A DNA stretch of 64,000 bases from an uncultured virus (IMG/VR IMGVR_UViG_3300025751_003710) (lineage: Duplodnaviria > Heunggongvirae > Uroviricota > Caudoviricetes), in IMG/VR virus record IMGVR_UViG_3300025751_003710; one strand, 5' to 3'. This document shows, one piece after another, positions 1 to 64,000 of this stretch. Numbering within the stretch: position 1 is the first letter of the stretch; each line of letters begins with the position of its first letter. The notes beneath the pieces were generated by a model. The model saw only the letters and a program-made list of their open reading frames with translations. It had not been told where the DNA came from and ran no database searches. The position numbers and the translations under genes were made by a program.

Positions 1-2544
1 TCTGCTGATATATCAGGTATTACAACTTTTAGGTCAAAAATTCTTCCCAACACAGATGCTTCGAGTGATACAACACTTGGAGCATCAGATAAAGCGATTG
101 GAAAGGCATATGTTGGTGATGTACAAATTGCAGATAATACTGCAAATGTTATTAATACGAGATCTGGTAATTTAGTTTTAGATTCTACTGGTGGTACTGT
201 TAATATACAAGATCAATTAGATGTAGATGAACATGCAACATTTGATAAAGGAATAACAGTTACTGGAGTTTCTACATATACGGGTAATTTATTAGCATCC
301 ACAGATGAAGGTGCTAATATTGGTTCTCCAACAAAAAGATTTAATGAGGGATATTTCTCTAATCTAACTCTTGGTGTTGATGGTGAACATATACTTGGAT
401 CTACAGTAGTTAATCTTGGAATAGGAACTGTTGGAAATATGGTTTCTGTTGGTGGAACATTAACAGTAACTGGAAAATTAACTGCAAATGTAGAAAGTAA
501 TTTAGGTGGTAAAACTGAATTTGGCACTGGTTTAGTTCCAACTTCTGATGTTGGAAGTTATATTGGAACTACTGGAAAGAGATTCTCCGAAGCTCACATT
601 GGAAATATAAAAATTGCTCAAACAGATGACCAAACAATTTCAACTAAATCTGGTGAATTAAAACTCACATCAACAGGTGTTGCTGCAACAACTAGAGTTC
701 TTAATAATTTAACTGTTGATAAAACTTTAACTGTTACTGAATTATCAAAATTTAGTGGAATTGGATCATTTGTTGATGGATTAATACCAACAGCATCAAA
801 GGGAGCTTACTTAGGATTAACTGGTTTTGAGTGGTCGGAAGCTCATGTGGATGATATTACACTTGGTGTTGATTCACCAACAACAATTAATACTATACAA
901 TCAGATTTAGTTTTAGATGCAAATACTAATCTTGTTGTAGTAAATGCTAAACTTTCAGTTGGATCTGGATTAACAGTCAGTGGTGATATTGATGCTGGTC
1001 CACTTTATGTAGATGATACTAATAATCGAATTGGTGTTGGAACAACAGCACCAACAGTAGATTTAGAAGTTTTTGCAGATGGAAATGATTCCACTTTACG
1101 AATCAATTCTTTAGACGATAGTTCATCTCCGATTTTGAGTTTAAAATCTGGATCTAAAGAAGCAGTATTGAAAATGAATGATGATGGTAATAGTGAATTA
1201 CTGATATCAAATACAACTACTGGTCCAATCATAATAAATCTTGAGGATAATACAATTAATGGTATCAATACTGGTAATTTTGTATTGAGACATAAAACAG
1301 ATGATTTGCTGACTGTAACATATGAGGGATCGGTTGGTATTGGAAGTGATATACCTAAAGAAACATTTGATGTTGTTGGTACATCAACTGTTTCTGGTAA
1401 TTCTTTCGTTGGTGGTAATTTAGAAGTTGATGGTGATATTAGTTTTAATGGTACACTTAACTATACTGTCCCAGATGGTGAAAACTTAAGTCTTGGTATT
1501 GTAACAACAGGCAGACTTAGAGTTGGTTCATCAGGTACGTTTACCGCAGAATCTGCAGCATATTTTGAAGATGATATTTTCTTACATGAAAATGCATCTA
1601 TAAGGTCACGTGTAACTGGTGCTGCCGTTTCTATCAGTCAATTAAGAGTTTTAAATGACTCGGAATTCACTGGTGTATCTACATTTAGTGCTGAAATAAA
1701 TGTATTTAATAACTCATCTATTATATTATACAATGATGCAACAGTTGCAGCTGCTACAACCTTTGTATCAATAGAACCAAATAGAATTGGTGTTGAAGAA
1801 CTAGTTGCAACTGAAGTAGATTCTACATTAGTTACTGCTGATAGTATTCAGGTTGGAATCACAACTATTTCCGAATATGTTGATTTAAATGGTGATCTTG
1901 AAGTAAGTGGTATTGTTACCACTACAGGTACTAGAGTTTCTTTGGGTGGAACAATATATGGACCTGATGGTGAATTGTTTATTGGTGGTTCAAACACTGT
2001 TCAACCATTTGTTGGAATTGGAACCACTACAAAAATCAATGCAGTAAATTTATATAATGATAAACTTTCACTCTTAGGAAATTTAATCGTTGGTGTAGGA
2101 ACAACAGCTGTTGATGCTAATAGTGAAACATATAGTGCTCCTCTTGGATCTCCTGTAGATGTTTTAGGTGGTGGATTTAGTATTCTTGATAAAAATATCT
2201 ATACTCAGAATTCAAATATTTTCCTTGATATTGGAACAAAAATAGAATTTAGAAACAACACAAATCATAATGTGAGATCTATACTTGATAGGTATGGACA
2301 TGTGATGCTTGGTATTGGAACAAATAATCCAGCTGGTGCTGTTGATTTTAGATTTGCTGGACATGGTGTTAACGATAGTGCTGTTGGTGCTTATGCTAAT
2401 GAAGTCAGATATATGTTACCACCACAAGTTGATGATGATACAGCAAGAGCAGGATTATCTACTGTTGCTGGAGCGATGATATTTAATGTTGGTGCTGGTA
2501 AACATCAAGCATACGACGGATCTACATGGCATGATCTTTATTGA
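1..2544 (+). CDS. Tail fibre / virion structural protein, 5' truncated by the window
   Basis: Frame 1 is open from base 1 (SADISGITTFRSK...) into the listed 439..2544 ORF. G/T/V-rich beta repeats (RIGVGTT, VGIGS, GIGTNNP) and a C-terminal GAMIFN...YDGSTW end typical of phage fibres. Confidence 0.7.
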   Translation, partial: SADISGITTFRSKILPNTDASSDTTLGASDKAIGKAYVGDVQIADNTANVINTRSGNLVLDSTGGTVNIQDQLDVDEHATFDKGITVTGVSTYTGNLLASTDEGANIGSPTKRFNEGYFSNLTLGVDGEHILGSTVVNLGIGTVGNMVSVGGTLTVTGKLTANVESNLGGKTEFGTGLVPTSDVGSYIGTTGKRFSEAHIGNIKIAQTDDQTISTKSGELKLTSTGVAATTRVLNNLTVDKTLTVTELSKFSGIGSFVDGLIPTASKGAYLGLTGFEWSEAHVDDITLGVDSPTTINTIQSDLVLDANTNLVVVNAKLSVGSGLTVSGDIDAGPLYVDDTNNRIGVGTTAPTVDLEVFADGNDSTLRINSLDDSSSPILSLKSGSKEAVLKMNDDGNSELLISNTTTGPIIINLEDNTINGINTGNFVLRHKTDDLLTVTYEGSVGIGSDIPKETFDVVGTSTVSGNSFVGGNLEVDGDISFNGTLNYTVPDGENLSLGIVTTGRLRVGSSGTFTAESAAYFEDDIFLHENASIRSRVTGAAVSISQLRVLNDSEFTGVSTFSAEINVFNNSSIILYNDATVAAATTFVSIEPNRIGVEELVATEVDSTLVTADSIQVGITTISEYVDLNGDLEVSGIVTTTGTRVSLGGTIYGPDGELFIGGSNTVQPFVGIGTTTKINAVNLYNDKLSLLGNLIVGVGTTAVDANSETYSAPLGSPVDVLGGGFSILDKNIYTQNSNIFLDIGTKIEFRNNTNHNVRSILDRYGHVMLGIGTNNPAGAVDFRFAGHGVNDSAVGAYANEVRYMLPPQVDDDTARAGLSTVAGAMIFNVGAGKHQAYDGSTWHDLY

Positions 2545-2553
2545 TAAAGGGGC

Positions 2554-2582
2554 TTGACAAGGTGCTCTACCGTTGCTAGAGT
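2554..2582 (+). promoter_or_regulatory. sigma70-like promoter upstream of the nuclease-helicase operon
   Basis: TTGACA-17 nt-TAGAGT with TG extension. A second extended -10 (TGcTATGAT) lies at 2658-2666. Confidence 0.55.
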
Positions 2583-2697
2583 GCCTTTGTTAAGGTTAAA
2601 GAGAAAGCTTTAGCTTTAATTAAATTCTTAAAGGGAGACCGTTTGGTTTCCCTTTTCTGCTATGATAACCCTATTCTGAGTTCCTAGAAGACTCCCA

Positions 2698-4857
2698 ATG
2701 GCAACGAACATTTATTTTATTGGTCAAAAAGATAAACCTAACTGGTTTGGTGTTGGTGAGACTAAAGGTCCTCTGATGATTGAGGAGTATGGTATTCCTC
2801 GTCGTGGTTCTGATTACAACAAGTCAAGAGATGCTTGTGTTGTCTATACTGAAATATCTTTTTGGAAAAACGTTTCAACTCGTAATGATATTGATGTAAA
2901 GCATGACAAAATAATTCATGATTGGTTGGAAACTATTCCTGGTATTACCAAAGTAGGCACAGAATCATTTATAATTAACGCATATGGTTTGGGTATTGGT
3001 CTGACCCATGAAAAGATTGCTTATATGATTGAGCAGGAGTTTTTCCCCAAAACACCTAAGACCAAGAAAGATCTGACTCTCAAAAAGCATCAGCAAGAGT
3101 TTGTCAATAAAATCCTCTCTACTTGGGAAGAGTGGAAAGAGTTTCTGCTGTTTGCTAAGTGCCGTGCTGGTAAATCCATTATGGTTCTGTCAGCAATCGC
3201 ACGAAAAGGTGTCAAGGTAAGTCTGATTGTTTCTCGCTACACTTCTCCCATCCAATCTTGGAAGGAAGATAGTAAAAACTTTTCAGAGTACAACGATCTC
3301 GTATTCATCAACCTTGCAGATAAAGACTATCTGGATCAGATTGAATATTGGTACAATACTGACAAACAACTTGTCCTGTGGACCACGGTTCAGGGTAACA
3401 ATCGCTGGAACAAGATTCCATGTGATGTAGATCTGATCGTCTATGATGAGGCACACCAAGGTTACAATTCAACTCAATTTAAGAAACTCCGTAAGAAGTT
3501 TGATTGTCAGGTTCTGTATGTAACTGGCACTGCTTTTGATATAGTTTGGGACTTTTCAGAGTCCAATTCTTTCAAGTACTCTTACTTTGAAGAGCAACTG
3601 GATAAGAAACTGGGTTTGAACAATGCCCCTTCCATGAGAGTTATTCTTGCAAAGTACGATACTGATGCATACAAGAAACTGTATGGAGATGATCCAGATG
3701 CAATGAAGAACCTCTTCTGTATGAATGAAGATGGGTCTGATTTCGTGCAACCTTCTTTGGTTCAAGATTTTTATGCAACTTATTTTGCAGATCAGAAACA
3801 TTTGAAACCGAATGATCGTCTTCTTAATGGTAAGTTCCACATCTATATGACACTTCCTTCGGTAGCAGCATGTCATTCTTCGGTTAAGTATTTGGAGAAG
3901 ACTAAGTTTGCCCCTCTGGTTGTAACTGGAGATACGAAAGAAGATTCTGACACAATTAGAAAGCACGTTGTAGAAAACGAATACACCATTATTCTGACTG
4001 TTTCTGCTAATGTTCTTGGTGTTACTATTCCTGAAATTGATACTGTTATCAATGCTAGCGAAGGTGAATCCATCAACTTTTGGACTCAATTTGCTTTCCG
4101 TGGTGGATCATCTGATCGTGATTGGGATGTAATCGATTTCTGCCCTCAGCGATGCCTTAAAACCCTTCGTGAGATTTTTATTGCTGCGTGTGAAAACAAT
4201 CCAATGATTGCAGAGTACATTATGCTCGATTTCATTCCTATCATTGAGTGGTCGAATGGTTTTGAGACTATGACTCAAGATCAGGTCGCTTCTATTCTTG
4301 CTTCCGATGTCACTAACACCATCTCTCTGATTTCTAACATCGTGAACAGCATGGATATGGGCAAACTTGCAAATTGCCAATTCAATTTGTCTCTCCTTTC
4401 TAAGGAAAAGAACAATGGTAGTAAGCGAGAGGTGAATGACAATGGTGCTAACGGTAAAGGAAATATCCAACGTGACGATGAATGTTCCGAAAAGCAAGAT
4501 AACTCAATTATTCTTACTAAAAAGGAAACCATTCGTGCAATCTTGGGGAGAGTTCCTCTTGCAATCTATCACTGCATTAAGAGTGGTGTTGTTCCAAACA
4601 GCATTCACAGTCTGATCAACTCAGATCACTACATTTATAATACTCTTGATACAGAAAAAATCATTGAGCAACTGATTTTCGAAGAAGTTATTGATGCAAA
4701 GTCATTCTCTTTTCGAATTAATCAAGTAGTCATTGATATTCAACACTCTATCAATATTGATGAGTGTAAGACACTTGAGAAACTGTCCTGCTCTCGTCAG
4801 AATCAGCAGTCGATGCCTGTAGAATTGGTAGAATCTCTGTTGGATATCTCCCTGTGA
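2698..4857 (+). CDS. GIY-YIG/T5orf172-like nuclease fused to an SF2 (DExH) helicase; restriction-subunit-like
   Basis: N-terminal IYFI..FGVGET..R..D.IIH.WL..GTESF; Q-motif LKKHQQE; Walker A AKCRAGKS; YDEAH; VTGTA; GVTIPEIDTVI; WTQFAFRG. Confidence 0.7.
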   Translation: MATNIYFIGQKDKPNWFGVGETKGPLMIEEYGIPRRGSDYNKSRDACVVYTEISFWKNVSTRNDIDVKHDKIIHDWLETIPGITKVGTESFIINAYGLGIGLTHEKIAYMIEQEFFPKTPKTKKDLTLKKHQQEFVNKILSTWEEWKEFLLFAKCRAGKSIMVLSAIARKGVKVSLIVSRYTSPIQSWKEDSKNFSEYNDLVFINLADKDYLDQIEYWYNTDKQLVLWTTVQGNNRWNKIPCDVDLIVYDEAHQGYNSTQFKKLRKKFDCQVLYVTGTAFDIVWDFSESNSFKYSYFEEQLDKKLGLNNAPSMRVILAKYDTDAYKKLYGDDPDAMKNLFCMNEDGSDFVQPSLVQDFYATYFADQKHLKPNDRLLNGKFHIYMTLPSVAACHSSVKYLEKTKFAPLVVTGDTKEDSDTIRKHVVENEYTIILTVSANVLGVTIPEIDTVINASEGESINFWTQFAFRGGSSDRDWDVIDFCPQRCLKTLREIFIAACENNPMIAEYIMLDFIPIIEWSNGFETMTQDQVASILASDVTNTISLISNIVNSMDMGKLANCQFNLSLLSKEKNNGSKREVNDNGANGKGNIQRDDECSEKQDNSIILTKKETIRAILGRVPLAIYHCIKSGVVPNSIHSLINSDHYIYNTLDTEKIIEQLIFEEVIDAKSFSFRINQVVIDIQHSINIDECKTLEKLSCSRQNQQSMPVELVESLLDISL

Positions 4858-5813
4858 ATCCTCTTCTTATTGTAGGTGATCCTTCTGGTTTACACTCCCT
4901 TACTGCTATGAAGAGGGGGTGGAAACCAGAAAATATTTGGGTTTGGGAGAATGATCCAACACATTTTTACACAATTAAACAACAACATGCTAAAATAAAT
5001 CTAGTAGAGGATTTTGGGGAGTTAAAGTATATGAATAAGAGATTTATTTCCATTGGCAATCCCCCATTTTCAGACCGATCAAAAACAAATAGTTCGAAAT
5101 CTCCCGATCTAGACTCTTTGTTTGTATTGGAATGTATGGAAATAAGTTGTTATATCAAAATGATCATTAGATCAAAGCATTTTACAAATCCAAAATCTAA
5201 CTTTAGAAAAAAATTATTTTCTAGTGGGCATGTAAAATCAATTATTAGAGTTGATGATAGTGCATTTCCAATTCAAAATACAGAAACTTGTATCTTAGAA
5301 TGGGATGAAACCTATACTGGACCCACAAAAATTAAATATAAAAACGGTGAAATTTTTGAAAAATATCTTGATAAAGATACTGTTATCAAACTAGATAATC
5401 CAGATTTTGTTGCAGAGGTTGAAAACAATCTTGCACACAGGTGGGTTAGGGGAAAATTGAATAGAAATAAAATTGTTCCTGGAAATTCTCCTATGGTAGA
5501 GGTTTGTGGTACAGGAGAAACACCAGTAATTCAAAATATTGAACCTGGATTGGAAGAAACCGCTAGAAATGTTCATGGTGTAGTGATCAACGTTGCTGCT
5601 GACTGGGGATCTTTAGGTAAAGTTATGATAAAACCATATGAAGCATCTATCAGTAGCAGTGTAATGTGCCTCAAAACAGATTCTGAGGAAGAATCTATTC
5701 AACTCCGCGATTACTTACTTTCTGATAAAATATCAGAAATTGTGAAATTGAATATGCCATCGTTTCACCCGACCAAAGACCTTTTTAAGAAAATTAAAGA
5801 CCCTTTTAAATGA
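4854..5813 (+). CDS. Amino-methyltransferase catalytic/specificity protein (Eco57I-like), paralog 1
   Basis: Motif IV IGNPPF, a DLDSLFV motif V-like segment and a long C-terminal putative target-recognition region. GTGA overlap with the helicase stop codon. Confidence 0.65.
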   Translation: MNPLLIVGDPSGLHSLTAMKRGWKPENIWVWENDPTHFYTIKQQHAKINLVEDFGELKYMNKRFISIGNPPFSDRSKTNSSKSPDLDSLFVLECMEISCYIKMIIRSKHFTNPKSNFRKKLFSSGHVKSIIRVDDSAFPIQNTETCILEWDETYTGPTKIKYKNGEIFEKYLDKDTVIKLDNPDFVAEVENNLAHRWVRGKLNRNKIVPGNSPMVEVCGTGETPVIQNIEPGLEETARNVHGVVINVAADWGSLGKVMIKPYEASISSSVMCLKTDSEEESIQLRDYLLSDKISEIVKLNMPSFHPTKDLFKKIKDPFK

Positions 5814-5958
5814 ATCTTCTCCTTATTGTTGGTGATCCTTCTGGTTTGCACTCTCTTTCTGCATTGAAAGATGGATGGAAACCTGAAAATATTTGGGTTT
5901 GGGAAGACAATCCTGCACACATCTATGCAATTCGACAACAACATGCTAAAATAAATGT
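4855..5958 (+). repeat. ~150-bp imperfect direct repeat (4855-~5005 and 5811-~5958)
   Basis: Shared blocks ggtgatccttctggttt, gaaaatatttgggtttggga and caacaacatgctaaaataaat. Confidence 0.9.
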
Positions 5959-6562
5959 AACGGAAGATCTAGATCATCTTATTCAACAAAAAATGCGTTT
6001 TACATTAGCAATCGGCAATCCTCCATATGGGGTTGGTGCAAATCTAGCAATCAAGTTTCTGAATAAAACTTCAGAACTTACTGATGATATTCGATTTGTG
6101 CTGCCAACTTCTGTTCGTAAACCATCTTCTCTGAATAAGATATCTTTTAATCTACATTGTGTTGTGGATCAAGATCTCGATGCTTCTACTTTTCCTGGTG
6201 GTATTAGTGCAGTAAAACAACACTGGGTTGTAAAGGAAGAAAAGCGTGAAAAGATTTTCATGCACAAATCACACCCAGATTTTGAATTTCTTTCATATGA
6301 AAAGCGATTCGATGCTGATGTTTTCATTGGTGAATATGGATGTGGACCTAGTGGGCGAGTAAAAACTGAAAATTTCACTCACTATGCGAAAGGGCATCAT
6401 TTTATTAAGGTTCATAATCAGAAGGTGATTGAAAACTTTCTAGAATTTGCTCCTAGATTTAGAGAAGTTGCAAATCAATGTAATGGAAGATATCATTTTG
6501 GTAAGAATGATCTTATTTCAACGTACATAGAGTGTTTAGAGGAAAAGAATGAGCAAAAATAA
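5810..6562 (+). CDS. Amino-methyltransferase catalytic/specificity protein, paralog 2
   Basis: Motif IV IGNPPY, then LAIKFL and FVLP. First ~50 aa are highly similar to those of 4854..5813. Confidence 0.7.
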   Translation: MNLLLIVGDPSGLHSLSALKDGWKPENIWVWEDNPAHIYAIRQQHAKINVTEDLDHLIQQKMRFTLAIGNPPYGVGANLAIKFLNKTSELTDDIRFVLPTSVRKPSSLNKISFNLHCVVDQDLDASTFPGGISAVKQHWVVKEEKREKIFMHKSHPDFEFLSYEKRFDADVFIGEYGCGPSGRVKTENFTHYAKGHHFIKVHNQKVIENFLEFAPRFREVANQCNGRYHFGKNDLISTYIECLEEKNEQK

Positions 6563-7025
6563 ACATAATCAAGATGTTGGATCTACAATCGAAAGATCTG
6601 ATGAACGTATTGCAGAAACTCAAGAGGTATTCACTCCAGCAGAACTATGCGAATCTATGGTTTCTGAGATTGAAGAAGAGTTATTGAAAGATCCTTCCTC
6701 TACTTTTCTTGATAACTCTGCTGGTTGTGGTAATTTTATTGTTGCTCTAATCAATAAACTCTCAGAATATCACGATCGCCATTATGTAATTGATAATATG
6801 GTTTATGCTGTTGAGTTGATGGAAGACAATCATAAAGAAATGTGTGAGAGAGTTGGTGTTCCTATTGACCATCCACATTATGTGTGCCATGATGCTCTCA
6901 CCTATGATTATGGGTTTGGTGAACCAGTTGCATTGGAAGATCAATTAGGAATAATTCCTCAAGCAAAGGGAGAAAAACCAAAACCTCCTAGTAAAGATCC
7001 TAGTGAGGCACGACTGCCTTTGTAA
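6549..7025 (+). CDS. DNA methyltransferase N-terminal (SAM-binding) module lacking motif IV
   Basis: QEVFTP (motif X), FLDNSAGCGNF (motif I), VYAVEL (motif II), CHDAL (motif III); no NPPY/DPPY. Confidence 0.7.
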   Translation: MSKNKHNQDVGSTIERSDERIAETQEVFTPAELCESMVSEIEEELLKDPSSTFLDNSAGCGNFIVALINKLSEYHDRHYVIDNMVYAVELMEDNHKEMCERVGVPIDHPHYVCHDALTYDYGFGEPVALEDQLGIIPQAKGEKPKPPSKDPSEARLPL

Positions 7026-7080
7026 AACCAGTTTATAGACCGTTCACTGGGTTTCCTGGTGGGCGGTTTTCTGCTATAAT
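7025..7080 (+). promoter_or_regulatory. Dyad-motif early promoter, copy 1 (degenerate)
   Basis: aaacca-N10-cgttca, 28 nt, then TATAAT with TG extension. Confidence 0.5.
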
Positions 7081-7106
7081 ATATCCATACTGAACAGGAC
7101 ACACAC

Positions 7107-8291
7107 TTGACCATCACACTTCGACCACACCAGCATGAAGCAGTTAATGCGATGTGGCAGAACAACAAAGGTCAGGTGATCATTCCTACGGGTGGTGGCA
7201 AGACTATTTGCATGATCGATGATGCCATTACTAATATGGAAGTCAGGCATCATGGGCAAACTTTTGTTGTTGTTGCTCCTCGGATTCTTCTTGCAGAACA
7301 ACTCTGTAAAGAGTTTCTTGAGATGGTTTCACCCGCCCACAATGCCCATGTGATGCACGTTCACAGTGGTGATGTTGAGTTTTTCCACACCACCAAACCC
7401 GAGAAGATTCATCTTTTTGCAAACACTGCACGAACTGCTGGTGAGAATGTAATCATCTTCACTACATATCACTCCCTTCATAAAGTTCAGGAGGCAGACA
7501 TTGAAGTCAATACGATTTACTTTGATGAAGCGCATAATTCTGTGCAGAGAAACTTTTTCCCTGCTACGGAACACTTTGCTTCTGAGTCTGATCGGTGTTA
7601 TTTCTTCACTGCTACTCCTAAGCATTCTGTTACTGTTTTCAAACCAGGGATGAATGATGTTGAGATTTATGGGCAGGTTATTTGCAATGTTCCTGCACCT
7701 AAATTGGTTGAAGAGGGTTACATTCTTCCTCCGAAAGTTGTGGTTCAAGAACTTCCTCAGGGTGATCTGAAGCAATCTGATGACAAGAATCTGCTGGATA
7801 CTATTGATGCAAATTCTCTGAACAAGATTTTGATTGCTGCACGTTCTACCAAGCAAATTGTTCGCCTTATCCAAGAGACTACCTTCTGCTCCGAACTTGC
7901 TGGGCGTGGTTATTCTTGGATGGTGATTACTTCCAAGACTGGTGCAATCATTGACGGTAAGAAAGTTACTCGTGAAGAGTTTTTCAAAACTTTGAACACT
8001 TGGGGAAAAGATTCTGAGAAAAAGTTTGTTGTGATTCACCACTCTATCCTTTCTGAGGGTATGAACGTCAAGGGATTGGAAGCGGTGCTGTTCATGCGGA
8101 ACATGGACTACATCGGAATCTCCCAATCAATCGGGCGTGTGATCCGCCTAGGAGGCGCTGAGAAGACGTTTGGATTGGTTTGTGTGCCTGTGTTTGATAA
8201 GGTTGGTATCAGCACTGCTAGGAGCGTTCAGGCGGTTGTGGATACCGTGTTCCAGCAGGGAGAGCCAGCGATTTCCGTTGTGCGGCGCTGA
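7107..8291 (+). CDS. SF2 DExH-box helicase (ResIII-like)
   Basis: LRPHQ, PTGGGKT, DEAH, TAT, LSEGMNV, QSIGRVIR. Confidence 0.9.
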   Translation: MTITLRPHQHEAVNAMWQNNKGQVIIPTGGGKTICMIDDAITNMEVRHHGQTFVVVAPRILLAEQLCKEFLEMVSPAHNAHVMHVHSGDVEFFHTTKPEKIHLFANTARTAGENVIIFTTYHSLHKVQEADIEVNTIYFDEAHNSVQRNFFPATEHFASESDRCYFFTATPKHSVTVFKPGMNDVEIYGQVICNVPAPKLVEEGYILPPKVVVQELPQGDLKQSDDKNLLDTIDANSLNKILIAARSTKQIVRLIQETTFCSELAGRGYSWMVITSKTGAIIDGKKVTREEFFKTLNTWGKDSEKKFVVIHHSILSEGMNVKGLEAVLFMRNMDYIGISQSIGRVIRLGGAEKTFGLVCVPVFDKVGISTARSVQAVVDTVFQQGEPAISVVRR

Positions 8292-8335
8292 TACTGTCCA
8301 CCAGGAGCAGAATCTCTGCTCCTCTCTGCTATAAT
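8279..8335 (+). promoter_or_regulatory. Dyad-motif early promoter, copy 2, with internal hairpin
   Basis: tgtgcg-N10-tgtcca, hairpin aggagcag/ctgctcct, TGcTATAAT. Confidence 0.55.
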
Positions 8336-8358
8336 ACTAAAGTAATCAAAAGTTAATC

Positions 8359-8499
8359 ATGAACTTCATTGTTGAGTTGTACGTTGCTGGACGTGTGTTT
8401 AAGGAAGAAGTGTATGCAGCAAATGCACAAGATGCTCGTCAAACTGCAATTGCTCGTAATCCTACGGCAAAAGTTATTGGAGTTAATGTTAAATTCTGA
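8359..8499 (+). CDS. Small hypothetical protein (46 aa, MNFIVELYVAG...)
   Basis: Manually translated ORF directly downstream of a promoter. Confidence 0.7.
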   Translation: MNFIVELYVAGRVFKEEVYAANAQDARQTAIARNPTAKVIGVNVKF

Positions 8500-8504
8500 T
8501 TTTA

Positions 8505-8750
8505 ATGAGTAATAAATTTTTAAAGCCTTTTATTCCAAATCCCAAAATTCTTGATCCAAAAGTGGGAGATCCTCTTGGTTATGTAACAAATGATGGACTT
8601 TGGGCATCAATTCCTTATGGAAAAAAGTATATGGTTATACATAATGGAAACCAGGACCGTATTTTTAACACTTATAAACAATCTGTCGACTATATCAAAA
8701 AATCCATTAAGATGTCTAAAAAGAAAGGTCCAATAGACAATTTTTTCTAA
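8505..8750 (+). CDS. Hypothetical protein
   Basis: Tightly packed ORF. Confidence 0.7.
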   Translation: MSNKFLKPFIPNPKILDPKVGDPLGYVTNDGLWASIPYGKKYMVIHNGNQDRIFNTYKQSVDYIKKSIKMSKKKGPIDNFF

Positions 8751-8751
8751 A

Positions 8752-9018
8752 ATGATAAATGTTTCACCCCCCTTTGCAATTTGGTTTGTTCTTTTTGCTC
8801 TTGTTGGATATTTTATTGTAACAGATCCATCTGTAGCTAAAGCATTCTATTATGTACTTGAATTGCTACAAGCAAAATACAGAAAAACTATGTGGTGGTT
8901 GATTCATAATCCCAGCAATCCTATTGTTAAATGGATGATATATCGTAAAAATTTGAAACTTGCAAAAGAATTACGTGCAAAGATTGATAAGAAATTAGCG
9001 GAAAATGAAATTCGGTAA
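8752..9018 (+). CDS. Hypothetical membrane protein
   Basis: N-terminal hydrophobic helix (FAIWFVLFALVGYFIV). Confidence 0.7.
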   Translation: MINVSPPFAIWFVLFALVGYFIVTDPSVAKAFYYVLELLQAKYRKTMWWLIHNPSNPIVKWMIYRKNLKLAKELRAKIDKKLAENEIR

Positions 9019-9607
9019 AAAATTGATATTTGATAATAATTTTATCGTTTCTCAAGGTAATATTTTAACAAAAGATCAATGTAATGATATTATTGAATAT
9101 TTTGAGAAAAAATATCCTTTACAGATAGATTCAAATTATGAATATTGTGATTTGAATCTGATAGATGAATATTCAAAATATATTGTGTTTGGAAAATATC
9201 ATTTGAGTGATATTAATATTGAACCAGAAATTAGATCTATAATTAATTCTTTAAATGTAACAGAAAAAAAATATTTTGATACCTTTCCAGATATTTCTTC
9301 TTTATTTGAGGGATATGGTGGAGAACTAAGATTATTTTCATTTCGGTTTAAAAAATTTAAACCTGGAAATTCCTTTAACGCATGGCATTCCGAGTATAAT
9401 TTGAGTAGAAAGAATATTATTTTATCTTCTATCATTTATCTATCAGATAATATGTCTTCCACTGAGTTCTATAGATATGGTAATATTAAATCTGATTGTG
9501 GAACTGTTGCAATGTTTCCATCATTTTTTACACATGTCCATAGAGGAAATTCTTGTAAACTGGAACGAACTAGATACATAATTAGTGCATATTATTATCT
9601 TGTATGA
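9005..9607 (+). CDS. 2OG-Fe(II) oxygenase superfamily protein
   Basis: WHSE..., IIYL, FPS..THVHRG, RYIIS. Confidence 0.75.
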   Translation: MKFGKKLIFDNNFIVSQGNILTKDQCNDIIEYFEKKYPLQIDSNYEYCDLNLIDEYSKYIVFGKYHLSDINIEPEIRSIINSLNVTEKKYFDTFPDISSLFEGYGGELRLFSFRFKKFKPGNSFNAWHSEYNLSRKNIILSSIIYLSDNMSSTEFYRYGNIKSDCGTVAMFPSFFTHVHRGNSCKLERTRYIISAYYYLV

Positions 9608-10275
9608 AAGAAATAAAATTAGATCGTGATGTAAAAAAGGAAGAGAATTTTACTTTAGTTGACGGTTCATTTTCTTTCGATCATATTTTTTCTATACCAA
9701 TTCTTACAATAAAAGTTAAAGATTGGGATAAGAAGGGTAAATATTTAATGAAATATTACCTAAAACAATCTGAATCTAATAAGATGTATGAAAGGGGTGG
9801 TGAGTTATTAACTTCATACCGCCATAACTTTGATATGAAAGATCATGAACAATTAGATGCTTGGATGGAGGAGCAGGATAAATTCTGTCAAAATATAGAG
9901 AATATATTTGAAGAAGAGTTATCTTTAATATACGATAAGATGATAAAACCATATGACCATCTTTCATTGAGAAAATTGAGAATTGATTCATCTTGGTTTC
10001 AAAATCAAAATAATGGAACTTCACATAGTATTCATACGCATGGATCTAATGGATTAAGTGCAGTTTGTTATGTCAAATATGATGAAAAATATCATACTCC
10101 AACAGTGTTTATTTCTCCACATTTTAATAGTGTTAAAAATATAAACATGGAGTGGTCACCCGAAAGATGTACTGAAGGTACATTGGTTGTTTTTCCTTCT
10201 AATATTTTACATTACACACATCCAAATACTAGTGATATTAGTAGAGTTATTTTATCTTTTAATTTAATGGGTTAG
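9604..10275 (+). CDS. Putative 2OG-Fe(II) oxygenase (cyanophage type)
   Basis: SW...HSIHTH...LSAVCY...GTLVVFPS.ILH...RVILSFN. Confidence 0.8.
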   Translation: MKEIKLDRDVKKEENFTLVDGSFSFDHIFSIPILTIKVKDWDKKGKYLMKYYLKQSESNKMYERGGELLTSYRHNFDMKDHEQLDAWMEEQDKFCQNIENIFEEELSLIYDKMIKPYDHLSLRKLRIDSSWFQNQNNGTSHSIHTHGSNGLSAVCYVKYDEKYHTPTVFISPHFNSVKNINMEWSPERCTEGTLVVFPSNILHYTHPNTSDISRVILSFNLMG

Positions 10276-10299
10276 AATATGACTAGATAATTTAGAGTT

Positions 10300-10791
10300 A
10301 TGTTTTTTATGCCAAAGCAATGTTTAGATATTGAGTTAGGTAAAACAATTCTTGTTTTAAATTCTAGTTATGAACCTATCAACATTACTAATTGGAAAAG
10401 AGCAGTAGTCCTTCTTTTAAAAGAAAAAGCACAAGTTTTATCTAAAAGAGTTATTAGACTTCTAAATTATGTTAAGATACCAATCGCAAAAATAGCATCA
10501 AATAGACCTAGTAAATCTCTTATATACAAAAGAGATAAAAATAAATGTCAGTATTGTGGATCTACTAAAAATCTAACAATAGATCATGTTATCCCCAGAT
10601 GTAAAGGTGGGAAAGACACATGGGATAACCTTGTTGTTGCTTGTTCTACTTGTAATGTTAAGAAAGGGCATAAAACACTAGAACAAGTTAATATGAGACT
10701 TGTTTCTAAACCAAAAGCATACTATAATTCCATTGAAATCACTTTAAAACACAATCAAGTTACTGAATGGGGTGATTACGTTTTCACCTAG
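10300..10791 (+). CDS. HNH endonuclease (McrA-like)
   Basis: LVLNSSYEP, RD..CQYCG, TIDHVIP..GG..TWDNLV.AC..CN..KG. Confidence 0.9.
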   Translation: MFFMPKQCLDIELGKTILVLNSSYEPINITNWKRAVVLLLKEKAQVLSKRVIRLLNYVKIPIAKIASNRPSKSLIYKRDKNKCQYCGSTKNLTIDHVIPRCKGGKDTWDNLVVACSTCNVKKGHKTLEQVNMRLVSKPKAYYNSIEITLKHNQVTEWGDYVFT

Positions 10792-10813
10792 ATAAGTAAC
10801 TTAAATTAATACC

Positions 10814-11488
10814 ATGAAATTTTTTACTAAATTATTCTCTGTTGGGCTGGGTTTAGTCGCTTTATCTTCTCAGGTATTAGCGAATCCAAAACTTGAAAAG
10901 GGATACCGTACTATGGATTCTATGGGGTGCATGTTACTAAGAGAATGTACGGACAATGTCAAACGAATCACAAGTATTCAAGATATTAAAGATCGCTATC
11001 CCTATAGTGATTACAGTAGCGTTGATGATGAGTTTAATGACATCATCAACGCCTTTAATAAGATCGGAGTTGGGGTTTTTCTAGCGGATTCAAAGTATTT
11101 CCCAATTGGACATAGAGGTGTTTATCACACTGTTACCAATAATTTCTTCCTCAATGATTTTCATATGCATCGTCAGAGTACTCTTATGTCTGTGACTAGA
11201 CATGAAGGATGGCACGCTGCTCAGGATTGTATGGCAGGGACTATTGATAATAGTTTGATTGCCATCATTAAACCCGAAGATGAAGTTCCCATGATCTGGC
11301 GTACAATGGCAGAGCGTACTTATCCTAAGTCTGCTGTACCCTGGGAAGCAGAGGCATCGTGGGCAGGTCGTACTGAAGGAATGACAGCAAAAGCACTAGA
11401 AGCATGTGCAACTGGTGCTATGTGGGAAGTATATGAACCAACTCCTCTGACGCGTGAGTATCTTGAAAAGGAGGGTTATATTAAATGA
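10814..11488 (+). CDS. Exported hypothetical protein with HExxH (zincin-like) motif
   Basis: Signal-peptide-like N-terminus; RHEGWHAAQDC; downstream WEAEA. Confidence 0.65.
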   Translation: MKFFTKLFSVGLGLVALSSQVLANPKLEKGYRTMDSMGCMLLRECTDNVKRITSIQDIKDRYPYSDYSSVDDEFNDIINAFNKIGVGVFLADSKYFPIGHRGVYHTVTNNFFLNDFHMHRQSTLMSVTRHEGWHAAQDCMAGTIDNSLIAIIKPEDEVPMIWRTMAERTYPKSAVPWEAEASWAGRTEGMTAKALEACATGAMWEVYEPTPLTREYLEKEGYIK

Positions 11489-11622
11489 ATCCATTGGAAA
11501 TTAAAGAGAATGAAATAAGAGAGTATAGAATTTATGAACTTGAAAAAAGATTGAATAATCTTGAAGAAAAACATGATCAATTGATTAGATCGTTGAAAAT
11601 TGAATTTTATAAAGGAAAATAA
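11485..11622 (+). CDS. Small coiled-coil hypothetical protein (45 aa)
   Basis: Manually translated; overlaps both neighbours at start and stop codons. Confidence 0.55.
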   Translation: MNPLEIKENEIREYRIYELEKRLNNLEEKHDQLIRSLKIEFYKGK

Positions 11623-11891
11623 TGCCAAGGTCTAAAGCAACAACAAAACCTAAAGCAACAACAAAACCTAAAGCAACAACAAAACCTAAAGCAACAAAAA
11701 CTTATAAAAGAAAAAAACTTTCAGTAGAAGAACTACACCCCTTTTCTATGTTTCCATTTCGTTTAGAGTTTAAAGATGGAGAAGAAATCCGAGTTTGCCA
11801 TTTCCAGTGCGAAGAGCACAGAAACAAACACATTAAAAGATATGGAATGCGAAAAAATCAATTCTGCATTGATGATTTCACCATTACCTAA
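11622..11891 (+). CDS. Hypothetical protein with basic KATTKP repeats
   Basis: ORF track; internal tandem repeat. Confidence 0.7.
   Translation: MPRSKATTKPKATTKPKATTKPKATKTYKRKKLSVEELHPFSMFPFRLEFKDGEEIRVCHFQCEEHRNKHIKRYGMRKNQFCIDDFTIT
11632..11697 (+). repeat. 18-bp perfect tandem repeat (ctaaagcaacaacaaaac) x3.6
   Basis: Read directly from the sequence. Confidence 0.95.
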
Positions 11892-11909
11892 CGTTAGACG
11901 CATTACAAA

Positions 11910-12938
11910 ATGACTAAAAAAGCACTTATTACTGGTGGTGCTGGTTTTATTGCACACCACCTTATTGGACAAATTCTCAAAACAACTGATTGGCAAGTAA
12001 TTACATTAGATCGCCTTGATTATAGTGGTAATTTGAATCGTCTTCATGATCTTATGCTTTCATTTGAACCTGAAGTTCGTAAGCGTGTTAAGATTGTTCA
12101 TCATGATTTGAAAGCAGAACTGAATCCACTGGTTTGTTCTGAAATTGGAAATGTTGATTACATTCTGCATCTTGCTGCTGGATCTCATGTTGATCGGAGT
12201 ATTCTCTATCCAATGGAGTTTGTTCTAGATAATGTTGTAGCAACTTGTAACATTCTTGAGTTTGCACGACTTCAAAAAGATAATCTTGAGCGTTTTATCT
12301 ATTTTGGTACTGATGAAGTATTTGGTCCTGCTCCAAATGGTATTAAATATAAGGAAAATGATCGCTACAATTCGACTAATCCTTATAGTGCAACCAAAGC
12401 GGGTGGTGAAGAACTTGCTGTAGCGTATGAAAATACTTATGGTCTTCCTATCTACATTACTCATACAATGAATGTATTTGGGGAGCGTCAGCATCCAGAA
12501 AAGTACATTCCAATGTGTATTCGTAAAATTCGTGATGGTGAATGTGTGACAATTCATAGTGATTCTACTAAAACTATTCCTGGTTCACGTCACTATATTC
12601 ATGCCGAAGATGTTGCATCTGCTATTCTATTTCTACTGAACTATGAGGGTAAGTTTGAACCTACTTGGGGTAACGCTAAATGTCCTAAGTTTAACATTGT
12701 TGGAGCAGAAGAACTCAACAACTTGGAACTCGCAAAAATCATCGCAGAAGCCCAAGAAACAGACCTAGTTTATGAATTAGTTGACTTTCATTCTTCACGT
12801 CCTGGGCACGACTTGCGTTACGCTCTAGATGGTGATAAAATGAAAGAATTGGGATGGGTTCCTGCTAAATCCGTTCGGGAACGTATTGCAGAAGTTACAC
12901 AATGGACTCTTAATAATGAACGTTGGATTACATTATGA
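11910..12938 (+). CDS. rmlB: NAD-dependent nucleotide-sugar dehydratase (dTDP-glucose 4,6-dehydratase-like)
   Basis: ITGGAGFIA, HLAAGSHVDRS, GTDEVFG, PYSATK, RPGHDLRY. Confidence 0.85.
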   Translation: MTKKALITGGAGFIAHHLIGQILKTTDWQVITLDRLDYSGNLNRLHDLMLSFEPEVRKRVKIVHHDLKAELNPLVCSEIGNVDYILHLAAGSHVDRSILYPMEFVLDNVVATCNILEFARLQKDNLERFIYFGTDEVFGPAPNGIKYKENDRYNSTNPYSATKAGGEELAVAYENTYGLPIYITHTMNVFGERQHPEKYIPMCIRKIRDGECVTIHSDSTKTIPGSRHYIHAEDVASAILFLLNYEGKFEPTWGNAKCPKFNIVGAEELNNLELAKIIAEAQETDLVYELVDFHSSRPGHDLRYALDGDKMKELGWVPAKSVRERIAEVTQWTLNNERWITL

Positions 12939-12972
12939 ATCTTCTCAAACTATCAAATAATTAACAAGTAGT

Positions 12973-13155
12973 ATGACTAAAAAACAATTTATTGGAAAAG
13001 GTGGTGAAACATGGGAGTGGACAGAAACTCCAGAAGTTGTTGCCGCAGTGAAAAAACTGCATGAAAGTTCAAAAAAAGACCAAGAGGTAAAAGTTCCTAG
13101 AAATTATCAAGGACCACTTTATGCCCCACATCCAGACCTGATGAAGAAAAAATGA
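12973..13155 (+). CDS. Hypothetical protein
   Basis: ORF track; packed with neighbours. Confidence 0.6.
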   Translation: MTKKQFIGKGGETWEWTETPEVVAAVKKLHESSKKDQEVKVPRNYQGPLYAPHPDLMKKK

Positions 13156-13451
13156 AACTATTAACACTTGAAGATTATCAAAAAGCAGGTGAAACATTCT
13201 GGCCAAAGTATTGGTATATTTCCAAAGAACTTGGCGAGAACGCAAAGGCTGAAGATATCCTTAGGGTTATGGAAGCAATTGGTGGTGTTGCATTGAAACT
13301 TGTACTTGAAGAAAAAGAAGGACCTTTCGGTTTTAACAAAAAAATTGAGGAATCGAATAGTGAATCTACTAATGCAATGTATAAAAATAAACCATTTGAG
13401 AATCCATGTCCTGGTGGCATTATGGTAAATGGGGAGTGTTGTGACTTGTGA
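13152..13451 (+). CDS. Hypothetical protein
   Basis: ORF track; ATGA overlap. Confidence 0.7.
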   Translation: MKLLTLEDYQKAGETFWPKYWYISKELGENAKAEDILRVMEAIGGVALKLVLEEKEGPFGFNKKIEESNSESTNAMYKNKPFENPCPGGIMVNGECCDL

Positions 13452-13792
13452 AAAAAACTGAGAAACCTTGGGGGTGGTATATTGTACATGAAGAAAACGA
13501 GGATAACCCTTATAAAATTAAAACAATATACATTGAACCACACCTCCAGTTTTCTCTGCAAAAACATAAGCATAGGGAAGAGTTCTGGGTAATAGTTAAA
13601 GGGTATGGTTCATTAACCATTGATGATAGTAAATGGCAAGTTTCACGTGGTGACTATATTCATATTGATAAAGATGTAGTTCATAGATTAACTGCTGGTG
13701 AAGAAGGTATCAAATTTGTTGAAGTTCAACTAGGTGATATTTGTGACGAATGTGATATTATTAGATTAGAAGATGATTATGGGAGAACCTAA
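13448..13792 (+). CDS. Cupin, type II mannose-6-phosphate isomerase-like domain
   Basis: KPWG.Y, FSLQKH.HR.E.W, HRL, EVQLG, DIIRLEDDYGR. Confidence 0.85.
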   Translation: MKKTEKPWGWYIVHEENEDNPYKIKTIYIEPHLQFSLQKHKHREEFWVIVKGYGSLTIDDSKWQVSRGDYIHIDKDVVHRLTAGEEGIKFVEVQLGDICDECDIIRLEDDYGRT

Positions 13793-14094
13793 TGGAACAA
13801 ACAAAACAAGAACAAAAAAGAAAACCACGCCTTCAAGATTCTTTTGGTGGCACTGTTGAAAAGAACATTCCCGAAGATGTAGAGTGGATTGATGATACTT
13901 TCTACATCAAAACCACTCGCTTTGGATTATACACAAGTATTCTGAAAGATCCTCTTGGTCAGCACTTTATCACTGGTGGCACAGAAGAAGGAGTGCTAAA
14001 TGTTACACGTTGGCATCTCAAAGCACTGCAAGATGGAACGATTGATGATTACACTCGTGTTGTAAATAGTGGAGTCGTTGGTGGTAAGTTGTGA
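13792..14094 (+). CDS. Hypothetical protein
   Basis: ORF track; packed. Confidence 0.7.
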   Translation: MEQTKQEQKRKPRLQDSFGGTVEKNIPEDVEWIDDTFYIKTTRFGLYTSILKDPLGQHFITGGTEEGVLNVTRWHLKALQDGTIDDYTRVVNSGVVGGKL

Positions 14095-14342
14095 TTTATT
14101 CAATCCGTGTTTGGTTGTGGGGAATTGTTTCTGAGTTAGAATATCAACTCTATCCTTGGAAGACATCAACCCCACCAGAATGGATAGGGCATGAGCATAA
14201 AATAGAAGAAAATTACGCACAAAACTTTAATGATGACTGGTTAAAGTCACATGAAGACAAAATTTCTAGACTTCAACAAGAGATGATTTGGGTTACACAA
14301 GAAATACATAAACTTAACGTTTATCATAATACTCATGACTAA
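14091..14342 (+). CDS. Hypothetical protein
   Basis: ORF track; GTGA overlap. Confidence 0.6.
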   Translation: MIYSIRVWLWGIVSELEYQLYPWKTSTPPEWIGHEHKIEENYAQNFNDDWLKSHEDKISRLQQEMIWVTQEIHKLNVYHNTHD

Positions 14343-14556
14343 ACCTAATCCCTACTGGTTCTTTGAAAAGTGGGGTATCAAAGAACAACCACCAATCGAT
14401 TCTATTCTTGATAAGATAGAAGAACTTGAAAATCGTGTCAAATTATTAGAAGAAGAAAACATTTCACAGACTAATTCTCTGCACGAATGTTGGAACTCAC
14501 TTGATGCCAGAATTGATATTCTAATTGAAAAAATTAGGGGTATTGGTGATGTATGA
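14335..14556 (+). CDS. Hypothetical coiled-coil protein
   Basis: ORF track. Confidence 0.65.
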   Translation: MTKPNPYWFFEKWGIKEQPPIDSILDKIEELENRVKLLEEENISQTNSLHECWNSLDARIDILIEKIRGIGDV

Positions 14557-14731
14557 AGAATTAAATTGCTTTGAAGAAGCATTGAAACACTTTGGCACCA
14601 GAGTAGAAGTCATTACTGCCATGGAGATGTCAAAGAGAATTTCTCCAGAAGATGCTTATCAAATGATTAAAAATGAACTCAAAGAAGTCAAAAAATGTCG
14701 TAAACAATTTAACAAAGATAATGACTGTTGA
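14549..14731 (+). CDS. Hypothetical protein (MYEELNCFEE...)
   Basis: Start moved to the ATG at 14549. Confidence 0.65.
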   Translation: MYEELNCFEEALKHFGTRVEVITAMEMSKRISPEDAYQMIKNELKEVKKCRKQFNKDNDC

Positions 14732-14882
14732 TAGTTTAAAAATTCATCAAAATGAAGATGGATCTTTTAGTATAGAATGGGATAAAGATGATCCAAAGTG
14801 GTCATTTTTAAATGGTATGTCATCTAAAGAAATAAAAACTTTAGTTGAAACTGCAATACAAAATTTTACTGAGGAGGTATAA
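14721..14882 (+). CDS. Hypothetical protein (MTVDSLKIHQ...)
   Basis: Start moved to the ATG at 14721. Confidence 0.6.
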   Translation: MTVDSLKIHQNEDGSFSIEWDKDDPKWSFLNGMSSKEIKTLVETAIQNFTEEV

Positions 14883-14885
14883 AAC

Positions 14886-15113
14886 GTGGCACTTTCAAAT
14901 TCTGTAACCGAATCTTTGAGTGATGCTGAACAATCACTTCGTAATGCACTTGCATTTGCTGCTAGACAAGAAAGACCGATGGTATGTAATGCTATTGCTG
15001 AAATGATTACTAAAATTGATATCATCAAAAATACTGATTCAATTTTAGATAAACTTGAAACACGTAATTCTGGGAGTAGTGGATTTTTTGGTACTTTTAC
15101 CGATGATATGTGA
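14886..15113 (+). CDS. Hypothetical protein
   Basis: GTG start preceded by GAGGAGG. Confidence 0.7.
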   Translation: MALSNSVTESLSDAEQSLRNALAFAARQERPMVCNAIAEMITKIDIIKNTDSILDKLETRNSGSSGFFGTFTDDM

Positions 15114-15207
15114 TTTAGAAATGTAAATCAAACATAAAGGAAATCTAAAGAAATGGGTATATAATTGTGTTGGAATGCTAAAATACTACAGTAATCAAGA
15201 AAAATCC

Positions 15208-15414
15208 ATGACTCTTCCAAAAAATGGTAAAAAACTGACCAAAAAAGAAGAAAAAAGCATGAAAATTGCCTTGGAACAGGCAGATATTCGTGCTATTCAT
15301 CCAGAAAGAATGGAAGCATTTGCAGAATCTATGGTAGAAAATCTTAAAACCTCACTAAAAGGTCAGGCAACTAATGCAAAAGGATGGATAACTTGCGGAC
15401 CATTGGAAGATTGA
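15208..15414 (+). CDS. Hypothetical protein (MTLPKNG...)
   Basis: Start moved to 15208; TAAATA at 15179. Confidence 0.6.
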   Translation: MTLPKNGKKLTKKEEKSMKIALEQADIRAIHPERMEAFAESMVENLKTSLKGQATNAKGWITCGPLED

Positions 15415-15450
15415 CTATAATAAATAGGTACATCATTCAAAATATGCTTA

Positions 15451-15678
15451 ATGGATAGCATCGAACAACACATCCAAAAGGATAAAGACATTCTTCAAGA
15501 TCCTACTGTGTCACCTCAAATGCGCCGCCATATTGAAGGTGAATTGCATGATTTGGAAGAATATGCTGAACACCATAAAGAAGAAATTGAAGCAGGAGAT
15601 CATCACGATCCGAACTATTTGGAATTATTCTGTGATCAAAACCCATCAGAACCCGAATGTTTGATTTACGACGATTGA
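15451..15678 (+). CDS. cp12: CP12 Calvin-cycle inhibitor
   Basis: C-terminal LELFCDQNPSEPECLIYDD signature; TAAATA at 15421. Confidence 0.92.
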   Translation: MDSIEQHIQKDKDILQDPTVSPQMRRHIEGELHDLEEYAEHHKEEIEAGDHHDPNYLELFCDQNPSEPECLIYDD

Positions 15679-15680
15679 TT

Positions 15681-15738
15681 GTGACAGTTAAATAGGTGGC
15701 ATACAAGGGGGTTTCGACCCCCTTTTTTCATGTATATT
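15681..15738 (+). promoter_or_regulatory. Dyad-motif early promoter, copy 3, overlapping a terminator hairpin
   Basis: gtgaca-N10-tggcat, 30 nt, TATATT. Confidence 0.6.
15705..15728 (+). terminator. Rho-independent terminator after cp12
   Basis: aagggggt-ttcg-accccc-tttttt. Confidence 0.75.
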
Positions 15739-15829
15739 AAGAAGGTGGTTGAGAGATCACTGACCTCCTACGGGACTAAACCAAACACAGGCGCTGGTCA
15801 CCCTGTATCACTTCATTTAAATTTTCATT

Positions 15830-16258
15830 ATGGGCACTCGTTCTCGAATTGGTATTCAACTGAGTGATGATTCTATTCTTTCTGTTTACTGCCACTGGGA
15901 TGGTTATCCTTCTTTCAATGGCAAAGTTCTCCGCGAATTCTATGATACGAAGGAGAAAGTGACTCAACTTATTAACGGTGGTAACATTAGTGCTCTCCAC
16001 ACTAATGCTGGTTGGCAGAATGAAACTCTTTCTGAAACTGGTCCTCTTTACTATACTTCCCGTGGAGAGACTATTGATGAAAATGCACCTGAACTGAACA
16101 AAAATAAGAGGGAGTATCTCAAAACTGCAGATAATTGTGGTGAAGAGTATGCTTATCTCTTCACAAGTGCTGGGTGGACATGCTACAATACCCGCTCTTG
16201 GGATGAGAACTATATGAAAGAAGAAGAAATCCCTGCTGGTTCTATCAACGACAAATGA
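15830..16258 (+). CDS. Phage hypothetical protein (YCHWDGYP motif)
   Basis: MGTRSRIG...VYCHWDGYP...EEYAYLF. Confidence 0.8.
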   Translation: MGTRSRIGIQLSDDSILSVYCHWDGYPSFNGKVLREFYDTKEKVTQLINGGNISALHTNAGWQNETLSETGPLYYTSRGETIDENAPELNKNKREYLKTADNCGEEYAYLFTSAGWTCYNTRSWDENYMKEEEIPAGSINDK

Positions 16259-16536
16259 TTATCACACGCGAACAAGTCTCCATCAAACGTAGTGAATGGG
16301 AGTGTTATATTGACACTCCCGATTCTGTGATTGATATTATTAATAAAGAATTTTCTGAGATTCTATCGTCCACCACTAGTCCAGTTTATGCACAGAAGAG
16401 AATTTATGATTTTTGTATACAATATACTCAATGGGGATTTAATGACAGCGAATGTAATCAAGTGGCAACAAATGTGATTAATAAGTATTATCAATCCAAT
16501 ATTGATCGTTGGGCAATGCTTGATGTGACAGTCTAA
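16255..16536 (+). CDS. Hypothetical protein
   Basis: ATGA overlap. Confidence 0.65.
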   Translation: MIITREQVSIKRSEWECYIDTPDSVIDIINKEFSEILSSTTSPVYAQKRIYDFCIQYTQWGFNDSECNQVATNVINKYYQSNIDRWAMLDVTV

Positions 16537-16582
16537 TAACCTGCACAGGATGCCCTGAAACGCTTCTATATGCCCTTATAAT
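16525..16582 (+). promoter_or_regulatory. Dyad-motif early promoter, copy 4
   Basis: gtgaca-N10-ctgcac, 30 nt, TATAAT. Confidence 0.65.
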
Positions 16583-16603
16583 ACGTTCATACGCAACCAA
16601 CCA

Positions 16604-17002
16604 ATGCGATCCACCTTCTCCGACTACTGCGCCACTCAGGATGCCCGCAACACCATTCAATTGAATGTTCGTAAGTACACTCTCATGCTGTGTGATGCGC
16701 TGGAGCAGAACTTCAAGGATCGTAATCATGGCACTGTCGGTGGCTATGATGCTCCTGTGTATAAGTTTGTGATCGAATCTGGTCGCAAGTATCATAAGAT
16801 CATTATGGAGGTTCCTAACAACAATCGTCCTGCTTCCCGTAGTGTTCATGCTTTCGTAGACAAGAAAACTGGTGAGGTTTACAAGTCTGCATCATTCAAA
16901 GCACCAGCCAAAGGTGTTCGTTTCAACCTGCTGATTATTGAGCAGCGTGAATGGTTGCTTGCCAATGCTGATTGGGCAGGTGGTTATCTGTATGTACGTT
17001 GA
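16604..17002 (+). CDS. Phage hypothetical protein (GRKY.KI...SVHAFVD..TG.VYK.AS.KAPAKG motif)
   Basis: ORF downstream of promoter; motif recognisable in T4-like phage early proteins. Confidence 0.8.
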   Translation: MRSTFSDYCATQDARNTIQLNVRKYTLMLCDALEQNFKDRNHGTVGGYDAPVYKFVIESGRKYHKIIMEVPNNNRPASRSVHAFVDKKTGEVYKSASFKAPAKGVRFNLLIIEQREWLLANADWAGGYLYVR

Positions 17003-17054
17003 GGTTACATTAATCCATATGCTATAATTATTATGTTCATTTGAGGATAAAGTT

Positions 17055-17216
17055 ATGAATGATCATCGTCACTATCAAACTGAAAGCGAACGTCGTCAAC
17101 TTGATGGAGTTGTGCATGATGCTGAAGCAAACGGATGGGAAATTTCTAAAATGAATAGAATGAAAGTACGTGCTAATACTTTGCCAGATGACTCTTTGAT
17201 TATTGATGAACAATGA
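17055..17216 (+). CDS. Small hypothetical protein (53 aa)
   Basis: Manually translated; GAGG RBS, upstream TGcTATAAT, ATGA overlap with the next gene. Confidence 0.65.
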   Translation: MNDHRHYQTESERRQLDGVVHDAEANGWEISKMNRMKVRANTLPDDSLIIDEQ

Positions 17217-17440
17217 ATAAAAATTGGGAAGTAATGAATGATCTTGAAGAAGCATTTAATCAAATCACCACATTTAATTTTCTTCTTGATCAACTACAAG
17301 AAGCAGTAGATGCTGGTGAAAAGCAAAAAATTGTTGACATTACACTTGCATTAAATGCTTTTTATCACCCTTATTGTAATAATTGGGATGATAAATTTAA
17401 GAAAGCATGGAACCACGTTGTAAAAAATGACATCCAATGA
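17213..17440 (+). CDS. Hypothetical protein
   Basis: ORF track. Confidence 0.7.
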   Translation: MNKNWEVMNDLEEAFNQITTFNFLLDQLQEAVDAGEKQKIVDITLALNAFYHPYCNNWDDKFKKAWNHVVKNDIQ

Positions 17441-17640
17441 TTTATTCCAAAGAAGAACTTATCAATGCATTGTGTGCAGAGTATGATTATCTCTGCCATG
17501 ATGATTTTAATCCCGATACTGATCCTACCTTAGATGAATATCGGGATGAAATGGAAGAACTTACGATTGAACAATTAATCGAAGAAACTTCTACAGATGA
17601 GCATTATACGCTGGAAGAGTTTATGGAAAATTGGGGATGA
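17437..17640 (+). CDS. Acidic hypothetical protein
   Basis: ORF track. Confidence 0.7.
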   Translation: MIYSKEELINALCAEYDYLCHDDFNPDTDPTLDEYRDEMEELTIEQLIEETSTDEHYTLEEFMENWG

Positions 17641-17771
17641 CAACTAAAGAAAAACTAGTCTTTATTGGTTCATTTGTTTGGTTAATGCACTGGGGCACAT
17701 GTCTATCATCACTCATTCTGGATACGGTTATTCTAAAGTCCTCTGTGAGGATGTTACCTCTTGGTTTCTGA
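17637..17771 (+). CDS. Possible 44-aa hydrophobic peptide overlapping the next gene
   Basis: ATGA-coupled to the upstream gene; MTTKEKLVFIGSFVWLMHWG... Confidence 0.4.
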   Translation: MTTKEKLVFIGSFVWLMHWGTCLSSLILDTVILKSSVRMLPLGF

Positions 17772-18175
17772 ATAATTTCTTCCCCAATCACAAAATCACG
17801 ATTGATATCGTTCATCGTGGTCTGAAACGTGAGGGTGTGAATGGTTATTGTGATGTGGTCGGTGAATCCTATCGTCCACGTCACTTTCTGATCGAAATGG
17901 ATACCCATATGGACAGGGACTTGTATATAAAAACTCTTTTGCATGAACTGACCCATCTGGCACAGTGGATACGTGGTTCCCTGCGGCACCGTTATGGAAA
18001 ATTGTGTTATTGTAAAACACCAGTAGAAAATTGGGACTATTGGTATCAACCACATGAAATTGAGGCGCGGGAAGAAGAAGATAGGTTATACAATTGGTGG
18101 TTAACCGATACTTTTGGTGTGCAGGATGAAAAAGTGTCACATGGGTTTGTTAACCGCCTATGTACTCCTGTATAA
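17699..18175 (+). CDS. Zincin-like metallopeptidase
   Basis: TLLHELTHLAQW and QPHEIEA. Confidence 0.75.
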   Translation: MSIITHSGYGYSKVLCEDVTSWFLNNFFPNHKITIDIVHRGLKREGVNGYCDVVGESYRPRHFLIEMDTHMDRDLYIKTLLHELTHLAQWIRGSLRHRYGKLCYCKTPVENWDYWYQPHEIEAREEEDRLYNWWLTDTFGVQDEKVSHGFVNRLCTPV

Positions 18176-18176
18176 T
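18119..18176 (+). promoter_or_regulatory. Dyad-motif early promoter, copy 5
   Basis: gtgcag-N10-tgtcac, 30 nt, TATAAT. Confidence 0.6.
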
Positions 18177-18193
18177 TACAAGGTAATCAACTG

Positions 18194-18394
18194 ATGAACA
18201 TGTTCTCCATTGATGATCAACTGGTAATGATAATTGATCGTTTGAATGCTGCGATCAATGTTTGTCATGAAGCACCTGAGAATGAGGATCAAGGTTATCC
18301 TTATGCAACAGGATATGCACGATCTGCAATGTCTGATGTTGCAGATGATTTAAGCGCCATTCTTAATCAAATGCGGGAGCGGGTGGACAGTTGA
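18194..18394 (+). CDS. Hypothetical protein
   Basis: ORF track. Confidence 0.7.
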   Translation: MNMFSIDDQLVMIIDRLNAAINVCHEAPENEDQGYPYATGYARSAMSDVADDLSAILNQMRERVDS

Positions 18395-18441
18395 GAGAGT
18401 GTCCACTCTGCCCCTGACTCTACTCCACTCTGCCCTATAAT
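18383..18441 (+). promoter_or_regulatory. Dyad-motif early promoter, copy 6
   Basis: GTGGACA-N10-TGTCCAC perfect dyad; TATAAT at 18436. Confidence 0.7.
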
Positions 18442-18467
18442 AAGAACATCGACAGGGAGACAACCCC

Positions 18468-18734
18468 ATGCAACTGACCAACTCCGCCACCATCGTTGAC
18501 TTCTTCCCCGAAGCGTTCATTGCTGAGGCATGTGAGAAGAAGGGTATGAAGACTGTTGTGAAGCGTTTCACAAAGCGTGTTACCTTCCGTGCTAATGGCA
18601 TGAAGTCCTATAGTGTTGTGAGCATGACCGATGCAAAGCATGAGTGGGCATCCCGTATTGCTAAGGGTGCCGAGGTTACTGGTTACAATACTGAAAAGAT
18701 GCCTGCTGGTGAGTATATGCCTCTCTACTGCTGA
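18468..18734 (+). CDS. Hypothetical early protein
   Basis: ORF track; GGAG RBS. Confidence 0.75.
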   Translation: MQLTNSATIVDFFPEAFIAEACEKKGMKTVVKRFTKRVTFRANGMKSYSVVSMTDAKHEWASRIAKGAEVTGYNTEKMPAGEYMPLYC

Positions 18735-18736
18735 TC

Positions 18737-18904
18737 ATGATCACTTCCAAGACTCAAATGCTCCGTGTGATCAAGACTGCTGTTCTTGGTCATGCTCTCA
18801 CCCGTGAGGAAAAGTTCAAAGTCTTTGTTAATGTGTGTGATAACATGTTAGCAGAAGGACGTATCACCAAAGCAAACCACGAACGCTGGACTAATGTTTT
18901 CTAA
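18737..18904 (+). CDS. Small hypothetical protein (55 aa)
   Basis: Manually translated MITSKTQMLR... Confidence 0.65.
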   Translation: MITSKTQMLRVIKTAVLGHALTREEKFKVFVNVCDNMLAEGRITKANHERWTNVF

Positions 18905-18908
18905 AGTC

Positions 18909-19055
18909 ATGCAATATGGACTCTTTGGCATCTTTCTTTGTCTTGCTCTTGGGAGTTATCTTAACTTCCTAGCAGAGCGTGATGCTAAGATGTTCAAAGC
19001 ATACGATGCGTGTGCTACACTCCCACAACCACATCCAGACTGTAATGTTCACTAA
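18909..19055 (+). CDS. Small membrane hypothetical protein (48 aa)
   Basis: Manually translated MQYGLFGIFLCLALG... Confidence 0.55.
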   Translation: MQYGLFGIFLCLALGSYLNFLAERDAKMFKAYDACATLPQPHPDCNVH

Positions 19056-19185
19056 AGAAGATCATGAGTTTATCGACTTTCTCTTCGGTAAACTGACCTG
19101 CCTCACTGATACTGAGATGATTGATTTGCAGGATGATGATACCTGCTGTGACCAACTTGAATTTGAGAAACTTTGTGATGATTGA
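19045..19185 (+). CDS. Small acidic hypothetical protein
   Basis: Start moved to MFTKEDHEF. Confidence 0.6.
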   Translation: MFTKEDHEFIDFLFGKLTCLTDTEMIDLQDDDTCCDQLEFEKLCDD

Positions 19186-19384
19186 AGATGTAACTAATTC
19201 CCCAAAAGATTGGGAAGATTTTTGGTACTCTCCAGAAAAGTATGGTAGTTGGGATTCTATGTTTGAAGAATCTATTGCATCTCTATCAAAACGAAAATTG
19301 AAACTTCTGTCTGAAATTGAAGAAATCAATCTACAAATTGAACATTTACGTCAACAAAAAGAAAGTATACATAAAGTAACTTAA
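19178..19384 (+). CDS. Hypothetical protein
   Basis: Start moved to MIEDVTNSP. Confidence 0.6.
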   Translation: MIEDVTNSPKDWEDFWYSPEKYGSWDSMFEESIASLSKRKLKLLSEIEEINLQIEHLRQQKESIHKVT

Positions 19385-19393
19385 ACGATAGTT

Positions 19394-20056
19394 ATGAACA
19401 TATTTGAAATAAACTCTTCTTTTGATATAGATGTAGAAGAGTTTATGGATAGTAAAATTTATACAATTAGTAATTTTTATCGCTATCCCGATAAAGTTAT
19501 TAATTATATAAATTCAAGGAAAACACCACTTTGGAAAAGTGGTGAAGATAAAAGAAATAATATAACCAATAATTCTATTTTATTCGATGATAGGAGGTTA
19601 GAGGAAGTAAATCCCGATGTAGATATTGTATATAATTTCTTATGTGATCTTCTTAAAACAGAACCAGTAGATCATTATCAAAGAACAATTGTAACTAACA
19701 AAACTAAATTATTACATAAAGGATTCAATGACTATGAAAACTGTTATTGGTACCCACATAATGATACTGGTCTCAATGCAATTGTTTATTTAAATGAGGA
19801 AACTACTGCAGGAACTAACTTGTATGCACCACAACTCATTTATCCAAAAAACCCAAGAGAACCTGAACATCTTTGGCCTTGGAAACCTAGACATCTTTGG
19901 CCATTAGCAAAAACTATCACTGCTAGATATAATACTATGTCTATTTTTGATGGGCATAAGTTTTACCATGGTATGTCTGTAAATGATGAGTTGTGGTTTA
20001 AAAAATATAGACTAAATCAGGTTTTCTTTCTAAAACCTACGGAGTTGAATAAATGA
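19394..20056 (+). CDS. Putative 2OG-Fe(II) oxygenase-like protein
   Basis: NFY.YP, PHND, IVYLN, GTNLY, RYN, HG, RLNQVFF. Confidence 0.65.
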   Translation: MNIFEINSSFDIDVEEFMDSKIYTISNFYRYPDKVINYINSRKTPLWKSGEDKRNNITNNSILFDDRRLEEVNPDVDIVYNFLCDLLKTEPVDHYQRTIVTNKTKLLHKGFNDYENCYWYPHNDTGLNAIVYLNEETTAGTNLYAPQLIYPKNPREPEHLWPWKPRHLWPLAKTITARYNTMSIFDGHKFYHGMSVNDELWFKKYRLNQVFFLKPTELNK

Positions 20057-20265
20057 AAACAGATACAAATGTAAATTTAAATGTTCAAGAATTGGGAGTT
20101 TTACTTTCCGCTTTAGAACTCCTAGAACATGTAGATGAGTGCCATATTGCAAAAGATTATGGTAGTGCTCCATCACTCTATAATCGATTAAAAGAAATTT
20201 ATAATAACCTTGATATTTCAATCTGTAGAACAGAAGATGACCCAATTTGTGAACCCTCATTCTAA
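20053..20265 (+). CDS. Hypothetical protein
   Basis: ORF track. Confidence 0.65.
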   Translation: MKTDTNVNLNVQELGVLLSALELLEHVDECHIAKDYGSAPSLYNRLKEIYNNLDISICRTEDDPICEPSF

Positions 20266-20266
20266 A

Positions 20267-20449
20267 ATGAACGACCAAGACATTGAACAATTCATCAAAG
20301 CATTTGATGATTTTATGCAACACGCCGAAACTGAAATCGATTCACACAACAAGTGGAAAGAGGCAGAGCAATATACTAATGAATTCTTTGAAAAGAAAGC
20401 ATCGGAATTGGAAGTAACCGTTGATTACTATATTCAGGAGTTTGTCTAA
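20267..20449 (+). CDS. Hypothetical protein
   Basis: Start moved to MNDQDIEQF; ends VTVDYYIQEF. Confidence 0.7.
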   Translation: MNDQDIEQFIKAFDDFMQHAETEIDSHNKWKEAEQYTNEFFEKKASELEVTVDYYIQEFV

Positions 20450-20620
20450 ATGGATGAGCAGACAAAATTAATCTTAGCATTGTACCAAGTTGAAGGGATC
20501 ACGGGATTGACAAAGGATAATCCCTACAAACAGTTTATTTTCATGCACCTCAATTCAATCAAATGTGAATTAGAGAGGCAGTTGACAAATCTTACAACCG
20601 CTAGTAAAATCAAGGAGTAA
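20450..20620 (+). CDS. Small hypothetical protein (56 aa)
   Basis: Manually translated; AGGAG RBS. Confidence 0.65.
   Translation: MDEQTKLILALYQVEGITGLTKDNPYKQFIFMHLNSIKCELERQLTNLTTASKIKE
20582..20610 (+). promoter_or_regulatory. sigma70-like promoter
   Basis: TTGACA-17-TAAAAT. Confidence 0.65.
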
Positions 20621-20633
20621 TTTACACAAACCG

Positions 20634-20873
20634 ATGGCACAAAAGTTTCTCTACATTGTTGATCACTACATTCCATTCCCGCGTTCTGAATATGGTGGCA
20701 TTTGGAATATCATTGCAGAAAATGATGAAGAATGTTTTGACATCATTGCCGAAGAAGATGGTGGAGCAAATGATGATTATTTTAAGCGTCTCAGGGAAAA
20801 TATCATGAAAGCTCCAACATATGCTCTTGCAGAAGATGTAGAATCTGGTATTGTTGAACAGTTTACGACTTGA
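20634..20873 (+). CDS. Hypothetical protein
   Basis: ORF track. Confidence 0.75.
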   Translation: MAQKFLYIVDHYIPFPRSEYGGIWNIIAENDEECFDIIAEEDGGANDDYFKRLRENIMKAPTYALAEDVESGIVEQFTT

Positions 20874-20876
20874 TCT

Positions 20877-21038
20877 ATGGCAAATCTTTATAAAGTAGTA
20901 GTTGAGTGCACATCTGGTTGGGAGCAATTAGAAACAACTGACCGAAAACTTACTAAAGAAGCAGCACTTGAGCGTATCAAACAACTTCTAGACGAAGGTT
21001 ATAGTCCAGATAGAATTAGAGCAGTTTTTGATGATTGA
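20877..21038 (+). CDS. Small hypothetical protein (53 aa)
   Basis: Manually translated MANLYKVVVE... Confidence 0.65.
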   Translation: MANLYKVVVECTSGWEQLETTDRKLTKEAALERIKQLLDEGYSPDRIRAVFDD

Positions 21039-21321
21039 ACTTCCGCATGATTTTCCCCATGAACCTCCTGAAAACTACACTTATGAAGTTGAAACGTTTC
21101 GACCCAATGTATTACGTATTTGGTGTTGCAATCATTCTAAATTCACTTTCAACGATGGTGCTGTTGCAAAGAGTATTTGGGGATTCTACAACACAAAGAA
21201 GGGAACCTATCATGCGCCTATTAACTCCACCAAGTGTGGAGATCAGGTAAATATTGAAGACACCAGACCTTACAGTGCGATGAGGTTGAACATAAGTCCT
21301 TTAGAAGCAGCATTTCTATGA
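21031..21321 (+). CDS. Hypothetical protein
   Basis: ORF track; ATG at 21031. Confidence 0.75.
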   Translation: MIELPHDFPHEPPENYTYEVETFRPNVLRIWCCNHSKFTFNDGAVAKSIWGFYNTKKGTYHAPINSTKCGDQVNIEDTRPYSAMRLNISPLEAAFL

Positions 21322-21590
21322 CTTATATACCTGCTGTTGACGATTATGTTAAATGGGAACATAATGGAAATTGTGATGAAGGATGGGTGTACTTTGTATG
21401 CCCAGATTACATCACAATAGAAGTAATGGTAAAGTGTAAAACTGATGAAAACATTAAAGATTGCCCTTTACATCAAAAAATACATGTTTTGGTACTTTGT
21501 TATGCATTTCAGTGGAATGAATTGAAATATATTGAGAGAAGAGAATGTCAAAAAGAACTACTTTATGGAGATGGTGGGCAAAAGCAATAG
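21318..21590 (+). CDS. Hypothetical protein
   Basis: ORF track. Confidence 0.7.
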   Translation: MTYIPAVDDYVKWEHNGNCDEGWVYFVCPDYITIEVMVKCKTDENIKDCPLHQKIHVLVLCYAFQWNELKYIERRECQKELLYGDGGQKQ

Positions 21591-21769
21591 GTGAGAAGGC
21601 AAGTAAAGATGATAAAGAATCTGATGCTGTTGCTAGAATTAGAACTATTATATTTTTAACTTATCTTATTACCAACTGTTTTATTATTTCTGGTGTTATT
21701 CGGCACTGGAACAAAAAACCAACAACAATTAATCATTATGAAATACAGTGTCACTTACCTGAAAAATAA
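21545..21769 (+). CDS. Hypothetical membrane protein
   Basis: Hydrophobic segment IIFLTYLITNCFIISGVI. Confidence 0.65.
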   Translation: MSKRTTLWRWWAKAIGEKASKDDKESDAVARIRTIIFLTYLITNCFIISGVIRHWNKKPTTINHYEIQCHLPEK

Positions 21770-21893
21770 AAAGAACAAGAAAGCAAAACAAACGGCAGTT
21801 TTTTATAGTATTGAGGATGCCGTAATGTGGGAAAATCACGTTAAATCGCAGAATTGTGAAAATATAGAGATTATTCCAATTTTTTCCGAATAA
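21738..21893 (+). CDS. Small hypothetical protein
   Basis: Start moved to MKYSVTYL. Confidence 0.6.
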   Translation: MKYSVTYLKNKKNKKAKQTAVFYSIEDAVMWENHVKSQNCENIEIIPIFSE

Positions 21894-21895
21894 TG

Positions 21896-21902
21896 ATAAA
21901 TA
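21896..21902 (+). promoter_or_regulatory. T4-type late promoter
   Basis: ATAAATA in the intergenic gap; another TAAATA at 24081. Confidence 0.6.
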
Positions 21903-21932
21903 ATTTCATAATTAGGAATTTCCCAGTAGGTA

Positions 21933-24083
21933 ATGTCGGAAACTAATAAAACTGAAGAATTGTTTGGTAGTGGTTCTATCAAATGGTCTGATCTTAGAGA
22001 GAACTTTAAGGGAAAAACTGATGGAACTCTAAATGCAAGAGAGCTTTATAGAGAAGCAGCTTCTGATGTTTATAATTCTTATGTTCCAGATGCAGATGAG
22101 AATGCAAGCATACCTGCCATGGATTCTGGGGAACCATTATCTATGTCAGATTTTAGAGATACTGTAAAAGAAATTGTAGTAGAGCAGTCGGGAAGAAATG
22201 CTAATTATGATGCTGCAGGTTCTACTTACTGGGGTGGTAATTTAGATAAAAATGTAAAAAAATTATTGCGTATTAAGGGGCAAGTATATAGTGAGGATGC
22301 CACTAGTTCGGCAATGTCTTGGTCTGGTAATGCTAATAATGTTGATATTTCAGTGCATGGTTCAGTGACTGGAATGTATGGTCTTAAAGGAACTGCAAGT
22401 AGAGCAAGTAGTCAAAATCCAGTTACTGGTGAACCTGATGGGCAAGATGGTGGACCAGCACTTGAGATTACTGGTGTTCCTGAAAGTGATTTAATAGAAA
22501 TTAAAATTGATGGTCAATCAGGCACGATTCGTGGTGGAGGTGGCGGCGGAGCTGCTGGAATTGGTGGAGTTTCTGGTGAAGATGGACTTGATGGTGCCGA
22601 TGGTTCCGATGGTGATGCTGGTGCCGATGGTCCTGCTAATACAAATCCAGATTCTGGAAACCCTGGAGGAGGTGGATCTGGTGGACTTTTTGGAAGTGCT
22701 GGACAAATTGGGCAAGGTGGAATTGGATATAATCCAGGTGTAGGACCTGCTGGTGATGGTGGAGACAGTGGTGATGGTGGAGACGGTGGTGATGGTGGAA
22801 GAGGTGGAACAGGTGGAGATCCTGGTGCCGATGGTGCCGATGGTGCTCGTGGTGCTGATGGTAGTCCTGGTAAGTGTCAGGGTGTAACTGATCAACAAAC
22901 AGAGCAGGCATGTGGTGATCCTGCACCAGCATGTCCTTCAGGTTGGGAAAGTAGAGAGCAGAGAGATTCTGGATCATGTGGTGGAAGAATGTGGGACTGG
23001 GGTGGAAATCAATATAGAACAAGAACTTGTAGAAGAATTGAGCAAGTTCAAGTATCTGGTGGCCAAGGTGGAGATGGTGGTGAAGGTGGAAGTGGCGGAA
23101 CAGGTGGTAGTGGTGGACGAGGTGGAAACGGTGGAAGAGGTGGTAGTGGTGGAAGAGGTGGACGAGGTGGAGCTGGTGGAGCTGGTGGAAACGGTGGAAA
23201 TGGAAAAGGTTGGGGTGTGTCATATAATACGGCACAAAAGGGGCAAGATGGTGGAATAGCTGGAGAAGGGCAAGCAGGTGGAGATGGTGGAGCTGGGCAA
23301 GTTGGTGGAACAGGTTCTTCTGGTAGCAGAGGAGGCAGTGGTGGTTATGGTGGTTATGGTCAACAAGCTGAATTTTGCCCTGGTGGATGGTCTGGCAGTG
23401 CCCAGGCTGGAGAGCAAGGTAAACGGGGTGAAGCAGGTGAGCAGGGAAAAACTGGACAAAAAGGACAAGACGGACAACCTGGTGAAGCTGGTCAAGCTGG
23501 GCAAGATGGAACGGCAGGGCAGAAGGGCACTGATGGTGCAGATGGTGGAGATTATGGTGCAGATGGTGGAAGTACACCTTATGGAAATGGTGGTACTGGT
23601 GGAAAGGCAATTGCAGGTGATGGTGGATATTACATTACACAATCTCAAGATAGAATTCTTGGTGCCACAGAAAATTCTGGATCGCAAGGTCGAACATCAG
23701 GAACACCGACAACATTTGTCAATAACATCACAACTATAACCGCAACACTGTCTGCAAGTTCCACAACATTTAATGAAGGTGAATCAATTGATTTTACAAT
23801 CGCTGCAACCAATTGTGAGAATTCGACGACTTTATATTTCAGTGTGAGTGGATTTGCACTTGGACCGAATGATTTAGAAGATCAACCAACAACAAATGAT
23901 TACAAAACTGGAATTGTAAATGTCCAGAACAATACTGGAACATTTACGATTACATCTAAAACTGATGAAATCACAGAAGAAGCACCTGAAAAGGAATTTT
24001 TAGTTGCTCTTCGATTAGACGGCACTGATGGTGAAATTCTTGATTATGTGTATATCACACTTCAAAATGTAATTACAGAATAA
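21933..24083 (+). CDS. Glycine-rich (polyGly-II/collagen-like) adhesin or fibre protein
   Basis: GGPAL...IRGGGGGGAAG as in T-even gp38 adhesins; GGX and GXY repeats; C-terminal Ig-like beta domain. Confidence 0.65.
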   Translation: MSETNKTEELFGSGSIKWSDLRENFKGKTDGTLNARELYREAASDVYNSYVPDADENASIPAMDSGEPLSMSDFRDTVKEIVVEQSGRNANYDAAGSTYWGGNLDKNVKKLLRIKGQVYSEDATSSAMSWSGNANNVDISVHGSVTGMYGLKGTASRASSQNPVTGEPDGQDGGPALEITGVPESDLIEIKIDGQSGTIRGGGGGGAAGIGGVSGEDGLDGADGSDGDAGADGPANTNPDSGNPGGGGSGGLFGSAGQIGQGGIGYNPGVGPAGDGGDSGDGGDGGDGGRGGTGGDPGADGADGARGADGSPGKCQGVTDQQTEQACGDPAPACPSGWESREQRDSGSCGGRMWDWGGNQYRTRTCRRIEQVQVSGGQGGDGGEGGSGGTGGSGGRGGNGGRGGSGGRGGRGGAGGAGGNGGNGKGWGVSYNTAQKGQDGGIAGEGQAGGDGGAGQVGGTGSSGSRGGSGGYGGYGQQAEFCPGGWSGSAQAGEQGKRGEAGEQGKTGQKGQDGQPGEAGQAGQDGTAGQKGTDGADGGDYGADGGSTPYGNGGTGGKAIAGDGGYYITQSQDRILGATENSGSQGRTSGTPTTFVNNITTITATLSASSTTFNEGESIDFTIAATNCENSTTLYFSVSGFALGPNDLEDQPTTNDYKTGIVNVQNNTGTFTITSKTDEITEEAPEKEFLVALRLDGTDGEILDYVYITLQNVITE

Positions 24084-24103
24084 ATAAAAACGAATTATTT
24101 TGA

Positions 24104-24544
24104 ATGAAAATGACTTTATCTAGACCTACGAATTTCATTAAAGAATATTATAAAAAGAACGGTAAAATATCATTTACCGAAGAAGAAATAAACAAGTTCT
24201 GCGAACTATTGATGGCAATTTATTATAGGATAGTAAGTCCTAAATTTGAATCAAGTGAGAATATTGCAAAGAGAAGGATGAGCGTATGTAAGAAGTGCCC
24301 ATACTTCAAAATCCATGAAGGCGGTGGTAAGCACTGTAATGCATGTGGATGTGATTTAAGCATTAAAACTACAGTCGCGACTGAATGGTGCCCAGAGAAA
24401 AAGTGGGACATGGACATTGCAACAATACGCCAAAAAATGACAGAAGCAGTTGATATAATGAATGAGTTAAGAGACGAAGATTGGTATGATATGATGTCAT
24501 TTGAAGATTATGAGGAGTGGCAGGCAAATGAAGCAGCAAAATAA
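24104..24544 (+). CDS. Cys-rich protein (CxxC...CxxCGC...CP..KW)
   Basis: RRMSVCKKC...HCNACGC...K...WCPEKKW. Confidence 0.75.
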   Translation: MKMTLSRPTNFIKEYYKKNGKISFTEEEINKFCELLMAIYYRIVSPKFESSENIAKRRMSVCKKCPYFKIHEGGGKHCNACGCDLSIKTTVATEWCPEKKWDMDIATIRQKMTEAVDIMNELRDEDWYDMMSFEDYEEWQANEAAK

Positions 24545-24830
24545 TCAATACCCATCAAAATTTGAGCAGGCAAAGAGTCTAGTTAGTTTAGTACAGGATG
24601 CTATTGTTGATGTGATGAAAGGGGAGCAAGTCTTCTCTACAGATGAATTGAAAGAGCAAAGAATGGCAATTTGTAAGAGTTGCGATCAATACAATGAGAA
24701 ACACAATCGCTGTATGAAATGTGGTTGTTTTCTTGATAAGAAAGTATCTCTCAGTTCTGCTCGCTGCCCCTTGGACAAATGGGATGGCTCCGAGACTGGA
24801 AGCGCCGATTTTTACAATCCTTTCAGTTAA
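24528..24830 (+). CDS. Cys-rich protein, paralog of the preceding gene
   Basis: RMAICKSC...RCMKCGC...K...RCPLDKW. Confidence 0.75.
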   Translation: MKQQNNQYPSKFEQAKSLVSLVQDAIVDVMKGEQVFSTDELKEQRMAICKSCDQYNEKHNRCMKCGCFLDKKVSLSSARCPLDKWDGSETGSADFYNPFS

Positions 24831-25591
24831 CCATAATACCAATAAAAACCACGCCAACTATAACGACCTGGGTGCTTTAAACTTTTGGTGAGTCCTGTAC
24901 CATGACCACCAGCACCTAGTTCTTTTACACATGTTGCTATACTTTCAAAGCGGGGACCTAGTCTCTCCGTTTTTTTGTGTATGCCAAATATAGACTTCTT
25001 CTTCGATTTATCTTCAAGGATGGTCCATTTATACCCATAACATTTGTAATTGTTTCGGGCACAAACTAGTAAATTTGAATTCTTTCTTGGATTACCTGTA
25101 ATTTCTTCTGCCGCTTCTCTTACAGTATCCCATGTTTTTATTTCACCAGTTTCTATATTTTTCCCCTGTATTTTAAGACCTGATTTCTTACCATCACCTC
25201 TATCTTCATCTTTAATTGTATACCATGTATTATAATGTTCCTTAAGTTCGGGCACATGTATTACATCGTCTTCGATTGATTCTTCATCTTCTTCCTCTTC
25301 AATCGTTTCTATTTCTAATGTATTGTATCCATGAATATGAGAGTTATAATGTAATATCCAATATTTCTGTTTTTCTTCTAGTTCATGATCATTACATTCA
25401 TCCAATTCTTTAATGTTAAATGAACTTACATCGAATTGTCTGAATGCTTTGTGCAGGGGCAATGAGGACATTCTTTTGGATTGATCGATGTGGTGCTTCC
25501 AGATTTTGTTCATTGGTAGTGTGGTTTCACCCACATACTTACAATCGTTCTTTTTATTTGTAATCAGGTATATAATGCCTCTTTGTGCCAT
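24827..25591 (-). CDS. Free-standing GIY-YIG homing endonuclease with NUMOD1-like DNA-binding repeats
   Basis: GIIYLITN...YVGET...E..WI..YN...GYN; two C-terminal modules (WDTVREAA..GYKW; FESIATCV..GFYW). Only credible minus-strand gene in the window. Confidence 0.8.
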   Translation of the reverse strand: MAQRGIIYLITNKKNDCKYVGETTLPMNKIWKHHIDQSKRMSSLPLHKAFRQFDVSSFNIKELDECNDHELEEKQKYWILHYNSHIHGYNTLEIETIEEEEDEESIEDDVIHVPELKEHYNTWYTIKDEDRGDGKKSGLKIQGKNIETGEIKTWDTVREAAEEITGNPRKNSNLLVCARNNYKCYGYKWTILEDKSKKKSIFGIHKKTERLGPRFESIATCVKELGAGGHGTGLTKSLKHPGRYSWRGFYWYYG

Positions 25592-25805
25592 TATTTGTGG
25601 TATTAGTACAGTTGTTTTATATAGTACGGTACTCTTTTTATAGTGTAAGGAACACTGTGTATGTTTTAGGGTGTTATTTCTAGATGTACACTCTAAAATG
25701 TTGTATAAATATAAAACTGTTTTTTGTATTGTGAGATACTTCGTGGTATGTGCCTGGTATTTCCACAGTGTCTCTTAAATGCCTTCGAGACATGTGGACT
25801 AAGCG

Positions 25806-25834
25806 AGCGTACCATAAGACGCGCAGTTTGTCAA
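25806..25834 (-). promoter_or_regulatory. Leftward sigma70-like promoter
   Basis: Reverse strand TTGACA-17-TACGCT. Confidence 0.6.
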
Positions 25835-25874
25835 GTCTAACGCCGCCGCGCCCCAGAAAAACGCTACGAGATCG

Positions 25875-26012
25875 CTCGTCGAGATCCGCGCATTATATCA
25901 TAACTCGTCGAGATATCATCATATCTTAACATTTCATCATTTTTTGTATAAATAATCTATTATAACTCGTCGAGATCCACGTGGGCGTTGTGGCTTGCAG
26001 TCTCGTCGAGAT
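25875..26012. repeat. Four copies of CTCGTCGAGAT (palindromic core CTCGtCGAG)
   Basis: Copies start at 25875, 25904, 25966 and 26002. Confidence 0.9.
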
Positions 26013-26023
26013 CATGATACAAT
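25995..26023 (+). promoter_or_regulatory. Rightward sigma70-like promoter with a repeat copy in its spacer
   Basis: TTGCAG-17-TACAAT with TG extension. Similar promoter at 26227-26255 (TTGCGT-17-TACAAT). Confidence 0.6.
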
Positions 26024-26057
26024 ATACACGTGTTCAACACAATCGCTACGAGTTCCC

Positions 26058-26249
26058 ATGTACGACGATTACGAGATCGATTTTTTCTGCGAGAACGATT
26101 TTAACATCGATGAAGATTCGTACTACGAGAATCATCAACGTTATAACAATATCATACGAGAGGATATCTATCATCTCGATGATACTGATGATGAATACGA
26201 GCGCGATTCACAAGATTATCAGGCACTTGCGTATCATCATTATGCATGA
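26058..26249 (+). CDS. Very acidic small protein (MYDDYEIDFF...)
   Basis: ATG downstream of promoter. Confidence 0.65.
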   Translation: MYDDYEIDFFCENDFNIDEDSYYENHQRYNNIIREDIYHLDDTDDEYERDSQDYQALAYHHYA

Positions 26250-26276
26250 TACAATATGTTCACAACACACAACGAG

Positions 26277-26435
26277 ATGATCATGATCGCACACAAACGC
26301 AGGGTACGTATCACGCTCGACGTGGAATGTTATGATGATTATCCCCTGGAAGATCTAGATTGGCGAGATCTTCTGTCACTCGAAGGTGACGAGGATGTTG
26401 ATGTTAACATCAAAGATTACAGTGATGTTTTCTAA
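26277..26435 (+). CDS. Small acidic hypothetical protein (52 aa)
   Basis: Manually translated MIMIAHKRRVRITLDVECYDD... Confidence 0.65.
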   Translation: MIMIAHKRRVRITLDVECYDDYPLEDLDWRDLLSLEGDEDVDVNIKDYSDVF

Positions 26436-26436
26436 T

Positions 26437-26499
26437 ATGCCACTTTGTTAATTGGCACATCATATGATTCTTGACATATAGCGCGAGACATTGTATGAT
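26437..26499 (+). promoter_or_regulatory. Dyad motif (copy 7) plus tRNA promoter
   Basis: atgcca-N10-tggcac, then TTGACA-17-TATGAT. Confidence 0.7.
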
Positions 26500-26509
26500 A
26501 TTTGTTATC

Positions 26510-26594
26510 GGGAGTGTGGCGGAATCGGTAGACGCACCAGACTTAAAATCTGTTGAGCATTATGCTCGTGGGAGTTCAAGTCTCCCTACTCCTA
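26510..26594 (+). tRNA. trnL: tRNA-Leu (anticodon UAA); CCA not encoded
   Basis: Acceptor GGGAGTG/TACTCCT-A, D-loop GGAATCGGTAGAC, anticodon loop CTTAAAA, long variable arm gagcattatgctc, GTTCAAGTC T-loop. Confidence 0.95.
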
Positions 26595-26685
26595 TTGGGC
26601 AATTATGTACCTTGGTTGCCCAAATAAGCGCGAGAAAAATAAACTTTACTATTATAGAGTAGGTGTAAAATAGTGGATAACCCTG

Positions 26686-26725
26686 TGGGAGGAAAGAATT
26701 GATGGACCTTTCCTCCCATTTTTTT
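26686..26725 (+). terminator. Rho-independent terminator
   Basis: tgggaggaaag/ctttcctccca stem followed by T7. Confidence 0.8.
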
Positions 26726-26734
26726 AAAGAATAT

Positions 26735-26793
26735 ATGCCAATAGTTCTAGTGTCACATAACCCCTTGCGGATTCGTTCGTGAGGGGTTATGTT
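26735..26793 (+). promoter_or_regulatory. Dyad-motif early promoter, copy 8
   Basis: atgcca-N10-tgtcac, 31 nt, TATGTT; inverted repeat ataacccct/aggggttat. Confidence 0.55.
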
Positions 26794-26847
26794 TGTTTCG
26801 TGGGTTGAGAAATCTCTTCACAAACTCCCCACGAATTCTTTTCACAA

Positions 26848-27216
26848 ATGACCGCAATCAATTTTTTCCACCTGGCACCCGCAATTGAGGTGCTGGAAAG
26901 TGTCACAATCTGGGGCGCACGAGTTTATGCCATCGGTTCCGAAATCTTCACAGTGACGGCAATACTTTGGTGCCTGAACTTTCTGGGCAACATGATACAA
27001 AAGACTTTTCAGTTTGGTTATGCTTTCGGCAAATTCTATCGCCGTTACGTGCATTCTCATCTGAAATCTTTCGTGGTTCGTGTCATCGCACTTGTAATCC
27101 TTCTGGGTCAGTTAACCTTTGAGGGGGCACAGTTTGTTATCACGAATCACCACGATATCATTGAGCGTGCTAATATTTTTCGTAACCGCGTTGGATCATA
27201 CTTTGTGTATGGGTGA
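26848..27216 (+). CDS. Hypothetical membrane protein
   Basis: Two hydrophobic segments. Confidence 0.65.
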   Translation: MTAINFFHLAPAIEVLESVTIWGARVYAIGSEIFTVTAILWCLNFLGNMIQKTFQFGYAFGKFYRRYVHSHLKSFVVRVIALVILLGQLTFEGAQFVITNHHDIIERANIFRNRVGSYFVYG

Positions 27217-27232
27217 TTCGTGATAACAAACT

Positions 27233-27289
27233 GTGCCACATGTTCTAGTGGCACAGTCAATGAGCACAGTGCTCAAAATCGTGTATTGT
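27233..27289 (+). promoter_or_regulatory. Dyad-motif early promoter, copy 9
   Basis: ctGTGCCA-N10-TGGCACag perfect dyad, 29 nt, TATTGT. Confidence 0.7.
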
Positions 27290-27312
27290 ATCAACAGTTG
27301 AGAAATTCAATC

Positions 27313-27447
27313 ATGTTTGACGAACTTTGGAGTGAGATTCAGGATGCCCCTGGTGAGATTTTCGATGTGATCGAATACAAGGAAGAATGGGAGAAAGATG
27401 ACAAGTTTGACGTAGAATCTTACATCAAAGGTAACACCGACTATTGA
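27313..27447 (+). CDS. Small acidic protein (MFDELWSEIQD...)
   Basis: Start moved downstream of the promoter. Confidence 0.65.
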   Translation: MFDELWSEIQDAPGEIFDVIEYKEEWEKDDKFDVESYIKGNTDY

Positions 27448-27449
27448 TC

Positions 27450-27605
27450 ATGGATCGCCTCGAAATGCTCATGGCAAGGGAACAATTAATGGAGGACATT
27501 GATTGTATCATCACTGATTACTTTGCACAGTTTGATGTCAATTATGACGAAGAACTTGTGAAGATTTTATGTGATGCTGTCTGCCGTAATTTCCCCACTA
27601 AGTGA
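27450..27605 (+). CDS. Small hypothetical protein (51 aa)
   Basis: Manually translated MDRLEMLMAREQLMEDID... Confidence 0.65.
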   Translation: MDRLEMLMAREQLMEDIDCIITDYFAQFDVNYDEELVKILCDAVCRNFPTK

Positions 27606-27624
27606 TACAAACTGGTCGGCTGCC

Positions 27625-27681
27625 CGACCAGTTGGCAAGGTGGCACACGAAATAGGCACAGCGCCCCAGATCGTGTATTGT
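27625..27681 (+). promoter_or_regulatory. Dyad-motif early promoter, copy 10
   Basis: cgacca-N10-tggcac, 29 nt, TATTGT; shares atcgtgtattgt with copy 9. Confidence 0.65.
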
Positions 27682-27687
27682 GTACAC

Positions 27688-27867
27688 ATGAACAAAACAC
27701 AACTCTTTTCTGACTCTAACCTCTCCGAACTGCAGGGGTTCATGTTTGACACTATGGCATCATCTGAAATGGCAGTCGATTGGTTCTGCGAACGTTTCGA
27801 CGTAAGTGCAACTGACGAGGTCATCGATTTCGTGCTTGATGCACACTTTGCTTTCTTCGGTGAGTGA
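27688..27867 (+). CDS. Small hypothetical protein
   Basis: Start moved to MNKTQLF. Confidence 0.6.
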   Translation: MNKTQLFSDSNLSELQGFMFDTMASSEMAVDWFCERFDVSATDEVIDFVLDAHFAFFGE

Positions 27868-27868
27868 T

Positions 27869-28021
27869 ATGAACTACGACGAAATTCTCAAAATCTGGAA
27901 TAACGAAACACCAGATGATTTCGCTATCTTCAGTGAGTTCTACTATCAAATGTTTGGGGAGGATTTTGATATCCCCTACACAACAGATTCAACCCGTTCC
28001 TCATTCTTCCCCTACGACTAA
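27869..28021 (+). CDS. Small acidic hypothetical protein
   Basis: Start moved to MNYDEIL. Confidence 0.6.
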   Translation: MNYDEILKIWNNETPDDFAIFSEFYYQMFGEDFDIPYTTDSTRSSFFPYD

Positions 28022-28221
28022 TGACTGAGACTAAGTTCAACATCTACGGTGAAATGTTTCACTCTAATGGTTACTCTCGCTTTGACGTTCTGAGTTACAT
28101 TGCACCCACACAACAGGAAGCAATTGCTAACTGTAAGCGCAACAATCCTGGGTTTCATGTTATGTCATGCTGGGTTGATGAGAGTGAACCTGAGGTAGTG
28201 AGATTGCAACCCCTTAGGTAA
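28021..28221 (+). CDS. Hypothetical protein
   Basis: ORF track. Confidence 0.65.
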   Translation: MTETKFNIYGEMFHSNGYSRFDVLSYIAPTQQEAIANCKRNNPGFHVMSCWVDESEPEVVRLQPLR

Positions 28222-28276
28222 CACTAACCGTTCCGATTCTCAATATACATTTTTTATTGAGAATCGCGGCCGCCTG

Positions 28277-28333
28277 TGTGCGGTCGGGGAAGTGGCACAC
28301 AAAAGACGCACGCTCCCCCAGACCGACTATATT
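28277..28333 (+). promoter_or_regulatory. Dyad-motif early promoter, copy 11
   Basis: tgtgcg-N10-tggcac, 29 nt, TATATT. Confidence 0.6.
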
Positions 28334-28358
28334 GAACTAGTTCAAACGAAACGACCTC

Positions 28359-28721
28359 ATGCGTAAGATCGAATCTGAAATGATTGCCGCCATCAAAGGT
28401 AACACTGACTGGAAATCTGCAAACACTGAGGTTATTCACACTTGCGACAATGTCAACCCTCCCGTGTCCCATGTATATCTTCACGGATCTAAGATTGCTG
28501 AGGTTGGTGATGACTTCCTGAAACTATTTGACGGTGGTCGTCAATCAATGACCACAAAGTCACGTCTAAATGCACTTCTTTCTGAGTTTGGTTACACTTG
28601 CGGAACCAAGCAAGAGTACATTTTCCAGAAGCAATGTGAGTGGTTCATTCAAATGTTCGACCTGACTGAAAAGGCAATGCGGACTATTCCTTTCACCAAC
28701 GGAATGCGCCTTGCTGGATGA
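28359..28721 (+). CDS. Hypothetical early protein (MRKIE...TTKSRLNAL)
   Basis: ORF downstream of promoter. Confidence 0.8.
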   Translation: MRKIESEMIAAIKGNTDWKSANTEVIHTCDNVNPPVSHVYLHGSKIAEVGDDFLKLFDGGRQSMTTKSRLNALLSEFGYTCGTKQEYIFQKQCEWFIQMFDLTEKAMRTIPFTNGMRLAG

Positions 28722-28726
28722 CACTT

Positions 28727-28769
28727 AGAGGGGATTAATCCTCCCCTCTTTCTTTATACCTTTTTTTTC
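28727..28769 (+). terminator. Probable terminator hairpin
   Basis: agagggga...tcccctct followed by a T-rich tract. Confidence 0.55.
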
Positions 28770-28772
28770 AAA

Positions 28773-28925
28773 ATGACCCGCAATGTTCTCATTTCGCTCC
28801 TCCGCCAGGGTTCTACGGGTAGCGAAATTCTCCGAATTCTTGACACTATTGTTTTGGGGGATAGTGATGACAAACCTGGTCAGCGTCCTAGTTACGTCCC
28901 AACCCTCACCCCCATCGACTTCTAA
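28773..28925 (+). CDS. Small hypothetical protein (50 aa)
   Basis: Manually translated MTRNVLISLLRQG... Confidence 0.6.
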   Translation: MTRNVLISLLRQGSTGSEILRILDTIVLGDSDDKPGQRPSYVPTLTPIDF

Positions 28926-28983
28926 TCCAGTCGCCACACTGGCACAACCCTAGGGGCAGATCTGCCAGGGCATCGACTAGGAT
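28924..28983 (+). promoter_or_regulatory. Dyad-motif early promoter, copy 12
   Basis: aatcca-N10-tggcac, 32 nt (containing ggcagatctgcc palindrome), TAGGAT. Confidence 0.5.
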
Positions 28984-29009
28984 ACACTCAAGCAAACGAA
29001 CCAAACCCC

Positions 29010-29246
29010 ATGAACGGATTTGCCAACTACGAAACCTGGAATGCATCCCTCTGGATTCAGAACGACCGCTTCCTGTACAACACCGCTAAGGCGTGTGTGA
29101 CGTACTGTGAGGCAGGCGACAACCCTTGGGCGATCTTCCAACGTTGCATGGACAACTGCGCTCGCACCATGACTGGTGATGACGTGGCATGGACCGACCC
29201 CGCCATCGACGCCGCTGAGATGAATGAGATGATGGCGGAACTCTGA
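29010..29246 (+). CDS. Hypothetical early protein (NG.ANYETWN..LWI.ND)
   Basis: ORF track. Confidence 0.8.
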   Translation: MNGFANYETWNASLWIQNDRFLYNTAKACVTYCEAGDNPWAIFQRCMDNCARTMTGDDVAWTDPAIDAAEMNEMMAEL

Positions 29247-29296
29247 GGGGATCCGCCCCCCATCCGTGCTACAATAGCACCAAGCGCAACCCCCCC

Positions 29297-29503
29297 ATGA
29301 TCAACACCTGCCTCGTCTTCGCCACCCCCCAGAGCAGCGCCTCTGAGGAGATCCGCCTCTATCCCTTCCGCCGCCATGCCATGGTTTTCTGGCAGTCGGG
29401 TCACTACAGCGCCCACACCGTGCGCCGCCGCGACATGCTCCGCTTGCTGCTGAATCCGAAGCAAAGCGCGGGCGCATGGATCAACGATTACGCCCTCGCC
29501 TGA
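29297..29503 (+). CDS. Hypothetical protein
   Basis: Preceded by TGcTACAAT and a leader shared with the next gene. Confidence 0.65.
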   Translation: MINTCLVFATPQSSASEEIRLYPFRRHAMVFWQSGHYSAHTVRRRDMLRLLLNPKQSAGAWINDYALA

Positions 29504-29556
29504 GGGTTGCGTTAACGCCCCAGATCCTGTACAATACCACCAAGCGCACCGATCCA

Positions 29557-29739
29557 ATGAACACCGCAACAATCGACGGCATTCAATTCAAGGTCACCCG
29601 CCTGCCCGTTGCTCATGGCAGCAAAGCGAACCGCTGGACCTCCCGCATCAAAGGCGGATCCTCCCGCGTTCGCACTGGGGCAGGTTCCCGCTCCGTGCAC
29701 CAGAGCACCAAGGCAAGCGCCCTGGCAGACGTGCGCTGA
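29557..29739 (+). CDS. Small basic hypothetical protein
   Basis: Start moved to MNTATIDG; preceded by TACAAT. Confidence 0.6.
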   Translation: MNTATIDGIQFKVTRLPVAHGSKANRWTSRIKGGSSRVRTGAGSRSVHQSTKASALADVR

Positions 29740-29957
29740 CGCCATTCGTTCGTGACCACAGCAGTGCCCCCTAGGGGGTGCCGTCGTGGCGCGGGGCGCG
29801 TGGCTAAAAACCAATGGATCCCCTAATCTATAAAGTGTTACCCAAGCGAGAACAATGTTACAGCGAAAGTCAAAATTTTTTTCGCACAAAAAATTCGCCC
29901 ATAGGGTTGCATCAAGTATTCTCAAATACTATATAAAATATTAAAGCGATTGATAGT

Positions 29958-30134
29958 ATGAAAAAAAATAGGGAGAATGAAACAACTACTGTTAGTGTGG
30001 ATCCTGTTACTGGAGATTATTTAATGGTACTTCCCGAATGGATTTTAAATGAATTTGGATGGTATGAAGATACTGTTTTAGATTTAAAAGTCGAGGGTAA
30101 TGAGATCGTAATATCCGAATATAGCGGGGATTGA
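29958..30134 (+). CDS. Small AbrB/MazE-like protein (58 aa)
   Basis: Manually translated: ...YLMVLPEWILNEFGWYEDTVLDLKVEGNEIVI, a swapped-hairpin pattern. Confidence 0.55.
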   Translation: MKKNRENETTTVSVDPVTGDYLMVLPEWILNEFGWYEDTVLDLKVEGNEIVISEYSGD

Positions 30135-30159
30135 CACTTATACATAATTACTGTATGAT
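30131..30159 (+). promoter_or_regulatory. sigma70-like promoter
   Basis: TTGACA-17-TATGAT. Confidence 0.7.
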
Positions 30160-30182
30160 ACTGACGTAAAATTATTTCCATT

Positions 30183-30944
30183 ATGGCTAAAGGATTTACT
30201 GTAAAAGCAAAAGCACCTACGAAATCATCTCCTACAGAACCAGAGTATGATTACGAGAAAGCAAAAGAAATGTTAAAGGGCAAATCAATTGTGTTTTGCC
30301 TGCCAGGTAGAGGAGTTTCTTACACATATCTGAAAAACTTTGTACAGATGTGTTTTGATCTTGTGCAGATTGGAGCAAGTATTCAAATCTCACAAGATTA
30401 TAGTTCCATGGTAAACTTTGCACGATGTAAGTGTCTTGGTGCAAATGTACTACGTGGTCCAGATCAATTGCCTTGGGATGGAAAACTGAATTATGATTAT
30501 CAATTGTGGATTGATAGTGATATTGTTTTCAACACTCAAAAACTTCTCCAACTTGTTTTGATGGATAAGGACATTGCAAGTGGATGGTACTGTACAGAAG
30601 ATGGTCACACAACTTCTGTTGCACACTGGATGGAAGAGGATGATTTCCGAAGCAATGGTGGAGTGATGAATCACGAAACTCTTGAAAGTATTCAGAAACG
30701 TAAGAAACCATTTACTGTTGACTATGCAGGATTCGGATGGCTTTTGATCAAGAATGGTGTATTTGAACATGAGGATATGAAGTATCCTTGGTTTGCACCT
30801 AAGATGCAAGTTTTTGAATCTGGTGAGGTTCAGGATATGTGTGGAGAAGACGTATCTTTCTGTTTAGATGCAAAGGAAGCAGGCTTTGAAATCTGGTGTG
30901 ATCCAAACATCAGAGTTGGTCACGAAAAAACAAGGGTTATTTGA
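30183..30944 (+). CDS. Glycosyltransferase-like (GT-A fold) protein
   Basis: LWIDSDIVF (DxD), GFGWLLI, GEDVSFC, VGH.K. Confidence 0.7.
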   Translation: MAKGFTVKAKAPTKSSPTEPEYDYEKAKEMLKGKSIVFCLPGRGVSYTYLKNFVQMCFDLVQIGASIQISQDYSSMVNFARCKCLGANVLRGPDQLPWDGKLNYDYQLWIDSDIVFNTQKLLQLVLMDKDIASGWYCTEDGHTTSVAHWMEEDDFRSNGGVMNHETLESIQKRKKPFTVDYAGFGWLLIKNGVFEHEDMKYPWFAPKMQVFESGEVQDMCGEDVSFCLDAKEAGFEIWCDPNIRVGHEKTRVI

Positions 30945-31109
30945 ATGGCTAACGAGAGATATAACATTCTCAAAAAAGGTAAAGTAATTCACTCAGACCT
31001 TTCAGAGGAAGAGTATTTCGATATCATGGAGGATTATGCTCAACAATTTTATGAGCATAACTCTCCAAATCCAAACGAACTAAAGACTGAATTTATTAAA
31101 GGAGACTAA
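30945..31109 (+). CDS. Small hypothetical protein (54 aa)
   Basis: Manually translated. Confidence 0.65.
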   Translation: MANERYNILKKGKVIHSDLSEEEYFDIMEDYAQQFYEHNSPNPNELKTEFIKGD

Positions 31110-31114
31110 TCATT

Positions 31115-31249
31115 ATGGCAATGCGTAAAGGTGGCGGTTATGTTGAAGGGCGTCCCAAAAAATCTCGGCAAGGGAGTGGGCAGCACACCAAGTTGAGCGC
31201 AACGTCTCGTAATGGGCGTAAGAAGCGTTATCGCGGTCAAGGTCGTTGA
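31115..31249 (+). CDS. Small highly basic protein (44 aa, ends KRYRGQGR)
   Basis: Manually translated; AAGGAG RBS. Confidence 0.7.
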   Translation: MAMRKGGGYVEGRPKKSRQGSGQHTKLSATSRNGRKKRYRGQGR

Positions 31250-31277
31250 TACATACTTATAGTTTTGTAACTATTCA

Positions 31278-32003
31278 ATGGCATGTTTGATTGCTAATCT
31301 TCCATCAATGGAGGTATGGGTTAGAAAAGAATATCTAACAGATCATCAAAGTGGACATGGCGAATTTGTAAAGGGCGTCTGGGTTTCGGTTAAATCGATT
31401 CCTGGGCGTGCTTTTTATTTTGAGACATATTTACCAGAATATGCCGCAATGTACGACAAATTGCCTATCAGCGCCTTTGTCTCGGATCCTGAAACACCTT
31501 CTCCTGATATGTCCCTCCCAAACCTACAGTTTTGGAACTGTATGGATTATGGAGTAGTATCAGTTGATAAAAAATTCATTGGTTCTATGGATTTTGAGTG
31601 CTATACACGTGATCATGGCATCATAAAAGGCACTTATATTTGTACAATTGATAATTATCACCATGATCCAGACTATGTTGACTGGGCAACGAGTGAAAAT
31701 CCTGCCGAACACAAGTCACACAATCTCATTGAACTTGAAAATGGGCAGTATGCACTATATCCAAACAACAGATTGCGTATTTTTGACAATAGTCTGACTC
31801 CAGTAAACCCTAAAATGCCTGATTTTAAGGTTTCAACGCAATATTATAGTGTTGAAAACGGTTTTGATCGCCTTGGAATGGGGCGTGAGGATGAATATTT
31901 CTGGAAAACGGCAAAAGAGCGTGAAAAACAAGAAGAAAAACAAGAAGAAAAACCTGAAGAAATGTACAAATCTCAAGATGGTCGTCCTTTAGATCCACAA
32001 TAA
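31278..32003 (+). CDS. Hypothetical protein
   Basis: 241-aa ORF. Confidence 0.8.
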   Translation: MACLIANLPSMEVWVRKEYLTDHQSGHGEFVKGVWVSVKSIPGRAFYFETYLPEYAAMYDKLPISAFVSDPETPSPDMSLPNLQFWNCMDYGVVSVDKKFIGSMDFECYTRDHGIIKGTYICTIDNYHHDPDYVDWATSENPAEHKSHNLIELENGQYALYPNNRLRIFDNSLTPVNPKMPDFKVSTQYYSVENGFDRLGMGREDEYFWKTAKEREKQEEKQEEKPEEMYKSQDGRPLDPQ

Positions 32004-32065
32004 ATATCAAATAGGGATAGTAACCCCTCAAAAAGTTCCTTTTTTTTACAAAAAACAGGAGAAAA

Positions 32066-32248
32066 ATGGGAAATTCACCCGTAGACAGAGACAAAGACTA
32101 CATGTACCAAATGTGGGGAACAACTAGTTTGATTACAGATTATTGGTGTAAACCGCAAAAAACCAGTGATTGTGCCGAAGAATACTGTATTCAAGAAGTA
32201 ATGCATGATAATGCAACAATCAAAAAAGAAAATTTACTTGAAGAGTGA
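32066..32248 (+). CDS. Hypothetical protein
   Basis: AGGAG RBS; TAAATA at 32001. Confidence 0.65.
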   Translation: MGNSPVDRDKDYMYQMWGTTSLITDYWCKPQKTSDCAEEYCIQEVMHDNATIKKENLLEE

Positions 32249-32283
32249 TATAAATAAAAAAAAGCGTGTGATCTAACAGGTTA

Positions 32284-32682
32284 ATGCCAACAGAACGAAT
32301 ATCAACAACATTTAAAGATATTGATTTATCTTTTGATATGCATCCAGTTACAAAAGATATTTCTGTGCTGTTGAATGAAACTGCGATCAAACGATCAATA
32401 AAAAACATCATACAAACTGTTCCGAATGAGAGGTTTTTTAATCTTTCATTCGGTTCAGATGTTAAACCAACATTATTTGAATTTATTGATTTTGGTACTG
32501 CTGCATTATTACAAGAATATATTAAGGTTGCTATCTCAAATTATGAACCCAGAGTTGAAGATACGCAGGTTGACGTGAAACCAGAACCAGATAATAATGC
32601 ATTTGAAATAAATGTATATTTTACTATTGTTGGTCAAACAGAAGAACAACAATTCTCATACCTTTTAGAGGCAACAAGATAA
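32284..32682 (+). CDS. gp25: Baseplate wedge subunit gp25
   Basis: FKDIDLSF, ERFF..FGS, YEPRV; TAAATA at 32251. Confidence 0.9.
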   Translation: MPTERISTTFKDIDLSFDMHPVTKDISVLLNETAIKRSIKNIIQTVPNERFFNLSFGSDVKPTLFEFIDFGTAALLQEYIKVAISNYEPRVEDTQVDVKPEPDNNAFEINVYFTIVGQTEEQQFSYLLEATR

Positions 32683-32686
32683 AAAA

Positions 32687-34567
32687 ATGCCTTTTACAAA
32701 GTTTGCAAATCTAGATTTCGACCAAATAAAGGTCTCACTAAAAGATTACTTAAGATCAAATTCTAATTTTACAGATTTTGATTTTGAAGGATCTAATCTA
32801 TCCATACTAGTTGATGTATTAGCATATAATACATACATCACAGCATTTAATGCTAATATGATTGCTAATGAATCTTTTTTAGATTCAGCAACAGTTAGAG
32901 AAAATGTTGTTTCATTAGCAAGAAATGTTGGTTACGTTCCAAGATCAAAAACAGCAGCAAAAGCAACAATATCATTTGATGTTGATTTTGAATCTAATGT
33001 AACAGCACCAACTCAAGTTGTTTTAAAATCTGGACTAGTATGTGTAGGGGCAGCAGAAAATACCTCATATACTTTTTCAATTCCAGATAATCTAGTTGCA
33101 ACAGTACCTCAGGGTGAATCAATAGCATCTTTTACAGATATTGATATATTTCAAGGAACCGTAGTTAAAAGGTCCTTTCCTAATATTGTACAAGAAACAC
33201 AAAAATTTATCTTAGATAACCCTAATATTGATACTAGTACAATAAGAGTTAAAGTTGATAATGTTACATACAATGTAGTAGATAATATTGTTGAAATTGA
33301 TAAAGATTCTAGAATATTTTTAATACAAGAAATTGAGAATAGTAGATATGAAGTAATATTTGGTGATGGTATTTTAGGTAAAAAATTAGATAATGGTAGT
33401 ACTGTAGAAATAAGTTATATTGTAACTGACGGTATTAATGGTAATGGTGCATCGCTATTTACATTTGCTGGTGTTTTAGCAAATAATTTGGATCAGTTAA
33501 TAACACCATTCACACCAATTTCAGTTACAACTGGTGCAAATGCCTCTGGTGGTGAAGAAATTGAGAGTTTAGATTCAATTAAATATTTTGCTCCAAGATT
33601 ATATTCTTCTCAATATAGAGCAGTAACATCTGTAGATTATGAATCTATAATTAAGTATGTTTATCCAAATACGGAAGCAGTTACTGTTATTGGTGGTGAA
33701 GTTTTATCTCCACCACAATTTGGTAATGTCTTTATAAGTATAAAACCAAAAGATTCTTATAGACTATCAGACTTTACTAAACAAGATATACTTAAAAAAA
33801 TAAAAAAATATGGTGTTATAGGAATTAACCACCACATTACAGATTTGAAAGTTCTTTACGTTGAGATTGATACTTCAGTTTACTATAATCCAAATAGAGT
33901 TTCAAATCCAAATTCCATAAAAGAAAAAATTATAACATCTCTTGACAAGTATGGAAAGTCTATACAATCTGCTAGTTCTTCTGGAAGATTTAGATATAGT
34001 AAAGCAGTTCAATTGATTGATAATGTTGATAATGCAATTACTTCAAATATAACTAAAGTTAAAATGAGAAGAAATTTGAATTGTGCACTGAATAATTTTG
34101 CACAATATGAACTGTGTTTTGGTAATGAATTTCATAAAGAAATTGGTAAGTACAATATAAAGAGTACAGGATTTACTATTGAAGGTGAAACTAGTACATG
34201 TTTCTTTATTGATGTTGCTGGTTCATCGGATATAGGTCAATTGGCAATCGTAAAACCATTAGAGCAATTGGATACATATGAAATTGTTAAAAAGTCTGTG
34301 GGGACGGTTGATTATAAAAAAGGTGAAATACTGATTAATACTTTAAAAATAACATCAACTCAACGTGCAAATGGAGTTGTTGAAATTCAAGCATATCCAG
34401 AGTCTAATGATGTTATAGGATTGAAAGATCTTTATGTTATTTTTGATATTAACACTCCTGCAAATAGCATAAATATGCTAAGAGATAGTATTGTTTCTGG
34501 TGAACAAGTGTCTGGAGTTGATTTTCCAATATCTTCAAGTTATTCAAACGGTAAAATAACGAGGTAA
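32687..34567 (+). CDS. gp6: Baseplate wedge subunit gp6
   Basis: LDFDQIK..FTDFDFEGS..LAYNT..ESFLDSA, FGDG..G, RAVT..DY. Confidence 0.92.
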   Translation: MPFTKFANLDFDQIKVSLKDYLRSNSNFTDFDFEGSNLSILVDVLAYNTYITAFNANMIANESFLDSATVRENVVSLARNVGYVPRSKTAAKATISFDVDFESNVTAPTQVVLKSGLVCVGAAENTSYTFSIPDNLVATVPQGESIASFTDIDIFQGTVVKRSFPNIVQETQKFILDNPNIDTSTIRVKVDNVTYNVVDNIVEIDKDSRIFLIQEIENSRYEVIFGDGILGKKLDNGSTVEISYIVTDGINGNGASLFTFAGVLANNLDQLITPFTPISVTTGANASGGEEIESLDSIKYFAPRLYSSQYRAVTSVDYESIIKYVYPNTEAVTVIGGEVLSPPQFGNVFISIKPKDSYRLSDFTKQDILKKIKKYGVIGINHHITDLKVLYVEIDTSVYYNPNRVSNPNSIKEKIITSLDKYGKSIQSASSSGRFRYSKAVQLIDNVDNAITSNITKVKMRRNLNCALNNFAQYELCFGNEFHKEIGKYNIKSTGFTIEGETSTCFFIDVAGSSDIGQLAIVKPLEQLDTYEIVKKSVGTVDYKKGEILINTLKITSTQRANGVVEIQAYPESNDVIGLKDLYVIFDINTPANSINMLRDSIVSGEQVSGVDFPISSSYSNGKITR

Positions 34568-34568
34568 T

Positions 34569-37500
34569 ATGATATCGACAAATTTTGAGAGTAGAGTTAA
34601 AATAAACGAAATTGTCAGTAATCAAATACCAGAATTTATTTTGGATCAAAATCCAAAATTTTCTGAGTTTTTGAAGCAATATTACATTTCACAAGAATTT
34701 GAAGGTGGTCCAGTAGATATTGTTGAAAACTTAGATCAATATTTAAGTTTTCACTACTTAAACGAAAAGTTATACAATAATAATATTACAATATCATCAG
34801 ATATAACATCTTCTGATGATACTATCACATTATCAACAACCAGAGGTTTTCCAAAATCTTATGGTTTATTGCAAATTGATGATGAAGTAATTACATATAC
34901 TGGTATTAGTGGGAATAGTCTGACTGGATGTGTACGTGGATTTTCAGGAATAACTAGTTTAGAGTCTGTCGATGATCCAGAAGAATTAGTATTCTCTTCA
35001 ACAAGTTCAGCAGCACACACTGCAGGATCATCAGTTAAAAACTTAAACTTACTATTTTTAGAAAACTTTTTTAAGAAGTTAAAACAAATTTATGCTCCTG
35101 GATTTGAAGAATTTGATTTTACAAGTGAGTTAAATACGAATACTTTTATATCTAAAGTAAAATCGTTCTATCAGACAAAGGGAACTGAAGAATCTATCAA
35201 AATATTGTTCAAAATATTATATGATATCAATCCAAAAATCATAAATCCAGAAGATTATTTAATAAAACCATCAGATGCCGAATATCTTCGCAGAAAGATA
35301 GTTGTTTGTGATTTATTAACTACTGGTGGTAATCCATTTAAATTGGTTGGACAACAAATAAAAAGTTTTGATGGAACTTTTTCTGGACCAGTATCAAAAG
35401 TAGATATTTCAACAAAAAATAATAAAACAGTCTATAAAATCCATTTATTTTATGGTTATGGTGATGATGATTTAATTGATGGTAATTTTAGAATTACACC
35501 AAAGACAAAATCATTAGAACCTATTAATGTTGGTGATACTACTATAACTGTAGACTCAACAATAGGATTTCCAAAATCTGGAACAATTGTAGTTGAGGGT
35601 AATGAAGTAACATATACAGATAAGAGTGTCAATCAATTTTATAATTGTACTAGTGTAGTAGATAATATTTCTTCAAATAAGAACGTTTATCAAAAAGATT
35701 CTACTGTATATGGTTTTGAAGATGGTGACTCTTCAAAACGAATTGACTTTATTGTTATAGGTTCTCTTGTTACAATTGATGGTATAGATGATTTTACTTT
35801 ATTGTCTGATACCGATATTGTTGAACTTGGTGAGCTTGGTGATGATATTAGAAATGATATAGTAGATAAAACTATAAAAGAATATTCTTTTGGAGCATTA
35901 AAATATAATGTAAAAACAAGTTATGATATTTTAAACTTTAATATTGGAAGTGCTGAATTAGTTCTTTATGAAGAACCTGATAAAAATAGTTTAAATGAGA
36001 ATGAAATTGTTGACATTCTTTTAAAAGACACCGAAACTGTAATTTTAAACGATGTGCAGGTAAATTCTATAATTGGAAGAACTGTAACTATAGATACTCC
36101 GATTACTGGTATTTTACCACAACAAAATATTGCAATAAGAAGAAATTTAAACTTTGCGAATAGTACAAAAGTTCAGATAAAACATGAAAATGTCTTATCT
36201 GATGTTCAAAATGCATATAGTTATGAAGATGATTTATATATTGCATCAAATTCTTTACCATCTAGAGATATAACATTAGATGTTAAAAAAGTTAGTAAGA
36301 CAATCACATCATCTTTAGATGCAGATCAGTTTTTTGATGGATTTAGTGCACAAAAATATACAATTTTATCATTTGAAAATGAGGTTCCATTTTTAACTGG
36401 AGATGCTGTAAAATATTTTCATACTACAGAAAATTCTATATCAGAACTACCAAATTTTGAGTTATTTTACGTTGAAGTTTTAGAACCAAAAAACAAAATA
36501 AGACTTTATTCAGCACTTTCATTTTTACCAGTCTCAGATTTTTTAAAGTTTGATAAAAATACTGAACTTGGAACACACACCTTTGTTTTAGAGCAACATG
36601 CTAGTCAAATTATTGAACCATCAAACTCACTGAAAAAAATTCCACTAGAAAGATCATTTAGTTTATCTGAAAAAGAATATAAAACAGAAAGTGGTGTAAT
36701 TGGGGTTTTAGCAAATGGTGTTGATATCATTAATTACAAATCTGATGACAAAGTATTTTTTGGTCCATTAGATTCATTAAATGTATCAAATCAAGGATTT
36801 GGATATGATGTTATTAATCCACCAGATGCTGAATTAAGTTCCCCAAACTATAACGTTGGAGTTGGAACTACAGCAAAAATGAATTTAGTTGTTAGTGGAT
36901 CTTTTGAAGATGTTTTTGTTGATCCACAACAGTTTGGTGTATCTAGAATAATTACAATTTATGCTAAAGGTGGAAATGGTAAAAATGCTGTCTTTGAACC
37001 TATTACCAAAAAACAATATAGAACAATAATTTTCAATGCTGCAGATATTGAATTTGGTGGATCAGTTGATCCTAATAATGATAGTTTTATCTTTAATAGT
37101 AGCCATGGATTAACTAGTGGAGAAAAAATAGTTTACAATACTAATGAAAATTTGGGTATTGGTATTGGACCTTTTAATGGATCCAATTTAGATAGTGGGG
37201 GAACATTAGTCAATGGTGGAATTTACTATCCAGAAGTTATTAATTCAAATAGCATTAGACTCTATAATACAATTTCAGATTTAAATAGTGGTATTAATAC
37301 TGTTGGTTTAACGACAATTAATAACTATGGAACTCACAAATTTAGAGTATTTGAACCAATCAATGTACTCTCATATGTTAGAGTTGTAAATCCAGGTGAA
37401 AATTATACCAATAGAGTATTAAATATATCACCATCAGGAATTCATACTGCTGGTGATACTTTTGTATTTGAAAATCATGGATTTACTGACGGTGATTTGT

Positions 37501-40500
37501 TAAATTATTCATATAATGATACTGGTATAGTAGGATTAGATACTTCCAAAAAATATTATGTATTAAAACTAAATGATAATTCTTTCCAACTTGCAGATGG
37601 TGGACAAAAAAATGATGATGAAAGCGAATTATCAAAACAAAATTATAAGAAGAGAAAAAATATAACTATATCTTCATCTGGACAAGGATATCAGACTTTT
37701 TCGTATCCACCAATCTCAGTTGAAGTTGTTGCAGAGTATACTGGAATAGTTTCATCAATAACTTTAACTCCAAAAGTTAGAGGAAAGGTTATTGATGCAT
37801 ATCTTTATGAAAAAGGAACCGAATATGGATCAACTGCTTTAAATTTAAACATCAAACCAACGGTATCAATTAAAACTGGAAGTGGTGCACAATTAAAACC
37901 ATTGGTAGTTGGTAATAAAGTTTTATCAGTTCAAGTTCAAAATAAAGGTGAAAATTACAGTTCTTCAGTAGATTTGGAGGTTGTTGGTAAAGGTATAGGA
38001 TGTGTTTTAAGAGCTGTTGTTGTTAATGGACAAATAGACAGTGTTATTGTTATAAACAGTGGTACTGGGTATGATGATTCAACTTCTATTACCATATCTA
38101 CACCTGGTCAAGGTGCTGTTATTATACCAACCATAAGATCTTTAACAGTTAATGATTTCTATAGATATCCTGGTGATTTTTATCTGGAGAATAAAGAAAA
38201 AAATGCTCTAACCTATGGAATTAATGGTTATTTTTCTTCTAGAGAGGGATTGGAATTTGATGATCCCAATCCAGATACAAATCATTCAAGAATAATAGGT
38301 TGGGCTAAAGATGGAAATCCAATTTATGGACCAAATGGTCATACAGATCCAACATCATTTACATCACCAATAAAAAGACTTGAAACAGGATATGTTTTAG
38401 ATCCTTCAAACATTTTTAATAGACCTTCTACAGATATTTTACCATCAGGATTTTTTGTTGAGGATTATAAATTCAACGATAGTGGTGATTTAGATAGACA
38501 TAATGGTAGATTCACCAAAACTCCAGAATTTCCAAATGGAATTTATGCATATTTTGCAAGTACAAAGTTAGATATTGCAACTTCTGCACAAACTGAAATT
38601 GTCCCAGAGTTTCCATATTTTGTTGGAAATACATATAGATCTACACCAATTGATACATTTACATTAGATCAAAATGATGATTTAGATTCTGCAAATTTAC
38701 TGAGAAATACTTCACCATATAGAGTAAATCGAGAAAATTCTTCTAATTATTATATACCCAAAAATTTTGGAACTAGGCAGAGATGTGATATAAAATCTGT
38801 AGAGTCTGGTAGTGTTGATAGATTAGTGATTGATAATGCTGGAGATGGTTATAGTGTTGGCGATACTCTAATTTTTAACGAAACTAATACTGATGGAAGT
38901 GGTGTTTCTGCAGAAATTGTAGAAGTAAAAAATAGTGCAGAGATTGAGAATATTCAGACATCATATATTTTAAATGAAAATGTTATTTTCATTTGGGAAA
39001 ATAGTAGTACAATAAAGGGTTATATTTTACCATCACACAATTTAGTTGATAATGATAGAATAGAAATCACAGGAATTAGTACATCTTCAGTAGATTTTTT
39101 GAATGGTAATCACAAAATTTCTGTTGAAAGTGAAAAAGTTATTCTCACAAATAATATTAGTAGTGGTGATGTTGGAGATGTAGTAGATTTACAAGTTGAC
39201 AAGATTCCAACAACAACTAGTATTGGTAGTAGTGTAAGTACTGGAGGTGAAAATTTTACAATCTTAAATGTTTATAATCAAGAAAACGTTTTAAGGTGTA
39301 AAAGACATTCTGCAGGATTAGCACATACAGTATCAGATATTATTTCAATTATACCTTCACAATTTACATTTAACTTAAATTCAAATTATTTTGAAAGCAG
39401 TCTTTCTCCAGTATATAATTTTAATCCCAATGATTCAATTGGGATTGGAACTGAAGATGGTTCTTATTCTTCTACAACCTTAACTTATGGAGGTGTGAGC
39501 AAAGAAGTAGAATTGAAAACTCTATCAATATATTTACCAAATCATCCGTTCAATACTAATGATAAAGTTCGTTTCAAATTGAGTGATGAAGCTGGTGCAT
39601 CTGCCTTATTAGTGTCTAATGAATCTAATGGATCTCAATTCTCATTGCCATATAATCCAGTTACTGATAATACTCAGGACTTGTTCATCATCAAAAAATC
39701 TGATGATTATATTGGAATAGTTACACAGGTTGGATTAACAACCACATCATCTGGATTGTTCTTTAATGGAAATGGATCAGATTTTGATGATTATAAGTTT
39801 GAGAAGTTGGAAGAAGAAAGTGTAACAGGAACTTCCACAAAAATAACTACAACAATTACAACCAATTTAAATCATAATATATTAGATAATGATTTATTAT
39901 CTTTAAAAGTAATACCAAATAATACTAGTGGTGGAATTACAACTTCATCATCTTTAGTGTTTAAATATAATCCAGATTTTAATAAATTAGTTACTAATCC
40001 AGTTGGTTTTTCATCATTATCAGTAAACCTAGATGAAAATACAATTGAAATAAATTCGCACCAATATGTAAATGGAGACAAAATTTTATATACAACAGAT
40101 AATTTTGTAACGGGTGGAATAGGAACTGGCATATACTTTGTTAATAAGTATGATAGTAATAAAATAAGACTTTGTGATACCTATCAGGATTCTGTTTCTA
40201 ATCCTGCAAATCCAATTTCTATTGGAAATAGTGGCAGCAATTCTCAAGAAATTAGTAATGTAAATCCAAAAATACGTGGTGTTAAGAATGGAACCCTGAG
40301 ATTTGATCTATCAAATTCTTCACTCAGTGGATATGAATTTAATATTTTCTCAGATAAGCAATTTACAAAACCTTATGTATCAACTGGAAGTACATCTACT
40401 TTTAATGTACGTGTTAGTGGTACACCAGGAACTGATGGAATAATCGACGTTAAGTATGATAATAATCTTCCAGATTTATACTATTCTTTATTAAAGGATA

Positions 40501-43500
40501 CAAAACCTGTTTTTGAAAATGAGAATGAAGATGATTATCATATAATTTTCGTTGATAGTTTTTATAATAAAGATCAATATGTGGTTTCTAACTCTTCTGG
40601 AACTACATTTGATATATCTCTGTCATCAATACCAGAATCTTTAAGTTATACAAAAAATCAAGCAGATATTAGTTATAGTACAAGTTCGCGTAATACAACT
40701 GGTCCAATATCAAAAATTAATCTTTTAAACAGAGGATCGGGATATACTTCATTGCCAAGATTTACTGGAATTAGTACTGCAAATTCTGGAAGAGTGTCTG
40801 GAATAAATGCTATTGTTAGTGTTGAAACTGATACTATTGGAAAATTCAAATCTATTGAAATACTAAATGATGGTTTTGATTATGCATCAGATTCAACGTT
40901 AAGACCTTCTTCAAACTTTAATACACTTCTACTTTTAAGTGACAATGAAGAAATAACTGATATTAATGTCGTATTTGGTGGAAAAAATTATATTTCAAAA
41001 CCAAGTTTAGTTTTAGTTGATACACTATCTAGAAAAGAAGTAGATACTGGAATTTTGGAAGTTGGTATGAACAATTCCTCTATTGGATCAATATCAGTTA
41101 TTACACCACCTAATGGATTAAAATCATCTACACATAGATTATTTACTACAAATAATACAAATGGCGTAGTAATCACTGGAATAACAACAGTAGAAAATGG
41201 AATTGTACATGCAAAGGTTAGAACTCCACCCATTTTTGGATTTAAAGAATCACCATTTGTATCTGGTGATAAAGTTTTTGTGGAGGGTGTTGTAAGGGGT
41301 ACATCTGTAGATGAATTTGGAAATGAAACTATACCTGGAGATGGATATAATTCCGCAGATCATGGATATGTATTTTTTGATGTAACTGATTTTATTAATG
41401 ATCCTGGTAATGCAGTTTTAAAATATGATATTTCACAATATACAACAAATCCTGGTATACCACAAACTTTAAATTCTTATGCCACTGGTGTAAATGAAAA
41501 AAATTATCCTACTTTTGAAACAATTCAAGTTATTAGTTCTTTCCAGCAAGGAGAAATAATAAAGGTAAATGGGGTATCTGAAAATATTACCGTTAAAAAT
41601 GTATTCCCAAATTCACTAAAAGTATCATCTACAAATAATATTGAGAAATTTAATTCTATACAAGGAAGTATATCAAATTCAAAAGCATTAGTTGTTGGTT
41701 CATTTGATTATAGTGGTAAATTTAAATTTAATTCACTAAGTAATGCTTCTTTAGGGTGGTACAAAGATACTGGTAAGTTAAACTTTGATACCCAAGCGTT
41801 ACCAGATAATGATTACTATCAGACTTTATCATATTCTATTAAGAGTGATGTGGAGTATGATAAATTTATAGAACCTCTTTCAAAATTAGCTCACCCGATT
41901 GGAACCAAAAATTTTGGTGAGGTTGGATTTACTTCATCCTCATCCACAGGAATTGCTGGTACATCATCATTATCAACAGTTTTAAGTTTAGATGAAGAAT
42001 CTAGAGTTGATATTATAAGAAACTTTGATTTAGTATTTGATGATGATTCTTTATCTAATTCTACTTCTTTAATTAAGTTAAGAAATAAAAAGTTATCAAA
42101 CTTTATTGAATGTAGAACTAATAGAGTCTTACAAATAGATGATATCAGTAATAGTTTTTCAAGTTCTGAAATTAATAAAGATGAAATAGTTGTAGCAGAA
42201 AGTTATCAGGTTACAGATTATTATTCACAGTTTTTAATTCAAACTTTTAATGAAATAAATGATTTTAACAGCCAAAAAGAATATCAATTGTCTAATGTTG
42301 TTGTTCTCAATGACTTTGAAAACACATATACTTTAACTAAAGGAAATATTTTTACTGGTGAAGAAAAACTGGGAGATTTTGAAGGATCTATTAATAATAT
42401 TGGAAGTCCAGAATTAATATTTAAACCTACAGATCCATTTAACACTAATTACAATTTGAAATTATATAGAGAATATTTTGGACCAGAATCGAGTGTTGGT
42501 TTTGGTGTGACTGATCATGGATTTATGAGAATTTTCAGTGAAGCAAAGACTATCGAATCAACTGTTGGGTTTGTAACTTCTATTTTTAGAGCAAATGCAT
42601 CAACGTATCGCACAATAAGATCGTCTAACTTAATCATAAACACGGATGATTACAGTTTTAACTATTATGAAGTTTTTGGAATTTATGATGGTGTTAATAC
42701 TCCCCAAGTTTCTGAGTATTACTTTGATTCAAAAGCTCAATTGAGTGGATTATCATCTGGATTTTTGGGAACTTTTGATTTAGAGGTAGACTCTGGTAAT
42801 ATTTTCCTCAATTTTACAAACACTTCTGGTAATAATATTACAATAAAGAGTAAGACTGTTGCTATCGGAGATGTTAGCCTTGGAATAGGAACTTATAGAT
42901 TCTTATCTGATGATCAAATTCCAGAAACTGAAAAGTCTTCTAGAATAGAAAGTAAATTTGATACTATTACTGGTAATACAATAATAAAAACTTTAGATTC
43001 TTCTGTTGATTCTGCATTAAAATCACTAATTAGAATTTCGACTACAGCAAATTCTGGTATAGGTGAAACAATATCTTTATATGAAGTTTCATTGATTGGG
43101 GATCAAACAAATACATCATTAGTTGCAAGTCCGTTTGTTGCAACTGGATCAAATGGTATTGGTACATTTGGTGCTTTAAATAGTGGAACTGATATTAATT
43201 TGTATTTTTACCCCGATCCCGATTTTATTAACGAATCATTATTGATTCAATCTGTTGATCAAATTCTTTATGCAGAAAATGATGAATTTAATGTACCAAA
43301 TACTTTAGAGGTTGGTGCAAGCAAACATGATGTTTCTGTAGCAAAATATGGTTCTATTAACGTGTTTGGAAAAGATAGATTAAATTTTGATATGAATTGG
43401 AATAGAACACCAATATTTGCAAAAACTATCAATCCCAAAAAATCTGGTATTTTGCAGAATGAAACTGGAATTATTAATATACAACGCCACTTCTTTGAAG

Positions 43501-46500
43501 ATGGTGAAGAATTGATATACACACCAGGATCAACTTTAACAGGGGTTGCTGCAACTGCAATATCAATCGGAAGTACTATTGTTGGTGGAGCAATATTTAC
43601 TGCAGATATTATTAGTGGTTTTTCAACTGTAACTGGTATTGGCAATACTGAAGGAATTATTAGTGGTTCTGATACTTCTCTTCTTGGTTTAAATATTCCT
43701 TCTGGAACATCTATAACATCAATAGGTAAAACTTATAGTTATTTTGTTGGAACTAGTGATGGTGTAAACAATCACATACTTGGTATAGCGAATACCAGCA
43801 TTTTAACTACTGGATCTGAAGTATTTACTTTAGATAATATTTCACGTGGAACTATTAATACTATTGGAATCAATTCTTTATCAATAACATCATCAAATAC
43901 TTTACCTTCTGGAACTGATGTTGTTTATTATTCGGATGACTTGAGCAATTCGGTTGAAATTTCCAAAGTTTCTACTGGAACTACGTTTAGAGAGTCTTAT
44001 CAAGTTGGAATTGAAACAAACATTTGCCCATCCAAAGTATTTGCAATAAAGATTAATGAAGATCAGTTTAAGATTACTGGAATGAAAAACAGTGGTATTG
44101 GATTTACATTTACTGGAACAGGTAGTGGAAATACACACGTTTTTGAAATGAAGAAAAAGAATGAAAAAACTGTTTTGACTATTAATGGCGTTTTACAAGC
44201 ACCACTTGCATTTACTCCTATACAAAAAACTATTGATCAAAATGTTTCTATAGGTGCATCTTTTATTGCATTATCTGGTATCTCTTCAATATCACCAGAA
44301 GATATATTAAAAATCAATGATGAATATGTGACAATTAACAGTGTTGGAATTGGATCTACAACTGATGGACCAATTTCTGGTACTGGATCATTTAATTTAT
44401 GTAATATAGAACGTGGAAGAATGGGATCTGTAGCAGCAGAACATGCCGTTAATGATAGTGTAAGAGTATATAAAGGATCTTACAATGTTGTTGGAAATGA
44501 AATATTCTTCTCAGAAGCTCCAGATGGAAAAGGAAACAATGCAGAATTTGGAGAAACTTTATTACCTCTTCCAAAATCAACATTTAATGGTAGAGTTTAT
44601 TTAAAACAAGACTATAGTTCAAATAAAATATATGATGATATTTCACCTGGATTTAATGGAATCGAACAAGTATTTACATTATATCAAAATGGAGAAGTTG
44701 TTTCGGATGCTGTTCCAGGAAATAATATTCTGACAATCAACAACATATTCCAAAATCCAGACAATGATTCATCTACTAGTGAAAATTATGAAATCTTAAC
44801 TAATGATGGTATATCTAGCGTTAGATTTAAGGGTGTTGAAATTGAAGGGTCTGAGTATTCATTTACTACAGAATATGATATTAATCAAAATGATTTACCA
44901 CGTGGTGGCATAATTGTTTCTATGGGATTTACTGGTGGTACAGGATATGCACCACTTGTTGGTCTTCCTGGTGATATGATCGATGTGACAGTTGATGCTG
45001 GAGTAATTACTAATGTTGGATTTACAACATCAATTATAGTTGGTTTAGCAGTAACTGGTGTTATTGCTGCAAATACAACGTCTATTACTGGTATTGATAC
45101 AACTAGTATGAAAATCGGTCAAAAAATAATGAATATTTTGAATGAATATGTTGATGAAATAGATTTTGTTCCGCAACATGTTAATCTTAAAGTACCTAAT
45201 GAAGATAGCATTCTTCAATTTGATACTTTAATTCAATCAATAGGAACAAATTCTATCACACTATCTAAGGCAACTACAAATACATCATCATTAACAACTT
45301 CATTTGGTGTTGATTTTGGTGAAGAATTTAAAGGATCTGGTTACAATTCTGATCAAATTGTTGCAATTTATGAAGATAATCATACAGGAACTCCAGCTGT
45401 AGTTAAAGCAATTGTTTCTACAGCATCAAGTTCTTTAACTCCAACAAATGTAACTTATGATCCAGCAACTGGAGATTCTCAATTTACTTTTGGTGGTGCT
45501 CATAACTTATCCAATGGTGATGAAATTAGAATTATGGATCAATCTATTGTATTTACATGTGCAATGGATAATTACAAAACTGAACATGTTAATCCACAAT
45601 CTCATCATTATTCCAGTGGAAGAAGACTACCAGTAACAGTCGATGGTCCAGAACAATTTACAGTAAATGTTGGAGCTTCTGGACCAAATCAACAATTTAC
45701 ACCAACAAATGCAGTATATAATCCAGCAACTGGAGATTTGATATTAACTATTGGATCTCACACATTATCTCCTGGAGAGGGAATAACCATTGATGATAAT
45801 TCATTGACATTTACATGTACGATGGATAACAATCAATCTGAAAAAACATATCCTCGTCCTGGAATCGACCCATATGCTGGAAGATCAATTCCTATTAAAA
45901 GTGTTACTTCTAACTCAATTACAATTTATGCTGGAATTTCTCGTGAAAATGTTTATTTCACGCCTTCTGCAGCAACATATGATTCTTCAAGTCAAAATTT
46001 AACATTAACTATTGGATCACACGGATTGGGAGAACAAAGAAATGTTGTTTTATCTGATAATGCGCTTGCCTTCCAAAAGGCAAATAATGATATAATCAAT
46101 TACCCAGATCCAAATAATGGATCTCAGTCTGGTCAATCAATAACAATAGTTGATGTACCATACACATCCCATACACCAACAGACGCTCCATATAATGCAT
46201 CTACTGGAATTGTAACGTTTGAGGTAAATGGACATGGACTAGAAAGTGGTAATTATATTATGGTTGAAGATGGTTCTTTAACTTATACTTGTGATCTTGA
46301 TGATAACACTGTTCAAAAATCATATCCACGCGCTGGTTATGATTATCCAAGTAATAGGTGGTTAATAGTAACAGTAGTTGATGCAAATCATTTTACAGTT
46401 GACATTGGACCTTCATCAGATACATCAGATCACACATTTGTTAGTGCATCCACAAATGCTTTAAGATTCCAAGGTAATACTATAGTCATAAATGCTTCAG

Positions 46501-48569
46501 ATTTACCATCAGAAACATTAACATTAACTGGTACACCACTTACAGATAGTGTCAAACATGAACCACAATCTTTACATACATTTGTACCAGGTGTAGAAAA
46601 TACTAATGCGGTAAAACATCTCCCACAGTCAACACACAGTTTTGTGAGAGCAACAGAAGGTGCTATTTTACTTGGTTGTTCTGGTGGTCAGATAGAATCA
46701 TTTGAAGTTATTAGTGGTGGAAGTGGATATACCAATCCACAAGCTGCACTTACAGATCCATCATATGATAATTTAAAGCACATAGGAATTTTCCGCCCAT
46801 CTGTTGGAGGATTCCAGGAACAACTTGGAATTGGTCTTTCGGTAACAGTTGATGTTTCACCATCTTTGAGTGTTGGTATCGGATCTACATATTCATTCAT
46901 AGATGACTATAAAATAACAACTAACGGTTATTCCTTTGAAAGAGGTGATAAGTTTACACTTGCTGGTTTAACAACAGCTCGTGGATTATTAACTCCTTTA
47001 GAAGAATTAGTATTTACTGTTACTGATGTTAAATTTGATACTTTTGCTTCTTGGCAAGTCGGTGAATTTGATATTATTGATTCAATAGCATCATTGCAAA
47101 ATAGTGTAAGAACTAGATTTCCAGTATCAAAAAATAATGTATTATTAAGTTTTGAGAGGAGTCAAACTGACAATGCAGCAGATATTATCGATTTCTCAAC
47201 TATTTTACTTATCTTTGTTAATGGAGTTATGCAAGAACCTGGAGTTTCTTACACATATGAAGGAGGTACTACTTTTGTATTTAAAGCAGCACCCAAAAAA
47301 GAAGATAAAATTGACATTTTCTTCTATAGGGGAACTGCTGGTGTTGATAGTGTAGAACAAATTGTTTACCCATATTTAAAACCTGGTGATGGTGTTCAAA
47401 TACAACAAAATCCATCAGTAAGATCTACACGTTCTCAAGATCCTAGAGTAATGTCATTCATTGTTTCATCAGACACTTTTGAAACAGGTATTTATTTTGG
47501 ACAAGGAATAAATCAAGTGACTCCAAAACCAATTGATTTATTACCCCAAAAGACTGACTCTGTTGTAGGACAGATTGTAAGGACAAAAGATAGAGATAGT
47601 TTAGAAAGTAAGATTATTCCTGTTGGAAATATTATAAAATCTGTTTCGGCATCAGATAATCAAATTTTCTTAGACGAAGCACAGTTTTTCAATTATGAAG
47701 AAAATGATTTTGGTCAAGATATTGCACAATTTAATTCCATAATTGTTTCAAATAAAGAAATAGTATCTGCAGCTATGACTGCTGTTGTTTCTAGTGATGG
47801 TGAAATAACTAACATTCTCGTTTCTGATGGTGGATCTGGATATGTTGGTGTTGCAAATAGTGTTAAATTGAAATTTAGAAATCCACCACATGGTGGAACT
47901 TTACCTGAAGTTTATGGAACAGTTTCTGCAGCGGGAACAATTACAAGTCCCTTTGATATTACAAATGCTGGCGCTGGATACACCAGCACCAATATTCCAG
48001 AAGTTATTGCTCCAACTGAAAATATTTTAACTGAGAATATTCAAAATATATCTTTAGTTCAAGGTTTTTCTGGAATTATTACAGGAATTACAACGACAAA
48101 TGGAGTTAATGGGCATGGAATGGCAATTAAATTCTTTGTTGAGTATGACCAAAATATATCTTTCACAGATTTATCAACTTTATATCCAATTTATGTCTCC
48201 GAAACATCAGTTGGATCTGGTGTAACGTCAGTTGATCAAAATGGTACTTTAAATGTTTCTACTGGAACTACCTATTGTGACAATATATATGAAATTCATA
48301 ATATAGTTGATCTGAGTTTAAGAGCTGAACTTGTTTCAAATATTCACGAAGATACAATTGATCCTGCTGGAATTAGCACTTTTGGTGATGTAGTTGGTAA
48401 ATTTAGTTGGGGAAGATTATCTGGAATAACTAGATCTCAAACTTCACCAATTTCTATTGATTTGAGTGATTATAATGTATCACCTGGATTATCATCATTC
48501 CCATCAATACATAGAAGATCCACTGGTTTAAGAAATACTGGTGCAATTGAAAAGATATTTGTATCCTAA
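34569..48569 (+). CDS. gp7: Giant baseplate wedge protein (gp7-like, 4666 aa)
   Basis: Lies between gp6 and gp8; F..FLKQYY, FYQTKGT..SIKILF, DNDYYQ..SYSIKS, HPIG motifs. Confidence 0.75.
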   Translation: MISTNFESRVKINEIVSNQIPEFILDQNPKFSEFLKQYYISQEFEGGPVDIVENLDQYLSFHYLNEKLYNNNITISSDITSSDDTITLSTTRGFPKSYGLLQIDDEVITYTGISGNSLTGCVRGFSGITSLESVDDPEELVFSSTSSAAHTAGSSVKNLNLLFLENFFKKLKQIYAPGFEEFDFTSELNTNTFISKVKSFYQTKGTEESIKILFKILYDINPKIINPEDYLIKPSDAEYLRRKIVVCDLLTTGGNPFKLVGQQIKSFDGTFSGPVSKVDISTKNNKTVYKIHLFYGYGDDDLIDGNFRITPKTKSLEPINVGDTTITVDSTIGFPKSGTIVVEGNEVTYTDKSVNQFYNCTSVVDNISSNKNVYQKDSTVYGFEDGDSSKRIDFIVIGSLVTIDGIDDFTLLSDTDIVELGELGDDIRNDIVDKTIKEYSFGALKYNVKTSYDILNFNIGSAELVLYEEPDKNSLNENEIVDILLKDTETVILNDVQVNSIIGRTVTIDTPITGILPQQNIAIRRNLNFANSTKVQIKHENVLSDVQNAYSYEDDLYIASNSLPSRDITLDVKKVSKTITSSLDADQFFDGFSAQKYTILSFENEVPFLTGDAVKYFHTTENSISELPNFELFYVEVLEPKNKIRLYSALSFLPVSDFLKFDKNTELGTHTFVLEQHASQIIEPSNSLKKIPLERSFSLSEKEYKTESGVIGVLANGVDIINYKSDDKVFFGPLDSLNVSNQGFGYDVINPPDAELSSPNYNVGVGTTAKMNLVVSGSFEDVFVDPQQFGVSRIITIYAKGGNGKNAVFEPITKKQYRTIIFNAADIEFGGSVDPNNDSFIFNSSHGLTSGEKIVYNTNENLGIGIGPFNGSNLDSGGTLVNGGIYYPEVINSNSIRLYNTISDLNSGINTVGLTTINNYGTHKFRVFEPINVLSYVRVVNPGENYTNRVLNISPSGIHTAGDTFVFENHGFTDGDLLNYSYNDTGIVGLDTSKKYYVLKLNDNSFQLADGGQKNDDESELSKQNYKKRKNITISSSGQGYQTFSYPPISVEVVAEYTGIVSSITLTPKVRGKVIDAYLYEKGTEYGSTALNLNIKPTVSIKTGSGAQLKPLVVGNKVLSVQVQNKGENYSSSVDLEVVGKGIGCVLRAVVVNGQIDSVIVINSGTGYDDSTSITISTPGQGAVIIPTIRSLTVNDFYRYPGDFYLENKEKNALTYGINGYFSSREGLEFDDPNPDTNHSRIIGWAKDGNPIYGPNGHTDPTSFTSPIKRLETGYVLDPSNIFNRPSTDILPSGFFVEDYKFNDSGDLDRHNGRFTKTPEFPNGIYAYFASTKLDIATSAQTEIVPEFPYFVGNTYRSTPIDTFTLDQNDDLDSANLLRNTSPYRVNRENSSNYYIPKNFGTRQRCDIKSVESGSVDRLVIDNAGDGYSVGDTLIFNETNTDGSGVSAEIVEVKNSAEIENIQTSYILNENVIFIWENSSTIKGYILPSHNLVDNDRIEITGISTSSVDFLNGNHKISVESEKVILTNNISSGDVGDVVDLQVDKIPTTTSIGSSVSTGGENFTILNVYNQENVLRCKRHSAGLAHTVSDIISIIPSQFTFNLNSNYFESSLSPVYNFNPNDSIGIGTEDGSYSSTTLTYGGVSKEVELKTLSIYLPNHPFNTNDKVRFKLSDEAGASALLVSNESNGSQFSLPYNPVTDNTQDLFIIKKSDDYIGIVTQVGLTTTSSGLFFNGNGSDFDDYKFEKLEEESVTGTSTKITTTITTNLNHNILDNDLLSLKVIPNNTSGGITTSSSLVFKYNPDFNKLVTNPVGFSSLSVNLDENTIEINSHQYVNGDKILYTTDNFVTGGIGTGIYFVNKYDSNKIRLCDTYQDSVSNPANPISIGNSGSNSQEISNVNPKIRGVKNGTLRFDLSNSSLSGYEFNIFSDKQFTKPYVSTGSTSTFNVRVSGTPGTDGIIDVKYDNNLPDLYYSLLKDTKPVFENENEDDYHIIFVDSFYNKDQYVVSNSSGTTFDISLSSIPESLSYTKNQADISYSTSSRNTTGPISKINLLNRGSGYTSLPRFTGISTANSGRVSGINAIVSVETDTIGKFKSIEILNDGFDYASDSTLRPSSNFNTLLLLSDNEEITDINVVFGGKNYISKPSLVLVDTLSRKEVDTGILEVGMNNSSIGSISVITPPNGLKSSTHRLFTTNNTNGVVITGITTVENGIVHAKVRTPPIFGFKESPFVSGDKVFVEGVVRGTSVDEFGNETIPGDGYNSADHGYVFFDVTDFINDPGNAVLKYDISQYTTNPGIPQTLNSYATGVNEKNYPTFETIQVISSFQQGEIIKVNGVSENITVKNVFPNSLKVSSTNNIEKFNSIQGSISNSKALVVGSFDYSGKFKFNSLSNASLGWYKDTGKLNFDTQALPDNDYYQTLSYSIKSDVEYDKFIEPLSKLAHPIGTKNFGEVGFTSSSSTGIAGTSSLSTVLSLDEESRVDIIRNFDLVFDDDSLSNSTSLIKLRNKKLSNFIECRTNRVLQIDDISNSFSSSEINKDEIVVAESYQVTDYYSQFLIQTFNEINDFNSQKEYQLSNVVVLNDFENTYTLTKGNIFTGEEKLGDFEGSINNIGSPELIFKPTDPFNTNYNLKLYREYFGPESSVGFGVTDHGFMRIFSEAKTIESTVGFVTSIFRANASTYRTIRSSNLIINTDDYSFNYYEVFGIYDGVNTPQVSEYYFDSKAQLSGLSSGFLGTFDLEVDSGNIFLNFTNTSGNNITIKSKTVAIGDVSLGIGTYRFLSDDQIPETEKSSRIESKFDTITGNTIIKTLDSSVDSALKSLIRISTTANSGIGETISLYEVSLIGDQTNTSLVASPFVATGSNGIGTFGALNSGTDINLYFYPDPDFINESLLIQSVDQILYAENDEFNVPNTLEVGASKHDVSVAKYGSINVFGKDRLNFDMNWNRTPIFAKTINPKKSGILQNETGIINIQRHFFEDGEELIYTPGSTLTGVAATAISIGSTIVGGAIFTADIISGFSTVTGIGNTEGIISGSDTSLLGLNIPSGTSITSIGKTYSYFVGTSDGVNNHILGIANTSILTTGSEVFTLDNISRGTINTIGINSLSITSSNTLPSGTDVVYYSDDLSNSVEISKVSTGTTFRESYQVGIETNICPSKVFAIKINEDQFKITGMKNSGIGFTFTGTGSGNTHVFEMKKKNEKTVLTINGVLQAPLAFTPIQKTIDQNVSIGASFIALSGISSISPEDILKINDEYVTINSVGIGSTTDGPISGTGSFNLCNIERGRMGSVAAEHAVNDSVRVYKGSYNVVGNEIFFSEAPDGKGNNAEFGETLLPLPKSTFNGRVYLKQDYSSNKIYDDISPGFNGIEQVFTLYQNGEVVSDAVPGNNILTINNIFQNPDNDSSTSENYEILTNDGISSVRFKGVEIEGSEYSFTTEYDINQNDLPRGGIIVSMGFTGGTGYAPLVGLPGDMIDVTVDAGVITNVGFTTSIIVGLAVTGVIAANTTSITGIDTTSMKIGQKIMNILNEYVDEIDFVPQHVNLKVPNEDSILQFDTLIQSIGTNSITLSKATTNTSSLTTSFGVDFGEEFKGSGYNSDQIVAIYEDNHTGTPAVVKAIVSTASSSLTPTNVTYDPATGDSQFTFGGAHNLSNGDEIRIMDQSIVFTCAMDNYKTEHVNPQSHHYSSGRRLPVTVDGPEQFTVNVGASGPNQQFTPTNAVYNPATGDLILTIGSHTLSPGEGITIDDNSLTFTCTMDNNQSEKTYPRPGIDPYAGRSIPIKSVTSNSITIYAGISRENVYFTPSAATYDSSSQNLTLTIGSHGLGEQRNVVLSDNALAFQKANNDIINYPDPNNGSQSGQSITIVDVPYTSHTPTDAPYNASTGIVTFEVNGHGLESGNYIMVEDGSLTYTCDLDDNTVQKSYPRAGYDYPSNRWLIVTVVDANHFTVDIGPSSDTSDHTFVSASTNALRFQGNTIVINASDLPSETLTLTGTPLTDSVKHEPQSLHTFVPGVENTNAVKHLPQSTHSFVRATEGAILLGCSGGQIESFEVISGGSGYTNPQAALTDPSYDNLKHIGIFRPSVGGFQEQLGIGLSVTVDVSPSLSVGIGSTYSFIDDYKITTNGYSFERGDKFTLAGLTTARGLLTPLEELVFTVTDVKFDTFASWQVGEFDIIDSIASLQNSVRTRFPVSKNNVLLSFERSQTDNAADIIDFSTILLIFVNGVMQEPGVSYTYEGGTTFVFKAAPKKEDKIDIFFYRGTAGVDSVEQIVYPYLKPGDGVQIQQNPSVRSTRSQDPRVMSFIVSSDTFETGIYFGQGINQVTPKPIDLLPQKTDSVVGQIVRTKDRDSLESKIIPVGNIIKSVSASDNQIFLDEAQFFNYEENDFGQDIAQFNSIIVSNKEIVSAAMTAVVSSDGEITNILVSDGGSGYVGVANSVKLKFRNPPHGGTLPEVYGTVSAAGTITSPFDITNAGAGYTSTNIPEVIAPTENILTENIQNISLVQGFSGIITGITTTNGVNGHGMAIKFFVEYDQNISFTDLSTLYPIYVSETSVGSGVTSVDQNGTLNVSTGTTYCDNIYEIHNIVDLSLRAELVSNIHEDTIDPAGISTFGDVVGKFSWGRLSGITRSQTSPISIDLSDYNVSPGLSSFPSIHRRSTGLRNTGAIEKIFVS

Positions 48570-48574
48570 TTAGA

Positions 48575-48582
48575 TATAAATA
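48575..48582 (+). promoter_or_regulatory. T4-type late promoter
   Basis: TATAAATA. Also TATAAATA at 57657 and TAAATA at 61511. Confidence 0.7.
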
Positions 48583-48618
48583 ATGTTAAATAGTTGTATT
48601 AGCAAATAATAAAAATAA

Positions 48619-50187
48619 ATGGCTGCTATCGTCACTGACCAATTTAGGGTTTTAAATGCTAAAAACTTTGTGGATTCTGTAAAGGACCCTAATAATTCTT
48701 ATTACATATTTTTAGGATTAGCAAATCCTACACCATCTAATGTTGGATACGGTAGAACAACTGACTGGAATACAAATATTCCTTCTCCAGAAGATAGTCT
48801 TAGTTACGTAAATCATGTTAAAGATACTGTAATTTTTGGTAAAAAAATTACTTCAGATAATGTTAGAAGATTGATCCGTAAAGTTGAATGGACTAAGAAT
48901 ACAATATATGAAATGTATCGTCATGATTATTCAGTATCCAATCAATCCCAAAAAACTAATTCTAATAGATTATATGATGCAAATTATTATGTAATTAATA
49001 AAGATTTTAGAGTATATCTGTGTATTGATAATGGATCTAGAGATACTAATAGATTAGGTAATCCATCACAAGATGAACCAACATTTGTTGATTTAGAACC
49101 ATCAAGAGCGGGTGAAAGTGGTGATGGTTATATTTGGAAATATATGTTTACAGTTTCACCTAGTGATATTGTAAAATTTGATTCTATCGAATATGTTCCT
49201 GTTCCTGCAGATTGGGAAACAACTAATAATCCAGATATTAAAGCCATAAGAAAAAGTGCTGATTCATCTATAAATGAAAACCAGATTAAAAAAGTCTTCA
49301 TAGAAGCTTCTGGAACTGGATATACACAAACATCTGAAGCTTTAAATATAGTTGGTGATGGTAGTGGTGCTAAAGTTCTTGTGGATGTTGTTGGTGGAAA
49401 GATAAATGATGTGATCGTTTCAAATGGGGGTAAAGATTATACTTATGGTAGAGTAGATCTTTCACCAATCAATCAAGGAGCAACATCTTTTGCTCATTTA
49501 ATCCCAATAATTCCACCATCACTTGGGCATGGATATGACATCTATACAGAACTTGGGTGTGAGAGAGTTTTAGTATATGCTAGATTTGATGATTCTACAA
49601 AAGATTTTCCATCTGATGTAAAATTTTCTCAAATTGGTATTTTAAAAAATCCAACAATATATGGATCTGATAGTACACAATATACTGATAGTACATTTTC
49701 AAATTTAGGTTCTTTAAAGTTAATTGATAGTACAATATCACAATCAGAGTTAGCAACTCCAGGGACTAAAATTTATCAATCAATTACTGGTGTTGGAACT
49801 GCAGTTGGATATATTGCATCATATGATGGTGAAACTAAAGTGCTAAAATATTTTACTGATCGATCATTATATTATAATAGTTTAACATATGACCAAAAAG
49901 ACTCTAGAGATGTATTCACAAGTGGAAAACCAGTAGGTTTTTCGACCGAAGGTGGATTAATTACAACATCTTCAGGTTTTAGTGCTGGAATTGATCCTTC
50001 ATTTAACCAATCAACATTTGAAGTTTCTAGTTCAAAAACAGTTGATTTGGATTCTTCATTTTCAAATGGAATATCTTTACCAGAGATAAATAAAAGGACG
50101 GGAGATATTGTTTACATTGACAATAGACCTATTGTAAATAGAAATCCCAAACAAAAAGAAGATATTAAAATCGTACTGGAATTCTAA
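48619..50187 (+). CDS. gp8: Baseplate wedge subunit gp8
   Basis: MAAIVTDQFR, VYLCIDN, DGYIWKYM, YIDNR, EDIKIVLEF. Confidence 0.88.
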   Translation: MAAIVTDQFRVLNAKNFVDSVKDPNNSYYIFLGLANPTPSNVGYGRTTDWNTNIPSPEDSLSYVNHVKDTVIFGKKITSDNVRRLIRKVEWTKNTIYEMYRHDYSVSNQSQKTNSNRLYDANYYVINKDFRVYLCIDNGSRDTNRLGNPSQDEPTFVDLEPSRAGESGDGYIWKYMFTVSPSDIVKFDSIEYVPVPADWETTNNPDIKAIRKSADSSINENQIKKVFIEASGTGYTQTSEALNIVGDGSGAKVLVDVVGGKINDVIVSNGGKDYTYGRVDLSPINQGATSFAHLIPIIPPSLGHGYDIYTELGCERVLVYARFDDSTKDFPSDVKFSQIGILKNPTIYGSDSTQYTDSTFSNLGSLKLIDSTISQSELATPGTKIYQSITGVGTAVGYIASYDGETKVLKYFTDRSLYYNSLTYDQKDSRDVFTSGKPVGFSTEGGLITTSSGFSAGIDPSFNQSTFEVSSSKTVDLDSSFSNGISLPEINKRTGDIVYIDNRPIVNRNPKQKEDIKIVLEF

Positions 50188-50196
50188 AAAATCAAA

Positions 50197-53100
50197 ATGG
50201 CTAAAACAAATTTAAACGTCTCACCATATTTTGATGATTTTGACGCTGAAAAAAATTATTACAAAGTATTATTTAAACCAGGATATCCAGTCCAAGCTAG
50301 AGAATTAACTACTCTACAATCAATACTTCAAGAGCAAGTATCTTCTTTAGGTAAGAGTATATTTAAAGATGGATCGGTTGTTGTACCAGGTGAAGTTTCT
50401 TATGATCCAAATTATTATGCAGTAAAAATTAATCCAATTCATTTGGGATTAGATGTTGAATTATATTACAAAGAATTGATTGGTAAAAAAATTATTGGAG
50501 ATGTTTCTCAAGTTACTGCTGTAGTACAAAATGTTTTATCTAGAGTAGATTCTACAGAAAATGTAACTACTTTATATGTAAAATATACAAACTCAAATTC
50601 ATCTTTTCAGAATACAAGTTTTGTAGATGGTGAAACATTAACCATTGTAGATAGTATACAATATGGTAATACAGTTATTACGGGTGGAAATACTATTGGA
50701 TCTCTTATAGATGCTAATTCGGTAAAAATTGGATCAGCAGTTTCAATATCTCCTGGTATATACTTTATAAGAGGATTATTCGTTAAAGTATCCCAAGATA
50801 CAATAATTTTAGATCAGTATACTAATACACCATCATATAGAGTTGGATTAAGTATAACTGAAAATTTTGTAACATCTTTTGATGATAATAGTTTATATGA
50901 TAATGCTAAAGGATTTACAAATTATTCAGCACCAGGTGCCGATAGGTTTAATCTAACAACAAAATTATCCAAACAAGGATTACAAGATTTCAATGATACA
51001 AACTTTATTGAAATTTTAAGGATAACAAATGGTGTAGTTAAAAAAGTAAAAGACACATCAGATTATTCTTTAATTAAGGATTATCTAGCTAAAAGAACAT
51101 TTGAGCAGACTGGACATTTCACAGTAAGTCCATTTTCAGTAGATGTTGTAGATTCATTAAATAATTTAACAGATTTAAGTGGGTTATATAAGAGAAGTGA
51201 AAGAACGGATCAAAATAACATTCCTAGAGAAGACTTATTGTGTGTAAAAGTTTCTTCTGGAAAAGCTTATGTTTCTGGTAACGAAATTGAAAAATCTGCA
51301 ACAAATGTTTTAGACATTAGAAAAGCAAGATCTACTAATACTGTATCTCTATCCCCAGTTCAATTTGAAATGGGAAGTCTTATTGTTACTAATAATGTCT
51401 CTGGTTGTCCTGCTATAGGACTAAACAACTCTTATACAATAGATCTTTTCGATTCAAGAAAATCAAACAATACTGCAGGAACTGGTACAACAATTGGTAA
51501 AGCGAGAGTATATTCATTTTCTGCATCGGATAGTTCATATGTAAATAATTCTAGTAGATGGAATTTATATCTTTACGATATCCAGACATATACAAAATTA
51601 ACTTTAAATACAGAATTACCATCAGAAGTTTCTGAAGGATCACGTGTTAGAGGATTGCGTAGTGGATCTTCTGGATTTATTTCAGAAAATCCATATAATA
51701 CAAATGTATTATATGTTTATCAAACTTCAGGAACATTTTTAGTTAATGAAGAATTAGAATTTAATGAAAATAAAAATATAAAGAGAAGTATAACTGATGT
51801 AAAAATTTACAGTGGTAAAGATATAAAATCAGTATATCAAAATTCTTCATCGTTGTCTTTATCTGGTCTAAGTACAGATTTTTCTGCAGACGTTTTCTTG
51901 AATAAGAATATAGCTCCCAACTTTAACGTTTCGGACTCAATTATTATAACACCAGAAAGTTCTGGAATTAGTACAATTACATCTCCAGGAAAACTTTTTG
52001 ACGGTATTAAGGTAGGGTCAATAGTTCGCTATCAAAAAGTAGGTTTTGCAACAGAATTTTTCAACAAAGTTGAAAGTATTTCAACTGATAAGTTAGAAAT
52101 GACCGTTAGTGCTGTTCCAAATGTTGATGATGTTTGTTTAGGATCACTTCATAGTGGATCTGAAAATTTAAAAACTTTATTTACTATTGGAGAATCAACA
52201 ATACAAAATAAAGAAAATTCAAATCTATATTCACCATTAAAAAATAAAAATGTATCCTCGGTAAATTTATCTTCATCTACTTTAACAATAGTTAAGCAAG
52301 CTACTGGAAAAACTACTTCATCTACAGGAACATTAGCACTTACTGTAGATAATTTTAATCTTGCCGATGCTACATTTGAGCCATATTCTGTAGGTAGATA
52401 TTCTCTTTTCTACAATGATGGAACAATAGAGACTTTAACTGCAGGAAAATTAGAAATAACAAATTCTGGTCAAGAATTAACTTTATACGGATTAAAATCT
52501 GATGAAAATGATGTAACAGTAGTAGTTACTTTAAAGAAAACTGTAGTTAGAAATAAATCTAAAATTTATAAAAAGAGTGAAAAAATAGTAATCGATAAAA
52601 CATCATTAGGAATATCTGATGGTATAAGTGGTTTATCAACTAGTAAATATTATGGAGTTAGAGTTGAAGATCAAGATATCTCTCTTAATGTTCCAGATGT
52701 TTCTGAAGTAATTGCAATTTATGAATCAACTAACAGTTCTGAAGCAATTCTAGATAAACTATCATTTTCAGCATCTTCTATTTCTGGTGCAATTGTTGGT
52801 GAAAGAATTGTTGGATCAATAAGTGAAGCAGTTGGACAAATTGTAAGTATTAATACAACTGACATTACATTTGTTTATCTAAATTCAAATAGATTTACAC
52901 CTTCGGATGTAGTCTCTTTCTCAGAATCAAATATTAGTTCACCCATTTCTTCATTGACACCAGGTGCTTATATTGATAGAACTGATGATTTTATATTAGA
53001 TAAGGGACAAAAATCACAATATTACGACTATTCAAAAATAGTTCGATCTTCAGGAACAGTTGTCCCAGCTAAAAAATTAACTGTTATTTACAATGCATAT

Positions 53101-56100
53101 AGCGTTTCTGAAGCAGATTCTGGTGATTTTTATACTGCTAGTAGCTATAATACATCCAACTTTAAAAATTCTGTTCCATCTTTGAATAATAATTCAAGAG
53201 CATCTGATGTTCTTGATTTCAGACCGAGAGTTTCAACATTTAATTCTACAATTACATCACCATTTAATTTCGATACTAGAAACTTTGCAACATCACTGGC
53301 AAATCCACAGATTGTTGTTGCACCAAACGAATCATCTGTGGTTAGTTATCAATATTATGTGCCAAGAATAGACAGATTAGTATTAAATAAAGGTGGTAAT
53401 TTTCAATTGATAGTAGGATCTGGATCTCCTAATCCACAACCACCTACAGAAATAAGTGATGCAATGAATATTGCAACTTTAGAAATTCCTGCGTATGTTT
53501 ATGATGTTAATGATATAAAAATTTCTTTAATAGAGAATAAAAGATATACAATGAAAGATATTGGTTCTCTTGAAGAGAGAATTGAAAATTTGGAAAAATT
53601 TGCAACTTTAAGTTTATTAGAGTTAGACGTAAAATCACTACAAGTCATTGATGATGATGGATTAGGTCTTTCAAAGTTTAAATGTGGATTTTTTGCGGAT
53701 AGTTTTGTTGATACTAGTTCAATTGATTTTAAAAATCAAGATACAAGAGCATCTATCGATGGATCTAATGGTGAGTTAACGACAGATCTTTCTATCCATA
53801 CTTTAAAATCTCAAATTTTACCAAGTAATAGTATTAATTTAGAGACTGCAGATTATTCCACTGATATAGATTTATTAGATCCAAATATCAAAAAAACTGG
53901 TGATTTAATAACCTTAAATTATAGTGAAAAGTTATGGGAAGATATTTCTCAAGAATTTGCAACTACCGAAGAAAATTTAAATCCACATGGATTATCTAAT
54001 TTTAATGGAAAAGTTGCACTTTTCCCATCAACTGATTTATGGGTAAAAACAATTAATAATAAAAAAGGAAATATTATTAGATCGCAAAGTTTATGGGATA
54101 ATTCATATATTTCAAACTTATATTTAAGTTCTGAAAATAGTAATAAGATGAGAAGTAGAAATGTACAATTTTCTGCTTCTGATTTAGTACCACTAAGTAG
54201 ATATACATCATCACTTGACGGGTCATCTTCTGTTGATATCATTCCAAAACTTTTGAAAATTAATATGATATCTGGTATTTTCACAGTTGGAGAAACTATT
54301 GAAGGATATGTTGGAGATAAAAAAGTTTTCTCTTCCAGAATATGTGAACCAAACCATAAAAATGGATTATTCAGTGCTCCATCAGAAACTTATGCAGTTA
54401 ATCCATACCAATCAACAGAAATATTAACAGATTATGCTCAATCAACATCAGTATTGAATATTGATACTTATTCTTTAGCAGATAATGCTGATGGAAGATT
54501 TTACGGATATGTATTTGAAGGTATGCGTATAATTGGTAAAACGAGTGGAGCTCAGTGTGATGTAACTTCTCAAGATCTTATTACAGACAATGTGGGAGAT
54601 TTGATAGGTTGTTTCTATGTTAGAAATCCATTTACAACATTAACACCATCAACATTATTTAATGTTAGTGATAAAACATTTAGACTACAAACAGATTCTA
54701 CATCCACTCAAACATCTTCAATATCATTAAGATCTTATTTCTGCGAAAGTTCATTATATCTAAGTGATAATCCAAAATCTTCAAATATATCCTTACTTAG
54801 AAGACCAGTTTCTACTAGATCTGTATTAGAAACGGGTAAGAGTTATCTTTCACAAACATTTAAAGTTGATAATGAGGGTGGATTCTTAACATCTTTAGAT
54901 TTATTCTTCTCTAAAAAAGATGATACCGAAAAAGTAACTGTAGAAATTAGAGAAGTTGATCTTGGTGGTCGTCCAACTGCCAAAATATTACAAGATTTCT
55001 CAGTAGCTCAAATTTTACCAGCAAATATAACTACATCTACTGATGGTAGTGTTGCAACTAATGTTAAATTTAGATCCCCAGTTTATTTGGAACCAAATAA
55101 GCAATATTCATTAACACTATTTTCAGCATCATCTTCATCATATTCTGTTTGGACTGCTACATCCAATGAATCCACAGTTGCTACACAAAATTTCCCAAAT
55201 TCTCAACAGATAATTTATTCAAATCAATTTGTAGGTGGAAATTTATATAAACCACAGAATGGTGCTATTGCAACAGCATCTCTTTTACAAGATTTGAAAT
55301 TTAGATTATATAAAGCACAATTTGTAGAATCAGGAACAGCATTTTTTGCAAATCCATTACTATCAAATAGTAACTCAAATGAAGAATATGATGCAAATAT
55401 TGATAATTTAGTCTCAAATCCTATAACATCATTCCCCAAAAAACAAGTAATTGGAATTACAACATCATACCTAGATTCAGAATTCTATCATTATGGTAGA
55501 AAAGTTATATTTGGATCAGTATCAAATGATGTTCATGGATTTATTGAACAAAGTGGTGGAAAAATATCAGGTATAACAACAAACAGTGTCGGTGCTGGAT
55601 ATAGTAATGGAACTTATTCTAATGCTGAGTTATATACTATTAATGGATTTGGTCCAGAAGTTAATAACGTTACTGCAAATCTAACATTTGCAAATAATCA
55701 ATTAAGTTCCGTTACTATAATCGATGGTGGAAGTGGTTATTCGGTAGGTGATTTGCTGGGTATAAAAACAACAACAAATCCATCAGGAAGTGGTGCAATT
55801 GTTGGTGTTTCATCGATAAATGGAGTAGATACATTACTTCTGACAAATATCAATGCAAATAACAGTATTTTACTTGGTTATGGTTTAAGTGTTTTAGATG
55901 ATGCAGATAATGTAGTTTCTTTGGCTGGAACATCTGTTATTAAAGATCCTAGAAACTTGAGTGATTTATACAGTGGAAATGTATTCAAAGTTGATAATTA
56001 TAGTCATGGTATGCATTCAACAAATAATTATGTAAAAATCAGTGGTGTTTTCCCAGATACAGTTCCGTCACAGTTAACTGCAAATATTACTGCCGATTCA

Positions 56101-57294
56101 ACTGTAGTATCAATTGCAGACACATCGCAATTTGTAGTATATGATAATGTTGCTGTTGCTGGAGTCCAAACTGGATATATGCTAATTAATAACGAAATTA
56201 TATCATATAATCAAGTTAATTCTGGATCTCTGCAAATTAATCAAAGAGGTGTTCATGGATCTACAATAAGAAACCATGGTGTTAATGATATGGTATACAA
56301 ATATGAATGTGCTGGAGTAGGACTAACTAGAATTAATACCAAACATCAAAAATCATCCTCCCAATATTTAAATTCTTTAGAAACTACTGATAGCTTCTTC
56401 ATAGAATATCCACGTGCAGATAGAACAGTATCAAATTTTGTTGAAGGAAAAACTTTTGGTGGATCAAATTGTAAATCTACACAAAATTATCAATTTAATT
56501 CAATTATTCCAAGTTTCAATTTCTTAACTCCACCCAAAACTTCTATTAATAGTTCTATCCGAACTATTACTGGAACTAGCTCTAATGGAACAGAAACTTC
56601 ATTTAATGACAAAGGTTTGGAACCAATAGCACTTAATGCAAAAAATGATTTTGATTCAACTAGATTAGTTGCATCTAGAATGAATGAACTGGAATATTTA
56701 CAACAAATGCCCAGATATAAATCATTGATTCTTTCTATATCAATGACAAGTAAAAATAATAATGTTTCTCCAGTTATTGATTTGGCGAATGGTGCTTCAT
56801 TCTCACTGATTAGAAATAGATTAAATTCACCGATTTCTGATTACGCTTCTGATAATAGATCAAATGAGTTGTCAAATGATCCACATGCATCGGTTTACAT
56901 TTCCAACCAAATAAACTTATTAAAACCAGCAACTTCATTGAAAGTTTTAACAAATTGCTACAATTCACCAAATAGTGATTTTAGAGTATTATTCAAACTA
57001 ATTAGACCAGATTCTAATGGTGTTGAACAATCTTATGAATTATTCCCTGGTTATAGTAATTTAAAAGATGTAAATGGAGATGGTGTGGGTGATATTGTAA
57101 TAGATACTCTCTTAAATGATGGTTCTTCCGATTTCTTTGTTGGATCATCTGCTGAAGGTGAATACTCTGAATATGAATTTACTGCTAACAATTTGGGTGA
57201 GTTTGTTGGATTTAGTATAAAAATTGTTATGAGTGGATTTAATGAAGCAACACCATTGAAATTTAAAGATATTAGAGCAGTTGCATTAGCATAA
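50197..57294 (+). CDS. Large virion structural protein (VrlC-like)
   Basis: NLNVSPYFDDF, FKPGYPVQARELT, APGADR, DFRP, RYTMKDIG. Confidence 0.8.
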   Translation: MAKTNLNVSPYFDDFDAEKNYYKVLFKPGYPVQARELTTLQSILQEQVSSLGKSIFKDGSVVVPGEVSYDPNYYAVKINPIHLGLDVELYYKELIGKKIIGDVSQVTAVVQNVLSRVDSTENVTTLYVKYTNSNSSFQNTSFVDGETLTIVDSIQYGNTVITGGNTIGSLIDANSVKIGSAVSISPGIYFIRGLFVKVSQDTIILDQYTNTPSYRVGLSITENFVTSFDDNSLYDNAKGFTNYSAPGADRFNLTTKLSKQGLQDFNDTNFIEILRITNGVVKKVKDTSDYSLIKDYLAKRTFEQTGHFTVSPFSVDVVDSLNNLTDLSGLYKRSERTDQNNIPREDLLCVKVSSGKAYVSGNEIEKSATNVLDIRKARSTNTVSLSPVQFEMGSLIVTNNVSGCPAIGLNNSYTIDLFDSRKSNNTAGTGTTIGKARVYSFSASDSSYVNNSSRWNLYLYDIQTYTKLTLNTELPSEVSEGSRVRGLRSGSSGFISENPYNTNVLYVYQTSGTFLVNEELEFNENKNIKRSITDVKIYSGKDIKSVYQNSSSLSLSGLSTDFSADVFLNKNIAPNFNVSDSIIITPESSGISTITSPGKLFDGIKVGSIVRYQKVGFATEFFNKVESISTDKLEMTVSAVPNVDDVCLGSLHSGSENLKTLFTIGESTIQNKENSNLYSPLKNKNVSSVNLSSSTLTIVKQATGKTTSSTGTLALTVDNFNLADATFEPYSVGRYSLFYNDGTIETLTAGKLEITNSGQELTLYGLKSDENDVTVVVTLKKTVVRNKSKIYKKSEKIVIDKTSLGISDGISGLSTSKYYGVRVEDQDISLNVPDVSEVIAIYESTNSSEAILDKLSFSASSISGAIVGERIVGSISEAVGQIVSINTTDITFVYLNSNRFTPSDVVSFSESNISSPISSLTPGAYIDRTDDFILDKGQKSQYYDYSKIVRSSGTVVPAKKLTVIYNAYSVSEADSGDFYTASSYNTSNFKNSVPSLNNNSRASDVLDFRPRVSTFNSTITSPFNFDTRNFATSLANPQIVVAPNESSVVSYQYYVPRIDRLVLNKGGNFQLIVGSGSPNPQPPTEISDAMNIATLEIPAYVYDVNDIKISLIENKRYTMKDIGSLEERIENLEKFATLSLLELDVKSLQVIDDDGLGLSKFKCGFFADSFVDTSSIDFKNQDTRASIDGSNGELTTDLSIHTLKSQILPSNSINLETADYSTDIDLLDPNIKKTGDLITLNYSEKLWEDISQEFATTEENLNPHGLSNFNGKVALFPSTDLWVKTINNKKGNIIRSQSLWDNSYISNLYLSSENSNKMRSRNVQFSASDLVPLSRYTSSLDGSSSVDIIPKLLKINMISGIFTVGETIEGYVGDKKVFSSRICEPNHKNGLFSAPSETYAVNPYQSTEILTDYAQSTSVLNIDTYSLADNADGRFYGYVFEGMRIIGKTSGAQCDVTSQDLITDNVGDLIGCFYVRNPFTTLTPSTLFNVSDKTFRLQTDSTSTQTSSISLRSYFCESSLYLSDNPKSSNISLLRRPVSTRSVLETGKSYLSQTFKVDNEGGFLTSLDLFFSKKDDTEKVTVEIREVDLGGRPTAKILQDFSVAQILPANITTSTDGSVATNVKFRSPVYLEPNKQYSLTLFSASSSSYSVWTATSNESTVATQNFPNSQQIIYSNQFVGGNLYKPQNGAIATASLLQDLKFRLYKAQFVESGTAFFANPLLSNSNSNEEYDANIDNLVSNPITSFPKKQVIGITTSYLDSEFYHYGRKVIFGSVSNDVHGFIEQSGGKISGITTNSVGAGYSNGTYSNAELYTINGFGPEVNNVTANLTFANNQLSSVTIIDGGSGYSVGDLLGIKTTTNPSGSGAIVGVSSINGVDTLLLTNINANNSILLGYGLSVLDDADNVVSLAGTSVIKDPRNLSDLYSGNVFKVDNYSHGMHSTNNYVKISGVFPDTVPSQLTANITADSTVVSIADTSQFVVYDNVAVAGVQTGYMLINNEIISYNQVNSGSLQINQRGVHGSTIRNHGVNDMVYKYECAGVGLTRINTKHQKSSSQYLNSLETTDSFFIEYPRADRTVSNFVEGKTFGGSNCKSTQNYQFNSIIPSFNFLTPPKTSINSSIRTITGTSSNGTETSFNDKGLEPIALNAKNDFDSTRLVASRMNELEYLQQMPRYKSLILSISMTSKNNNVSPVIDLANGASFSLIRNRLNSPISDYASDNRSNELSNDPHASVYISNQINLLKPATSLKVLTNCYNSPNSDFRVLFKLIRPDSNGVEQSYELFPGYSNLKDVNGDGVGDIVIDTLLNDGSSDFFVGSSAEGEYSEYEFTANNLGEFVGFSIKIVMSGFNEATPLKFKDIRAVALA

Positions 57295-57485
57295 TGATAC
57301 CAATAGAAGGACATAAAGATCTTTATAGAGACGAAAATTCTGGAGCAATTATTAATAATAATACTTCAGAATATAACTCCTATATGAAATTGAAAAAGCA
57401 AAAGCAAAATGAAAAAAATGAATTAGATTCATTAAGATCTGAATTAAATGAAATTAAAACACTATTAAAGGAGTTTTTAAAATGA
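57294..57485 (+). CDS. Small hypothetical protein
   Basis: EGHKDLYRD..SGAIIN, C-terminal coiled coil. Confidence 0.75.
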   Translation: MIPIEGHKDLYRDENSGAIINNNTSEYNSYMKLKKQKQNEKNELDSLRSELNEIKTLLKEFLK

Positions 57486-57661
57486 ATCCTGAAGAAATAA
57501 AACTCGATAATCTGAGTAAATCGTTTGAATATCACAAATTATCTTCAGAAATAGAATCATGTGATTGCATCAATACATTGAAAGATATTGCAAAATCTTA
57601 TGCCAAGTTGTATTTAAAACAGCAAGAAGTTTTATCATCATGGCCTTCTAATCCAATATAA
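57482..57661 (+). CDS. Small helical hypothetical protein (59 aa)
   Basis: Manually translated MNPEEIKLDNLSKSFEY...; AAGGAG RBS, ATGA overlap. Confidence 0.65.
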   Translation: MNPEEIKLDNLSKSFEYHKLSSEIESCDCINTLKDIAKSYAKLYLKQQEVLSSWPSNPI

Positions 57662-57694
57662 ATATTTTTAAGATATTGGTATAAACCTAATCTA

Positions 57695-58033
57695 ATGGCA
57701 TCAATATACGTAAGTAATTTAGTTATTAATGCAGGAGCAACATTTACTCAAGACTTTTTTCTTGAAGATGCTGCTTCAAATTCTGCATTAGATCTATCTA
57801 CAGCAACGATAGAATCTCAAATGCGAAAATGGGCTGGTAGTGCAACTTCTACAACATTTACAACATCTGTTGTTGATGCATCAACTGGTCAACTGAGACT
57901 TACTTTACCAGCGTCTTCAACATCTTCTTTAAAATCTGGAAGATATGTATATGATGTTCTATTAACCAATAACGGAGAAACAACACGTGTTGTTGAGGGA
58001 ATGGTTTTGGTTAGAGAAGGTGTTACTAGATAG
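57695..58033 (+). CDS. Small virion protein (Ig-like beta fold)
   Basis: NLVINAGATF, GRYVYDV, RVVEG...GVTR. Confidence 0.7.
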   Translation: MASIYVSNLVINAGATFTQDFFLEDAASNSALDLSTATIESQMRKWAGSATSTTFTTSVVDASTGQLRLTLPASSTSSLKSGRYVYDVLLTNNGETTRVVEGMVLVREGVTR

Positions 58034-58044
58034 GGAGAAAATCA

Positions 58045-58890
58045 ATGGCAAAACCCGCTACAAGACAAGAATTGATTGATTATTGTTTACGACAATTGGG
58101 TGCTCCTGTATTAGAAATAAATGTCGCTGATGATCAAATTGATGATTTAGTTGATGATGCTCTACAATATTTTCATGAACGTCATTTTGATGGTGTTGAA
58201 AGAATGTTTTTAAAATATCAACTTACTCAAGATGATATTGACAGATCAAAAGCAACATCAAAACCACCAGTTGGTCCAGGTATTACTACTACAACAGCAT
58301 CTGCTACCATAAACGGTGAAGCAAAAACATTCAATTTTTACGAATCATCAAACTTTTTACAGGTTCCCGATTCAGTAGTTGGGGTTGAAAAAATATTTAA
58401 ATTTAATGCCAGTACAATATCATCTGGTATGTTTAGTATTAAGTATCAACTATTTCTAAACGATTTATATTATTTTAATTCTATTGATTTACTTCAATAT
58501 TCTATGGTTAAATCTTATTTGGAAGATATCGATTATTTGTTAACTCCAGATAAGCAAATTAGATTTAATAAGCGCCAGAATAGATTATATATGGATTTTG
58601 ATATTAAATCTGCTGGTGTTGGAGATTTTCTGGTTATAGATTGTTATAGAATATTAGATCCTACAGATTTTACAAGTGTTTATAATGATAGTTTCTTAAA
58701 GCGTTATCTCACCGCTTTGATTAAAAGACAATGGGGACAAAATTTAATTAAATTCAGAGGAGTAAAACTTCCTGGTGGAATTGAATTAAATGGTAGAGAA
58801 CTCTATGAAGATGCTCAAAGAGAACTTGATGATATAAAGCAAAGTATGTCTACAGATTATGAATTACCACCCCTTGACTTTATCGGATAA
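58045..58890 (+). CDS. gp13: Neck protein gp13
   Basis: YCLRQLGAPVLEINV, QWGQNL.KF....PGGI.LNG. Confidence 0.92.
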   Translation: MAKPATRQELIDYCLRQLGAPVLEINVADDQIDDLVDDALQYFHERHFDGVERMFLKYQLTQDDIDRSKATSKPPVGPGITTTTASATINGEAKTFNFYESSNFLQVPDSVVGVEKIFKFNASTISSGMFSIKYQLFLNDLYYFNSIDLLQYSMVKSYLEDIDYLLTPDKQIRFNKRQNRLYMDFDIKSAGVGDFLVIDCYRILDPTDFTSVYNDSFLKRYLTALIKRQWGQNLIKFRGVKLPGGIELNGRELYEDAQRELDDIKQSMSTDYELPPLDFIG

Positions 58891-60284
58891 TGGCACTAAA
58901 CCCGTTTTTTCTCCAAGGATCACCTGGAGAGCAAAGATTAGTACAAGAAATTATAAATGAACACCTAAAAATTTATGGTGTTGAAGTTCTTTACATACCA
59001 AGAAAATTTGTAAGGAGAGACACTATTTTAAACGAAGTTACAACTTCCAGATTTGATGATAATTTTACAATAGAAGCATATATTAATAATTTTGATGGAT
59101 ATAGTGGTGCTGGTGATATAATGACAAAGTTTGGAATGAGTTTGCGTGATGAATTAACGTTGACCATTTCACAAGAAAGATTTCAAGATTTTGTTGTCCC
59201 ATTTCTTGATGGAATGGATGAAGATGAGATAACAATTTCTTCAAGACCTAGAGAAGGTGATGTTATATACTTCCCACTTGGTAAAAGATTATTTGAAGTA
59301 AAATTTGTTGAGCATGAACAACCATTTTATCAATTAGGAAAAAATTATGTTTATGAATTAAAATGTGAACTCTTTGAGTTTGAAGATGAGATTGGAGGAT
59401 TTTCCGATATTACCGCTGTTGCAGCGGAGATGGATACTGTACTGGAGAATCAAGGATACATTACAACTCTGGAATTGTTTGCTTTTGGAGCATCTGCAAC
59501 TGGAACTGCATCAACTGTTACAAATTATGTAAGAAGAATCATTTTAAATAATGATGGAAGTGGATACAATGGTATACCAACAGTTTCAATTTCAACTGCA
59601 CCATCTGGTGGAATAAATGCGACAGCTGTTGCAATAACTACCAATATTGGTGATGCATATTCCGTACAAGAGATATTACTCACAAATCCAGGAGCTGGAT
59701 ATACTGTAGCACCTACAGTGACAATTCATCCAACCAATGGTGGTGTTGGTGCCGCTGCAACGGCTGAAATAATAACTACATCTTATGGAATAGGACCTAT
59801 AGGAATAACAACCGCAGGAGAGGGATACGCTACAAATCCAATCGTTACTATCAGTGGTCCTGGAGTTGGTGTTACTGCTACAGCAATATCAAGAATTGGA
59901 ACTGGAAATAGCGTTACTGAAATATTAATCAGAGATGCTGGTTATGGATACACTGAAGATCCATCTATAGATATTGCGGATCCACCATTAATAACAGGAA
60001 TTGGAACATATTCTTTCAATGAGACTGTTAGAGGACAAGCATCTCAAACAACATCAAGAGTTAAAAAGTGGGATAAAGATACAAATATCTTAACTGTAGG
60101 TGTTATTGATGGTGAATTTATACTTGGAGAAGTTATTGTTGGAACAGCATCCAGTGCAACGTATGCACTCAAAAAAGTCTCTTCTTCAGAGTTTATAGAT
60201 AAATATGAACAAAATGAAGATCTAGAAACTGAAGCAGATCAAATTCTTGATTTTACAGAGAAAAATCCATTCGGTAATTACTAA
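58890..60284 (+). CDS. gp14: Neck protein gp14
   Basis: YIPR, KFG, RPREGDVIYFP, FEVKFVE, PFYQLG, DFTEKNPFG. Confidence 0.92.
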   Translation: MALNPFFLQGSPGEQRLVQEIINEHLKIYGVEVLYIPRKFVRRDTILNEVTTSRFDDNFTIEAYINNFDGYSGAGDIMTKFGMSLRDELTLTISQERFQDFVVPFLDGMDEDEITISSRPREGDVIYFPLGKRLFEVKFVEHEQPFYQLGKNYVYELKCELFEFEDEIGGFSDITAVAAEMDTVLENQGYITTLELFAFGASATGTASTVTNYVRRIILNNDGSGYNGIPTVSISTAPSGGINATAVAITTNIGDAYSVQEILLTNPGAGYTVAPTVTIHPTNGGVGAAATAEIITTSYGIGPIGITTAGEGYATNPIVTISGPGVGVTATAISRIGTGNSVTEILIRDAGYGYTEDPSIDIADPPLITGIGTYSFNETVRGQASQTTSRVKKWDKDTNILTVGVIDGEFILGEVIVGTASSATYALKKVSSSEFIDKYEQNEDLETEADQILDFTEKNPFGNY

Positions 60285-61081
60285 TGTTAGGAACTTATTA
60301 CTATCACGAAATTATAAGGAAAACTATAGTTTCGTTCGGTACATTATTCAATTCAATTGAAATAAAACATAAAGATGCTGATGGAGATACCTACAGTGAA
60401 ATGAGAGTTCCATTGTCTTATGGTCCTTCACAAAAGTTTTTAGCAAGATTAGACCAGCAAGGTGATTTAAATAAACCAGTTCAAATTACTTTACCGAGAA
60501 TGTCATTTGAAATGAATTCTCTTCAATATGATGGTACTAGAAAAACTAGTTTGGTACAATCTTTTAAAGCAAGTGATGGCAACAATTTGAAAAAAGTTTT
60601 CATGCCTGTACCTTATAATGTCGGATTTGAACTAAATATTTTTTCAAAATTAAATGATGATGCTTTACAAATAGTTGAACAAATATTGCCAATGTTCCAA
60701 CCATCATTTACCATGACACTTGATTTGGTTGATTCTATTGGTGAGAAAAGAGATGTACCAATAGTTTTAGGTGGAGTTTCATTCCAAGATGACTATGAAG
60801 GAGATTTTTCTACAAGAAGAGCTTTAATATATACACTACAATTTACCGCAAAAACATATCTCTTCGGTCCTGTTCCTGAAACCAGCGATGGTCTTATCCG
60901 CAAAGTTCAAGTCGATACTCATTCTTCAACCGATGTTTCATCAGCAAAACGTGAAATGAGATATACGGTTACACCAGATCCAATAAATGCTGGTCCAGAT
61001 GATGATTTTGGATTTGATGGTGGATGGGAATCATTTGATAATTCCAAAGAGTTTAGTCCAACACAGAAAGTTGATATTTGA
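60284..61081 (+). CDS. gp15: Tail sheath stabiliser / completion protein gp15
   Basis: FGTLFN, VPLSYGP, LPRMSFE, PVPY, QIVEQILP.FQP. Confidence 0.92.
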   Translation: MLGTYYYHEIIRKTIVSFGTLFNSIEIKHKDADGDTYSEMRVPLSYGPSQKFLARLDQQGDLNKPVQITLPRMSFEMNSLQYDGTRKTSLVQSFKASDGNNLKKVFMPVPYNVGFELNIFSKLNDDALQIVEQILPMFQPSFTMTLDLVDSIGEKRDVPIVLGGVSFQDDYEGDFSTRRALIYTLQFTAKTYLFGPVPETSDGLIRKVQVDTHSSTDVSSAKREMRYTVTPDPINAGPDDDFGFDGGWESFDNSKEFSPTQKVDI

Positions 61082-61086
61082 GTAAT

Positions 61087-61542
61087 ATGAAAGATAATTA
61101 TGAAAAGTTAAATAATGCTTTAAATATTTCTTCAGAATCTATTGATAATACTTCAATTGAAAAATCCGAAGTTACTGAAATTGTAGAGTCTAATAAAAAA
61201 GAATCTAAAAATGATGTACAGAAGGATTATGAATATACACGTGCCAATTTATACTCATTAATAGAAAAAGGGCAAGAAGCTATTAATGGAATAATGGAAG
61301 TTGCTGAAGAAGGATCTAGCCCTAGAGCATATGAAGTTGCTGGTCAATTAATAAAGAGTGTTGCCGATACAACTGATAAATTGATAGATCTGCAGAAAAA
61401 ACTAAAAGATGTTGAAGATGAAACTGTAAAGACAACAAATAATGTTACAAACAATGCTGTTTTTGTTGGTTCCACTTCAGAATTACAAAAAATGTTAAAA
61501 CAAGGATTCCTAAATAATAATAAGTCAGATTCCGTCAGTTAA
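61087..61542 (+). CDS. gp16: Terminase small subunit gp16
   Basis: DYEYTR.NL, PRAYEV, FVGSTSEL. Confidence 0.9.
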   Translation: MKDNYEKLNNALNISSESIDNTSIEKSEVTEIVESNKKESKNDVQKDYEYTRANLYSLIEKGQEAINGIMEVAEEGSSPRAYEVAGQLIKSVADTTDKLIDLQKKLKDVEDETVKTTNNVTNNAVFVGSTSELQKMLKQGFLNNNKSDSVS

Positions 61543-61561
61543 TAAACTGTAAGTTAGAAAC

Positions 61562-62905
61562 ATGAGTGAAGGAAAAGATCACGAATACTCTATGGCTAGG
61601 TCGCAGTTAAAGACTGTTACTAATGCAGCCAAACGTCTTCAAAAAAAGATGGGTAAGAAAGGTGAAGGGCAGCTCAAAGCATGGGTTCAATCTAAGATTA
61701 CAAAGGCAGCAGATTACATTGACACCGCTGCAGATTATGTAACCAATGAGGAGACTTGCCCAATTTGTGCTTGTGATCCATGCCAATGTTTGGAAGGAAC
61801 TATAACTGAGGAAGATGTGAATGAATCAAAAAGTGGTGATAGTTCTTTGCGTGACTGGTTTAGCAAGAGTCGCTCTTCTGATGGCACCCCTGGTTGGGTT
61901 CAGTTGGGTGGCAAATATGCAGGAAAGCCATGTGCCCGCCAACCAGGTCAAACCACTAAACCAAAATGCGGTTCTTCAAAAATGAAGAGAAATCTTGATA
62001 AGGATGAGGAAAAGGCAGCATTTCGCCGCAAGCAACGTCAAGATCCAAATCCTGATAGAAAAGGTAAGGCAATTAACGTAAAAACCGAGGAAGTTATGGC
62101 AGAAAAGAAAGGTGAAAAGGATGCCTGTTACCACAAGGTTAAGTCTCGGTATTCTGTTTGGCCTTCAGCATATGCTTCTGGCGCATTAGTTAAATGTCGC
62201 AAAGTTGGTGCTAAAAATTGGGGTAATAAATCTAAAAATGAATCGTATGATTTTTATAATTGGAGAGATGATTTTAAAGCATTAGAATTTGAAACCATTG
62301 ATTTAATTAAACCAGAACCTCTTCAACCATCACAATCAGTAATTGATGAAGCAGGTAAAAAGTGCTGGAAAGGTTATAAGAAAGCAGGAACACAAAAATT
62401 ATTTGGTAAAACATATAATCGTTGCGTAAAAGCAAATGAAGAAAAAGAACATAATATAGGTGGCGGTAATCTTAAAAAACTTGTAGGAAAAGCAGTAAAG
62501 CGAATTGATGCCGATGTTGATGGTGATGTAGATACTGATGATATGAAAGCATCGGAAATGGGTGAATTCATCCCATCACCATCTGGTAAAAAAAGAATAA
62601 AGACTAAAGCAAGATTTGAAGAGTTTTCTAATTGGAGACAAGACCTTGGTGAAGATTGGCAAAAAGTCAATAAAGGTGATAAGACTGACGGTATGAGTCA
62701 GAAAGCAGTTAATGCTTACAAGCGTGAGAACCCAGGTTCTAAACTTAAGACTGCTGTAACTGAGAAGAACCCTGGTGGTAAGAGAGCAAAAAGACGTAAG
62801 TCCTTCTGCGCTCGCTCCAACGGTCAGAGAAAGATGCACAACATCGATTGCTCCAAGACCCCAGATAAAGCAATTTGTAAAGCACGTAAACGCTGGAGAT
62901 GCTGA
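61562..62905 (+). CDS. Modular Lys/Cys-rich protein, probable internal head protein
   Basis: Several short basic Cys-containing modules separated by Glu-rich linkers; late promoter upstream. Confidence 0.6.
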   Translation: MSEGKDHEYSMARSQLKTVTNAAKRLQKKMGKKGEGQLKAWVQSKITKAADYIDTAADYVTNEETCPICACDPCQCLEGTITEEDVNESKSGDSSLRDWFSKSRSSDGTPGWVQLGGKYAGKPCARQPGQTTKPKCGSSKMKRNLDKDEEKAAFRRKQRQDPNPDRKGKAINVKTEEVMAEKKGEKDACYHKVKSRYSVWPSAYASGALVKCRKVGAKNWGNKSKNESYDFYNWRDDFKALEFETIDLIKPEPLQPSQSVIDEAGKKCWKGYKKAGTQKLFGKTYNRCVKANEEKEHNIGGGNLKKLVGKAVKRIDADVDGDVDTDDMKASEMGEFIPSPSGKKRIKTKARFEEFSNWRQDLGEDWQKVNKGDKTDGMSQKAVNAYKRENPGSKLKTAVTEKNPGGKRAKRRKSFCARSNGQRKMHNIDCSKTPDKAICKARKRWRC

Positions 62906-63216
62906 TGAAAAGTTTTCAACAATTTTTAAAAGAAAGTATCACCATCAATGGTGATTTCAACGGAACTCTAAACGTAGGTGGTTCCCAACCAGAGCAACAG
63001 CAGGAAGAATCATTCTCTGCTGATATTGTTTGGGAAGGTAAAATCTACCGCCTTGAAGTTGATGGTCCGATGATGAGCAAGAGTGAACTTGCCGAGCATC
63101 TTCTAAGTCAATATCCTGGAGCAATTATTCAGAACATTTATCCAGGAAGTTATTCACCATCAAAAATTAAAAGCGCACAAAGGTATAGACCAGAAAGATT
63201 AAGTTGGAGTGACTAA
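62905..63216 (+). CDS. Probable internal head protein with capsid-targeting-like N-terminus
   Basis: MKSFQQFLKE resembles the T4 internal-protein targeting sequence MKTYQEFIAE. Confidence 0.55.
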   Translation: MKSFQQFLKESITINGDFNGTLNVGGSQPEQQQEESFSADIVWEGKIYRLEVDGPMMSKSELAEHLLSQYPGAIIQNIYPGSYSPSKIKSAQRYRPERLSWSD

Positions 63217-64000
63217 TGGCTCAGTGGAATAAAAATACACAAGACTATCTCAATCAAGAGAGAAGTCTATTTGAAGTCTATATGTGTGCCGACAAGTATG
63301 GCAACATTGGTGCTTGTGGTGGTGATACTCAGTTTGATTTGAATATTGCTGCAGGTATTACCACCCAGATGGCAAATGTTCATAAGTTTGGTGCAGTAGT
63401 TACAACATCAGCAACTTATGATACCGTTTGGTCTTATGGTGGTGCTTACACATTTCCATCCTCCGCAGGAATTGTTACTGTAACTTCCAGTTCTGCTCAG
63501 GATGATTCTGGCGGAACGGGAGCACTTACAGTTAGACTTCAAGGTCTTGATGCGAACTATAATGAAGTAGAAGAAGATTTTACTCTTAATGGAACTGTCG
63601 GTGTTGCTGGAACGGTAGAATTTTTAAGAACTCATAGAGCATTTGTTCTTACTGGTAACAATGACAATAATAACGTAGGTGCTATTAACTTCACTCATAG
63701 TGTTGGAGTTACTTGTCAGATTGCAGCGGGAATGGGTCAATCTCAAGTTACTTTCTATACCATTCCAGCAGGTAAGAGTGGATACTTAAGGGCATTTGCC
63801 GCAACCATGAATAAAAATCAAGAGAATACTGTTAGATTATTCCAGAAAAAACCAGATGGTGGTGTATCCAGACTCGCTAGCGAATTGAATCTATATAATA
63901 GTAATATGCACACTACTTTCAGTATTCCACTTTACTTCACCGAAAAAACAGATCTTGAAGTAAGGACATATACTGGTAGTAATGCAACTGTCTCATCAAT
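63216..64000 (+). CDS. Hypothetical (probably virion) protein, 3' truncated
   Basis: ATG overlapping the previous stop; MAQWNKNTQDYLNQERSLFEV...; appears open to the window end. Confidence 0.7.
   Translation, partial: MAQWNKNTQDYLNQERSLFEVYMCADKYGNIGACGGDTQFDLNIAAGITTQMANVHKFGAVVTTSATYDTVWSYGGAYTFPSSAGIVTVTSSSAQDDSGGTGALTVRLQGLDANYNEVEEDFTLNGTVGVAGTVEFLRTHRAFVLTGNNDNNNVGAINFTHSVGVTCQIAAGMGQSQVTFYTIPAGKSGYLRAFAATMNKNQENTVRLFQKKPDGGVSRLASELNLYNSNMHTTFSIPLYFTEKTDLEVRTYTGSNATVSS

Follow-up and report, generated by a model that had tools for sequence, protein, structure and literature searches.

The window (the whole 64,000-nucleotide stretch of viral DNA that was analyzed) carried four coupled ORFs on the + strand at positions 2698-7025 (Table 1). 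Neighboring ORFs, taken in order from ORF1 to ORF4, overlapped by 4, 4 and 14 nt, with GTGA and ATGA as junction sequences. The coordinates, overlaps and translations all agreed with the initial annotation, including every motif that it had quoted. ORF1, ORF3 and ORF4 matched the PHROG families phrog_22930 (E 2e-215), phrog_5172 and phrog_4376, respectively, and the cassette recurred in 80 viral contigs of a survey seeded with ORF4 and in 69 of a survey seeded with ORF1; therefore, the cassette is not a product of chance. With at most one mismatch allowed, the short element found upstream of ORF1 gave five matches against 1.23 expected, three of which were on the + strand ahead of gene starts. 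The copies at 2655, 7069 and 8324 suggest that the cassette is bounded as a single unit.

Table 1. Features of the cassette and its flanks (positions in the window).
Feature	Position	Strand	Remarks
Sigma-70-like promoter, TTGACA-17-TAGAGT with TG	2554..2582	+	Upstream of ORF1; best-scoring site (10/12); consensus match only
TTCTGCTATGAT element	2655..2666	+	-10-like, small hairpin before it; recurs at 7069 and 8324
ORF1, 719 aa	2698-4857	+	T5orf172-like N-domain (lead), SF2 helicase-like motor, C-terminal region
ORF1 last 20 residues, SRQNQQSMPVELVESLLDISL	4795..4854	+	Motif-X-like helix, from position and pattern in fused relatives
ORF2, 319 aa	4854-5813	+	GTG start; N-module, motif IV NPPF, C-part
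ORF2 N-module	4854-5030	+	Motif I GDPSG, motif II WE
ORF2 junction Met (M60)	5031	+	
ORF2 motif IV, NPPF	5058-5069	+	Followed by 245-residue C-part, unrelated to ORF3 C-part
ORF3, 250 aa	5810-6562	+	Complete TaqI-like class I methyltransferase fold without motif X
ORF3 N-module	5810-5992	+	
ORF3 junction Met (M62)	5993	+	
ORF3 motif IV, NPPY	6017-6028	+	
ORF4, 158 aa	6549-7025	+	N-half (X-I-II-III) of gamma-type N6-adenine methyltransferase
ORF4 conserved part, residues 1-131	6549-6941	+	
ORF4 motif X, FTP	6630-6638	+	
ORF4 motif I, FLDNSAGCGNF	6705-6737	+	
ORF4 Lys/Pro-rich tail	6942-7022	+	Not conserved
TTCTGCTATAAT element	7069..7080	+	Recurrence of the 2655 element; precedes next gene; cassette end marker
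Next gene, conserved 394-aa helicase	7107-8291		Downstream of cassette

ORF1 was composed of a T5orf172-like region (residues 1 to about 125), ResIII (126-279), Helicase_C (383-454) and a C-terminal region (about 480-719), and its translation contained both AKCRAGKS and DEAH. The N-terminus had initially been read as GIY-YIG/T5orf172-like. Pfam gave no match in either of two sequence sets (0/18 and 0/17) and a PDB sequence search gave no match; the ESM feature score was 0.91 and the hhalign probability was 42%. We keep this candidate nuclease domain as a lead only. Fused relatives contained a conserved pattern, Q-x-[IML]-P-x-x-L-[LV]-D-x-[ML]-[IL], located about 22 residues upstream of DPSG (counted in L079), and hhalign aligned the corresponding ORF1 tail with TPAELCESMVSEI of ORF4, although not significantly (E 0.15). 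The C-terminal helix of ORF1 would be motif X of a methylase domain that continues in ORF2, and the ORF1/ORF2 break would then fall between motifs X and I.

ORF2 and ORF3 both contained IVGDPSG and were 65% identical across their first 74 residues, with no identity beyond; they were unrelated past motif IV, which bears out their earlier description as alternative modules. Common to both was an N-module of 61 residues with motifs I-II. ORF2 scored 24.9 bits against Pfam Eco57I, below the cut-off of 25.3. The AlphaFold model of ORF3 alone revealed a complete class I fold (pLDDT 89.1, pTM 0.79) in which the N-module formed strands 1-3 of a TaqI-like domain and only motif X was absent. VIA-align gave Z-scores of 13-14 across model residues 1-143, and comparison with M.TaqI gave a Z-score of 12.2 over 231 aligned residues (model 1-246 to TaqI 40-409); the structural neighbors included the methylase chains of METTL5-TRMT112 and N6AMT1-TRMT112. 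Among 49 sequences, D9, P10, G12 and W31 of the N-module were invariant, and H14 and E32 were present in at least 90%. These results do not support the initial view that motif I of ORF2 and ORF3 is degenerate and that ORF4 is needed to complete the Rossmann fold. SAM may be bound directly by the N-module, in which case catalysis in this window would not need ORF4. The C-part of ORF3 was homologous over 185 columns to that of a canonical 272-aa rV5-like coliphage methylase (98.8%) and is thus a real methylase part. An internal Met just before motif IV was present in both ORFs, as annotated; a Shine-Dalgarno-like motif preceded it in only 7 of 50 sequences, which gives no support for short isoforms arising from internal initiation.

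The translation of ORF4 contained EVFTP, DNSAGCG, AVEL (motif II) and HDAL (motif III), and its motifs X and I aligned with CamA residues 29-82. Among 64 sequences, ORF4 was 60-92% identical and the residues of motifs I and II did not vary; conservation stopped near residue 131, where motif IV would begin, in agreement with the initial annotation. Across 15 pairs from six N-module-bearing loci, with dS near saturation in many pairs, dN/dS ranged over 0.06-0.30 for ORF4, 0.04-0.17 for the ORF3 C-part and 0.15-0.45 for the N-module, which evolved about threefold faster than ORF4. ORF4 is retained under strong purifying selection. An ORF4 profile run against 1.84 billion representatives gave 2778 matches at E <= 1e-3. 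Of the best 150, 106 were stand-alone forms and 15 were canonical X-I-II-III-IV chains. Another three were scored as permuted: P0021 and P0054 were clear IV...X-I-II-III fusions, and P0111 was doubtful; P0094 and P0111 were single chains with two tandem N-halves. The canonical set included proteins of 1251 and 1337 aa in which an N-terminal region, which we take to be a PD-(D/E)xK nuclease, was followed by an SF2 helicase and a methylase with an ORF4-like module.

Of the 80 loci of the ORF4-seeded survey, 70 were informative on gene order (at least 700 nt upstream). ORF4 directly followed a motif-IV gene that ended at or overlapped its start in 62 of the 70; one gene lay between in seven, and one locus was truncated. 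Start-stop overlaps between partner and ORF4 were 3-25 nt across 70 rows, in some of which the partner had no motif IV. The first motif pattern found 56 of the 62 loci, and the partners in these comprised 5 below 200 aa, 8 between 200 and 300 aa, 27 between 300 and 600 aa, 13 fused to a helicase (at least 890 aa) and 3 cut by contig ends. The five short partners started M-R-F..GNPPY, that is, exactly at motif IV, which indicates an enzyme truly made of two chains, its genes in permuted order; for these partners, the entire cofactor-binding half must come from ORF4. The proposal that ORF4 is a stand-alone SAM-binding half was thereby supported.

Among the 69 loci of the ORF1-seeded survey, 55 had at least 2.3 kb downstream, and in 54 of these ORF4 lay 744-1751 nt downstream of the helicase gene; one locus (L098) combined a helicase and an N-module methylase without ORF4. 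In the 46 non-redundant loci, helicase and methylase were fused in 25, with cyanophage fusions of 1015-1177 aa, in line with the earlier reading of ORF1 as an SF2 motor linked to methylases. The initial annotation had also named a decayed single gene in relatives as a finding that would refute its reading. ORF1 and ORF2 did form one gene in relatives, but the split form was conserved in 21 of the 46 and intact across loci merely 52-82% identical; on sequence grounds, the split is an alternative arrangement and not decay.

Other members of the family linked these methylases to nucleases. Two other partners fused to a helicase matched Pfam T5orf172, at 22.0 and 21.5 bits against a cut-off of 20. 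In Klebsiella phage PKO111, gp114 fused a LEM-3 GIY-YIG domain (57 bits) to a motif-IV half, with an ORF4-like gene directly after it, and S-CAM7 gp055 and gp056 are named 'restriction subunit' and 'DNA methyltransferase' in GenBank. Neither ORF1 nor ORF2 matched a defence-system model in PADLOC.

We predict, with a probability of about 0.5, that ORF1-ORF4 form a single transcription unit in a T4-like cyanomyovirus and encode a modular, ATP-motor-linked adenine-methyltransferase machine, a restriction-modification (RM) enzyme in pieces. Its layout would resemble that of a Type ISP or DnmA-YeeB-YeeC enzyme cut into separate polypeptides. ORF1 would contribute the T5orf172-like candidate nuclease domain, the SF2 motor and a C-terminal region ending in the motif-X-like helix; ORF2 and ORF3 would be alternative TaqI-like methylase/recognition modules, either of which might dock on the ORF1 tail and be completed by and tethered to it. 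ORF4, whose translation is coupled to that of the last catalytic gene, most likely pairs in the window with the catalytic half of ORF3, of ORF2 or of both, where it would either alternate with the less constrained N-module of these proteins or sit alongside it. With its putative nuclease activity, the machine would allow the phage to mark its own DNA and attack unmarked host or rival DNA.

The ORF3 model counts against this explanation, because its N-module occupies the place that the ORF4 strands would need. It is possible, though less probable than the RM enzyme in pieces, that ORF2 and ORF3 are self-sufficient once the ORF1 motif-X tail is added and that ORF4 is an accessory SAM-binding subunit outside the catalytic fold: an edge-strand activator, a SAM sensor gating restriction versus modification, or a second protomer. 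TRMT112 zips onto the edge strand of small NPPY methylases, and the TRMT112-bound chains among the ORF3 neighbors fit such a role, as do the complete ORF3 fold, the conserved motif I/II residues of the N-module and a TaqI-like (D/E)P...H loop visible in the sequences. The tandem N-half chains and the retention of ORF4 in nearly all helicase loci despite the partner's own N-module point the same way. However, the same ORF3 C-part (91-94% identical) occurred with and without the N-module beside 91-92% identical ORF4 proteins (L008 versus L082), so ORF4 can evidently act as the sole N-half for an ORF3-type catalytic half. The faster evolution of the N-module and the visibly degenerate cis N-halves of other partner classes also argue against an accessory ORF4.

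A role other than restriction appears unlikely: a self-protection or regulatory methylase with the motor and T5orf172 domain serving recombination, repair or homing, or a selfish mobile island of a hypervariable region. The nuclease domain of ORF1 is a candidate only, with no Pfam or PDB sequence match; isolate distribution was patchy (ORF1 in 8 phage records, ORF4 in 54), and short partner/ORF4 pairs existed without a helicase or recognizable nuclease nearby. In addition, a role in recombination has been proposed for T5orf172 (PMC7824862), and DnmA-YeeB-YeeC of B. subtilis gave no phage protection (PMC9973331). Set against this are the covalent fusion of nuclease-like domain, motor and methylase in the 25 fused relatives, the bona fide GIY-YIG fusion of PKO111, which has the layout of an RM enzyme, and the ORF4-like modules inside the 1251- and 1337-aa proteins. 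Finally, ORF4 stops where motif IV would start and ORF1/ORF2 are a single ORF in many relatives, as might be seen if ORF4 and the split junctions were functionless pseudogene debris of a once-complete gene. This is highly improbable, contradicted by the conservation of ORF4, with its invariant motif residues and low dN/dS; the predominance of stand-alone forms, the start/stop coupling (-3 to -25 nt) and the intact split forms also speak against it.

Type ISP enzymes and DnmA-YeeB-YeeC are the closest analogues of the predicted RM enzyme in pieces; sequence-level membership in either was not found, and sequence comparison detected no similarity to the solved LlaGI or LlaBIII chains. Type ISP enzymes and the fused cyanophage relatives share one domain order, in which a nuclease is followed by an SF2 helicase-like motor, a linker, a gamma-type adenine methylase and a recognition region, and ORF4-like modules occupied the canonical place in the 1251- and 1337-aa proteins. 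In contrast, the window cassette is encoded by a lytic phage as separate polypeptides, its N-domain is T5orf172-like rather than Mrr, and it adds a free-standing X-I-II-III half and two alternative methylase modules. DnmA-YeeB-YeeC, as described in PMC9973331, clusters an MmeI-like methylase, an SF2 helicase and a T5orf172 protein in bacteria, is RM-like with an uncertain mechanism and is reported to be anti-phage in Vibrio crassostreae but inactive in B. subtilis. The same three functions cluster in the window. However, the DnmA-type methylase is a large single MmeI-type chain and the T5orf172 domain lies at the C-terminus of a protein of its own, whereas the window methylases are minimal (250-319 aa; no Pfam MmeI_Mtase match for ORF2-4), the T5orf172-like region and helicase share one protein, and a half-methylase gene is added.

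ORF2 and ORF3 have the NPPF/NPPY motif IV in common with M.TaqI and gamma-class N6-adenine enzymes (Eco57I PF07669, N6_Mtase PF02384), but no window chain holds X-I-II-III-IV, as ORF2 and ORF3 are without X and ORF4 is without IV onwards; the short-partner relatives split the halves into genes in the order IV... then X-I-III. M.AquI and M.EcoHK31I are naturally split cytosine-5 methylases that form one fold from two polypeptides cut near the recognition domain, and duplication is a route to circularly permuted methylases. In the literature searched, we found no description of a split N6-adenine enzyme of such a kind in phages. A two-polypeptide methylase fold is the shared feature, and canonical, split and permuted-fused forms coexisted among the representative sequences; unlike in the cytosine-5 enzymes, the cut in the window-type amino-methylase falls between strands 3 and 4, and the gene order is inverted.

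The window belongs to a T4-like cyanomyovirus with baseplate wedge, tail sheath stabiliser, head closure and 2OG-Fe(II) oxygenase genes, and the closest named relatives of its structural and 2OG-Fe(II) oxygenase genes were Synechococcus and Prochlorococcus myoviruses. All motifs that the initial annotation had quoted for ORF1-ORF4 were found in the translations. The four ORFs look like one unit, because a predicted promoter and a TTCTGCTATGAT element precede ORF1 and the element occurs again before the next gene. A megablast search of phage records with the cassette locus gave no match, and no further catalytic halves were found elsewhere in the 64-kb window.

Coordinates of the cassette, its surroundings and selected features of related loci (window positions unless a locus from the surveys, L-number, is given)
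Feature	Position	Strand	Remark
ORF1	2698-4857	+	
ORF2	4854-5813	+	overlaps ORF1 by 4 nt
ORF3	5810-6562	+	overlaps ORF2 by 4 nt
ORF4	6549-7025	+	overlaps ORF3 by 14 nt
Strong sigma-70-like promoter, predicted	2554-2582		upstream of ORF1
TTCTGCTATGAT element	2655; 7069; 8324		upstream of ORF1 (2655); before the next gene (7069)
Intergenic GACCGTT/hairpin repeat	2631-2668; 7038-7085; 8324-8335		
Conserved 394-aa helicase gene	7107-8291		next gene after the cassette; flanks the locus in most relatives
High-G+C stretches	22001-24000; 28001-30000		
Giant ORFs (4666 and 2365 aa)	34569-48569; 50197-57294		among baseplate genes
Inserted 187-224-aa ORF	L047:2747-3310		between methylase gene and ORF4
Inserted 187-224-aa ORF	L051:2975-3541		between methylase gene and ORF4
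Inserted 187-224-aa ORF	L053:4402-4962		between methylase gene and ORF4
Inserted 187-224-aa ORF	L061:2657-3328		between methylase gene and ORF4
Inserted 187-224-aa ORF	L062:3739-4302		between methylase gene and ORF4
2OG-Fe(II) oxygenase gene	L036:1899-2435		between partner and ORF4
Klebsiella phage PKO111 gp114/gp115 locus	L162:991-2926		

The intergenic repeat consists of GACCGTT..., a short hairpin and then TTCTGCTAT(G/A)AT; it precedes ORF1, the 394-aa helicase gene and genes beyond that helicase, and looks like a phage promoter type common to neighbouring units. The G+C content was much higher in two stretches of the window (0.46 with a GC skew of 0.39 in the first, 0.51 in the second) than in the remainder of the genome (0.28-0.39), and an ORF of 716 aa that weakly matches tail fibres overlaps the first of these.

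ORF4, which carries motifs X, I, II and III and has no motif IV itself, matched phrog_4376, a family of 134 positions, and motifs X and I of its profile aligned with CamA residues 29-82. In 64 viral sequences with 59-89% identity to the window's copy, F53, D55, A58, G59, G61 and N62 of motif I and E89 of motif II were invariant, and conservation stopped near residue 131. Additionally, residues 75-114 contain a conserved His/Cys cluster that is not typical of gamma-class methylases, with H75, C99, H108 and H110 invariant and H79, H95 and C113 present in at least 90% of the 64 sequences; this cluster may be a metal site. Cellular genomes yielded only 5 ORF4 loci, all in metagenome-assembled genomes.

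A synteny survey seeded with ORF4 comprised 80 viral loci, and the 70 with at least 700 nt upstream were counted; in 62 of the 70, a motif-IV gene, here termed the partner, ended at or overlapped the start of ORF4. One gene lay between partner and ORF4 in seven loci (a 187-224-aa ORF in six, a 2OG oxygenase in one), and a contig end cut the remaining locus. The inserted ORF, which is conserved, was phrog_7683 without a Pfam match in L047 and L051, both of those tested, and carries a G-I-D-G-R-G ... V-I-Q-C-K pattern, which we take to resemble a PD-(D/E)xK (Mrr-like) nuclease core. The oxygenase gene follows a short ORF3-type partner and breaks the usual overlap. Partner classes were counted on the 56 of 62 partners found by the first motif pattern: 5 were short partners starting M-R-F-x-L-x-I-G-N-P-P-Y, 8 had 200-300 aa, 27 had 300-600 aa, 13 were fused to a helicase (at least 890 aa) and 3 were cut at the 5' end. 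PSSM2_036 of phage P-SSM2 is of the same kind as the short partners. A short partner is without strands 1-3 and begins at strand 4/motif IV, and ORF4 ends after strand 3/motif III; the gene order in these pairs is IV..., then X-I-III.

Longer, fused relatives of ORF4 were not found by a word-based search; an exhaustive profile search then found them among 2778 ORF4-like representatives. The best 150 of the 2778 included 106 stand-alone proteins, 26 longer proteins in which no motif IV was recognised and 15 canonical X-I-II-III-IV chains, among them nuclease-helicase-methylase proteins of 1251 and 1337 aa, whose nuclease part we presume to be PD-(D/E)xK. Three of the best 150 were scored as permuted: the representative proteins P0021 and P0054, in which motif IV is N-terminal and X-I-II-III C-terminal, are unambiguous fusions of this kind, and P0111 is doubtful. 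The proposal of a split methyltransferase is thus well supported for the short-partner pairs, where sequence logic, synteny and these Rosetta-stone fusions agree; it is not supported in the same form for ORF2 and ORF3 of the window, which are not short partners. A literature search on split methyltransferases in phages, circular permutation of N6-adenine methylases and cyanophage RM or Type ISP systems, with subscription journals and REBASE outside its scope, returned no description of the split enzyme. The beta-class amino-methyltransferases are single chains ordered IV-VIII, TRD, X, I-III; the short-partner pairs have the same gene order but consist of two chains. One-chain permuted relatives (P0021 and P0054) exist. 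The motif sequences here are of the gamma type.

The N-terminal parts of ORF2 and ORF3, which hold a 61-residue N-module with motifs I-II, were 65% identical over 74 residues from the start; past this point, ORF2 and ORF3 were unrelated. Across 49 N-modules, D9, P10, G12, W31 and H37 were invariant and H14, E32, M62 and F64 were present in at least 90%, with the motif III acid not conserved. Motif IV is NPPF in ORF2 and NPPY in ORF3; in 30 sequences, G69, N70 and P72 were invariant and P71 and Y73 reached at least 90%. The gamma-class order X-I-II-III-IV-TRD was not found in one chain, as motif I is the first motif of ORF2 and ORF3 and motif III the last of ORF4. Pfam scores were below the cut-offs for Eco57I (ORF2, 24.9 against 25.3; ORF3, 18.1) and N6_Mtase (ORF4, 11.2 against 20.4), and these cut-offs were passed by the relatives S-CAM7 gp056 (55.4 bits), a 360-aa protein of L013 (44.9) and L047 (44.3). 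Internal initiation at the junction Met shortly before motif IV was not supported; an SD-like 4-mer was found upstream in only 7 of 50.

ORF3, the only one of the four proteins that was folded, gave an AlphaFold2 model from a 30-sequence alignment with a pLDDT of 89.1 and a pTM of 0.79. The N-module formed strand1-helix-strand2-helix-strand3 ahead of strand 4/NPPY, and the predicted fold of ORF3 is that of a class I (Rossmann-like) SAM-dependent methyltransferase. Residues 1-143 of the model matched complete class I methylase domains (Foldseek E down to 8e-8), and VIA-align of these residues gave Z-scores of 13-14 with an rmsd of 2.5-2.9 Å over 136-140 residues (best quoted match: Z 13.9, rmsd 2.5, 136 aligned). 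The whole model also matched M.TaqI, starting at TaqI residue 40, with a Z-score of 12.2 and 231 residues aligned. On these matches, ORF3 is a mini-TaqI lacking only the N-terminal motif X segment. Over 185 columns, the C-part of ORF3 was also homologous to that of a 272-aa methylase from rV5-like coliphages, a canonical enzyme with its own X-I-II-III.

In fused relatives, a motif-X-like element (X'), ...S-x-S-x-x-x-Q-Q-x-I-P-x-x-L-L-D-x-M-I..., lies directly before the N-module, about 22 residues ahead of DPSG as counted in L079; we assume that this spacing equals the FTP...D spacing of ORF4, by our own reading, and of TaqI. The same element (QQSMPVELVESLLDISL) is the extreme end of ORF1 in the window, which would place the ORF1/ORF2 break between motif X and motif I. 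The identification of the ORF1 tail as motif X is a reading by position and pattern; hhalign set the QQSMPVELVESLLDISL-type element on TPAELCESMVSEI of ORF4 without significance (E 0.15). If the reading is right, the ORF1 tail would complete and tether either ORF2 or ORF3, and serving both in this way would explain why their likeness is confined to the N-modules. The N-module alone, or X' plus N-module, showed no significant similarity to ORF4 in hhalign; therefore, the cis N-module is not a detectable copy of ORF4.

ORF1 contains an SF2 helicase-like ATPase (ResIII, 33.6 bits with a cut-off of 22.5; Walker A AKCRAGKS; DEAH); ResIII matched 15 of 18 family members, and the Helicase_C match was weak. 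Its N-terminal 125 residues follow the pattern N-I-Y ... F-G-x-G-x-T ... D-x3-H ... E-[TSW]-F, in which F17, T22, D70, H74 and E89 are invariant. Pfam T5orf172 (PF10544) was matched by none of 18 full-length family members and none of 17 N-termini. The ESM-feature neighbours of the N-terminus were T5orf172/MUG113/GIY-YIG clusters, with a score of 0.91 and only 156 of 256 features in common; all 30 named clusters carry T5orf172, and 24 of them also MUG113. Hhalign with the Pfam-positive T5orf172 domain of the fused partner in L054 gave 42% over 33 columns. We treat a T5orf172-like N-terminus as a lead, as we do the resemblance of region 480-719 to clusters with EcoEI_R_C (ESM 0.90-0.92, 108-113 of 256 features); searches of PDB sequences with ORF1 profiles gave no matches. 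Independent support for the nuclease link came from two other helicase-fused partners with T5orf172 above the Pfam cut-off, from PKO111 gp114, in which a LEM-3 GIY-YIG domain (57 bits) is fused to a motif-IV half and followed by the overlapping ORF4-like gene gp115, and from GenBank records, in which S-CAM7 gp055/gp056 and the fusion proteins of the MA01 group are labelled as restriction subunit, methyltransferase or Eco57I. PKO111 is a T-even-like Klebsiella phage with a culturable enterobacterial host, and its locus is a helicase-free counterpart of the cassette.

The ORF1-seeded survey gave 69 loci, 55 of them with at least 2.3 kb downstream, and ORF4 lay 744-1751 nt after the helicase in 54 of the 55; only L098 differed, with a helicase and a methylase bearing an N-module but no ORF4. 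ORF4 is retained even beside partners that carry an N-module themselves. Helicase and methylase were in one ORF in 25 of 46 non-redundant loci and split in 21, and two N-module methylases, as in the window, were found in only 3 of the 46. S-CAM7 (L155, L002) and L154 combine a short pair with a helicase-linked set in the same genome or contig, each with its own ORF4, and identity between the two copies of S-CAM7 is 75%. For 15 pairs from six loci with N-module and ORF3-type partners, ORF4 had a dN/dS of 0.06-0.30, the catalytic part one of 0.04-0.17 and the N-module one of 0.15-0.45, with many dS values near saturation.

What the initial annotation observed was thus confirmed, and part of its interpretation found support. 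The most likely reading, at a probability of about 0.5, is in our view an RM-like methylase machine that is modular, split and linked to a motor, with ORF4 as its trans-acting cofactor half. The main rival keeps the same machine and makes ORF4 an accessory subunit. It would be compatible with the ORF3 model: ORF2 and ORF3 had been proposed to hold only a degenerate motif I and to need ORF4 to finish the fold, a premise that the complete predicted fold with the N-module as strands 1-3 does not support for this window. On the other side, C-parts 91-94% identical to that of the window's ORF3 occur with an N-module in L082 and without one in L008, beside copies of ORF4 that share 91-92% identity with that of the window. 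ORF4 therefore has a function in such loci, and evidently it can serve this catalytic half as the sole N-half. We regard the accessory-subunit explanation as possible but rather unlikely; in the window, ORF4 may replace the cis N-module, alternate with it or bind elsewhere.

Within the cofactor-half reading, we tentatively propose a wider scheme that we hold to be somewhat doubtful as a whole: up to three gene products would together build one methyltransferase domain, with motif X from the nuclease-motor tail, motifs I-III from ORF4 as a universal free-standing half, competing or cooperating with the cis N-module, and motif IV plus recognition from interchangeable modules. Recombining these parts would let the phage swap target specificity and switch between a free methylase and a motor-tethered restriction complex, and the canonical, split and permuted-fused forms would be living intermediates, kept within the family, of the circular permutation of one enzyme fold. 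If the parts of the cassette act as proposed, they would form a naturally split and permuted amino-methyltransferase in which one constant cofactor subunit serves many catalytic/recognition subunits, some tethered to a nuclease-motor, and would offer a tractable natural system for class I methylase fragment complementation and the evolution of circular permutation. Abundant marine and freshwater cyanophages would then carry their own restriction-modification-like weapon, with a bearing on the breakdown of host DNA and on exclusion between phages. Since S-CAM7 and the MA01 group (cassette), P-SSM2 (short pair) and PKO111 are available as cultured carriers, the proposal is directly testable.

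Upon comparison with known systems, PDB sequences were searched by profile and by phmmer with ORF1 profiles, P0140 and the fused L065 protein, and LlaGI/LlaBIII were not matched; PADLOC had no model for ORF1 or ORF2 and assigned ORF3 and ORF4 only to the generic MTase_II, and an NCBIfam search gave no match near the cut-offs. Since neither a sequence link to LlaGI/LlaBIII nor a PADLOC model for ORF1 and ORF2 was found, our claim is that the cassette works like such systems, not that it is a member of them. Type ISP enzymes combine nuclease, motor, methylase and TRD in a single chain, whereas these are separate ORFs in the window, with motor and methylase fused in the 25 of 46 relatives. The Type ISP N-terminal nuclease is a Mrr-family PD-(D/E)xK enzyme, and the ORF1 N-terminus had no Mrr match; the SF2 helicase-like ATPase is common to both. 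The DnmA-YeeB-YeeC clusters, as described in PMC9973331, join an MmeI-type methylase to an adjacent SF2 helicase and a T5orf172 protein. Compared by architecture, the cassette has the helicase, its T5orf172 counterpart is a lead only, and ORF2-ORF4 are without an MmeI_Mtase match. The layout of the cassette parallels that of both Type ISP enzymes and the bacterial DnmA-YeeB-YeeC clusters (PMC9973331).
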